Shown: in pieces, positions 1 through 32,000 of the stretch
Layout: each line of letters opens with the position of its first letter
How positions within the stretch are numbered: position 1 is the stretch's first letter
Assembly (NCBI RefSeq): GCF_023509525.1
Contig: NZ_JAKNCJ010000007.1
Span: 79,727 to 111,726, forward strand
Length of the DNA stretch: 32,000 bases
Reading direction: 5' to 3'
DNA from: Brachybacterium equifaecis
GTDB taxonomy: Bacteria > Actinomycetota > Actinomycetes > Actinomycetales > Dermabacteraceae
The notes under the pieces: model-generated
Told to the model about the DNA's origin: nothing
Databases searched by the model: none
What the model saw: the letters and a program-made list of their open reading frames with translations, nothing else
Position numbers and translations under genes: made by a program

Positions 1-173
1 TCTGCCCCGAGCTCGCGGGCGAGCTCCGCCAGTTCGAGCGCCCCGAATCCGCGATGGCCGTTGAGGGCGCGCGAGAACGCATCGGGAGTCATGCCGATGG
101 CGGAGGCGATCTCGGACTGGGTGCGCGGGGACGCGGCGACGGCGGCCTTCGCGCGGGCAGCGATGGTGCTCAT
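1..173 (-). CDS. XRE (Cro/C1)-family helix-turn-helix transcriptional regulator, N-terminal part; gene runs off the left window edge
   Basis: Reverse-strand ATG at 171-173. Translation is MSTIAARAKAAVAASPRTQSEIASAIGMTPDAFSRALNGHRGFGALELAELARELG..., which has the TQxEIAxxxGxxxxxxSRxxNG pattern of Cro/C1 HTH domains. Absent from the ORF track because it is truncated by the window edge. Confidence 0.6.
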   Translation of the reverse strand, partial: MSTIAARAKAAVAASPRTQSEIASAIGMTPDAFSRALNGHRGFGALELAELARELGA

Positions 174-179
174 GCCCCC

Positions 180-208
180 ACCCTAGAGTGGTATTGGGAT
201 TTTCCCAA
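180..208 (-). promoter_or_regulatory. Putative sigma-70-type promoter giving a leaderless mRNA for the XRE gene
   Basis: Minus strand reads TTGGGA (208-203), a 17-nt spacer, TAGGGT (185-180), then 6 nt (GGGGGC), then the ATG at 173. There is no Shine-Dalgarno sequence, and the -10 to ATG spacing fits a leaderless transcript. Confidence 0.35.
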
Positions 209-280
209 GAGGTTGTGGACAGCCCCACGCCGCGCTCGCCGTCGTGCTGTCAGCCCGGCGCGCCTGACGGACGGGACTTG

Positions 281-316
281 GCGCACTGACGTTCCACCAG
301 TGGAACGTGAGTGCGC
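281..316. promoter_or_regulatory. 36-bp near-perfect palindrome (17-bp arms, 2-bp spacer, 1 mismatch); candidate operator
   Basis: GCGCACTGACGTTCCAC-CA-GTGGAACGTGAGTGCGC. The inner 20 bp (289-308) is a perfect palindrome. A third GTGGAAC half-site lies at 328-334. It sits in the divergent region between the XRE gene and the next plus-strand gene. Confidence 0.6.
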
Positions 317-594
317 CGACTCGGAGCGTGGAACCTCGCGGGCGGTTCGCCGGGGCGCCTGGGCCGACGGGGACTGCGTGCCTGTGACCTCGCGCTCTGG
401 GACCCGGACCTTCCCGGCGAAAGAGCCGGGGACGGCGAGTGGATAGGACTACTCTCCGACGCATCGCGCCACCGCAGGTGCGCCCCGCGCACGCAGGATG
501 GTCGGCGCAGGCCTCTCCAGAGCGCGCGCACCGCGCCGTGCGGCGGCCTCCCGTGAATGACGGCTGCGCTCCCTTCGCATCCTGGAGTCCCGCC

Positions 595-1206
595 GTGCCT
601 CTCGCCTCCCGCCATTCAGTCCTCCGCGCCGCCGCCTGGAGCGCGCCCGTCGCCATCGTGTCGACCGCCGCGCCCGCCTTCGCCGTCTCCCAGCCCACCG
701 GGACCGAGGCGCTCGGGGGGATCTTCCAGTACCACCACCCCGAGGACGGCGTGCACCGGATCCTCGGGCAGTACGGCATCGTCGCCACGCAGGGGTACGA
801 CATCCAAGAGCCCGTGACGGCCGAGCACGGCCTGCTCTCGATCTGGATGCCGTGGAGCGGGCTCACGCTGACCTCCACTCCGCCCGACGATCAAGGACAG
901 CCGCTCGGAGAGCGCGGCACCTGGTCCGACGCCGTCGCCACCGGCGAGACCGCCGTGATCGACGGGGTGACCTTCTACGAGTACGCGCCGACGTACACGG
1001 GCGTGTTCGCCAACGAGGAGGGCACCACCTACATGACCCTCACCGAGCCGTTCGCCTTCTCCTTCACCCCGCCGGACGGCGCCGTCATCGACGCCTCGAC
1101 GGTCGTCGCCGTGCTCGACCTCAGCGGCGACGTGAACGGGGCGGATCTGGCCAGCCGCGGCACGCTGCGCGGCGACGGGCAGGCGGTCTTCGTCAACCTG
1201 GAGTGA
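595..1206 (+). CDS. Secreted hypothetical protein (signal peptide, possibly Tat-like)
   Basis: ORF track frame 439..1206. I prefer the GTG at 595, with GGAG 7 nt upstream. That start gives VPLASRHSVLRAAAWSAPVAIVSTAAPAFA|VSQ: a charged n-region, a hydrophobic core and an AxA cleavage site. The 439 start would add about 50 Arg/Pro-rich residues. I recognise no family motif. Confidence 0.6.
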   Translation: MPLASRHSVLRAAAWSAPVAIVSTAAPAFAVSQPTGTEALGGIFQYHHPEDGVHRILGQYGIVATQGYDIQEPVTAEHGLLSIWMPWSGLTLTSTPPDDQGQPLGERGTWSDAVATGETAVIDGVTFYEYAPTYTGVFANEEGTTYMTLTEPFAFSFTPPDGAVIDASTVVAVLDLSGDVNGADLASRGTLRGDGQAVFVNLE

Positions 1207-1305
1207 CAACGGAGGTCGACCGTTGGAGCAGTGCGCTATCCAGGGTCTGCCCCGATAGTCTCCGTACTCTCGCAGGACGAGCCCCGACGTCCTGAAGGAG
1301 CCCCC

Positions 1306-2199
1306 ATGGCCCGCATCGCCGTCCTCGGCGCCACCGGATACCTCGGCGGACACGCCGTCACCCGCCTCCTGGCCGACGGCCACACCGTGCGCGCCGTCGT
1401 GCGCTCGCCGGAGACCGCGCAGCTGCCCGCCGGGGTCGAGGTCGTGCAGGGAGACGTCACCGAGCCCTCCACCCTGACGGCCGCGCTCGCGGACGTCGAT
1501 GGGGTGCTGCTCGCGCTGAACGGCGGCTCCGACACGGACCGCGCGAACGCCGTCGAGGAGACCGGCGTCGCGGACGTCGCCGCGGCCGCCCAGCTCGCCG
1601 GAGTGCAGCAGATCCTGCTGCTGACCGGCATGTACTCCCAGCCCGCGTACGCCGAGCATCCGTGGGAGGAGGCGAAGTCCCGCGGTGCCGAGCTGCTGCT
1701 CGCGGGCCCGGTGCCCGCGACCGTCTTCCGGATCGGGTTCATCGACGAGACCCTTCCGCAGTTCGTGCGCGGCGGAGGGGTCACGATGCTCGGCAAGCAG
1801 GCCCTTCCGGTGCGCCCGATCGCGGCCGACGACATCATGGCCGCCGCTTCCCGTGCGTTCGGTCTGCCGGAGACGGCCGGGAAGACCTATGACGTCGCCG
1901 GCACCGAGGAGATGACCCTGCGCGAAGCCGCCGTCGCCTACGCGAGCGCCGTGACCAGCACGCCCCCGCACCAGGTGAAGGTGCGGGTGATGCCGCTGCC
2001 GTTCATGCGCACCATCAACCGCCTGTTCATGGGCGGGCGGATGACTCGGGTGCTCGGCATCATGGGCTCGATGGACCGCCTCGGCGATGTCACCGACACC
2101 ACCGCGTTCTTCCGCGACCTGGGGGAGCCGCCGACGAGCTTCCGCGAGTGGCTCGAGAAGCAGCGCCGGGCGATCGCCGACGGGGTCGCGCCGCGCTGA
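1306..2199 (+). CDS. NAD(P)H-binding NmrA-like / atypical SDR family protein
   Basis: ATG 1306 is preceded by GAAGGAG. The N-terminus MARIAVLGATGYLGGHAVTRLL has a GxxGxxG Rossmann motif, followed by RAVVRSP...VQGDVTEP, typical of NmrA/HSCARG-like proteins. Confidence 0.8.
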   Translation: MARIAVLGATGYLGGHAVTRLLADGHTVRAVVRSPETAQLPAGVEVVQGDVTEPSTLTAALADVDGVLLALNGGSDTDRANAVEETGVADVAAAAQLAGVQQILLLTGMYSQPAYAEHPWEEAKSRGAELLLAGPVPATVFRIGFIDETLPQFVRGGGVTMLGKQALPVRPIAADDIMAAASRAFGLPETAGKTYDVAGTEEMTLREAAVAYASAVTSTPPHQVKVRVMPLPFMRTINRLFMGGRMTRVLGIMGSMDRLGDVTDTTAFFRDLGEPPTSFREWLEKQRRAIADGVAPR

Positions 2200-2214
2200 G
2201 GGCGGCTCGTTCTG

Positions 2215-2230
2215 CGGCGGCCGGCCGCCG
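2215..2230 (+). terminator. GC-rich palindrome downstream of the NmrA-like gene; possible weak terminator
   Basis: CGGCGGCCGGCCGCCG is a perfect 16-bp palindrome (6-bp stem plus tetraloop as RNA). It lies 16 nt after the TGA at 2197-2199 and is followed by GTAGGATTCC. There is no real U-tract. Confidence 0.3.
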
Positions 2231-2243
2231 TAGGATTCCGCCC

Positions 2244-2717
2244 ATGTCGACATTCAGCATCTCCCGCTCCGCCCATACCTCCGCCGCGCCCGAGCAGGTC
2301 GTGCCGCTGCTGCACGACTTCCACGAGTGGGAGCGCTGGTCCCCGTGGGAGGGCCTGGACGAGAACATGCGCCGCACCTACGAGGGCCCCGCGCGCGGCA
2401 TGGGCGCGAAGTACACGTGGGAGGGCGACAAGAAGGCCGGCGCCGGCACGATGCGCATGATCCGGGCCGACGAGCGCGGCGCGGGAATCGCGCTCTCCTT
2501 CACCAAGCCCTTCAAGGCCACCAACCAGGTCACGATCGATGTTGCCCCCGCCGCGGGCGGCGGCAGCGACCTCACCTGGACGATGACCGGAGAGCAGGGC
2601 CTGTTCGGTCGTCTGTTCTACAAGGTGTTCCCCATGGAGAAGATGCTCGCGAAGGACTTCGACAAGGGCCTCGCGCAGCTCGCCGTGGAGGCTGAGAAGG
2701 ACGCGGCGAAGGGCTGA
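2244..2717 (+). CDS. SRPBCC (START/polyketide-cyclase-like) family protein
   Basis: Starts at the internal ATG 2244: MSTFSISRSAHTSAAPEQVVPLLHDFHEWERWSPWE...KYTWEGDKKAGAGTMRM. The DFxxWxxWSPW motif and the size (157 aa) are typical of SRPBCC proteins. Confidence 0.8.
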   Translation: MSTFSISRSAHTSAAPEQVVPLLHDFHEWERWSPWEGLDENMRRTYEGPARGMGAKYTWEGDKKAGAGTMRMIRADERGAGIALSFTKPFKATNQVTIDVAPAAGGGSDLTWTMTGEQGLFGRLFYKVFPMEKMLAKDFDKGLAQLAVEAEKDAAKG

Positions 2718-2748
2718 GAGGCGGGACGGCGATGACGGGCCGACGACG

Positions 2749-3681
2749 ATGACGGCGCTCGATCCGGAGATCCGCGAGGCAGCGGCGCAGGTCCCGGCGC
2801 AGACGACCTGGGATGCCGCGGCGATGCGGGCCGCGGGGGATGCGGCGCTCGCCGGGGATGCGGCGCTTCCGGAAGGGATCGTCCGCACGGTGCGCTGGAT
2901 CGACGGGCCGGGAGGAGCGCTGGAGCTGCGCGTGCACGCGCCGAGTGCCGCGCTGAGCGCCGGGTCGAACACAGGGTCGAGCACAGGGGCCGCCACCGCG
3001 ATTCTGTCGATCCACGGCGGGGGGTTCGTCGCCGGTCGCGCGGCCTTCGACGACGCGTGGAACGCGCAGCTGGCCGCGGCGAGCGGCGCGGTGGTCGTCA
3101 GCCCCGACTACCGGCTCGCTCCCGAGCACCCGGCACCCGCGGCGCGCGAGGACTGCCTGGCGGCGTGGCGCTGGCTGACGGCGGAGCGGTCGTGGGCGCG
3201 GTGCATCATCTACGGGGATTCGGCGGGCGGGAACCTCGCCGAGGGACTCACGCTGTGGACTCTGGATCACGAGGATCTGGTGCCGGACGAGGTCATCCTC
3301 ATCGAGCCGGTGCTCGATGACCGGCTCGACACGGAGTCCATGCGCAACGGCGACTACCCCGTGTGGAACCGGGAGAGCGCGAAGGCGTCCTGGGCGGCCG
3401 TGCTCGGCGGCCGAGGGGCCGACGCCTACGCCGCGCCTGCGCGACGGGAGACCCTCGAGGGCCATCCGTTCACGCGCATCCTCGCCAACCAGTGCGATCC
3501 GCTGCGCGATGAGGACATCGAGTTCGCGCGGCGGCTCTCTGCGGCGGGGGTGCCGACGGAGCTGTGCATGATGCCGGGCACCTGCCACGGCGTGCTCGGG
3601 CTCGACGGCCCGGCCCTGGCGGACCGGGCGCGGGAGATCGTGCTGGCGTGGGTGCGGGGGGCGGCGGGGCAGGGGGAGTAG
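2749..3681 (+). CDS. Alpha/beta hydrolase, hormone-sensitive-lipase (Aes-like, fold-3) family esterase
   Basis: HGGGF oxyanion-hole motif (ILSIHGGGFVAG), YRLAPEHP, a GDSAGG nucleophile elbow, and a C-terminal D...H (CDPLRDED...CHGV). Confidence 0.85.
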   Translation: MTALDPEIREAAAQVPAQTTWDAAAMRAAGDAALAGDAALPEGIVRTVRWIDGPGGALELRVHAPSAALSAGSNTGSSTGAATAILSIHGGGFVAGRAAFDDAWNAQLAAASGAVVVSPDYRLAPEHPAPAAREDCLAAWRWLTAERSWARCIIYGDSAGGNLAEGLTLWTLDHEDLVPDEVILIEPVLDDRLDTESMRNGDYPVWNRESAKASWAAVLGGRGADAYAAPARRETLEGHPFTRILANQCDPLRDEDIEFARRLSAAGVPTELCMMPGTCHGVLGLDGPALADRAREIVLAWVRGAAGQGE

Positions 3682-3714
3682 GCGGGCCGACGAATAGGTG
3701 CGGCGGTGGGGCCT

Positions 3715-4068
3715 CTATCCCTCATGATCCGGCCCTTGCATCTCCACGTTCCCGTGCTCGTCCGTGGACACCCACGAGGTGATGCCTTGTGCCAGGAACT
3801 CCGCCTCGAGATCGAGGGACGCGCGGGTCTCCTCCATGCGCTTGTCGATCTCGGCGCGCGCGATGGCCTGCTCGCGGTCGGTGAGATCGTCGTACGAGCG
3901 GGTTCCGGTGAGAACGGACTCGACATGGCGCAGGGGGACCCGCTCGAACTCGCGGCCGATGCGGGCCCAATGGGCGATCTGCTGGGCAGGGGTGCGGCCG
4001 TGGCCCGGGGCGATGGCGCTCGCCGCGGCGTAGATGTCTTCCGGCAGGCGGGTCGGTGTGCTCGGCAT
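3715..4068 (-). CDS. ParD-like (ribbon-helix-helix) type II antitoxin family protein
   Basis: Internal ATG at 4066-4068: MPSTPTRLPEDIYAAASAIAPGHGRTPAQQIAHWARIGREFE..., the beta-strand plus two-helix RHH pattern of the ParD_like family. The upstream 47 codons of the track ORF are Arg-rich and unlikely to be coding. Confidence 0.6.
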   Translation of the reverse strand: MPSTPTRLPEDIYAAASAIAPGHGRTPAQQIAHWARIGREFERVPLRHVESVLTGTRSYDDLTDREQAIARAEIDKRMEETRASLDLEAEFLAQGITSWVSTDEHGNVEMQGPDHEG

Positions 4069-4236
4069 GAGGCAAATGTGGCGATCTGCTACGGGATAGG
4101 CCCTTTCCGCCCTCAAGGCGCTGTTAAATGCTCCAGGCGCTGCACGATCAGTGCGACGTCCACCCCTGGAGTGAGGGGTGGGGGACCGGCAATCGGTAGC
4201 TTGGGCCACCGGGGCCGCCTACGACATCACAAGCGC

Positions 4237-4914
4237 TCAGTCGGTGGGGACGAGCTCGCCCTTCGTGCGCCAGATGGCGTGATCGAAGTGGGTGAGGCTG
4301 TCGCCGCGCCCGATGGCCTCGAACGCTTCTTCGACGAGCGCACGTGCACGAGCCGTATCCACGCGCTTGAGCCCGGCCGTTCGCAGCGACCGGTTGACGA
4401 ACTCCAGGATCATTCGGTCCGGCTTCACTCCCGGGATGCCCAGGAGCATCGTGAAGTACTCCGCGGTGACTCCGCCGAGTCCATGTACGCGCCTATACGC
4501 GCGTCGCACGTCGCGGACTCGCGCATCGAGATCCTCAACGCCCTCGGTGATATCGGAGGCGGTGCGCACCTGCGGCGTGAGGTCGAGAAGGTTCTGTGCA
4601 GCCTCGACGACGCACGCGCTCTTCCTGCGACCGGAACTGACTGCACTGGTCATGAAGGACTCGATCTCGCCGGCTCCGAGATCGACCAGCGCTTGGAGGT
4701 CGTCCGCGACCTCTGGGTGAGCCTTGATGAGCGTGCGCGTGCGGCCAAGGACACCGAGAGCCTCGTTCTTCGCGTCGTACTTCGCGCGGATAGAGAACAC
4801 GGCATCCACGAGAGCGGTGCCGATCTGATCGGGCCAGCCCCCGCGGTACTCTGCGAACTCGCTGTCCGGGATCTTCGAGATCTGCGTGATCAGTGCTTCC
4901 AGCTGAGTGGTCAT
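4237..4914 (-). CDS. Hypothetical protein with a helix-hairpin-helix-like motif
   Basis: 225-aa ORF with normal composition. VHGLGGVTAEYFTMLLGIPGVKPDRMI resembles an HhH (endonuclease III-like) element. No catalytic motif recognised. Confidence 0.55.
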   Translation of the reverse strand: MTTQLEALITQISKIPDSEFAEYRGGWPDQIGTALVDAVFSIRAKYDAKNEALGVLGRTRTLIKAHPEVADDLQALVDLGAGEIESFMTSAVSSGRRKSACVVEAAQNLLDLTPQVRTASDITEGVEDLDARVRDVRRAYRRVHGLGGVTAEYFTMLLGIPGVKPDRMILEFVNRSLRTAGLKRVDTARARALVEEAFEAIGRGDSLTHFDHAIWRTKGELVPTD

Positions 4915-5052
4915 CGGAGCGTCCTTGCGTCGATGGATGTGAGTCGTAGGCGATCCGCGGAGCTCCCTATCAGGTGCCGATCAGGGCACTGGACGCGCCG
5001 CATTGCGCAAGCCCAGTATCTCCTGACGAGCGCAGCTCCTCGCCCCCGCTCA

Positions 5053-5736
5053 TCACACCCCCCGCACCGCCGCATCGAACCACCGCGTGATCGACGTGGG
5101 GTGCGTGATCGCGGTGCCGACGACCACCGCGAAGGCCCCGGCCTCCCGGCAGGCCGCGGCCTGCGCCGGCGTGTGCACGCGGCCCTCGGCGATCAGTGCC
5201 GACCCCTCCGGCAGGCTCCCCGCGAGCTCCCGCAGCAGCTCGAGGTCCGGCCCGTCTGTGGTCGGCCGCTTCGCGGTGTACCCGGCGAGGGTCGTGCCGA
5301 TGAGGTCCACGCCGAGCTCCGCGGCGAGCAGGGCGGAGGCGACGCTGTCGGTGTCGGCCATGATCGGCCCGTCCCAGCGCGCGCGGATCTTCTCCACCGT
5401 CTGCGCGAAGCTCAGCCCGTCGGGCCGGGGGCGCTGCGTGCCATCCAGCGCGAGGATGTCGGCGCCCGCGTCGATCACGGCGAGGCAGTGCTCGAGGGTG
5501 GGGGTGATAAACACGCCCGCGTCGCCGTCCTTCCAGATGCCGATCACGGGCACGGAGACTGCGGCCTTCACCTGCGCGATGTCCTCGAGGCCCTGCGCGC
5601 GCACGGCCGAGGCCCCTCCTTCCTCCACCGCCGCGGCGACCTGCGCCATGGTGCGCGGGTCGCGCATGGGCTCGCCGGGGTAGGCCTGGCAGGAGACGAT
5701 CAGCGTGCTGGCGAGGGGCTGGATGAGGGGATGCAT
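5053..5736 (-). CDS. nanE: N-acetylmannosamine-6-phosphate 2-epimerase
   Basis: LIVSCQAYPGEPMRDP...VIGIWKDG...ILALDGT...ADTDS...LIGTTLAGYT...IAEGRVHTP...VVVGTAITHP matches NanE over its whole length (227 aa). RBS GAAGGAG lies upstream. Confidence 0.9.
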   Translation of the reverse strand: MHPLIQPLASTLIVSCQAYPGEPMRDPRTMAQVAAAVEEGGASAVRAQGLEDIAQVKAAVSVPVIGIWKDGDAGVFITPTLEHCLAVIDAGADILALDGTQRPRPDGLSFAQTVEKIRARWDGPIMADTDSVASALLAAELGVDLIGTTLAGYTAKRPTTDGPDLELLRELAGSLPEGSALIAEGRVHTPAQAAACREAGAFAVVVGTAITHPTSITRWFDAAVRGV

Positions 5737-5769
5737 GGATGCTCCTTCAGGGCGAGGACGGGTAGGCGG

Positions 5770-6654
5770 TCACCGGGGCTCGAGGGCGGCGTCCTCGAGG
5801 AGGCGGTGCACGTGCAGGCCGATGTACAGGGTCTCGTCGGGGCTCACGGGGCTGTCCCACTCGGTGGTGAGCAGGCGGGAGATCGCGCCTGCCGCGGCCA
5901 TCACCCCCGGCACCGACTCCTCGAGCGCCGCGCGCACGAGCGGCGGGGCGAGCGGCACGGGCCGCCCGTCGGCCAGACGCACGAAGAGGTAGCGCAGGTG
6001 CGTGGTGAAGCGCGCGGCGGCCTGGCCCTCGCGATCGAGGGGCTCCCGGCGGTGCGCGTCAATGACGTCGAAGATCTGCGAGAGCAGCTGCGTCATCCGC
6101 ACAGTGCGCTCGATCGCGGCGCCCGTGAAGGAGGAGCTGACGAAGTGGAGGGCGAACGCCGTCGCCTCGCTCGCAGGCAGGCGCACGCCGAGGTCGCTCG
6201 CCACGAGATCCAGCGCCCGCTGCCCGGCGGTGAACTCGACGGGGTAGAGGCTGCGCACCTCCCAGACCAGCGGGATGTCGACCTGGATCCCGAGCCTGGC
6301 TCGCCGCACCGCCTGGTGGAGGTGGTCGGCGATCGGCAGCAGAAGCACCTCGGCCCGCTCGAGGCCGAGGAGAAGGTCGGCCGCCTCGACGATGCGCCGG
6401 GCGCAGGCGACCTCCTCCGCGGGGATGTCGGCGAGGGTCCCGGCGGCGGCCTCCGGGGCGACGCCCTCGAGCGGCACGAACACCGCCTCCACCTTTCCGG
6501 CATCGACGAGGGTGCCGCGGCGGGCACCGAAGCCGACGCCGCTGCCCTGGATCACCACCGACCTGCCGGCGGCATCGAGCGCGAGCACGATGTTGTTGTT
6601 GTGGACCTGCTGGACGACCCACCGCGTTTCTCCGCCCACGCCGGGCTCGCGCAT
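5770..6654 (-). CDS. PRD-domain transcriptional antiterminator (BglG/LicT/SacY family)
   Basis: Start at ATG 6652-6654 (or the GTG 15 nt downstream). The CAT-type RNA-binding N-terminus is VVQQVHNNNIVLALDAAGRSVVIQGSGVGFGARRG...VFVP. Two PRD-like regions follow (ALHFVSS...; LYIGLHVHRLL). The track ORF extends 71 codons too far upstream. Confidence 0.8.
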   Translation of the reverse strand: MREPGVGGETRWVVQQVHNNNIVLALDAAGRSVVIQGSGVGFGARRGTLVDAGKVEAVFVPLEGVAPEAAAGTLADIPAEEVACARRIVEAADLLLGLERAEVLLLPIADHLHQAVRRARLGIQVDIPLVWEVRSLYPVEFTAGQRALDLVASDLGVRLPASEATAFALHFVSSSFTGAAIERTVRMTQLLSQIFDVIDAHRREPLDREGQAAARFTTHLRYLFVRLADGRPVPLAPPLVRAALEESVPGVMAAAGAISRLLTTEWDSPVSPDETLYIGLHVHRLLEDAALEPR

Positions 6655-6680
6655 TCCGGGTCCACTCACGCCGGGCCCGC

Positions 6681-7208
6681 TCACTCGGGCCGCAGGGTCA
6701 TGACCGCCGACCCCGCTGGAGCGCCGAGATCCGGGCCGAGCAGCGTGAATCCGTCGGCCGACGTGATGATCACGGGCGTGAGGACCGACGGGATCTGCGC
6801 GCGCACCTGCTCGAGGTCCACGCGCAGGATCGGATCCCCGGCCTCGATCCGCTGGCCCTGCGCGCACAGGGCCGTGAAGCCCGCGCCCTTCAGCGTCACG
6901 GAGTCCACGCCCACGTGCACGAGCACCTCGGCGCCGCTGTCATGGCGGATGCCGACCGCGTGGAGGGTCTCCGGGAGCATCGTGACGGTCCCGGAGACCG
7001 GGGCATGGAACTCCCCGCTCGCGGGGTCGACGGCGAAGCCGGGGCCGACGAGACCCCCGGAGAAGACGGGATCGGGCACGTCTGCGAGCGGCACCAGCGT
7101 GCCCGTGACGGGGGAGAGGACGGCGACCTGCGCCGCCTCTCCTGCCGTGGCCGCTGCCTCCTGGCCGCTGTCAGTGGCTGCTGCGCCGCGGCGCTTGAAT
7201 CCGAACAT
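6681..7208 (-). CDS. PTS glucose-family EIIA component
   Basis: Only the last 175 codons of track ORF 6681..8921 are real: MFGFKRRG...VLSPVTGTLVPLADVPDPVFSGGLVGPGFAVDP...HAVGI...GAEVLVHVGVDSVTLKG. This is the EIIA-Glc fold with both His residues. RBS GGAGAAGGAG lies upstream of ATG 7208. Confidence 0.9.
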   Translation of the reverse strand: MFGFKRRGAAATDSGQEAAATAGEAAQVAVLSPVTGTLVPLADVPDPVFSGGLVGPGFAVDPASGEFHAPVSGTVTMLPETLHAVGIRHDSGAEVLVHVGVDSVTLKGAGFTALCAQGQRIEAGDPILRVDLEQVRAQIPSVLTPVIITSADGFTLLGPDLGAPAGSAVMTLRPE

Positions 7209-7270
7209 GTTTGCTCCTTCTCCGGGGGTCCGCCGAGGGGGCGGGGTGATGATCGCGGGGCGCGCGAGGG

Positions 7271-8911
7271 TCAGTCGTCGTGCCCGATCTTCTCGTTGAT
7301 GATGCTCTTGTAGAGCACGGCCTTGCCGCCGTAGACGGCCTGGACGCCGCCGGCGACCTCGAAGACGTCGACCGCGCCGAGCTGGCGCAGCCGGGCCTTG
7401 TCGACCTTCGCGGGGTCGTGCACCGAGACGCGCAGGCGGGTGATGCAGGCGTCGACGTCCTCGAGGTTCTCCGCGCCGCCGAGGGCCTCGATGATCTGCA
7501 CCGACTCCTGCTCGAGGACCTCCTGCTTGGAGCCCTTCACCGCGGCCGACGACGCAAGGCTCGGGGCGGCAGCGGCCGCAGGGGCGGCGGAGGTCGCTGC
7601 CTCGTCCTCCGCGTCGGCCTCCGCGCCTCGGCCGGGGGTCGCGAGGTTGAAGCGGGTGATGAAGAAGCGGAAGGCCACGTAGTACAGGCCGAACCAGATC
7701 AGGCCCACGGGGATCACGTACATCCAGTGGGTCTTGTCCTGGCCCTGGAGGATGCCGAAGAGGGTGAAGTCGATGGCGCCGCCGGAGAACGTGTTGCCGA
7801 TGCGGATCTGCAGGAGGTCGGCGATGAGGAACGACAGGCCGTCGAGGAACGCGTGGAACACGTACAGCAGCGGCGCGACGAACAGGAACATGTACTCGAT
7901 GGGCTCGGTGATGCCCGTGATGAACGAGGTCAGCGCGACGCCGAGGAACAGACCCGCGAACTTCTTCCGGCGGCCCTTCGGCACGCAGTGGTACATCGCC
8001 AGGCATGCGCCCGGCAGGCCGAACATCATGGTGTCGAAGCGGCCCGCGAAGTACTTCGTGCCCTCGGTGTAGAGCCCCTGGTGGGTGGGGTCGGCGAGCT
8101 GCGCGAAGAAGATGGCCTGGGCGCCGGAGACGCTCTGGCCTGCGACGACCTCGGTGCCGCCGAGCGGGGTGTACCAGAACATCGGGTAGATCATGTGGTG
8201 CAGGCCGACGGCCCCGGAGAGCCGCAGCAGGAACCCGTAGAGGAACGTACCGAACGCGCCGAGCCCGGCGATGCCCTCGCCCGCGGAGACCAGAAGGTGC
8301 TGGAACGGCGGCCAGATGAGAAAGAACAGTGCGCCGATCGGGATCGCGATCAGCGAGACGATGATCGGCACGAAGCGGGATCCGCCGAAGAAGCCGAGGA
8401 TCTGCGGGAGCTGGATGTTGTGGTACCGGTTGTGCAGCCACACAGCGACCGCGCCGATCACCAGCGCGCCGACGATCCCCGTGTCGATGGCGGCACCCTC
8501 GGGGTCGAAGATGGTCAGCAGCGAGGCGGTGGTGCCGGTCATCACGAGGTAGCCGACGATGCCGGCGAGGGCCGCGGTGCCCTTGTCCCGCTTCGCCAGG
8601 CCGATGCACAGGCCGATCGACAGCAGCAGAGCGAGGTTCGCGAAGACCACGGAGCCGGCGTCTGCCAGCACCGTGAACAGGCCCTGCAGGACCGGGTTGT
8701 CGAGCACCGGGTAGGTGGCGACGGTGGTGGGGTTCGACAGCGCCCCGCCGACGCCGAGGAGGAGACCGGCGGCGGGAAGGATCGCGATCGGCAGCATGAA
8801 CGCCTTGCCGATCTTCTGGAGCTGCTTGAACGGAGCGCCGGCGCGCTCCTTGAGGGACCTGGGGGACTCGGCCGGAGCGACGGCGCTCGCCGAGGGGGAT
8901 GCGGAGGACAT
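7271..8911 (-). CDS. PTS glucose/N-acetylglucosamine-family EIICB permease
   Basis: 546 aa. The EIIC core has KIGKAFMLPIAILPAAGLLLG...GITEPIEYMFLF. The C-terminal EIIB has the phospho-Cys motif DACITRLRVSV. Confidence 0.9.
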   Translation of the reverse strand: MSSASPSASAVAPAESPRSLKERAGAPFKQLQKIGKAFMLPIAILPAAGLLLGVGGALSNPTTVATYPVLDNPVLQGLFTVLADAGSVVFANLALLLSIGLCIGLAKRDKGTAALAGIVGYLVMTGTTASLLTIFDPEGAAIDTGIVGALVIGAVAVWLHNRYHNIQLPQILGFFGGSRFVPIIVSLIAIPIGALFFLIWPPFQHLLVSAGEGIAGLGAFGTFLYGFLLRLSGAVGLHHMIYPMFWYTPLGGTEVVAGQSVSGAQAIFFAQLADPTHQGLYTEGTKYFAGRFDTMMFGLPGACLAMYHCVPKGRRKKFAGLFLGVALTSFITGITEPIEYMFLFVAPLLYVFHAFLDGLSFLIADLLQIRIGNTFSGGAIDFTLFGILQGQDKTHWMYVIPVGLIWFGLYYVAFRFFITRFNLATPGRGAEADAEDEAATSAAPAAAAAPSLASSAAVKGSKQEVLEQESVQIIEALGGAENLEDVDACITRLRVSVHDPAKVDKARLRQLGAVDVFEVAGGVQAVYGGKAVLYKSIINEKIGHDD

Positions 8912-8940
8912 GACGGCTCACCTCTACGTGAGTGCGGTCA

Positions 8941-8967
8941 GGTCTCGCCTCCGCGGAGTAACGACCC
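8941..8967 (-). promoter_or_regulatory. RAT (ribonucleic antiterminator) element, target of the BglG/LicT-type regulator, in the PTS operon leader
   Basis: Minus strand reads GGGTCGTTACTCCGCGGAGGCGAGACC. The recalled RAT consensus is GGATTGTTACTGC-N4-GCAGGCAAAACC. The conserved GTTACT, the paired CTCC/GGAG (for CTGC/GCAG) and the AGGC-A-ACC tail are all present. It ends 29 nt before the EIICB ATG. Confidence 0.6.
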
Positions 8968-8981
8968 TGTCAGTGGGGTCC

Positions 8982-9011
8982 AGGGTAGCGGTGGGGTCGG
9001 GTGGGGGACAA
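8982..9011 (-). promoter_or_regulatory. Putative promoter of the PTS operon
   Basis: Minus strand reads TTGTCC (9011-9006), an 18-nt spacer, then TACCCT (8987-8982). The predicted start is a few nt upstream of the RAT, as in other RAT-controlled leaders. Confidence 0.3.
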
Positions 9012-9040
9012 GGACATTGGGCCCGGGGGAAGCGTGTGAG

Positions 9041-9070
9041 GGGCCGACGGGGGAGGGCCGACGGGCCGAC
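9041..9070. repeat. Three overlapping direct copies of GGGCCGAC(GGG) in the 3' flank of the giant gene
   Basis: GGGCCGACGGG at 9041-9051 and 9055-9065, and GGGCCGAC at 9063-9070. Function unknown. Confidence 0.5.
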
Positions 9071-9096
9071 CCCGCCGCTTCCCGTCCGGCCCCCCA

Positions 9097-12000
9097 TCAC
9101 CGCACCGCCGACGACCCCGGCAGGATCCCTCCCTCGAGCATCCGCGCGAACGCCCCCTCCGTCACGATCGGGATGCCATACGTGCGCGCCTTCGCGGCCT
9201 TGCCCGACAGGGAGTCGGGATCGCCCGCGACGACGAGCTTGGTCTTCTTGGTGACGCCACCGGGGTCGAGCCCGAGGCGGCGAGCGTCGGCCTCCCACTG
9301 CTCGCGGTCGCGCTGCATGGAGCCGGTGAAGACGATGCGGTCGCCCGGCTCGAGGGTGATGCCTGCGGTGCGGATGCTCTCACGGCCTGGGGTGATGCCT
9401 TGGGCGCGGTTCGACTCGGCCCGGCTCAGCGCCCGGTCGATATCGGAGTCGGTGAGGCCGAGCGCGGCCGCCGTGCGGTCCATCTCCTCGCGCTCCTCAT
9501 CGGTGACCACGCCATCGGCGAGGACGACCTCGGCCAGGGCGTCGAGGTAGGAGGCGTGCAGCTCGAGCGCCTGATCGCGGGAGAGGCCGAGCTCTGAGGC
9601 AAGCGAGACCAGCTCCTCCTTCTCGTGGTGGCTGAGCACGCCATCGAGCAGGGCGCGCTCGAGGACGGCCAGATACGACTCCGCGTTCAGTCCGGCGGCG
9701 CGCGGGATGGAGGATGTCATCCGCTCGAGCCAACCGGCCGGGGCCACAGATCGGGCCTGCTCGCGGTGCAGCAGGGCCACCCCATCGCCCGCAACGCCCA
9801 GCGCCGGCCAGGTGAAGCGCTGCGCGTCCTCGAGGATCTCCTGCCACGGGAGAGGAGAACCGTCGAGCAGACCCAGGTAGTGCCTGAGGAGTGCGGCAGT
9901 CGCGCGGGCGTCACCTCCGGCGGAGTGAGCGTCCCTCAGATCGATCCCCGCCGCGCCGCAGCAGTCGACGAGTTTGCGTGAGGGAGCCTCCAAGAAGGTG
10001 CCCGACCAGTGCATCGTGCACAAGCTCGGCAGAGGCTCGAGGGGAACGCGGCCGGCGCGGGTCAGCTCGGCGCTCAGGAAGCGCATATCGAAGGGGGCGT
10101 TGTGTGCGACGAGCACGCGACCATCGGCGGCTGCCGCAAGGCGGGGAAGGATCTCGTGGAACGAGGGCGCGGCGGCGACGTCGCTCGCGGTGATGCCGTG
10201 GATGTGGGAGTTCGGAATGTCCCGGCCCGGGTTCAGGAGCGTGGACCACTCGTCCTCGATCTCCCCGGTGGGGGAGACCTGCACGACGCCGAGCTCGAGC
10301 ACGCGGTGGTGGCGACCCGGAGAGAGACCCGTGGTCTCGAGGTCGATCACGGTGTACCCCGACCCTCGGGAAGATGCGGAGGTGCTGCTGACCGCGGCCC
10401 GGCGCCCGTGGCGCGGAGCGGCATCGGCCGAGGGCGCGGGCGACGGCTCGACGGGTTCTGCAGAAGCCGAGGCCTCCGACACGGACTCGACCGTCGGCGC
10501 GGAAGCAGGAGGCACCGCAATCGGCGTACTGGAGTCCTCCGCCGATACCTGGTCGGCGGCACCATCGCCGGGTGAGGGGTCGGCGCCGGCGAGACCGAGA
10601 CGCTTGCGCTCCTCGGCGACGAGAGTCTTCTGCAGGCTGATCTCGTCGGTCTGGATGGCAGAGCCGTGGCCGTCCTTCGTGGCCGACTCGCGTGCGTAGT
10701 CGTCGAACACGGCGGTCTTCTGCGCGAGGAGCTCGACGATGCGGGAGTCCACACCCTCTACGGAGAGCAGCCGGTGCACCTGCACGGAGCGCTGCTGGCC
10801 CATCCGGTAGGCGCGCGCGATGGCCTGCACCTCGAGGGAGGGCTTGATCTGGGGCTCGCAGATGACGACGACGGACGCGGACTGAATGTTCAGGCCCTCG
10901 CCGCCGGCTTCGATCTGGCTGACGAGGACTGCACCCCCGGGCTGGGAGCTGAATTCGTCGACCAGCATCTGGCGTTGCTCGGGGCTGACGGAGCCGGTCA
11001 GCGGGCCGAAAACCGGGCCGGGCAGGAGCCCGACGAGAGAGTCCAGAGCTGCGCGGAAGTACGAGAAGACGAGGACCTTGCGATCGTTCTGGATGGCCTC
11101 TTCGCAGATGTCGATGAGCTGCTCGATCTTCAGGGAGCGCAGGCCTCCGCGCATCGCCGCCTGACGCATCCCCATGAAGTTCCCGCTCGCGACGGCGCTC
11201 TCGTAGTGCTGACGGTCGACGTCGGAGAACTCGACCCAGTCCTCGACCTCCACGAGATCAGGCAGCTCGCGCAGGACGTCCTCCTGGTTCCTGCGCAGAT
11301 AGGCCGGAGCGATGTGCCGACGGAAGGCCGCGGGAAGAAGGCCCTCGGCGGAGCGCGCGAGATCAGGGTTCATGTACCCGAGCAGAGTGCGGAACTCCTC
11401 GAGCCGGTTCTCCAGTGGGGTGCCGGTCATGAGGATGGCGTGCTCAGCTCGGCCGATCTGACTCTGCGCGGCCTTCGTGCGCTGGGCGGCGGGATTCTTG
11501 ATCTTGTGCGCCTCATCGACCACGACGGTGTGCAGCGTGGTGAACTCACCGTTGCGCAGCAGCGCACCGAGGGTCGCGAAGGTCGTGATGCCGACGCCGC
11601 CCGTGGCCTGCCACTGCCGCACCGCCTCATCGCGCCCGGGACCGTGGAGCCGGAACGCAGGCAGCTGCGTCTTCGAGCCGATTTCGCGCATCCAGTTGGT
11701 GAGCACGGACGCAGGGCAGATCACGAGCGTGCGGTCCTGCCCTTGCTTGTGGAGGTGGGTGATCGCGGCGAGCGCCTCGACGGTCTTGCCGAGTCCCATC
11801 TCGTCACCGATGATGACGCGCTTCTGCAGGAGCGCGAAGCGGGCGGCGAACTGCTGGTAGCGCCGCAGGCTCGGCAGCGTGAGCAGGGTGGTGTCGAGGT
11901 CGACGTCCTCGATGAGGCGGATGAGCGGCTCGGGAAGATCGCCGTGGGTGTTCGTGACGATCCGCTTCTCAAAGCCCATCGCGCTGAGCTGGGCGACGTA

Positions 12001-13254
12001 GAGCGCGGTGTTCTCCGCGAGGTCCTGAGTGGGATCAGCGGAGAGACGCGCACGGGCGGTCTCGTCGAGGTGTTCGCCGCGGTGGTTCCGCTCTATCCGA
12101 TCGGCGATGTCGATGAGCCGCTGAGCTGCGCCGCGCGCAACTCCCCCACTGCCCGCGATGATGAGCGAGGGGGAGGACCCGAGTTCGGGAGCGAAGAGGT
12201 CCCGGGGGTCTGTTCTCGAGGCGGAAGGCATTGGTACGGCACCGAGCTCGTGAGCAAAGTGGAGATCCTCGGCATCGTCGCGGTGGATCAGTTCGAGGCG
12301 CTGTACATCATGGAGCAGGGCGGCCAGATGCTGGATCGCCGGATCCTCCAGGCGAGTGAGGTCGATCTGGGCCTGCTCACGTGCCCGGGCCTGGAGTCCC
12401 TGGGCCTCGCGAATGAGTGTGGTCGCCATGGCGTTGCTGATGCCGTTGATGGTGCCGAGTCTGTGCGTGCCGGTGGCGAGGATGTCCGCGACGGTGCGGA
12501 TCCCTGCGCCGGCCAGCGCGCTCGTGGGGAAGCGCCCAGTGATCTGGCTGCGGAAGTGGTCCATGTCGATGTCGGCGAGGGCGCGCTGCGTATCGGCGAC
12601 CAGGACGGCTCGGGCCGCCAGATCCGCTGCGGCGGTGGCATCTTCCGTGCGTACTTCGGCGCTCAGCAGAGTGATCAGGGCAGAGCGGATGCGGAGGGTG
12701 AGCTCAGACGAAAGCGCGACTACGGCATGCGTGCGCGTGGGGCTTGCGACCTCGATGGTGCGGCACAGCTCGGCGGCGCTAGCGGGGCGGGAGACGGGAA
12801 CCTCGAAGGGGAGCTGCAAGGCGCGGGCAGCGTCGGGGTGCTGCGACGTCGCGATCTCGTTCTGGAGGAAGGTGAGGGCGGCCGCTTGGACCTGGGCATG
12901 AGGGCGCCCGCCGAGGATGCGATCGAGGAATCCTCGTGGCTTCGGCTCTGCGTCACTGATCGCGGTGGGGAGGGACGTGCGCATCGCCTCCATCCATACG
13001 GCGGATTCGGGCGTGGGGCTGGGCTGTGCCTGATCACGGCGCAGCGCGGCGACGCCTGACTCATCCTCGGGGGTGAGGAAGCTCCAGGTGAAGTCCGACG
13101 GAGAGCGGGGACTCCCTGGGGGGAGGAGTGCTTCGGCTGCGCGCTGGGCCTTCTGCGTGATCGCGTGACGATCGCTCAGCACACGTTCGATGCGTTCATG
13201 GAGCGTTCGTGCTTGCGCGATGAGCTGCTGGGCGACGTCGGTGTCGGGTTCCAC
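9097..13254 (-). CDS. 1385-aa multidomain protein: unknown N-terminal region, SNF2-family ATPase, DEDDh (DnaQ-like) 3'-5' exonuclease, TerB-like repeats, BRCT domain
   Basis: GTG 13254 with GAAGGA 5 nt upstream. SNF2 motifs: GDEMGLGKT, VVVDEAHKIKN, MTGTPLENRLEEF, QAIARAYRMGQ (aa about 460-850). An Ala/Ser/Pro-rich linker spans aa about 885-965. Exonuclease motifs: VIDLETTGL, VAHNAPFDMRFL, HSAGGDARATA (aa about 966-1130). TerB-like repeats: LLDGVLSHHEKEEL and LADGVVTDEEREEM. BRCT: IVFTGSM...KLVVAGDPDSLSGKAAKA..GIPIV (aa about 1300-1375). Confidence 0.85.
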   Translation of the reverse strand: MEPDTDVAQQLIAQARTLHERIERVLSDRHAITQKAQRAAEALLPPGSPRSPSDFTWSFLTPEDESGVAALRRDQAQPSPTPESAVWMEAMRTSLPTAISDAEPKPRGFLDRILGGRPHAQVQAAALTFLQNEIATSQHPDAARALQLPFEVPVSRPASAAELCRTIEVASPTRTHAVVALSSELTLRIRSALITLLSAEVRTEDATAAADLAARAVLVADTQRALADIDMDHFRSQITGRFPTSALAGAGIRTVADILATGTHRLGTINGISNAMATTLIREAQGLQARAREQAQIDLTRLEDPAIQHLAALLHDVQRLELIHRDDAEDLHFAHELGAVPMPSASRTDPRDLFAPELGSSPSLIIAGSGGVARGAAQRLIDIADRIERNHRGEHLDETARARLSADPTQDLAENTALYVAQLSAMGFEKRIVTNTHGDLPEPLIRLIEDVDLDTTLLTLPSLRRYQQFAARFALLQKRVIIGDEMGLGKTVEALAAITHLHKQGQDRTLVICPASVLTNWMREIGSKTQLPAFRLHGPGRDEAVRQWQATGGVGITTFATLGALLRNGEFTTLHTVVVDEAHKIKNPAAQRTKAAQSQIGRAEHAILMTGTPLENRLEEFRTLLGYMNPDLARSAEGLLPAAFRRHIAPAYLRRNQEDVLRELPDLVEVEDWVEFSDVDRQHYESAVASGNFMGMRQAAMRGGLRSLKIEQLIDICEEAIQNDRKVLVFSYFRAALDSLVGLLPGPVFGPLTGSVSPEQRQMLVDEFSSQPGGAVLVSQIEAGGEGLNIQSASVVVICEPQIKPSLEVQAIARAYRMGQQRSVQVHRLLSVEGVDSRIVELLAQKTAVFDDYARESATKDGHGSAIQTDEISLQKTLVAEERKRLGLAGADPSPGDGAADQVSAEDSSTPIAVPPASAPTVESVSEASASAEPVEPSPAPSADAAPRHGRRAAVSSTSASSRGSGYTVIDLETTGLSPGRHHRVLELGVVQVSPTGEIEDEWSTLLNPGRDIPNSHIHGITASDVAAAPSFHEILPRLAAAADGRVLVAHNAPFDMRFLSAELTRAGRVPLEPLPSLCTMHWSGTFLEAPSRKLVDCCGAAGIDLRDAHSAGGDARATAALLRHYLGLLDGSPLPWQEILEDAQRFTWPALGVAGDGVALLHREQARSVAPAGWLERMTSSIPRAAGLNAESYLAVLERALLDGVLSHHEKEELVSLASELGLSRDQALELHASYLDALAEVVLADGVVTDEEREEMDRTAAALGLTDSDIDRALSRAESNRAQGITPGRESIRTAGITLEPGDRIVFTGSMQRDREQWEADARRLGLDPGGVTKKTKLVVAGDPDSLSGKAAKARTYGIPIVTEGAFARMLEGGILPGSSAVR

Positions 13255-13310
13255 GGGGGTCCTTCGGGAGATGAATGCGAGGGCGCGCCTCTACGGGTCG
13301 CCTGTTGGAA

Positions 13311-13340
13311 GCGCTGGGCCAGCCGAATCCGGCCCAGCGC
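13311..13340. promoter_or_regulatory. Perfect 10-bp inverted repeat with 10-nt spacer in the divergent intergenic region
   Basis: GCGCTGGGCC-AGCCGAATCC-GGCCCAGCGC. It lies 57 nt upstream of the giant gene's GTG and 139 nt upstream of ATG 13479. No gene reads into it, so an operator is more likely than a terminator. Confidence 0.5.
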
Positions 13341-13478
13341 CGGGGCTCTCCGAGAGTACGGGAGGGGTAGGACTATTCGACGCCGTCAGCGACGGTGAGG
13401 CGAGTTGCTCCTGATGAGACATAATGGCCCGAACCCAGATGGACCTTTGACCTCCCCCTTCAGAACGGATGAGCGCCC

Positions 13479-14126
13479 ATGAACAGCACCGATCGGGAAC
13501 TCCCCGGCATCTTCTGCCTGGAGGGCGAGTGGAGCGATGACCTGCAGAGCCGGCTCAGCGTGCGCCCGCTGCTGGAGCTCCTCGAGAGCCTCGAGATCGC
13601 GCAGTCGATCCACAGGGATGTCGCGACGGTAGGAGACTTCGGGTACTACCTGGACAAGTGGCAGGAAGACAGGTACCAGAACTTCGGAATCCTCTACCTC
13701 GCAATGCACGGAGATCGAGAGACCATCCACCTCGGCGGCGATGAGGTCACTCTCGCAGAGCTGGGGGAAGCCCTGAAGGGCCTCTGCGCCGGCCGGGTCA
13801 TCTATTTCGGTTCCTGCTCGACGATGAAGGCGGGCGACAAGGAGCTCATGGAGTTCGCGAAGATGACCAAGGCCCGCGCGGTCGTCGGGTACCGACGTGT
13901 GGTCGATTGGACCGAGGTCGCCCCGTTCGAGCTGGTGCTCCTCCAGGAGCTGGCCACGCGGGTCAGGTCCACCGCCATCTTCCGTAGCCTCAGCGACAAC
14001 CACCCCGTGATGGCGAAGAAGCTCGGTCTGGTCGTGGCGACGAAGAGCGGGGTCCAGAAGGTCGCTCTGCGCGAACGTCTGGGAGGTGAGACCGACAAAT
14101 CGGGGCGGCGCGACGGCCAGCTCTGA
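13479..14126 (+). CDS. Uncharacterised 215-aa protein with a caspase/CHAT-like His...Cys arrangement
   Basis: Clean ORF with normal composition. A hydrophobic strand ends in His-Gly (GILYLAMHGD). About 36 residues later a hydrophobic strand ends in Cys (RVIYFGSCST). The N-terminus GIFCLEGEW begins an alpha/beta fold. The gene is convergent with brxL and divergent from the SNF2 giant. Confidence 0.7.
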   Translation: MNSTDRELPGIFCLEGEWSDDLQSRLSVRPLLELLESLEIAQSIHRDVATVGDFGYYLDKWQEDRYQNFGILYLAMHGDRETIHLGGDEVTLAELGEALKGLCAGRVIYFGSCSTMKAGDKELMEFAKMTKARAVVGYRRVVDWTEVAPFELVLLQELATRVRSTAIFRSLSDNHPVMAKKLGLVVATKSGVQKVALRERLGGETDKSGRRDGQL

Positions 14127-14189
14127 ATGCTTGATTCAAGGATGGCCGACGGGAATACTGGCGAGCGGCAGGGCGCGGCCCGATACTGT

Positions 14190-16304
14190 TCACCCCTCCT
14201 TGATGTAAGTGATGCCGAATGCGAATACTTGGCGGAACTCCTGGCGGCGGGAGCCGAGGTCGAACTGGCCGCCGGAGCCCTTCTGGAAGATGTCGAGACC
14301 ACGTCCCAGAACGAGCTTCCAGCCGTGGTTCGTGCGGATCGATCGGTCGTGGATGGTTTCGTCCCACATGACGGTGAACTTGATACCGACGGCTGCGGTG
14401 CTGTCCTGGATGTCCCGGAGCATGAGGAGGTGCTGCTGTGCGTATTCGCTGCGGTCTTCCTTGGTCACCAGCGTTACCGCGATCTCGTCGGCAGGGTCTT
14501 TTGCCGCTGCCAGCAGAGCCAACAGGTCAACGAGGTTGCGTCCCTGGTGCGGTAGCCGGATGTAGGGGTCAACGATGGTGATGCTGGTGGCATCGCGCAG
14601 GTAGGGCATGAGCAGCGTTTCGTACGACACCCCACGCTGGTTCTCCTGGAACTCGCGGTGCCCTTCGAACAAGGACGCCGCCACCTCGGGAGCAACTGGA
14701 GTCGCAACTGCGACCTCTGCTTGCGCGGACCCAGGCTCCGCCGACGACCCTACTTTCCCCTTGGCCTCGAGATGGCGAGCCTCGTAGTGGTCGGGATACT
14801 CGTCCTCTTCCAGTGTGGTGACTCCACTCCAGGTGCCTGATTTGTCGGAGTAGCCGAAGTTGACGGCGGCCATTGTGGTGTCGATCCGAAGAATCTGGTC
14901 CTTGACGCGCTTACGTCCTTCGACGGCGAAGCGCAGCAGTTCCTCGATCTCCTCTTGCGTGGCCTCGCCGCCTGGGTAGATGAGCTTCATCAGGCCGGAG
15001 AAGGTCTTGTGGATGCCGTCGCGGTCTCGTGTGGAGATGTCTGAGCCGAGCGTGAAGTGCGGCTGGTAGCGGTCGGAGTAGTCGGTGTTCCGCATGGATC
15101 GCAGCACTTCGGCGATGTAGTCGACGACGAAGCCGTACCCGGAGGAGAACATCTCGCTGCGGATCGTGTCTACCTCCCAGCCGGGGATGTAGAAGTGGAG
15201 CCGGTCGAGGTAGGCGGAGTCGTGATAGGCCTCCGGTAGCTCGTCGAACAGGTCAGAGTGCTTGAGCATGTAGGGCACGTTGTGCGAGGTGTTGCCCACG
15301 AACACCATCGACGCTTCAGCTCCGAGTGTCTCGACGCCGCGGGAGAATGACTTGTTCGCCATGTAGTTCTTCATGATGTCGACGAGCGCCTTGTCGGTGC
15401 GCTTCTTCTTGCCGGCGAACTCGTCGAAGGCCACCACGTCCCAGTAGCCGACAAGGCCGATGCGACCGTTGGCGTTGTTCACGAAGAGCTTCGGAACGGT
15501 GACCTCGCCACCGGAGATCAGCATGCCGTGGGGTGAGAACTCGGAGTAGATGTGTGACTTGCCGGTGCCCTTCGGTCCCAGCTCGACCAGGTTGTAGTTC
15601 CGCTCGACGAACGGGATGAGACGGACGAGTTGCAGCAGCTTGGCCCGTCGTCCGAACATCTCAGGGTTGAACCCGATGGACTGGATCAGCAGATCGATCC
15701 ACTCTTCGGTGTTGAACCCCTTGCGCGACGCGAGGTAGCCCTCGTAGTCGAAGCTCGACATCTGGATGGGCTTCAGGCTCCCCAGAATCCAGGGCACGAC
15801 GCGGGCGTCGTCGCTGTGGAAGTACTCGATGTCGCAGATGCACCAGACGCCGCCGACCAGCAGCTTTGGGTTCGCCTTCACTGTTGCAGGTTCGACGATG
15901 ACGCCGGTGAGCCCGAGGTTGGCGAACGAGGCCTGGTACACGTCCTGCTTGTCGTTCAGCGTCACGATCACCTTGTCGATGATCCGGTGGCGACCCTTCT
16001 CACGGATGGTGGACTTCACCAGTTCCGACTCGTTGCGGTGCACGTAGTGATCGGCGAGAATCTTGCGCACCGCATCGATACCGGCCTGGATCGTTGCCTC
16101 GTCGTCGGAGGCGGCGTATTGGCCAAGCAGGTACTCCAACACGTAGGAGGGGACGATCGCGTTGCCCTTGACGGCCTTCACGAGGTCTTTGCGGACGACG
16201 GAGCCACCGAACAGCAGGTTGATTTTGTAGTCAAGATCGCTCTGCTGCGGTGTGGCTGACTCGGTGTTGCGTTCCTCGCCGGAGTGGCTCTCGGTGTCCG
16301 TCAT
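14190..16304 (-). CDS. brxL: BREX BrxL-like AAA+ protein whose C-terminus is an MIT_C-type PLD-like domain instead of the Lon-like domain
   Basis: Start at ATG 16302-16304 (GAGGAAGC upstream, 14 nt after the pglZ stop). The N-terminus YKINLLFGGSVVRKDLVKAVKGNAIVPSYVLEYLLGQY...KLLVGGVWCICDIEYF is near-identical in pattern to BrxL. Walker A is GPKGTGKSH. The last ~155 aa (TIVDPYIRLPHQGRN...IHDRSIRTNHGWKLVLGRGLDIFQ) match the MITD1 C-terminal domain signature. Confidence 0.85.
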   Translation of the reverse strand: MTDTESHSGEERNTESATPQQSDLDYKINLLFGGSVVRKDLVKAVKGNAIVPSYVLEYLLGQYAASDDEATIQAGIDAVRKILADHYVHRNESELVKSTIREKGRHRIIDKVIVTLNDKQDVYQASFANLGLTGVIVEPATVKANPKLLVGGVWCICDIEYFHSDDARVVPWILGSLKPIQMSSFDYEGYLASRKGFNTEEWIDLLIQSIGFNPEMFGRRAKLLQLVRLIPFVERNYNLVELGPKGTGKSHIYSEFSPHGMLISGGEVTVPKLFVNNANGRIGLVGYWDVVAFDEFAGKKKRTDKALVDIMKNYMANKSFSRGVETLGAEASMVFVGNTSHNVPYMLKHSDLFDELPEAYHDSAYLDRLHFYIPGWEVDTIRSEMFSSGYGFVVDYIAEVLRSMRNTDYSDRYQPHFTLGSDISTRDRDGIHKTFSGLMKLIYPGGEATQEEIEELLRFAVEGRKRVKDQILRIDTTMAAVNFGYSDKSGTWSGVTTLEEDEYPDHYEARHLEAKGKVGSSAEPGSAQAEVAVATPVAPEVAASLFEGHREFQENQRGVSYETLLMPYLRDATSITIVDPYIRLPHQGRNLVDLLALLAAAKDPADEIAVTLVTKEDRSEYAQQHLLMLRDIQDSTAAVGIKFTVMWDETIHDRSIRTNHGWKLVLGRGLDIFQKGSGGQFDLGSRRQEFRQVFAFGITYIKEG

Positions 16305-16318
16305 GGCTGCTGCTTCCT

Positions 16319-18814
16319 CTAGAAATCGAAGTCCGATGTGAACGAGCGCTTGAGCAGGTACTGAGCCCGCTGGTAGACGCGCCACTGGGTGGTGTTGGGT
16401 ATCTGCTCTTCGAGCCGGAACTCGACCGTGCGGTTGTTGAACTCGTTGGCGTCCTGGCTGAGGAGCATCCGTGCACTCTGGTAGCGGTCGCGCTTGTCAT
16501 CGGAGGGTTGGTCGAAGAGCAGCTCGGGCTGATTCGAGATCAGGGTCTCGCCGACGTAGAGGCCGCCGCGTAGCGTGCGAGCCTGGACCTTCTCGCCAAC
16601 CGGCTCGGACTGGAAGAGCTTCACGACGAGCTGGCCGGTGGTGATCTTGTCCGTCTCGGGCAGCACCTCGACGTTGACGGGCCGAGTGTCGCTCTTGCGC
16701 TTCTTGTTGACGGTGAGCACCGGCACGACGATTTCCTGGAGCGCGGCACCGCCGTGAACGAACCGGGAGCCCGCGCCCGGCAGCTTGAGTCGATGGATCG
16801 ACTTGGGAAGCTGCACCTCAAGGTCGCTGCTGAGCCCGAGCTGTTCAGGCTCGAACTTTCGGAACGCGGGATCATCCTTGAGCCCTCGGCCGAGCACGTA
16901 CCGGCGGTTCGTCACGACAAGTTCGTCGCCCTGCGGCTTGGTCGAGAGGTAGGAGGCGTCGGCAAGCGCGGTGTCCTGGTAGAGGAAGCCGTGGTCGGCG
17001 GTCACGAGGATATTCGTGGCGTTCGCATTGGTGAGGCGTTTGATGAGGTCGACCAGTTCGCGCAGCGCGTCGTTGGCGGCCTCGAACACCTGACGTTCGG
17101 TGCGGGCCTTGTCGCCTGCGGCGTCGATCCGGTCGTGGTACACGTACAGCACTTGGTGCGCTCCGTAGAGTTCGCGCAGCTCGCCGCGCGGCATCGCGAG
17201 AACGTCCTCAGCCTGGATCGCGAACCCGTCCACCGGAGCCAGCACCTTGTTGCGGTTCGCCGTCCCGTCGGAACGCTGGCTGTCGACGAGCACCGGGTCA
17301 CCATCGCGTGAGTGGGCAAGCGTCTTGTGCGGAAGCAGGGCGGCCATGCCGAGTTGGGTATAGCTCGGTAGCACGCCGAGCATCGCGTCGAGCTCCGCGT
17401 CGAAGCGGTCTTCCTGACGGATACGTGAACCCAGTTCGTCGGCGACCTCGTAGCGCAGCGCATCAGAGATGATGACGACGGCCTTCCGGCTGCCCTTTCT
17501 GATGATGGGCTTGACGTGATCGGTGAAGAACCTTGCCTGCGGGCGGAGTGCGACTGATCGCCAGTCAGACACGGCATCGACCTGCTGCTGCCAGGCGTTG
17601 CCTAGCTCGTAGAGGTATCGGTTCGCGTAGTGCTTCTCCACCTCGACCCGGAGCGCTTCGAGCGGGCCTGCATACTCGGTTGTGCGGGCGGCAAAGTGAA
17701 ACTGTCGGTACAGCTGGTCGATGCGGAACCAGTGCTTGCGGTACCGGTCGAGTCCGTCATCGAACGACGCGATCTCGAACCTCGCAGTCGCGAGATCACT
17801 CAACAGGTCAGAGGCAGCGGCGAGCGCCGCGTAGAGTTCCCGGTAGCCATCAACCCAGACGCTGCTCTGTCGAGAACGGATGACCTCGGACACCTCGCGT
17901 GCGCTCATTGTCCGCTCGACGATCGCGTGCACCAGCGCGCTGATGATCTTGCGCTCCACGTCCTCGAAAAGATCGTTTCCCACAAGCTCAGCCAGTTCGG
18001 CATCCTCGATGGTGTTGGCGTAGTCGAGACTTTCAGCTGCGCGCCGAGCCAACGTGGCGAGCGCATCGGCGCTGCGTCGGTCGTTGCGCAGACTCGAGAA
18101 GTCAAGCTGGATATTGCGCAGGGCTCCGGGCGTGTCGGACGCAAACCCGTTGATCGCCTGGCGGAACATCCACAGCACGAAGTCATCGACGCTGGGCTCA
18201 CTTGCTTCGTAGCCGTAAATCTTGGCAACACCGGCCCAGTGGAAGCCATCGAGACCCTGCTCGACCAGCGCGGCGTACTTGGTGTGCGCGCCCCGCGCGT
18301 TCTCGATCAGCAACGCACGCGTGAGCTCCAGCATGCTGTGCTCGCGCTGGCCAAGCACCACTGCTGACATCTTCGCTCGCAACCTGTCGGCGTCATCGTT
18401 GGTCGCGAGGAGGGATTTGAGGCTCTGGACTCGCTTGACGGCTCGGAAGAACTTCTCGTGCTCTCGCACCACCTCGTCGATCCCGCTACCGCTGAGACCA
18501 AGGTCTTGGCTCACGAGCGCGGTCCGGTCAGCGGTGAAGACCCCATAGGCCAACTCAAGATCAAGCAACCAGTTGCCAATGCCCGGAGGCACAGGAGCGC
18601 CTCGGTACAGGAGAAACTTGCCCACCGGCTCGTCGTGGAGCACTCGGCTCTTCAACGCGTACTCGTTGTTCTCCACTCGCACAGTGGTCACACCCTTGAG
18701 ATCAAGCGCGTCGAGCTCGACGGCGTACTCGCCGTCAGCGTCGTGCCAGAACACCAGGCGCTCTGACTCGAACCTCTGCTCCAAGTATGGCAGGACAGCA
18801 CTGAGCGAACTCAT
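16319..18814 (-). CDS. pglZ: BREX PglZ (alkaline-phosphatase-superfamily) protein
   Basis: 831 aa. The N-terminus LVFWHDADGEY...FLLYRGAPVPPGIGNWLLDLELAYGVFTAD is typical of BREX-1 PglZ. The PglZ core has VVIISDALRYEV...LPSYTQLGMAALLP...VTADHGF. Confidence 0.95.
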   Translation of the reverse strand: MSSLSAVLPYLEQRFESERLVFWHDADGEYAVELDALDLKGVTTVRVENNEYALKSRVLHDEPVGKFLLYRGAPVPPGIGNWLLDLELAYGVFTADRTALVSQDLGLSGSGIDEVVREHEKFFRAVKRVQSLKSLLATNDDADRLRAKMSAVVLGQREHSMLELTRALLIENARGAHTKYAALVEQGLDGFHWAGVAKIYGYEASEPSVDDFVLWMFRQAINGFASDTPGALRNIQLDFSSLRNDRRSADALATLARRAAESLDYANTIEDAELAELVGNDLFEDVERKIISALVHAIVERTMSAREVSEVIRSRQSSVWVDGYRELYAALAAASDLLSDLATARFEIASFDDGLDRYRKHWFRIDQLYRQFHFAARTTEYAGPLEALRVEVEKHYANRYLYELGNAWQQQVDAVSDWRSVALRPQARFFTDHVKPIIRKGSRKAVVIISDALRYEVADELGSRIRQEDRFDAELDAMLGVLPSYTQLGMAALLPHKTLAHSRDGDPVLVDSQRSDGTANRNKVLAPVDGFAIQAEDVLAMPRGELRELYGAHQVLYVYHDRIDAAGDKARTERQVFEAANDALRELVDLIKRLTNANATNILVTADHGFLYQDTALADASYLSTKPQGDELVVTNRRYVLGRGLKDDPAFRKFEPEQLGLSSDLEVQLPKSIHRLKLPGAGSRFVHGGAALQEIVVPVLTVNKKRKSDTRPVNVEVLPETDKITTGQLVVKLFQSEPVGEKVQARTLRGGLYVGETLISNQPELLFDQPSDDKRDRYQSARMLLSQDANEFNNRTVEFRLEEQIPNTTQWRVYQRAQYLLKRSFTSDFDF

Positions 18815-19857
18815 TCCGCGTCCTCCCGTTCTGAGGAAGCTTCGAGCTCGCGACTTGCGACGCGCTCGGCTGCTGCCTCATAAACCTGCTGGATTCGGGC
18901 CTGAAGCTCAGCTTTCGGCGGCAGCGCCGTCCAGTACTCCGCCACCGCGATTCCGTCCTTATGCATCTCCAGTAGTTCGATCTGCTCGCGGCTCGCCGCA
19001 GTGCAGAGAATCAGGCCGATCGGCGGTTCCTCTCCCTCCCTGCGTTCGTGGCGGTCGAGCCACTTCAGATAGAGCTTCATCTGGCCCTCGTAAGCGGCCT
19101 TGAACTTGCCGATCTTCAGTTCGACGGCGACGAGGCGTCGCAGAGGCCGACTGAAGAAGAGCAGGTCGAGATGGTAGTCATCGTCGTCAATGATCATTCG
19201 CTTCTGTCGTTCGACGAAGGCGAAGCCGTTCCCCGCTTCGAGCAGGAATGCCTCCATGTCCCGGATGATCGCGGCTTCAAGGTCGCGTTCGAGGAACGTG
19301 TCTTCCAGGCCGAGGAAGTCCAGCAGGTAGGGGTCGCGAAACACATCTCGCGGGACAGCGCTCTCGCCAACGATTTGCGCGTTGGCGATCTCGCGGCGCT
19401 CGTAGCCCTTCCGCGCGATTAGTTGCCGCAGGCCGCGGACGCTCAGCCCCTGGCTCACGGCCTCCTGCACGTAGAAGGCTCTGGCCTCGGGGGTCTTCAG
19501 GGGAAGCAGCGCCCGGAAATGCGTCCAGCTCAATTGTCGTCCCAGCGAGACGACAATCTGCTCGTCCGGGAACTGCTGGGCAAACTGGATCATGCGGCGG
19601 AGGTTCTTCTCCTCGTACGAGCGCCCGTACTGCTCCACTAACTGTCGTCCCAGCGACACGACAATCTGCTCCCCGTAGGCGGCTCGCTCCGAGCCGAGCA
19701 GCTCCTCGCCAACGAGGCGGCCGAGCCGCCAGAAGGTCAGCGTCAGGGCCAGGTTGGCTTGACGAGCAGCCGCAGCCTGCCCCTTCTCGATCACCTCTAA
19801 GGCGCGAGCGAGCAAGTCTCGCTCTGCCTCCCCGCTGCTTCGAGCGATCTCAGTCAT
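18811..19857 (-). CDS. DUF1016/YhcG-family PD-(D/E)xK nuclease embedded in the BREX operon
   Basis: 348 aa. The N-terminal YhcG-type region has QLSWTHFRALLPLK...ARAFYVQEAVSQGLSVRGL. The C-terminal nuclease core has FAFVERQ...YHLDLLFFSRPLRRLVAVELKIGKF (D...ELK). It overlaps pglX by 8 nt and pglZ by 4 nt (ATGA). Confidence 0.85.
   Translation of the reverse strand: MTEIARSSGEAERDLLARALEVIEKGQAAAARQANLALTLTFWRLGRLVGEELLGSERAAYGEQIVVSLGRQLVEQYGRSYEEKNLRRMIQFAQQFPDEQIVVSLGRQLSWTHFRALLPLKTPEARAFYVQEAVSQGLSVRGLRQLIARKGYERREIANAQIVGESAVPRDVFRDPYLLDFLGLEDTFLERDLEAAIIRDMEAFLLEAGNGFAFVERQKRMIIDDDDYHLDLLFFSRPLRRLVAVELKIGKFKAAYEGQMKLYLKWLDRHERREGEEPPIGLILCTAASREQIELLEMHKDGIAVAEYWTALPPKAELQARIQQVYEAAAERVASRELEASSEREDAE
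19531..19671. repeat. Two 33-bp direct repeats (30/33 identical, 108 bp apart), each containing an internal inverted repeat, inside the DUF1016 gene
   Basis: 19531-19563 is CAATTGTCGTCCCAGCGAGACGACAATCTGCTC. 19639-19671 is TAACTGTCGTCCCAGCGACACGACAATCTGCTC. Copy 1 carries ATTGTCGT...ACGACAAT; in copy 2 the left arm is ACTGTCGT (one mismatch). Both encode EQIVVSLGRQL. Confidence 0.8.
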
Positions 19858-22800
19858 CGGTCGCGTCCAAACTTGCGATCTTCTTGAGGGCCGGGTAGAA
19901 CTTCGGGTAGTTGGCCTTCACCCCGTCATCGAGGTCGATGGCGATCTGCTGAGACGCCAGCGGGTAGAGCACGTCATGTTCGTACTCGCTGAGTTCCACC
20001 AGCACCTTGCGGAGCCGCTCGGCTTCCTTCAGCGCCGCTGCCTTCTCGCGAGGCGTACCCTCCCCGGCGGCGAGACGCTCCTGGTGCTGGAGGTTCGCCT
20101 CCAGCTTCGACTCGAACTCACGCAGGTACTCGTTCAGCACCGTTGAGACCGTGGACGGCGTGTAGCGGTGCATGTAGATCAGCGCGTTGAACGATCCCTT
20201 CGGGCTGGAGAACAGCCAGTAGATCGGGCGCTTCTTGTACCGCTGGACGTGATCCTTGTAGAACGCCTTCACGAAGTAGTCACGTAGACTCCTCACGCCG
20301 AGCGATTCGGTGACGCAGCGTAGGTTCTCCTCGAAGTGCCGCTCACCAAACGTCGTGCGTAGGAATCGGCGGAAACGTTCGACGATGTCGTCCTCGAACC
20401 AATCGCCATCCACGATCGGGATCACGTTGTCCTCGTCCGGGGTGAACGTCGGTGAGGATATCTGCGCGAGGTAGTCCTGTACCGTCGTCCCCTGGTCGGC
20501 GAGGATGAGCCCCGGGCGGTCAAGGCTATACCTACCGAACATGCAGCCGACCGCGAACGAAACCAGATCAACAACGAGTTCGCGCCGAGCCGCACGTTCG
20601 GGATCATCGGCAGTCGCGAATGCGTATTCCGCGTTGCCGAGGAGCGTAATACTGGAACGCGCCACGGACGCGGTACCCTCGCTCGCCTCGCCTAAGGCCT
20701 CACCAATGGCGTCTTGGATTTGCTGCTCGATCGAAAGAAGGTTTGCAGTACGCTGCTGCCCCAGCGAACGACAGCGATCAATCCACGACTCCAGCGTGCC
20801 TGGGCTAAATTCGGACGGAAGAGCAGTGAATCCTGGCGCGGTCTCCTGCGTCAGCCAGTCTTCTCTGGCGATCTCGATCGCGTCAGTGGCCCGACGCTCA
20901 ATTTGCTGAGGATCGACGTTCGGAAGTGGAAGCCGAGCAAAGTCACCTGCCTTGAAGTGATGAGTCGGGTTCAGAAGGTCCGCGAACTCTGACCCGTACT
21001 TGGTGTTGACAAGGGCCAGCGCCGCAAACATTGCCTCTCGCTCGGAGCGCGGGTACGCGCACAGGCCGGTTGCGTCGAAGAGAAATCCTGGCGGGTAGTA
21101 CCGCAGAGCAAGACCACGACTCGTGATTGAGGACCACGAGACGGCTTCCCTGAAGATGAACTCAAGGTTGAAATTGTGCGCCCATACACGCGAGCCACTC
21201 GGGTGGAGGGTCGTCTGGAGCTCGGCTCCGTCGTTGTACCAGTCGACGACGAACTCATCGTGACCATACCAACGCCTTGGACCGCCTCCCTTGTTGTAGG
21301 GGAACCAGCGTTTTTTGCTCTCCTTCCCGGATTCACGGCTCTCTGCCCACCGGTTCGTGGCAGACGCTGCGACTTCCCACCAGAAGCGCAGGTATCGAGC
21401 ATTGTTCCCCGTAGCCATCCCCTCCCTGGGGTTGAGCACGTCTCCCAGATGCGGACCTGAGGCAAGAGCTTTGAGCCCCGCCTCTGACATCCAGTAACAA
21501 ACTGGAGCGCCAGGGATCGCGAGAAAATCGCTGAGCCTACGACGGAACACCCTGCGCGATGCCGTGATGGCTCCAAGCAGCGCGAGCTCCTTCGCCGCCT
21601 CATTCTCACCATCGACGAGCCGGGCGAACCAACACTCTCGACCCGAGTCGTGAAGTCTCAAGACGAACGCCGCAGTCGAGGCAACTTCGCCGCTCAGGCT
21701 GTCGAAAGCCCCGGCTCCAAAGTGAAGAACTTGCTCAAGTTGGTGAGCTGCCAAGAGCTTGCTGCGAAGCGCAGCGAAGGCCGGGCGAAAGAGCCAGTTT
21801 TGTTTTGCGATCATCGAGACGATGCCGCCGCGAACGGCGAGCGTCTGCGCTCTTTGGATGAAGGTCGCGAAGAGATCGGCTTTGGCGTCAGGCATAATGC
21901 GCTGGATAAAGTCCTCTAGGAGACCGGCCATGTTGGATGAGCCCATGTACGGAGGGTTCGCGACCACGACAAGATGCCGTTGGCTCAGGTACTCAGCTTG
22001 ATCGATGACGCGCTTGGCCCAGTCGAGCGCGTCGGCGCGAAGTAGGTCGCCGCGGGCGTGGAGCGTGGAGAGGTGGCGTGCGAGCCGTACTGTCAGATAG
22101 GGGTCAGGCTCAATGAGCGACCCGAGGGTGTCGGCCTCAGCGAACTGGTTCCAGAACAGTCCCTCTGCGTGCTTGTCGCCATCCTCGGTGACGAGGTAAT
22201 CCAGCTCGTCAGGGCTGAACGAGATCGGTTCGAGCACGCAGATGTTGGGCTTGACCTGCTTACCAAGAAACGTACGCTGCTTGGCCCGTGCCTTCATCGT
22301 AAGTGCGAAAGCTGCGAGGGTACCTGCACGCGGGTCGATCTCGGTGCCGTAGAGGTTGTGGGTAAGGATCAGTTCGGGAATCTCGGAGGGCGCGTAGCCC
22401 TCTTCTTCGTAGATCGCGTAGAAGAGGTCGAAGGCGTAGGTGAGCATGTGACCAGAGCCGCAGGCCGGGTCGATGATTCTCAATTCCTCGGGGCTGCTGA
22501 TCGTGAGGAAGTCTGTCTCCTCGTTAAGAGGGGCGATGTAGTAGTCCATCTGCTCGATGAGCCGAGAGGACGGGTGGTTGAGCATCCAGAGGCGGCCAAC
22601 GGAGTTCTCTACGAGGTATCGGACGATCCAGTGTGGGGTGAAGAGTTGGGTCGCGGCGGGAATCTCAGCGGCGCCGGCCTTCTTGCCTTTCTTGAACCCG
22701 GCAAAGACTTCGTCTTTCCGTTCGGAGATGTAGAACTGGTAGAGCCAGCCGATGACCTCAACGTCGCGGCAGGCTGCTGCTGTGAACGTCGATGCGGCCT

Positions 22801-23365
22801 TGCTGAGGATGGAGTCTGCGGCGAGAAGGTTGGCGGGGATGAGGAGTTCGGTGTAGTCGCCCTCGCGCTCGAACATGAACGGCATTGAGCGGTTCCAGTA
22901 GCGGCAGTACTCGGCGAGTAGCAGGGTGTAGGCCTCACCATGGGCGTCTGTGCTGGGGCGGGTTCCGTCGAGGAGGCCAGTGATGGCGTCGAGGGTGCGC
23001 TTGTTGCTGACGACAGCAGGGTCGATGCTGCCCCGCTTGGCGTCGGCGAGTATCTCTGGTTGTCCGGTCTGCTGGCCGTGGGCTGGCGAGACGACCCCGA
23101 TGCCGGTGTAGCCGTTGGCGTCCATGAAGCGGAGGGCGATGATGCGGTTGAACCAGGTGTAGGCGACCTTGTCGGCGATCGCGTTCTTGCCCTTGGCTCC
23201 GCCGCCGGCCGCCGCGATGTCGCGTTCGAGTATGGTCACGGCGCGCTGGTTCTCGACTCGCTCCGGCGATGCGGGTGCGAGCACGGCGGTCAGGCGGGCG
23301 CTGACCTGAGTGATGAGTTCGCGTCTGGCCCAGGTGGCGAAGCTCTTCAGCGGTGCGATTTCCAT
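19850..23365 (-). CDS. pglX: BREX-1 PglX N6-adenine DNA methyltransferase
   Basis: 1171 aa. The N-terminus ...KVAYTWFNRIIALRFMDANGY is typical of PglX/BrxX. SAM motif IIDPACGSGHML. Catalytic motif VVANPPYMG. Confidence 0.95.
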   Translation of the reverse strand: MEIAPLKSFATWARRELITQVSARLTAVLAPASPERVENQRAVTILERDIAAAGGGAKGKNAIADKVAYTWFNRIIALRFMDANGYTGIGVVSPAHGQQTGQPEILADAKRGSIDPAVVSNKRTLDAITGLLDGTRPSTDAHGEAYTLLLAEYCRYWNRSMPFMFEREGDYTELLIPANLLAADSILSKAASTFTAAACRDVEVIGWLYQFYISERKDEVFAGFKKGKKAGAAEIPAATQLFTPHWIVRYLVENSVGRLWMLNHPSSRLIEQMDYYIAPLNEETDFLTISSPEELRIIDPACGSGHMLTYAFDLFYAIYEEEGYAPSEIPELILTHNLYGTEIDPRAGTLAAFALTMKARAKQRTFLGKQVKPNICVLEPISFSPDELDYLVTEDGDKHAEGLFWNQFAEADTLGSLIEPDPYLTVRLARHLSTLHARGDLLRADALDWAKRVIDQAEYLSQRHLVVVANPPYMGSSNMAGLLEDFIQRIMPDAKADLFATFIQRAQTLAVRGGIVSMIAKQNWLFRPAFAALRSKLLAAHQLEQVLHFGAGAFDSLSGEVASTAAFVLRLHDSGRECWFARLVDGENEAAKELALLGAITASRRVFRRRLSDFLAIPGAPVCYWMSEAGLKALASGPHLGDVLNPREGMATGNNARYLRFWWEVAASATNRWAESRESGKESKKRWFPYNKGGGPRRWYGHDEFVVDWYNDGAELQTTLHPSGSRVWAHNFNLEFIFREAVSWSSITSRGLALRYYPPGFLFDATGLCAYPRSEREAMFAALALVNTKYGSEFADLLNPTHHFKAGDFARLPLPNVDPQQIERRATDAIEIAREDWLTQETAPGFTALPSEFSPGTLESWIDRCRSLGQQRTANLLSIEQQIQDAIGEALGEASEGTASVARSSITLLGNAEYAFATADDPERAARRELVVDLVSFAVGCMFGRYSLDRPGLILADQGTTVQDYLAQISSPTFTPDEDNVIPIVDGDWFEDDIVERFRRFLRTTFGERHFEENLRCVTESLGVRSLRDYFVKAFYKDHVQRYKKRPIYWLFSSPKGSFNALIYMHRYTPSTVSTVLNEYLREFESKLEANLQHQERLAAGEGTPREKAAALKEAERLRKVLVELSEYEHDVLYPLASQQIAIDLDDGVKANYPKFYPALKKIASLDATDD

Positions 23366-23377
23366 GCGTCTTGTCTC

Positions 23378-26300
23378 CTACAGCGCGATGCGCTTGTCGT
23401 CGTTGAGGGCCTGGATCAGGGCCGTGCGCAGCGCGTCGAGGTAGCGATCGACGTCGTCCTCTGTTTCAAGGACGCCGTGGATTCCTTGAGCGTTGATGCT
23501 CTTGACCGAGACAGTCTGCTTCTTGGCCGGTGCAGGGGCGGGTTCATCGCCGCCGTCCGCCTCGGCGCTGCGCGGGGAAGCGGCGAGCTGGTCAAGGATG
23601 GCCGGGTAGATGAATTCCTCGAAGGTGTTCGCGATCTCGCGGACGACTGCGATCTGGTCTTCTCGGTCGATCCGGTCGAGGACCGCGCTGACCTTCTGTG
23701 TCGCGCCATGCTGCGCTTCGCCGGTTGCTTCGAGATAGATCGTGCTGGTCTGGAGCGGTGCCCATCGGGAGTCGATCTCTAAGAGTGCTTCGTCGCGGTT
23801 CGCCGCGAGCGCCTCGTGGATGCGGGCTTGGAGGTCGACGGTGGCGGCCTTGAGCTTGGTCATCCGGTTGCCGCGGAAGGCCTGCGGGTCTGCGAGAAGC
23901 TGCGCCACTTCCTGGCTGCTGCCGGAGGGCAGGTAGTTCAGGTTGCTCGCGTTGCTGACGAGCAGCTCGGTTGCCTCGTCGTAAATCTTGCGCTGGGCAC
24001 CGCCGAGGAATGCCTGGATCGGGTCGATGAGGTCGCTCTTGGCATCGAGTAGATCGTCGGCGATAGCGAAGTCGGTCAGGTACCAGTCGTCGGGTTTGCC
24101 AACGACGGACTCCAGCAGCGCGATCGGCGCTTCGAGCTGAGCCACGAATGGGTACTTCGAGCCACTCATTCGCGCCTTGAGTTCCTCGCACTTTGCCCGG
24201 AGGCGTTCGCTGGTGTGCCGGGCAAGTTCGAGTGGGTCTTTCGGCACGGCAGGTTCGTCGAAGAAGTCCGTGCAGAACGCGCGCAGTGCCGCAATCTTGC
24301 GCTGGTCGAATGTCTTCTGCGGAGCGACGACGGCGTGGAAGTGCTTCTGCGTGTTGCGAAGTGCGGAAGCCACTTCGCTGCGCTTGAGGATGTTCGAGTC
24401 GACGGTGAGGGTGATCTTCGAGGTGCCGACCAGCCAGGCTGTGACGCATTCGATGGAGGCCAGGTCCCAGCCGTAAGGTTTGGCCTGGAGGTGTTCGACG
24501 ATCTTCTTGACCGTGACCTGCTCGCCGAGCCGGCCACGCTGCAGCAGGTACGACAGCACCTCGTCTGCTGGTGCTGCGAGCGCATGGATCGAGTCGTCGT
24601 CGATCATTCCGGACTGGTCAGGGTTCGCGAACCCGGCAACCTGCTGCTCGGAGTAGGTGCGCCCGTCAAGGAGGCTCAGTTGGGTGTAGGTCCGGGCGAT
24701 GAGGTCTTGGAACCCGTCAGTGATCCGCGTGATCGCATCCTGCGACGCCACGGTGAGGTCGGCGGCATTGATCACGAGATCGGCACGTCCAACGGCCCGT
24801 CGGATGCGCTCGACAAGTTCCTTCTCCCGCTGAGCGTTCTGAGTCGCCTTGGCGCGCAGAATCTGCTCCTCGACCGGTGACAGCGAGCTGGTCTGCTTGC
24901 GCTTGGTGTATTTCTCGGTCTTGATGAGCAGCCGAAGGTCGGCCAGCACCCGATCGTCGGGCGCGAGGATGACACGAAGCTCGTTCTTGCCTGCCGAGTG
25001 CATCCGAACCTCTTCCGGACCGTACGGGTACTCGGGCGTGATGAAGTGCAGCGAGAGTTCACGTTGCTGGCCGAATGCCTGGTCGTCGAGCTTGTACCCG
25101 AACGGGAAGTCCTGCCCGTTCTTGGCGTAGCGGAGCTTGGAGGTCTTGACGACATCGCCGGACAGAATCTTGTTCAGCCGGGTGGAGACCTCGGAGGAGT
25201 CGATCTCGACGTTCTTGATCTCTTCCTCGATCACCTGCTCTTCGTTGGTCAGGTACTCGTAGACGTTGCCGTTGCGCTGCACGTAGGTCTGCGTCTCCAG
25301 CAGCGTCAGCGCTTCCTGGACCTGCTTGGACAGCGCTGGCAGATCGAGCCCGAACCGGTCGTAAACCAACACGGTCAGGTTGCGCGGAGTGGCCTGGAAG
25401 CTCTCGACGTACTTGACCAGGAAGAGCGCCTTGAGTAGCCGCACCGCGAGCTCGGTGACCGGTGAGCCGCTGTCGGGGAGATCACGCTCGGCGCGGTCGA
25501 TCGAACGCTGTGCTGCGGACTTCAACGACGCGCGGATGCCAGCGAACATGGCGTCGAAGGTTGCCAGCGACCCGATCTCGACATCGCCGATGTCCTTAGC
25601 GACCTGCTGGACGACGCCGAGCATGGAGCGTTCACCGACAGAGCTGTTGCGGCCCTCGAACACGTTGTGATCAGAGATACCCTCGATCGCGGCCTGGAAC
25701 AGCGGGAATTGATAGCTCACGAACGGGTAGGTGCCGACGAAGTGGGCTTCGTCGGTGAAGTTTCGGTAGGTCTTGGCGCCATCAACGAAGTCGAACAGTG
25801 TCTTGAAGTTCGCTGACTCTTGCGCGTAGACCGCGTCGAGCACCTGAGTGCCCTTGTCGTTCTTCTCCAGCAGGCGCTTGCGGATGACTTCTTCCACGTC
25901 GGCGGAGGTGAGCTTCACGCGCGTCTTGAACCGGGCCTGAATCTTCGAGAAGTCGTTGCCCTGCTGCTTGGTGCGGTCGCCGACCACCTTGTCCATGTCT
26001 TCTTGCGAGGTAACGAACACCCAGGCCCGTCCGCCGCACTTCGTGTTCAGCGACTCGGCGATCGTCTGAAGGTTCAGCATCAGGTGAGTGTTGGAGCCGA
26101 TGAACTGCCCGACCTCATCGACGAAGAAGTTGAGCCGGTAGCCGGCCGACTGCTTATCCAGCCATGCGCGCACCTCGTCGGCGAAGTCCTCGATCGACAC
26201 CGAGTAGGTGTCCTGATAGGTCTTCAGGATGTCGGGCACGGTCGCCGCGTCCACCCCAGTGATCTGCGCGTACGCCTCGTTGACCTGACGGCGCACGGTC

Positions 26301-26908
26301 GGAAGCCCGAAGCTCGGCCGACGCTCAACCCAGTCTCGACCCGACACCGCCAAGAAGGCGTCCTTGAAAGCGACGAGCTGGCCCTCGTCCTCCAACTGTC
26401 GCTCGAACCGGGAGATGTGACCCTGATCGCCGTAGTAGCCACGGGACTCGTCGAACACCTTCACGAACACCCGCAGCAGCGCGTCGGTCTGATCCTTGCT
26501 GATCAGAGTTGCCTTCTGGTCGATGTTGAACAGAAGACTCTTCGCCGGGATGCGGTCAGCCTTGTCAAGCAACGGCGGCAAGAACGCATCCGTCGCCTTG
26601 GCGCGGAAGCTCTCCGAAACACGCGCGCGAGGGAAGTCGTCACCCTCCACATCGCCGAGGAGGTGCGCGAGCATCTTCAAGAGGTGCGACTTACCGGAGC
26701 CGAAGAAGCCCGAAATCCACACGCCGTTCGCGTTGGTGTAATTCGTGTACGCCTCCAGCAGCAACTCCAGCCCCTTGGCGGCCTCGTTGGTCAGGACGTA
26801 CTCGTCGACCTCGGTGCCCAGGTGCGCAACGTCGTCGGCCTTGATGACGCCCTCGATGGGTCGCTGGACGTCCTTGGCGAAAATCTCGGTGAGCTGCATA
26901 ACGGTCAC
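23378..26908 (-). CDS. brxC: BREX BrxC P-loop ATPase
   Basis: 1176 aa. The N-terminus has IFAKDVQRPIEGVIKAD and Walker A GFFGSGKSHLLKML. The GTG start overlaps the brxB stop (GTGA); an alternative ATG lies 9 nt downstream. Confidence 0.95.
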   Translation of the reverse strand: MTVMQLTEIFAKDVQRPIEGVIKADDVAHLGTEVDEYVLTNEAAKGLELLLEAYTNYTNANGVWISGFFGSGKSHLLKMLAHLLGDVEGDDFPRARVSESFRAKATDAFLPPLLDKADRIPAKSLLFNIDQKATLISKDQTDALLRVFVKVFDESRGYYGDQGHISRFERQLEDEGQLVAFKDAFLAVSGRDWVERRPSFGLPTVRRQVNEAYAQITGVDAATVPDILKTYQDTYSVSIEDFADEVRAWLDKQSAGYRLNFFVDEVGQFIGSNTHLMLNLQTIAESLNTKCGGRAWVFVTSQEDMDKVVGDRTKQQGNDFSKIQARFKTRVKLTSADVEEVIRKRLLEKNDKGTQVLDAVYAQESANFKTLFDFVDGAKTYRNFTDEAHFVGTYPFVSYQFPLFQAAIEGISDHNVFEGRNSSVGERSMLGVVQQVAKDIGDVEIGSLATFDAMFAGIRASLKSAAQRSIDRAERDLPDSGSPVTELAVRLLKALFLVKYVESFQATPRNLTVLVYDRFGLDLPALSKQVQEALTLLETQTYVQRNGNVYEYLTNEEQVIEEEIKNVEIDSSEVSTRLNKILSGDVVKTSKLRYAKNGQDFPFGYKLDDQAFGQQRELSLHFITPEYPYGPEEVRMHSAGKNELRVILAPDDRVLADLRLLIKTEKYTKRKQTSSLSPVEEQILRAKATQNAQREKELVERIRRAVGRADLVINAADLTVASQDAITRITDGFQDLIARTYTQLSLLDGRTYSEQQVAGFANPDQSGMIDDDSIHALAAPADEVLSYLLQRGRLGEQVTVKKIVEHLQAKPYGWDLASIECVTAWLVGTSKITLTVDSNILKRSEVASALRNTQKHFHAVVAPQKTFDQRKIAALRAFCTDFFDEPAVPKDPLELARHTSERLRAKCEELKARMSGSKYPFVAQLEAPIALLESVVGKPDDWYLTDFAIADDLLDAKSDLIDPIQAFLGGAQRKIYDEATELLVSNASNLNYLPSGSSQEVAQLLADPQAFRGNRMTKLKAATVDLQARIHEALAANRDEALLEIDSRWAPLQTSTIYLEATGEAQHGATQKVSAVLDRIDREDQIAVVREIANTFEEFIYPAILDQLAASPRSAEADGGDEPAPAPAKKQTVSVKSINAQGIHGVLETEDDVDRYLDALRTALIQALNDDKRIAL

Positions 26909-27504
26909 GGTTCCTGTTCCAGAATGTTCTTGGCGCGGTAATACTGGTCGTCCTTCAACCTGCCGAACAGCACCAGCGATGAGCCGAGAGTGTCGGACTG
27001 CTCGTAGCGGCCGGGGAAGAACATGAGCATCGGCCGGCCCACCACAACGCTCTGCAAGTTGTTGAGCACGTTGTGGGATCGGATGTAGGGGAAGACCTCG
27101 CCGATCCCGGTCAAGAACACGATGTCGAACTCGCCATCAGCCAGCCGCCCCCGGATCGCGGGAGCCAGGTGCTGCTGCGGGTTGAGCATGGACTGCAACA
27201 TCTCGGTGAACTCGGCCTTGTCGAGCTCGGGTTCGACCTCAAGCACTTCGTCCCAGTCGCCGCGCTCCTTGAGTACGTCCACCGACAGATCGTAGAGGTT
27301 GATCTCGCGTACCTCGATGCCCTTGCCGGCCAGACGGTTCTTGACTCGCTTCTTCGCCTTGGCCACATCAAGCGCGTGCTCCGGCTCGTAGGGATAGATG
27401 AAGAACGGGACCTCGTTGGACAAGCCCTCCATCTTCAGGAAGCGCTCGCCACTGAGCACCGCAAACAGATGCTCCTCCTGGCGGGAAAGTTCATGGGGCG
27501 TCAC
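26905..27504 (-). CDS. brxB: BREX BrxB (DUF1788)
   Basis: 199 aa. PFFIYPYEPEHAL...INLYDL...DIVFLTGIGEVFPYIRSHNVLNNLQ...PMLMFFPG matches the DUF1788 pattern. The GTG start overlaps the brxA stop. Confidence 0.9.
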   Translation of the reverse strand: MTPHELSRQEEHLFAVLSGERFLKMEGLSNEVPFFIYPYEPEHALDVAKAKKRVKNRLAGKGIEVREINLYDLSVDVLKERGDWDEVLEVEPELDKAEFTEMLQSMLNPQQHLAPAIRGRLADGEFDIVFLTGIGEVFPYIRSHNVLNNLQSVVVGRPMLMFFPGRYEQSDTLGSSLVLFGRLKDDQYYRAKNILEQEP

Positions 27505-28121
27505 AACGAGACCTCCTTGCTGTCACGGGCTGGAAGGTAGCGGAGGTCACTTGGTAACTGAGCGTCGAGTGCGTCCCGGACACGCTCTGATGGCGCCGCG
27601 TTGACGATCTCGCCGCCTGCAAGCAGTCCAGCCTCGGTCAGCATGCGGAACACGGTCGACCGCAGTTTCTGCAACGTCGAGTCCTTCACCTCTGCGAGCT
27701 CAGGGTGCCACAGTGCCTTCCCACGAACGAAGCTGTCGAAGTCTTCGTAGCCCAAGGTGGGAGTGAGCAGGAGGAAGCGCTCGCGCACGGCCTCTTCCGC
27801 GAAGTCGCCGATGAGCGCGTAGCGTCGGCAAGCGGCGACCCACATCAGGTGCCCACGTTCACTGGGGCTAGCGTCTCGCAGCAACTCCAGCTCCGGGTCC
27901 GTGAGCGCCGCTAATCGCTGCGCGACCTCGCGCGCCAACCGGAATCCGGAGGAGGCGGTTCGCGCCTGGAGCAAGTTCTCTGAGCGGAGCTGGTCTCGAA
28001 CCAGACCCCAGTCACGAGCTTCCAGGAAGAGCGGCGCGGCGATCACCGCCTCCCGAGTCAGGAGGGCACCGCTCGTGAAGGACAGGGCGTATCGGTCATG
28101 TTCCTGAGACGCGATGCTCAT
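27501..28121 (-). CDS. brxA: BREX BrxA (DUF1819)
   Basis: 206 aa. YALSFTSGALLTREAV...ENLLQARTASSGFRLAREVAQRL...LMWVAACRRYALIGDFAEEAVRERF. RBS GGAAGGAGG lies 7 nt upstream of ATG 28121. Confidence 0.9.
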   Translation of the reverse strand: MSIASQEHDRYALSFTSGALLTREAVIAAPLFLEARDWGLVRDQLRSENLLQARTASSGFRLAREVAQRLAALTDPELELLRDASPSERGHLMWVAACRRYALIGDFAEEAVRERFLLLTPTLGYEDFDSFVRGKALWHPELAEVKDSTLQKLRSTVFRMLTEAGLLAGGEIVNAAPSERVRDALDAQLPSDLRYLPARDSKEVSL

Positions 28122-28154
28122 CTGGTGCCTCCTTCCAGTGTCGGGCAGTGGATC

Positions 28155-28191
28155 AGGATATGGGGTGCCGCCGACAAGTGTCAGCGGCGGC
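28155..28191 (-). promoter_or_regulatory. Putative BREX promoter overlapped by a 7-bp inverted repeat
   Basis: Minus strand reads CTGACA (28184-28179), an 18-nt spacer, then TATCCT (28160-28155), ~33 nt upstream of the brxA ATG. The inverted repeat GCCGCCG-N11-CGGCGGC (28167-28191) brackets the -35. It could equally be the terminator of the upstream HTH gene. Confidence 0.3.
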
Positions 28192-28209
28192 TCGAAGTGA
28201 GCGACGCGT

Positions 28210-28410
28210 TCACCCTGGCGGGGAGGGTTCGGGGTCGGCGGCAGCGCCGCCTCGTCGCCCCCAGCCGTCGATCTCGCTGGCTCTGAACTTCCAGAGGCGT
28301 CCGACCTTGTGGGCGGGCATGGCCTTCTCGGCGATCTAGGTGTAGACGGTGTCTTTGGTGACCCCGAGGTGGGCGGCGATGTCGTCTGCGGACACCCACG
28401 GCTGAGCCAC
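28210..28410 (-). pseudogene. Excisionase/MerR-like HTH (HTH_17-type) DNA-binding protein gene interrupted by an in-frame amber codon
   Basis: GTG 28408-28410 with GAGGGAGGA 5 nt upstream. Translation is VAQPWVSADDIAAHLGVTKDTVYT*IAEKAMPAHKVGRLWKFRASEIDGWGRRGG...*. The TAG at 28336-28338 replaces the Trp of the conserved VYxWI motif (TGG to TAG). The frame stays open to the TGA at 28210. Confidence 0.6.
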
Positions 28411-28736
28411 GCTGGTCCTCCCTCGCTCTATGGCCCAGGCAGGCCAACCCTCACGAGGATACCGGCGGAGGTACGGCTCGAGTTGGGTTTCTCCGGGCCT
28501 GGCCGAATGAGTTGGGGTGGCCAGGTGCTCAGCTCCGCTCGAGGCCGACCCGCTGGTGATGTGGCTGGTCATGGCGTGGTTGTCGCCGATCAGGGGATGA
28601 ATGGATCGGCTCCCGGCCGGCACAATGGGTGGTGTTGAAGCGATTCTTCCGCCGGAGGAGACCCGGTCCGTGACCCACCGTGCGAGTGACTTCGCCCGGA
28701 TCGTTGGCGGCGCTGCATCGCGGCGAGGCGATCACG

Positions 28737-28945
28737 ATCTGGATCCATCACGACAAGTACCATCGACGCCGCACCACCGCCGGCGACCAGCCCCCGGCCG
28801 CACACTCCGCACCTGCGTCGACAACGTCATGTCCGACTACAGCTAGCCCTACGTCACGAGCATGGCGGAGGTGATCAGCAACCGGACCCATCGCCGCCTC
28901 GGGTATTTCTCAGCGAAAGAGGAATTCGCTCGTCGCCGCGCCGCG
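28737..28945 (+). pseudogene. Heavily decayed integrase-core (rve, IS3-like) transposase remnant
   Basis: Fragments lie in two frames: IWIHHDKY (compare IHHSDRGSQY), then CVDNVMSDYS* (compare SYDNALAE), then ISNRTHRRLGYFSAKEEF (compare FNHRRLHSALGYLSPAEFE). There are frameshifts, deletions and a stop. Confidence 0.35.
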
Positions 28946-29222
28946 AAGCCCATGTTGCTTCGACGCCTTGACAGCACCGGGCCCATCACTACAACTACCT
29001 CCGGCCCCACTCTGCCCGCGGCGACCACCCCCGGGCTCACGGCTCCGCGCCAGCGTCGACAACGCCATTACGAACTAAAGCTTGGCTCTGGCGGTGGTCC
29101 GTGGATTAGGAGAAAATAATGGATCTCGAGGGGTGTGCCCCGGGCTTGCACGCTCGGTAGGTAACGCGGAGCGCGGAGCTCTTTCAAAAACCTGTTGCAC
29201 ATATATTTAGGTAGCGGGGTGG

Positions 29223-29957
29223 TTATCGGGCCTCGACCACGGCCTCCATTCCGATGAATCGCGGGAAGGGGAAAGTGGATACTGTCTCCGGCCCGCGAAG
29301 CTCGTCGAGGCGTGTGAGTCGAAGTCCACTGCTCCTGAATGTCTCCAGATATGTCTCAAGGGGTCGATGGATGTGGGTTGTGTTCATTGAGTAATCGAGT
29401 GAGCTGGTTTTGAATGGAGCCTGCACTATTAGTTCTTTCGAGTAATTGAATTCGGCGGCGCTCGCGTAGTCCCAGTAAATGGGCCAAAACGCCGGGTGTG
29501 TGATGGTTGCTACTAGACGACCCCCGCGTGCGAGCGTTGCTATCGAGGCACACACCTCGTCTAAGTGAAGCGCATCCATAAGGACCATATTCGCGACAAC
29601 CAGGTCAAAACGAGGATCATGCCGGGAGGCCGCCCAGTTCTCTATTGTTGAAACTTCATAGGTGCCCGTAGGGTCGTTCCGTCGGGCGATCTTCACACTC
29701 TCCTCGCTTGGGTCGATCCCGGTTACCGCAGTTGCAAGCTTTCGAAGGCTCTTCGTGAGCCGACCGGTACCGCAGCCCGCATCAAGTACTGTGTTTGCGG
29801 AGTTCAGGCGATTGAGGATCCAAGGTTCGAGGACCTCATTGAATGAACGGTCGGCCTCCGCGGCTACTTGCGAGTCCCTTATTGGTGCAATCTTGTCCCA
29901 CTCGCGATTCAGGTCCTCCTGCGTTTTCCGGGAGAAAAACGTAATCTTTTGCGGCAT
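29223..29957 (-). CDS. Class I SAM-dependent methyltransferase (small-molecule type)
   Basis: Start at ATG 29955-29957. Motif I VLDAGCGTGRLT, then VTGIDPSEESV and DLVVANMVLMD. No DPPY/NPPY-type DNA methyltransferase motif. G+C is much lower than in its surroundings. Confidence 0.8.
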   Translation of the reverse strand: MPQKITFFSRKTQEDLNREWDKIAPIRDSQVAAEADRSFNEVLEPWILNRLNSANTVLDAGCGTGRLTKSLRKLATAVTGIDPSEESVKIARRNDPTGTYEVSTIENWAASRHDPRFDLVVANMVLMDALHLDEVCASIATLARGGRLVATITHPAFWPIYWDYASAAEFNYSKELIVQAPFKTSSLDYSMNTTHIHRPLETYLETFRSSGLRLTRLDELRGPETVSTFPFPRFIGMEAVVEAR

Positions 29958-29967
29958 GAGGAAGACC

Positions 29968-30567
29968 CTAACTCTGAGTCCGCTTAATGAAGTCGTAAAG
30001 GTCCTCAACGAGGTGCAGGGCGGGATTGTCTTTAGCTTGGATGATTTGGATGCGATGCGCGTCTTTGGTTCCGTACCCGATTGCGACACGCGCATCGGAC
30101 CGACCCGGGTTAATGAGTGTAAATCGGCTGCGAAACCTATTTCCGTCAGTGCCGTAATAATATGCGACGGCGCCCTGGGATGTGAGGGTTTTGCTCAGGC
30201 TATTTGGTGCGGGCATCAGGAGATGTAGAGATCCATCTCGCGCTTTATTGATTAGGGCAATTTCGGCTTCATTCTTTACCCAACTCAAGTCATTTGAAGA
30301 AATGACACATTGCTCGTTTGTGCTCAAGAGGCGAGTCATGTATTTGAGAATTTTTGCATCCCTCTTTCTCCCTTTAAATGTCCGGGGGAGATCTTGGGCG
30401 GTTCCTACTATTTCGCAAACAGCCGAAGCTACTGTCAACACGAGGGCCGCGATCACGATGATTGTGTTGGCGGCGGATGAAAAGACTTCCCGTATGTCAC
30501 CGGCCAAGAAAACGCCTGCGATGAAAGCGATGAGTAACGTTAGTTGTGTGAGGATGGTCCTGGTCAT
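29968..30567 (-). CDS. Hypothetical 2-TM membrane protein with a C-terminal soluble domain (possibly degenerate PLD-like)
   Basis: ATG 30565-30567 (the track uses a TTG at 30612). TM1 is ILTQLTLLIAFIAGVFLAG and TM2 is IIVIAALVLTVASAVCEIV. TAAAGT lies 7 nt upstream of the ATG, so the mRNA may be leaderless. The soluble domain contains RSRFTLIN, with the same spacing as a degenerate HxKxxxxD motif. Confidence 0.6.
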   Translation of the reverse strand: MTRTILTQLTLLIAFIAGVFLAGDIREVFSSAANTIIVIAALVLTVASAVCEIVGTAQDLPRTFKGRKRDAKILKYMTRLLSTNEQCVISSNDLSWVKNEAEIALINKARDGSLHLLMPAPNSLSKTLTSQGAVAYYYGTDGNRFRSRFTLINPGRSDARVAIGYGTKDAHRIQIIQAKDNPALHLVEDLYDFIKRTQS

Positions 30568-30771
30568 GCAGCTCACTTTAGCCCACTGCCGGCGATGCTT
30601 GAGTGTGGGCAACCGGGTTCGTGTTGCCGGGAGGGGGTCAAGTGGGCGCTTGGTCCTGGAATCGATCGTGTAAGGACGCGAGGCGAATGTTGTGACTCTG
30701 TGGCCGATATCTTGCTATCTCCAGGAGTCCGGAGGTGGGCTCTGAGGTCGCCCGCGCCCGTCAGGGCGGGT

Positions 30772-30922
30772 TCAATCGATCGATGCAACACCGGCTTGAT
30801 CCAGTGATTCTAGATGCTCGTGGAAGACCTCTGTGGGCGTCTTCTACCCGAGAGGCTTCCCGGGGCGATTGTTCAACGTGTATGCCAGTGCCCGCAGGTC
30901 GGCCGCGCTCCAGCGGGACAGG
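30772..30922 (-). pseudogene. C-terminal remnant (~50 codons) of an IS30-family transposase, with an in-frame amber codon
   Basis: Minus-strand translation is LSRWSAADLRALAYTLNNRPGKPLG*KTPTEVFHEHLESLDQAGVASID*. The signature LNxRPRKxLGWxTPxE is present. The TAG at 30844-30846 sits at the Trp position. The remnant ends exactly at the left end of the IS3 element. Confidence 0.6.
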
Positions 30923-30974
30923 TGTATCGCCCCGGGTTTGGTGGAGGCTCTGATCCCACGGGAGGATGAGAGAC

Positions 30975-31292
30975 ATGGCAGCACCGAGGGAGTACCCCGA
31001 TGAGATTCGGGAGCGAGCAACGAGGATGACTGTGGAGGCCCGGAAGGACCCCGCGACCAGGGCCGGGGCGTTCAAGCGCGTCGGCGAGCACCTTGGGATC
31101 CACCCGGAGACTCTGCGAACCCGGGTCCGCCTAGTCCAGATTGATGACGGTCTTCGCCCGGGTACGACGAGCAGCGAGTCCCAGCGCCTGTTGGAGCTGG
31201 AGAAGGAGAACCGTGAACTGCGTCGGGCGAATGCGATCCTGAAGTCGGCTTCGGCTTTTTTCGCGGCGGAGCTCGACCGCCCACAGCGCTGA
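30975..31292 (+). CDS. IS3-family transposase OrfA (HTH)
   Basis: ATG 30975 with GGGAGGA 8 nt upstream. ...YPDEIRERATRM...LEKENRELRRANAILKSASAFFAAELDRPQR is close to the IS6110 OrfA C-terminus (RRANAILKTASAFFAAELDRP). Confidence 0.85.
   Translation: MAAPREYPDEIRERATRMTVEARKDPATRAGAFKRVGEHLGIHPETLRTRVRLVQIDDGLRPGTTSSESQRLLELEKENRELRRANAILKSASAFFAAELDRPQR
31256..31262 (+). other. Programmed -1 ribosomal frameshift heptamer T_TTT_TTC joining orfA to orfB
   Basis: In the orfA frame the sequence reads GCT TTT TTC (an X XXY YYZ slippery site). The -1 frame is open from here (FFRGGARPPTALIVKFIDH...) into orfB, which lies in the -1 frame relative to orfA. Confidence 0.55.
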
Positions 31293-31900
31293 TCGTGAAG
31301 TTCATCGATCACTACAAGCACGAGTTCGGTATCGAGCCGATCTGCAGAACGCTGACGGACGCGGGAACGCGGATCGCACCGAGCACCTACTACGCATTCA
31401 ACTCCCGGCAGCCGTCGAAGCGAGCTGTCCGCGAAGCACGTCTGGCTGTCGAAATTCGACGCGTCCATGCGGAGAATTTCGGCGCGTATGGCGCGAGGAG
31501 AGTGCATGCTCAGCTCCATCGAGAGGGCATCCCTGTCGCGAGGTGCACGGTCGAGAGACTGATGCGCGCCGAGGGCCTGCGCGGAGTAACTCGCGCGAAG
31601 GGCCCGCGGACGACGATCCCTGGCCGTGGCCCGGAATCGCATCCTGACCTGGTGCAGCGGAACTTCTCTGCGACCGCGCCGGACCAGCTGTGGGTCGCGG
31701 ACATCACCTACTGCCGCACGTTCTCGGGCTGGGTGTATGCCGCGATCGTCGTCGACATGTTCTCCCGCCGGGTCGTCGGCTGGCAGGTGTTGAAGTCTCT
31801 GCGGACTGATCTCGCCCTCGATGCCCTGGAGATGGGGATCTGGACGCGACGCTATGCGGGTCGAGAGTTCATCGGCCTCGGTGGCGTCAAGGCGTCGTAG
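31262..31900 (+). pseudogene. IS3-family transposase OrfB (integrase core), truncated
   Basis: KFIDHYKHEFGIEPICRTL...IAPSTYY...YGARRVHAQLHREGIPVARCTVERLMR...LWVADITY...GWQV...ALEMGIWTRR parallels IS6110 OrfB. It then diverges (..FIGLGGVKAS*) before the catalytic HHSDRGxQY region. Confidence 0.8.
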
Positions 31901-32000
31901 CAACATGGGGTTCGCCGGCGAGGAGGCGGGTGAAGGCTTCTTTCGGTGAGAGGAAGCCGAGTCGGCGGCGGGGCCGGTTGTTGATCTCCTCCGCGATGCT
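31887..32000 (-). CDS. IS30-family transposase, C-terminal end (gene continues beyond the right window edge)
   Basis: Minus-strand translation is ..SIAEEINNRPRRRLGFLSPKEAFTRLLAGEPHVATTP*, with the stop at 31887-31889. The INxRPRxxLG..P.E signature is present. It abuts the truncation point of the IS3 orfB. Confidence 0.6.
   Translation of the reverse strand, partial: SIAEEINNRPRRRLGFLSPKEAFTRLLAGEPHVATTP

Follow-up and report, generated by a model that had tools for sequence, protein, structure and literature searches.

A rare single-chain fusion of an (HhH)2-SNF2 translocase and a DEDDh-TerB-BRCT exonuclease, a candidate defence nuclease of Brachybacterium equifaecis

Beside a BREX locus, the window (i.e. 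the whole stretch of 32,000 nucleotides of B. equifaecis DNA analysed here) carries a single gene in which an (HhH)2-SNF2 translocase is fused to a DEDDh-TerB-BRCT exonuclease. Judged from its domains, relatives and neighbourhoods, there is about an even chance that the product is an autonomous motor-driven 3'-5' nuclease that acts on foreign DNA and belongs to the mobile pool of defence genes. The six-part architecture proposed in a sequence-only reading (N-terminal region, SNF2, linker, DnaQ-type exonuclease, TerB and BRCT) is correct, and the features are, in positions of the window:

7271-8911, minus strand: PTS EIICB, on one side of the fusion gene (annotation of the window)
9097..13254, minus strand: whole gene, (HhH)2-SNF2 translocase fused to DEDDh-TerB-BRCT exonuclease (ORF list, translation, orthologues)
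11890..13254, minus strand: family-specific N-terminal helical region, aa 1-455 (alignment along the whole SNF2 family)
12370..12537, minus strand: (HhH)2-like DNA-binding element, ~aa 240-295 (Pfam HHH_5, structure superposition)
10585..11889, minus strand: SNF2 ATPase core with both RecA-like lobes, aa 456-890 (Pfam, PDB sequence matches, motifs)
10369..10584, minus strand: P/S/A-rich low-complexity linker, ~aa 891-962 (read directly from the sequence)
9817..10368, minus strand: DEDDh (DnaQ/RNase T-type) 3'-5' exonuclease domain, ~aa 963-1146 (Pfam, PADLOC, Foldseek)
9403..9684, minus strand: TerB-like helical tandem repeat, ~aa 1191-1284, with DGxxxxxEkxxL...LGL twice (Pfam, model)
9133..9354, minus strand: BRCT domain, ~aa 1301-1374 (Pfam, model, motif)
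13260..13265, minus strand: Shine-Dalgarno GAAGGA, 5 nt ahead of the GTG at 13252-13254 (sequence; kept in L001)
13311..13340, no strand assigned: inverted repeat of two perfectly matching 10-nt arms set 10 nt apart, within the presumed 5' UTR (sequence)
13352..13367, minus strand: conserved block CCCCTCCCGTACTCTC with a TAnnnT -10-like hexamer (TACTCT), an inferred promoter (window versus L001)
13479-14126, plus strand: DUF6642 (215 aa), on the other side of the fusion gene (annotation of the window)

The ORF list and its translation give one uninterrupted frame of 1385 codons with a GTG start, for which full-length orthologues were found (P0001 with 73% identity, P0241 and P0003). The public annotation is a protein of 960 aa (P0002) that begins at M426 (ATG 11979), and this model is too short, because the GTG and the Shine-Dalgarno sequence are both kept in the 73% identical L001 orthologue, while residue 1 of the 1385-aa protein is the start of the whole SNF2 family in the alignment. 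Further upstream, the CCCCTCCCGTACTCTC block has 15 of its 16 bases in common between the window and L001, with the rest of the upstream region aligning poorly. A sigma-70 consensus scan gave no match, and the promoter reading therefore rests on the resemblance of TACTCT to actinobacterial -10 boxes. The perfect inverted repeat reported between the fusion gene and the 215-aa gene is present, with arms GCGCTGGGCC (13311-13320) and GGCCCAGCGC (13331-13340), at a rough chance expectation of ~0.03 such repeats in this intergenic stretch. L001, whose upstream region is the closest orthologous one, does not conserve the repeat, nor was its sequence seen, by eye, in the L037 intergenic region.

With its N-terminal 890 aa the protein is a member of an actinobacterial SNF2 family that is widespread, and aa 187-873 match the PADLOC sub-models DpdE and DrmD (4e-168 and 3e-127). 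The first 455 residues have been modelled by AlphaFold (pLDDT 89.3, pTM 0.78); Foldseek gave no whole-domain match for them in the PDB at E<=0.001, and scanned alone they had no match in PADLOC. Within this region the earlier suspicion of an HhH-like element is borne out by Pfam HHH_5 (246-285, E=1.7e-5, under the curated cut-off in the whole-protein scan) and by the superposition of ~60 residues on the Rad51/Dmc1 N-terminal domain (rmsd 1.3-1.7 A, probability 0.99-1.0), with G271 and A284 invariant in the family alignment. The SNF2 translocase is complete, as had been read: whole-protein Pfam matches cover both lobes (SNF2-rel_dom 468-696, 6.3e-37; Helicase_C 709-819, 5.2e-15), sequence matches in the PDB include 1z63 and Sth1, and Walker A (GLGKT, K490), the DEAH box (580-583) and the motif VI arginines are invariant. 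The low-complexity linker that follows, likewise as described and disordered, varies in both sequence and length in P0001 and P0003.

The C-terminal 420 aa correspond end to end to the PADLOC candidate PDC-S48 (aa 965-1374 versus 4-406/411, E=4.8e-155 / 1.6e-156). Pfam RNase_T matches at 969-1123 (3.8e-26 with the C-terminal half alone), PADLOC gives a DEDDh match of 4.8e-37, and Foldseek matches include the exonuclease domains of DinG and PolC, RNase T and DnaQ. All three Exo motifs are intact: in the exonuclease family alignment (A2), Exo I D971/E973, Exo II D1056 and Exo III H1110/D1115 fall in columns D22, E24, D107, H161 and D166, of which the first four are invariant and D166 nearly so. 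TerB and BRCT pass the curated Pfam cut-offs when the C-terminal half is scanned by itself, TerB with 28.1 bits versus 24.4 (and a match in 20/21 family members) and BRCT with 22.2 bits versus 21.3 (15/21). The TerB-like stretch is helical in the structure model, and the BRCT domain shows a beta-alpha-beta-beta-alpha-beta-alpha pattern (pLDDT ~90) with a motif, D[PN]xSxSGKxxKA, that is invariant in the exonuclease family.

The fusion is genuine, though very rare: it is found on four independent contigs (the window, L001, L002 and L176; 50-73% identity), most of them short (5-9 kb) and correspondingly limited in context, and among 1.84 billion cluster representatives just 3 match both halves. 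When orthologues were surveyed for fused or split forms, both turned out to exist. In the sister clade (Brachybacterium type) a separate exonuclease gene of 422-427 aa lies 4 nt upstream of the SNF2 gene on the same strand, an arrangement present in five lineages of the closest SNF2-only clade (L083, L084, L085, L166-168 and L169-170). The exonuclease gene of B. avium is frameshifted. The SNF2 and exonuclease trees are congruent, each placing the fused and the split forms as sister clades. The split form has the exonuclease first and SNF2 second, whereas the fusion has the two the other way round, and the link between exonuclease and SNF2 has therefore been kept through rearrangement. The informative partnership is thus that of the two halves, which co-evolve and are adjacent. 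Two SNF2 genes of the sister clade (L173 and L174) are without the exonuclease, and this SNF2 was not nearby in any of 80 metagenomic exonuclease loci; the halves can therefore act alone, and their partnership is clade-restricted.

That the fusion is instead an assembly or frameshift artefact joining two genes near 10.4-10.6 kb could be argued from the shorter public annotation and from the separate genes of close relatives. The same single ORF, however, occurs in four independent assemblies with differing linkers, the 960-aa model also covers both halves (only its start differs), and a lost stop codon cannot yield this fusion, as the split order is the opposite one. The artefact is accordingly rejected and has a negligible probability.

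In comparison with known systems, each half has a well-populated family of its own. PDC-S48, a stand-alone DEDDh-TerB-BRCT 'exonuclease domain-containing protein' of ~410-430 aa with hundreds of homologues, has the same three domains and invariant residues and is 48-62% identical to the C-terminal half (A2), but it is a lone-gene PADLOC candidate, whereas here it forms the C-terminal half of a 1385-aa protein. Members of the actinobacterial (HhH)2-SNF2 family (PADLOC DpdE PDLC02852, DrmD PDLC02627) align over the full length of aa 1-890 (38-49% identity), including the N-terminal region and all motifs; most are ~880 aa, without a nuclease, and often stand head-to-head with HmaA. HmaA (SNF2 plus PD-(D/E)XK nickase; PMC11232893) and ZorD of Zorya likewise combine a dsDNA translocase and a nuclease in one chain within defence loci, but their nuclease is an endonuclease rather than a DEDDh 3'-5' exonuclease, they lack TerB and BRCT, and HmaA has an N-terminal TUDOR instead of (HhH)2 (PMC12839542). 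Both are matched by sequence in the SNF2 core only (ZorD NCBIfam 107.5 bits versus a cut-off of 1500; HmaA 1.6e-13). Mycobacterial DnaQ (Rv3711c / MSMEG_6275 type; NF004719) has DEDDh followed by a C-terminal BRCT, as in the fusion, but serves core replication as a proofreader, has a clamp-binding motif (PMC11348249) and lacks a TerB insert and SNF2. In DinG of S. aureus, the top structural match of the exonuclease half, motor and DEDDh also share a polypeptide. In such helicase-DEDDh fusions, of which WRN is another, the motor is an XPD/RecQ strand-separating helicase rather than a SNF2 dsDNA translocase, and the exonuclease is N-terminal, whereas it is C-terminal here. The claim that no translocase-exonuclease-BRCT system has been described thus holds for the combination, of which no description was found in the literature searched, but not for its halves, both of which are already catalogued separately.

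In the proposed mechanism, the SNF2 motor, together with the helical/(HhH)2 region at the N-terminus, would bind dsDNA and track along it with ATP, while BRCT, perhaps with TerB, would steer or gate the enzyme at a DNA end, a nick or a partner protein. The tethered DEDDh domain would then remove nucleotides 3'-to-5' from the exposed strand, so that foreign DNA with free ends or nicks (possibly injected phage genomes, replication intermediates or DNA nicked by neighbouring modification-dependent systems) would be progressively destroyed, with self DNA presumably spared and the host protected. The substrate would be DNA rather than RNA; DEDDh enzymes can also act on RNA, which counts against this reading, as do the clade-restricted partnership of the halves and the finding that the module is not accompanied by any conserved methyltransferase or other device for telling self from non-self. 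In its favour, HmaA is a precedent for a SNF2-nuclease fusion that defends (PMC11232893), and ZorD is annotated as SNF2 plus Mrr-like nuclease in PADLOC.

The gene lies, as had been noted, at the boundary between PTS and BREX: beyond PTS EIICB on one side, DUF6642 on the other is followed by brxL-pglZ-[PDC-S02]-pglX-brxC-brxB-brxA, a complete type 1 BREX. It is conceivable, though unlikely, that the protein, rather than acting on its own, is an accessory to modification-based systems, BREX in this genome and Hma in others, where PglZ or HmaA nicks unmodified DNA and the SNF2-exonuclease widens the nicks into lethal gaps. PDC candidates are defined by embedding in BREX, DISARM, type I RM and Hma systems, HmaA is a nickase (PMC11232893), PglZ is reported as a nicking nuclease (PMC12839542), SNF2-only relatives stand head-to-head with HmaA (46-191 nt apart) in ~16/80 genomes, and Knoellia (L037) has PDC-S48, DUF6642, SNF2 and HmaA/B/C within 23 kb. 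However, the BREX link is not general, there being no BREX genes in the DNA available around the other fused (short contigs) or split loci, including L085, L166 and L169 with full 10-kb flanks, whose gene lists are also without Hma-type genes. In the window itself no Hma, DISARM or Dpd partner genes were found, the GC content of the gene differs from that of the BREX block (~0.67-0.72 versus 0.60-0.65), and the gene is not co-transcribed with BREX, since a divergent gene lies between. A two-gene module with that divergent His/Cys gene is not supported: DUF6642 is missing from the three other fused loci and all split-operon loci examined, the inverted repeat is not conserved, and DUF6642 recurs only in Knoellia, also standing alone on a Brevibacterium plasmid. 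The motor-driven nuclease is probably autonomous.

A chromosomal replication or repair factor, i.e. a DnaQ-like exonuclease for proofreading or end processing brought to stalled forks or lesions by BRCT and a SNF2 motor that remodels forks or proteins, seems distinctly unlikely. Mycobacterial DnaQ, a replication proofreader, is indeed the characterised protein most closely related to the exonuclease half (NF004719 is the top NCBIfam match, 1.6e-49), which counts against defence; the BRCT of M. smegmatis DnaQ, modelled on DnaE1, is essential for its antimutator role (PMC11348249), and helicase-DEDDh fusions such as DinG are the top fold matches. Yet the NF004719 score is 168.6 bits versus a family cut-off of 389, there is the extra TerB module, and the distribution is patchy and without conserved synteny, also among the stand-alone exonuclease homologues, which adjoin a type ISP restriction-modification enzyme, HsdM, Wadjet JetA/JetC and DUF4011 helicases. 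The frameshift in B. avium and a homologue on a conjugative plasmid speak against a core role too, as do the neighbours, which are defence and mobile genes: near fused and split loci lie GmrSD, ScoMcrA-HNH, PIN/Phd, a type III restriction enzyme, a PLD-like gene, an ISL3 transposase, McrBC, nSTAND1 and HNH_2, with no conserved third gene. As to whether orthologues sit in defence islands, their surroundings vary and hold many defence genes. The plasmid homologue (full-length, on conjugative Arthrobacter pZXY22, within a series of small unknown genes all in one orientation), together with transposases and integrase-like genes near some loci, could also mean that the protein serves mobile elements rather than the host, by processing incoming plasmid or element DNA or by attacking rival elements or host defences; this is improbable, as a full-length homologue occurs in 1/72,556 plasmid records and in no phage record, while most copies are chromosomal and within defence islands. 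Defence thus remains preferred over core repair, on account of the PDC-S48 half, the Hma-flanking SNF2 family and the defence-rich, variable neighbourhoods.

The occurrence of the two halves in one chain in B. equifaecis and as adjacent genes in the sister clade points to the fusion as a single-chain version of what may be a two-protein anti-phage or anti-plasmid module, rather than a housekeeping repair enzyme.

The open reading frame of the fusion gene runs without interruption over 9097-13254 on the minus strand and encodes 1385 aa, as both the ORF list and the translation bear out. Its start is a GTG at 13254 with a GAAGGA ribosome-binding site 5 nt before it; both elements are kept in the 73%-identical orthologue L001 and residue 1 lines up with the N-termini of 21 homologues in the alignment, which together support this start. 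Part of the ORF is matched at 100% identity by a public B. equifaecis protein, and the public 960-aa model (P0002) begins at the internal M426 (position 11979), which lacks a ribosome-binding site, leaving out 425 conserved N-terminal residues that are present from the start at 13254.

The chain proposed in the sequence-only reading, i.e. SNF2 translocase, linker, DEDDh exonuclease with intact motifs, TerB and BRCT, was recovered in full by Pfam, alignments and the predicted fold. A SNF2 ATPase is defined by a SNF2-related N-lobe and a Helicase_C lobe, a Walker A GxGKT, a DExH box and the motif VI arginines. Here, Pfam places the core at aa 468-819 (127.7 and 56.1 bits for the two lobes, where the cut-offs are 24.9 and 23.5), K490, DEAH 580-583, R814 and R817 are invariant in the SNF2 alignment, and SNF2 matches in the PDB are as good as 1.8e-36. 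The preceding region (aa 1-455) is alignable across the SNF2 family and has a confidently predicted fold (pLDDT 89.3, pTM 0.78), for which no significant whole-domain relative was retrieved among solved structures. For about 60 of its residues (aa ~240-295) the N-terminal (HhH)2 domain of Rad51/Dmc1 gives a superposition at 1.3-1.7 A, in agreement with a sub-threshold Pfam HHH_5 match and with the HhH-like element noted earlier in this region.

A P/S/A-rich linker (~aa 891-962) leads to the exonuclease half, for which the C-terminal 436 residues were scanned alone against Pfam and 21 family members were compared. The DEDDh class requires all of Exo I (DxE), Exo II (D) and Exo III (Hx4D), and D971/E973, D1056, H1110 and D1115 occupy invariant or nearly invariant columns. 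RNase_T scores 93 bits (cut-off 24) in this half, and the predicted exonuclease fold is like those of the DinG and PolC exonuclease domains, RNase T and DnaQ. TerB (PF05099) lies above its gathering threshold in the C-terminal half alone (28.1 versus 24.4 bits, covering profile positions 77-116 of 118 only) and below it in the whole-protein scan (23.1 bits); it is matched in 20 of the 21 homologues. BRCT (PF00533) is likewise above threshold in the C-terminal half (22.2 versus 21.3 bits) and matched in 15 of the 21, and in the predicted model the final 75 residues have the order of strands and helices seen in BRCT (pLDDT ~90). No BRCT-specific structural match was retrieved in the fold search of the C-terminal half, in which the exonuclease domain dominated the matches.

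Three more independent contigs carry full-length homologues (L001 at 73% identity, L002 at 50%, and L176 at 61% over aa 456-1385), and linkers and neighbouring genes differ among the fused loci. In an exhaustive HMMER pass only 3 of 1.84 billion cluster representatives matched both halves. The fusion is therefore real and rare, and the probability that it is an artefact is practically nil. The closest SNF2-only proteins (~50% identity, mostly from Brachybacterium) belong to a clade in which, in five lineages, a separate 422-427-aa DEDDh-TerB-BRCT gene directly precedes the SNF2 gene on its strand, with 4 nt between the two; two loci of this SNF2-only clade (L173 and L174) have no exonuclease gene. 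In B. avium (CP022316, locus L085, 8594-9996) the exonuclease gene upstream of SNF2 consists of two overlapping ORFs of 233 and 234 aa, probably as a result of a frameshift or pseudogenisation, and SNF2 may therefore persist there without a working partner.

Quick neighbour-joining distance trees without support values, one of SNF2 and one of the exonuclease, agree in grouping the fused proteins together beside the split-operon group. In the split operon the order is exonuclease, then SNF2, whereas the domain order in the fusion is SNF2, then exonuclease, meaning that the association survived a rearrangement. Such persistence speaks more strongly for functional coupling than stop-codon read-through would. 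No conserved third gene was found around the fused and split loci. The combination, the split operon and the SNF2 family flanking Hma (see below) appear to be undescribed in searchable papers; the searches returned nothing relevant on the PADLOC candidate PDC-S48 or the domain combination, and no paper showing anti-phage protection by this protein.

PDC-S48 is one of 145 candidate (PDC) systems chosen because they lie within BREX, DISARM, type I RM or Hma loci (bioRxiv 10.1101/2024.01.29.577857), and is defined by an end-to-end profile match and by a single stand-alone gene of ~410-430 aa. Residues 965-1374 match PDLC05027 positions 4-406 of 411 (E=1.6e-156), while the gene does not stand alone, the domain set being aa 963-1385 of a 1385-aa protein. 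By sequence, the exonuclease half is a PDC-S48 member.

The SNF2 half (aa 187-873) matches the PADLOC sub-models DpdE (PDLC02852, 4e-168) and DrmD (PDLC02627, 3.4e-127). DISARM, however, has its SNF2 gene beside DrmA, DrmB (DUF1998) and a DrmMI/MII methylase, and Dpd has its helicase inside a dpdA-K 7-deazaguanine DNA-modification cluster. DrmD models of NCBIfam give 75.5 and 65.6, for cut-offs of 950 and 610, with no DrmA or DrmB among the 19 window ORFs scanned, and NCBIfam DpdE scores 86 against 500, with no other Dpd protein in the window. With the equivalogs this far below cut-off and partner proteins lacking, these labels mark a related SNF2 subfamily and not system membership. Zorya ZorD combines SNF2 with a C-terminal Mrr-like nuclease beside zorABC; the match is limited to the SNF2 core (NCBIfam 107.5, cut-off 1500), and the scanned window ORFs gave no match to ZorA, ZorB or ZorC. 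HmaA, the helicase of Hma (type-1 BR), is a TUDOR-SNF2-PD-(D/E)XK protein whose gene neighbours encode a DUF1156 methylase and a DUF499 ATPase; it matches at only 1.6e-13, and HmaB and HmaC are missing from the window. The fusion protein would work like these two SNF2-nuclease effectors, yet it belongs to neither system, and its nuclease is instead a proofreading-type exonuclease with TerB and BRCT. BrxHI and BrxHII, core parts of type 2 or type 3 BREX operons, give weak core matches (5.8e-22 and 1.8e-19), a divergent gene separates the fusion gene from BREX, and the BREX in the window is of type 1 (BrxA, BrxB, BrxC, PglX, PglZ, BrxL). The mycobacterial DnaQ equivalog (NF004719), which requires a score above the curated cut-off and combines exonuclease, BRCT and clamp-binding motif, scores 168.6 bits against 389, the present protein having an additional TerB module. 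Shango and other TerB-containing systems gave no PADLOC match.

The (HhH)2-SNF2 family supplies Hma (type-1 BR) loci with a second SNF2 gene. In 20/80 genome loci an HmaA-like gene is found within 10 kb of the family gene, and in ~16 of the 80 actinobacterial genome loci the two are head-to-head, 46-191 nt apart, as in this example from loci L003-L037:

L008, 5873-9349 / 9395-12073: head-to-head pair made up of HmaA and a ~880-aa (HhH)2-SNF2 gene

Where annotated, the genes that follow are HmaB, a GmrSD-like gene embedded in the locus, and HmaC. The BREX/BR survey PMC12839542, when searched by terms, gave no mention of the family. At the Knoellia locus (L037, 17789-19630) a 613-aa gene with a GmrSD_N domain lies between HmaB and HmaC, with weak HEC-05 and PDC-M55C matches, and unannotated 560-620-aa genes (clusters F29 and F30) hold comparable positions in several other Hma loci.

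The exonuclease family is widespread (927 matches), and none of 80 metagenomic loci has a (HhH)2-SNF2 gene near it. Its neighbours almost never repeat and include a type ISP restriction-modification enzyme, GmrSD, HsdM, JetA/JetC and large DUF4011 helicases. One homologue lies on a conjugative Arthrobacter plasmid; in phage records only the exonuclease domain was found, and never the full-length architecture. The fused and split loci are accompanied by GmrSD, ScoMcrA-HNH, PIN/Phd, a type III restriction enzyme, a PLD-like gene, McrBC, nSTAND1, HNH_2 and transposases, a defence-rich setting. A giant DUF4011-AAA_11/12-MTES_1575-DUF3320 helicase-nuclease (SF1) directly adjoins a stand-alone exonuclease on the same strand in three loci only:

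L105, 3436-11218: helicase-nuclease, this copy also carrying HEPN, and exonuclease
L111, 3456-11212: helicase-nuclease and exonuclease
L171, 10001-17153: helicase-nuclease and exonuclease

As L105 and L111 share 94% identity, these loci represent two lineages; in L097 the DUF4011 helicase is ~2 kb away. This was judged to be island co-location, though a second partnership could also fit. A PD-(D/E)XK-RNaseH-helicase gene, present in 5 exonuclease loci, was rejected as a partner since it is not adjacent and the loci come from related metagenomes. An OGG-domain (PF21790) gene lies near the exonuclease gene in two loci (L084 1699-2646 and L171 18214-18968; 50% identity).

The 215-aa neighbour of the fusion gene belongs to DUF6642 (7.4e-20). 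Its AMHGD and FGSCS motifs could be read as a caspase-like His/Cys dyad. Outside the window DUF6642 is divergent from an SNF2 gene only in Knoellia remsis (L037, 7461-8042), where PDC-S48, a Schlafen-like helicase, an HNH gene and a full Hma system lie within 23 kb, and it is missing from every other fused or split locus. The survey of orthologues yielded both the fused form (four loci, counting the window) and the split form (five lineages), all but the window without this neighbour, and the proposed two-gene module is rejected. On a Brevibacterium plasmid (L175, 7764-8492) DUF6642 occurs alone, adjoining an Abi gene. Its settings are defence-rich, i.e. beside BrxL (window), the Schlafen-like helicase (Knoellia) and the Abi gene (Brevibacterium), and it could itself be a candidate defence gene. 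The perfect 10-nt inverted repeat between the two genes does exist, but is not kept in L001, and was not seen by eye in the L037 intergenic region. Upstream of the repeat is a conserved block, CCCCTCCCGTACTCTC, with a TAnnnT -10-like hexamer, which would place the repeat probably in the 5' UTR; scans for sigma-70 promoters and intrinsic terminators found nothing.

The window is high-GC DNA, most 1-kb bins having a GC of ~0.69-0.74 up to ~11 kb, as has most of the PTS/NanE side. The fusion gene is at 0.67-0.72 and the 14 to 32 kb part, including the BREX block (14001-31000), at 0.56-0.66. This gap suggests that BREX and the fusion gene were probably acquired separately. No tRNA gene was found in the window and no integrase among its annotated ORFs. 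Further genes of the window are:

3706-7299, plus strand: 1197-aa ORF without a family match, overlapping NanE (5053-5736) and a PRD antiterminator (5770-6867), both on the minus strand
3715-4209, minus strand, core side: ParD-like antitoxin domain (4.5e-6)
14190-16385, minus strand: BrxL with a C-terminal MIT_C / phospholipase-D-like domain (aa 585-729, 7.9e-43)
18811-19857, minus strand: 348-aa PD-(D/E)XK gene between pglX and pglZ in the type 1 BREX, PDC-S02 match (8.6e-120)
29223-30095, minus strand, beyond brxA: class I SAM methyltransferase, weak PADLOC mad2 match (2.6e-13)

Spurious antisense ORFs are typical of high-GC DNA, and the first of these is one, as it overlaps real minus-strand genes and has no family match. 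The PDC-S02 gene is a textbook 'embedded' candidate defence gene. Pfam reported no Lon-protease domain in BrxL, which is the BrxL-HKD variant of PMC12839542.

The composition of the fusion protein, the integrity of its motifs, the co-evolution of its halves and their context are shown by the analysis. The reading to which we give an even chance is that of an autonomous 3'-5' exonuclease, coupled to a translocase and directed at foreign DNA, in which the (HhH)2/SNF2 part would bind and move along the DNA, and BRCT and TerB would provide targeting or control; its substrate, its trigger and the way in which it spares self are matters that we infer. A more elaborate version, in which BRCT senses ends or nicks and ATP-driven feeding of DNA to the proofreading-type exonuclease makes a new immune machine that needs no DNA modification (a bacterial WRN/DinG counterpart recruited for defence), with the SNF2 family also being an overlooked fourth component of actinobacterial Hma, is a tentative and rather doubtful extension.

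Nicking by PglZ and HmaA has been reported (PMC12839542, PMC11232893), and the protein could instead be an auxiliary effector that enlarges nicks made by BREX PglZ or HmaA, although this seems unlikely. A replication or repair factor, the alternative already raised from the sequence, draws on the likeness to mycobacterial DnaQ, whose BRCT domain is essential (PMC11348249), and is rated slightly lower still; a mobile-element function is improbable. For the autonomous exonuclease, function is predicted from sequence, and the fusion is a clear and testable lead.

Together with its split relatives, the fusion ties the catalogue candidate PDC-S48 to one specific motor protein, which gives a testable partner hypothesis with K490, D971/E973 and the BRCT domain as targets for point mutants. 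In addition, an SNF2 family that is widespread in actinobacteria and has a structurally novel N-terminal domain emerges as a regular, unreported head-to-head neighbour of Hma. Should the protein indeed protect, a processive exonuclease effector would be added to a field dominated by endonucleases, and BRCT and TerB domains would gain a role in prokaryotic immunity; should it act in repair, it would extend the recent finding of BRCT-bearing DnaQ proteins acting at actinobacterial replisomes.

Follow-up and report, generated by a model that had tools for sequence, protein, structure and literature searches.

The BREX locus and the brxL gene

The window analysed here, a 32,000-nt stretch of Brachybacterium equifaecis (NZ_JAKNCJ010000007.1, positions 79,727 to 111,726), carries on its minus strand at 14190-28121 a complete type 1 brxA-brxB-brxC-pglX-pglZ-brxL operon, as identified by Pfam, of which brxL is the last gene:

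14190..16307, minus strand: brxL, 705 aa plus stop (ORF list)
16319..28121, minus strand: rest of the BREX operon (Pfam matches), comprising the following genes
16319-18814, minus strand: pglZ (Pfam PglZ)
18811-19857, minus strand: YhcG/DUF1016 PD-(D/E)XK gene (Pfam YhcG_C and DUF1016_N)
19850-23365, minus strand: pglX (Pfam Eco57I/N6_Mtase)
23378-26908, minus strand: brxC (Pfam BrxC domains)
26905-27504, minus strand: brxB (Pfam BrxB)
27501-28121, minus strand: brxA (Pfam BrxA)

The operon is located in a lower-GC island, and no tRNA gene marking an integration site was found. The plus-strand ORFs at 3706-7299 and 7280-9550, considered as candidate defence genes, were rejected as shadow ORFs from their codon-position GC and from Pfam matches on the minus strand.

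The longest ORF at brxL (14190-16385, minus strand, 731 aa) opens at a GTG at 16385. The true start is almost certainly the ATG at 16307, since an AGGAAG ribosome-binding site lies 8 nt upstream of it and the pglZ stop lies 12 nt before it, and the resulting length of 705 aa is supported by homologues of 700-710 aa. Residue numbers below are those of the 731-aa ORF, with H679, R681 and D606 corresponding to H653, R655 and D580 in the 705-aa protein. With this start, the residue numbers of the first-pass annotation are 26 too high, although the residues that it quoted do lie at the nucleotides to which it had assigned them. The codon-position GC of brxL (0.61/0.38/0.84) is typical of a real gene. 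The protein scores 614.5 bits against the NCBIfam equivalog for BrxL (TIGR02688, cut-off 329.3), and its match to the PADLOC BrxL model PDLC02508 extends over aa 49-730 (profile positions 2-695 of 698, 1134.6 bits), the tail alone matching as well (8.6e-52).

Domain organization of BrxL

BrxL divides into a motor part, a connector and a C-terminal domain:

15822..16214, minus strand: N-terminal DNA-binding region, aa 58-188 (Pfam BrxL_N, 5.6e-47; aligns to 8EMC)
14874..15788, minus strand: AAA+ ATPase, aa 200-504 (Pfam BrxL_ATPase, 1.6e-128)
15555-15578, minus strand: Walker A motif GPKGTGKS of the AAA+ domain, intact
15420-15437, minus strand: Walker B motif VVAFDE of the AAA+ domain, intact
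14664..14873, minus strand: connector, aa 505-574, a beta-hairpin and helix as in canonical BrxL, then a Glu/Ala/Pro-rich linker
14190..14663, minus strand: MIT_C (MITD1-type PLD-fold) domain, aa 575-731 plus stop (Pfam MIT_C)
14199-14633, minus strand: Pfam MIT_C envelope, aa 585-729 (profile positions 1-142 of 142)

The two Pfam matches of the motor part bear out the earlier assignment of the first ~500 aa to BrxL. In a search against PDB sequences, Acinetobacter BrxL (8EMC) aligned to aa 48-516 only (E 1e-138), and the Walker B glutamate was identified by alignment to 8EMC and to its E280Q mutant, 8EMH. The linker that follows is hypervariable in BrxL alignments and disordered at 14703-14762 (KGKVGSSAEPGSAQAEVAVA), with an AlphaFold2 pLDDT below 50 at model residues 38-57.

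Nucleotides 14190-14663 (minus strand) translate to aa 575-731 of the 731-aa ORF, and this tail is an MIT_C domain, as had been proposed from the letters alone: the Pfam family (PF16565) is matched over its full length, with an E-value of 7.9e-43 and 146 bits (cut-off 25) for the full protein and 2.6e-44 for the tail alone (146-151 bits across both searches), and with no Lon_C match alongside. Among PDB sequences, human MITD1 (4A5Z/2YMB) aligned to aa 578-712 (E 3.7e-19, 32% identity), an alignment which also verified the MITD1 sequence that the first-pass annotation had quoted (EDPYIR...). An AlphaFold2 model of the tail reached pLDDT values of 95-98 over most of MIT_C (77-89 at model residues 191-210) and, as had been anticipated, it superposes on the C-terminal domain of MITD1, with Foldseek TM scores against 4A5Z/2YMB of 0.90-0.92 (target-normalised) and an rmsd of 1.6-1.7 A over 156 columns. 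The next Foldseek matches were PLD1, phosphatidylserine synthase, vaccinia F13, Zucchini, Streptomyces PLD and PLD3, these matches to the PLD superfamily having E-values of 6e-4 to 8e-3 and probabilities of 0.99-1.0. Since the family profile reached only MITD1 among PDB sequences and no canonical HKD enzyme, it is by fold that the BrxL tail is placed in the PLD superfamily. No MIT domain was found by Pfam in BrxL or among its 139 nearest representatives.

The Lon-like domain is absent by both sequence and fold. Pfam did not find Lon_C in the tail alone even at E<=10, and no Lon structure appeared among the Foldseek matches of the tail model. The NCBIfam model for Lon-related BrxL (TIGR02653) scored 595.6, below its cut-off of 628.25, and matched at profile positions 2-470 of 675 only. 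A cryptic Lon fold in aa 500-731 was thus rejected for want of any Pfam or fold match, only ~70 residues lying between the ATPase and MIT_C. The description of this protein as a domain swap in a core BREX component was therefore correct.

A conserved putative pocket in the MIT_C domain

Within MIT_C, the conserved residues fall in the following short blocks:

14556-14570, minus strand: DPYIR motif (D606, P607, Y608, R610), in which Asp is the putative catalytic-pocket acid
14328-14354, minus strand: IHDRSIRTN, the HKD-equivalent (H679, R681, N686), with Lys replaced by Arg and the Asp of most relatives replaced by N686
14343-14354, minus strand: IHDR, residues quoted in the first-pass annotation
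14319-14333, minus strand: TNHGW, residues quoted likewise
14292-14306, minus strand: GRGLD motif, the second conserved pocket block, invariant in 80/80 loci

DPYIR is invariant across the same 80 genome loci and common to human MITD1, its D and P being conserved at 90% or more across 139 diverse representatives. The same level of conservation holds for G-L-D of the GRGLD block, which is kept in MITD1. More generally, D-P-Y-x-R, Q, N, T, H-D-R, G-W and G-R-G-L-D are found in 80/80 loci and are at least 90% conserved in the 139 representatives (34-55% identity).

The canonical HxK(x)4D is absent from the tail, where the motif reads H-D-R-S-I-R-T-N and the His is kept. H-D-R is invariant in all 80 loci, and the last position of the motif is D in 70, N in nine and E in one. 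The HxR(x)4N motif said to be shared with MITD1 is thus accurate for the window protein and for human MITD1, but not as the family consensus, which is H-D-R(x)4D. Similarly, calling this motif a degenerate HKD is apt insofar as Lys is replaced by Arg, but not for the His, the Arg and the other pocket residues, which are invariant. Overall, MIT_C has diverged more quickly than the motor: its median identity with the window protein is 78% vs. 87% for the motor, and MIT_C has the lower value in 68/68 loci. Because the pocket residues are invariant in spite of this faster evolution, their conservation argues for a site that probably works rather than one that has decayed.

Distribution of MIT_C-type BrxL

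Our genome scan, run with an alignment cleaned of frameshifted members (P0069, P0081 and P0103), detected the MIT_C-type tail in 314 species genomes. Among the best 80 genome loci, 77 have the BrxL motor immediately upstream of MIT_C, and at least 64 have pglZ immediately upstream of brxL. One related locus (L015) resembles a brxC-brxL deletion or a mis-assembly. Two genes considered as conserved partners of MIT_C-type BrxL were rejected, a DUF6642 gene occurring in 1/80 related loci and a SNF2-DEDDh gene in 0/80. When the tail alone served as the query, the homologues retrieved were all fragments of <=270 aa, and the full protein was used instead: each of the 120 best full-length homologues listed carries PF20442, PF13337 and PF16565. 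On plasmids, 20 of 318 BrxL matches cover the tail in what is a partial census.

MIT_C-type BrxL is already known, and is an ordinary variant which accounts for about a third of BrxL-bearing type 1 BREX. Li et al. (2025, PMC12065111) reported that many BrxL proteins end in MIT_C, and according to a BREX survey of 2026 an "HKD/HRD" domain replaces Lon in 1030 of 2913 BrxL-bearing type 1 taxa (PMC12839542), which answers the question raised earlier of how widespread the variant is. A full-length PADLOC model for this type also exists (PDLC02508). The Lon-related type is the one present in the studied BREX systems that we found, namely the loci of E. coli, E. fergusonii and Salmonella plasmids and the Acinetobacter BrxL structure, and our literature search found no experimental study of an MIT_C-type BrxL.

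A proposed function for the MIT_C tail

The domain architecture, the fold, the invariant residues and the BREX context show this gene to be the brxL of a complete type 1 BREX in which MIT_C, a single-lobe PLD-fold module with H-x-R in place of H-x-K, replaces the catalytically dead Lon-like domain. On balance we lean, without great confidence, towards a tail that would pair into a DNA-cutting site. Most likely, the MIT_C tail would serve as a nuclease half-site on an AAA+ ring that loads onto DNA, its activity requiring the pairing of two copies, as suggested by its invariant D-P-Y...H-D-R...G-R-G-L-D residues and by the precedent of Druantia DruE. DruE, the only experimental precedent, depends on its pocket (D1740, H1830, D1917, R1918, Y1919, R1951, H1999, R2001 and S2022), which includes an H-x-R, both to degrade ssDNA in an ATP-coupled manner in vitro and to provide defence (preprint 10.64898/2026.05.13.724313). 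Elsewhere, the fusion partners of MIT_C are GmrSD_N, GIY-YIG and PglZ, all of them domains of nucleic-acid processing or defence. The same nuclease reading of the BrxL MIT_C has been proposed before (PMC12065111, PMC12839542). Of the two targets first suggested for the tail, nucleic acid has better support than the membrane.

In such a mechanism, the N-terminal and AAA+ domains would form an ATP-dependent hexameric ring around double-stranded DNA, as in Acinetobacter BrxL, and the flexible linker (~45 residues) would tether one MIT_C lobe per subunit. Because active sites of the PLD superfamily are built from two lobes, two MIT_C domains would have to pair to make a phosphodiesterase site, either from neighbouring subunits or from two BrxL rings brought together by their tails. 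Canonical BrxL rings dimerise tail to tail through the Lon-like domain (PMC10164562), so that a self-pairing MIT_C would suit the same C-terminal position. Within the paired site, His679 would be the nucleophile, with Arg681, Asp606 and the GRGLD loop holding the phosphate. The site might then cut the unmethylated phage DNA on which BREX had loaded BrxL, adding a nuclease layer to PglZ.

Several observations count against a nuclease. MITD1 is not known to have catalytic activity, and early BREX work reportedly saw no phage DNA degradation. The window BrxL has Asn where most relatives keep the Asp of the motif, and by sequence the family profile does not extend to the canonical HKD enzymes. The Lys-to-Arg change is the standard inactivating mutation in classical PLDs (PLD1 K898R, PMC2172799), and the title of the MITD1 structure paper names no function other than membrane binding.

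The tail could instead be a structural module only, pairing rings tail to tail or docking to a BREX protein with no chemistry, its conserved residues stabilising an interface. The C-terminal domain of canonical BrxL is catalytically dead, with tail-to-tail ring dimerisation as its demonstrated role, the PLD domain of MITD1 has been discussed as a dimerising element (PMC9477494), and a Lys-to-Arg change kills classical PLDs. We nevertheless consider this on the unlikely side: what is conserved between actinobacteria and human is a set of polar or charged, pocket-like residues (D, Q, N, T, H, R, D) rather than a hydrophobic interface, the equivalent pocket is catalytic in DruE, and type 4 BrxL works without any C-terminal domain (PMC12839542).

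It is quite improbable that MIT_C is a membrane anchor, binding acidic phospholipids and keeping the BrxL ring at the site of phage DNA entry in the inner membrane. No other solved structure comes nearly as close as that of MITD1 (32% identity, TM ~0.9), whose PLD fold "binds membranes" in the title of Hadders et al. (2012), but BrxL acts on DNA threaded through its own pore, MIT_C is otherwise fused in prokaryotes to nucleic-acid enzymes and not to membrane proteins, and the invariant MIT_C residues match the DruE nuclease pocket. Very improbable, too, is a phosphate-ligand sensor, in which binding of a nucleotide, DNA end or modified base would control the ATPase allosterically and nothing would be cleaved: the Arg-rich pocket is phosphate-binding in character and a flexible tether would permit regulatory docking, but no PLD-fold sensor is known from a defence system and no signal-generating enzyme was found in the operon. 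Finally, a fusion created by frameshift, mis-assembly or a chance ORF joining an unrelated gene is refuted, and its probability negligible, given the same three-domain architecture in 120/120 of the best full-length homologues listed, the same arrangement in 77/80 genome loci, the full-length PADLOC model and a codon-position GC typical of a real gene.

Returning to the paired nuclease site, a stricter form of this proposal, which we regard as unlikely, is that MIT_C would be no free-standing DNase and would gain competence only through a tail-to-tail encounter of two DNA-loaded hexamers. If so, MIT_C would take over the ring-pairing contact of the Lon-like domain, BREX cleavage would be licensed by collision, like that of type I and type III restriction enzymes, and human MITD1, instead of purely binding membranes, would be a cryptic phosphodiesterase activated by dimerisation.

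How BREX arrests phages is still debated, and a BrxL with a plausible nuclease is a good entry point to this question because every well-studied BREX system uses a Lon-type BrxL, an argument already present in the literature (PMC12065111, PMC12839542). The Brachybacterium operon would be a reasonable test system, being complete, with intact motor motifs and nameable mutants (H653, R655 and D580), and the same conserved pocket in human MITD1 suggests a candidate enzymatic activity there.

Comparison with known systems

Single-HKD PLD nucleases (Nuc, Zucchini/PLD6, BfiI) resemble the BrxL tail in having one lobe per chain, because of which their active site must form by dimerisation, and the tail matches the fold of Zucchini at E 4e-3 (Foldseek). 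These nucleases have the canonical HxK(x)4D...GSxN, whereas the BrxL tail has Arg for Lys and GRGLD as its second block, and the BrxL family profile gave no sequence-level match to them among PDB sequences. Druantia type III DruE likewise combines an MITD1-like PLD fold and an Asp, His and H-x-R pocket with an ATP-driven DNA motor in anti-phage defence, but attaches its two PLD lobes to an SF2 helicase within a single chain, where each subunit of the BrxL AAA+ ring has one lobe. DruE gave no sequence match to the BrxL tail, for which PADLOC at E<=0.01 returned the BrxL model only.

Human MITD1 (4A5Z, 2YMB) has the same fold as the BrxL tail at 32% identity, and every family-invariant residue is common to both. 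The known function of MITD1 is membrane binding in cytokinesis; BrxL differs in lacking the N-terminal MIT domain and the ESCRT-III context, its MIT_C sitting on a DNA-translocating ATPase in a phage-defence operon. With canonical BrxL (Acinetobacter, 8EMC/8EMH; TIGR02653), the window protein shares an alignment of ~470 residues (E 1e-138) that takes in the N-terminal and AAA+ regions, both Walker motifs being intact, as well as the role of last gene in BREX-1. The inactive Lon/RadA-like domain of ~200 residues is absent, and a PLD-fold domain on a disordered tether is present instead.

The closest counterpart is the "HKD-endoDNase" (HRD) variant of BrxL (PMC12065111, PMC12839542; PDLC02508), which has the identical architecture (an N-terminal DNA-binding region, an MCM-like AAA+ domain and a C-terminal MIT_C/PLD domain), the same H-x-R and the same place after pglZ. 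There is no substantive difference between the two, the Asn for Asp of the window copy occurring also in 9/80 relatives and in MITD1, and the Brachybacterium locus is thus one more ordinary actinobacterial example of MIT_C-type BrxL.

The BrxL tail is a complete MIT_C domain

The minus strand carries a complete type 1 BREX operon in which brxL comes last (window coordinates; families assigned by Pfam):

27501-28121, minus strand: brxA
26905-27504, minus strand: brxB
23378-26908, minus strand: brxC
19850-23365, minus strand: pglX
18811-19857, minus strand: YhcG/DUF1016 PD-(D/E)XK gene (YhcG_C 7e-45 plus DUF1016_N; PADLOC candidate PDC-S02, 9e-120)
16319-18814, minus strand: pglZ
14190-16385, minus strand: brxL, longest open reading frame, 731 aa from the first GTG

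The brxL start is almost certainly the ATG at 16307 (705 aa), because an AGGAAG ribosome-binding site lies 8 nt upstream, the pglZ stop codon falls 12 nt before it, and close homologues are all 700-710 aa long. BrxL residues are given here in the 731-aa numbering of the first-pass annotation, from which 26 is to be subtracted for the real protein. Its domains are:

aa 58-188: BrxL_N (Pfam 5.6e-47)
aa 200-504: BrxL_ATPase (Pfam 1.6e-128)
aa 585-729: MIT_C (Pfam 7.9e-43, full profile, positions 1-142 of 142)

Both Walker motifs are intact (A, GPKGTGKS; B, VVAFDE). When the tail was scanned alone against Pfam (E ≤ 10), MIT_C was recovered at 2.6e-44 and Lon_C gave no match; DeoC, the sole other match, fell under its family cut-off. 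A sequence search of the PDB divided the protein similarly, with Acinetobacter BrxL (8EMC) aligning at E 1e-138 over aa 48-516 only, and human MITD1 (4A5Z, 2YMB) at E 3.7e-19 over aa 578-712. The first-pass annotation had proposed that a MITD1-type, PLD-like domain takes the place of the Lon-like domain; these matches confirm the domain observation, and the MITD1 sequence that it had quoted proved correct.

Predicted structure and conserved residues

We modeled aa 505-731 with AlphaFold2 from an alignment of 38 sequences (mean pLDDT 85). Confidence was 95-98 over most of the MIT_C part and 77-89 at model residues 191-210. The first ~35 residues are predicted to form a hairpin and a helix, the hairpin lying within the stretch still alignable to 8EMC, and a disordered segment takes up model residues 38-57 (KGKVGSSAEPGSAQAEVAVA, window 14703-14762). 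The best Foldseek matches in the PDB were MITD1 chains (E 1e-15 to 4e-17, rmsd 1.6-1.7 Å, 32% identity), with a target-normalized TM-score of 0.90-0.92 for the three chains holding the C-terminal domain only, followed at E 6e-4 to 8e-3 by human PLD1, phosphatidylserine synthase, vaccinia F13, Zucchini/PLD6, Streptomyces PLD and PLD3. No Lon protease was among these PDB matches, which together with the lack of a Lon_C match excludes a cryptic Lon-like fold in aa 500-731. Both checks named in the first-pass annotation, the Pfam scan and the comparison with the MITD1 structure, came out in favor of its interpretation.

Among the 38 sequences (down to 31% identity; numbering of the aa 505-731 construct), G81, D102, Q110, N113, T137, R177, G192, L193, D194 and T222 are invariant, with conservation of 90% or higher at P103, Y104, R106, H175 and G184-W185. 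Across 80 related genome loci, DPY-R, H-D-R, GW and LGRGLDIFQ are invariant, and D, P, Q, N, T, H, R, W, G-L-D and R persist at ≥90% in 139 diverse representatives. The prokaryotic MIT_C profile matched human MITD1 at 1e-46 with the equivalent residues all present, and canonical HKD enzymes were not reached from the MIT_C family by sequence profile. The motif HxR(x)4N, previously read as common to this BrxL and MITD1, does occur in both, but the family as a whole has H-D-R(x)4D as its consensus. Median identity to the window BrxL was 78% for the MIT_C domain vs. 87% for the motor (N-terminal and AAA+ regions), the domain being lower in 68 of 68 loci. Such quick divergence around a fixed polar core looks like the mark of a working pocket.

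Distribution of MIT_C-type BrxL

One of the five PADLOC BrxL models, PDLC02508 (698 positions), fits the window BrxL end to end (1134 bits; 8.6e-52 for the tail alone), so that the subfamily had been catalogued by 2023. The protein passes the cut-off of NCBI model TIGR02688, which covers the N-terminal region and ATPase only, and fails that of the Lon-related TIGR02653. Through TIGR02688, NCBI names such proteins “BREX system Lon protease-like protein BrxL” though they are without the Lon-like domain, and JGI uses “ATP-dependent Lon protease”; these names conceal the domain swap.

All of the best 120 full-length homologues (87-100% identical; from at least 8000 candidates) combine BrxL_N, BrxL_ATPase and MIT_C, and those listed span many actinobacterial genera (among them Leucobacter, Enemella, Dermacoccus, Micrococcus, Brevibacterium, Corynebacterium, Nocardiopsis). 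Scanning for the single peptide LGRGLDIF[QH], with each species represented by one genome, found a relative encoded in 314 genomes. The best 80 are all Actinomycetota, with the motor immediately upstream on the same strand in 77 and pglZ upstream in at least 64. The shared architecture and the 77 upstream motors exclude an artefactual fusion. Of the other three loci, two are cut by a contig end. In the third (L015, positions 273-3486, a Buchananella hordeovulneris MAG), an 884-aa BrxC-like reading frame that loses its frame toward the end overlaps one that is BrxL-like from the ATPase lid on and ends in MIT_C; either a large part of the BREX operon interior (brxC-brxL) has been lost or the locus is mis-assembled.

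On plasmids, BrxL occurs in 318 records and the tail is covered in 20; their hosts include Rhodococcus, Methylomonas and Hymenobacter, and MIT_C-type BrxL thus crosses phyla. Plasmid copies from E. coli, E. fergusonii, Salmonella and Acinetobacter among the matches listed are all of the Lon-related type. Motor identity is 85-99% among actinobacteria of many genera and orders, Micrococcales, Propionibacteriales and Mycobacteriales included (loci L001-L080, proteins P0111-P0229), a level far above the expectation for vertical descent that argues for recent horizontal spread; the linker, like the MIT_C tail, diverges faster than the motor.

When 1.84 billion representatives were searched exhaustively with HMMER, the MIT_C domain was found in 970 clusters at 50% identity (E ≤ 1e-3), and none of the 139 nearest representatives carries a eukaryotic MIT domain. 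Outside BrxL, MIT_C is fused to DUF7669, DUF6884, GmrSD_N, GIY-YIG_2, IF2_N-like regions and a PglZ fragment (P0247, P0251, P0258, P0264, P0269), and one metagenomic protein (P0234) interleaves two copies with S1 domains.

Genomic setting

The operon is flanked by the following features:

30966-31900, plus strand: IS3-family transposase (HTH_Tnp_1, then HTH_21 plus rve)
29968-30612, minus strand: low-GC 214-aa reading frame upstream of brxA, overlapping the methyltransferase gene; hydrophobic N-terminal stretch, no family match
29223-30095, minus strand: low-GC class I SAM methyltransferase (Methyltransf_25/31/23), upstream of brxA
13479-14126, plus strand: DUF6642 gene, convergent with brxL, ending 64 nt from its stop
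9097-13254, minus strand: HhH/SNF2/DEDDh fusion gene (1385 aa), just past brxL
7271-8911, minus strand: PTS EIIBC
5770-6867, minus strand: BglG/PRD antiterminator
5053-5736, minus strand: NanE

GC content, about 72% in the housekeeping left flank, drops to 61-63% in the BREX operon and 55-56% at 29-31 kb, and no tRNA gene was found (window 13000-32000). Overall, these features suggest a defence island gained by horizontal transfer. The YhcG/DUF1016 gene overlaps pglX and pglZ by a few bases each and is therefore probably co-translated with the operon as an accessory nuclease. The 1385-aa fusion may be a second defence gene of the island; it joins an HhH motif, an SNF2 helicase (PADLOC DpdE-like 4e-168, DrmD-like 3e-127), a DEDDh/RNase T exonuclease, a TerB-like segment and a weak BRCT match, its C-terminal 400 aa resemble PADLOC candidate PDC-S48 (5e-155), and it was not found within 3 kb of brxL in the 80 related loci. 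The DUF6642 gene (no NCBIfam or PADLOC match) is not a conserved BrxL partner, since a homologue adjoins brxL in just one of these loci (L041).

The left flank (1-9 kb) encodes an NmrA-like protein and an esterase besides NanE, the antiterminator and PTS EIIBC. The last three lie opposite two plus-strand reading frames (3706-7299, 1197 aa; 7280-9550, 756 aa) rejected as shadow frames of high-GC sequence, with no family matches and the wrong codon-position GC pattern.

Possible function of the MIT_C domain

MIT_C-type BrxL has already been described, including the survey of BREX-1 loci that the first-pass annotation had called for. A passage of Li et al. (2025; PMC12065111) places MIT_C at the C-terminus of many BrxL, citing WP_019470419.1, and a 2026 NAR survey of BREX diversity (PMC12839542) found that, of 2913 type 1 taxa with BrxL, 1030 have an “HKD-endoDNase” bearing an HRD motif in place of the Lon domain, gave an AF3 model and proposed an auxiliary nuclease role. 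Our literature search found no experimental paper on MIT_C-type BrxL; the locus is a typical case from a large subfamily already in the literature, and its main value is as a candidate in which to do such an experiment.

By analogy, we lean slightly toward MIT_C acting as a nuclease half-site. Because each BrxL subunit has a single, flexibly tethered lobe, lobes would have to pair. The demonstrated role of the Lon-like domain in canonical BrxL is the tail-to-tail joining of two rings (PMC10164562); a self-pairing PLD lobe would suit its position and add chemistry. Mammalian PLD1 is routinely inactivated by exchanging Lys for Arg in its HKD motif (K898R; PMC2172799), and reading the BrxL residue as a conservative substitution that preserves activity is therefore an assumption.

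A purely structural pairing module, with the lobes joining rings and nothing more, seems unlikely beside the fixed polar core. Still less probable is a membrane anchor, for which membrane binding, reportedly the known function of MITD1, would speak. A ligand sensor is slightly less likely again.

The half-site reading draws on a 2026 preprint on type III Druantia, in which the DruE C-terminus consists of two MITD1-like PLD domains whose shared pocket (D1740, H1830, D1917, R1918, Y1919, R1951, H1999, R2001, S2022) is required for ATP-coupled ssDNA degradation and defence (10.64898/2026.05.13.724313). The Asp...His and H-x-R elements of that pocket are common to DruE and BrxL MIT_C, with one set per lobe in DruE.
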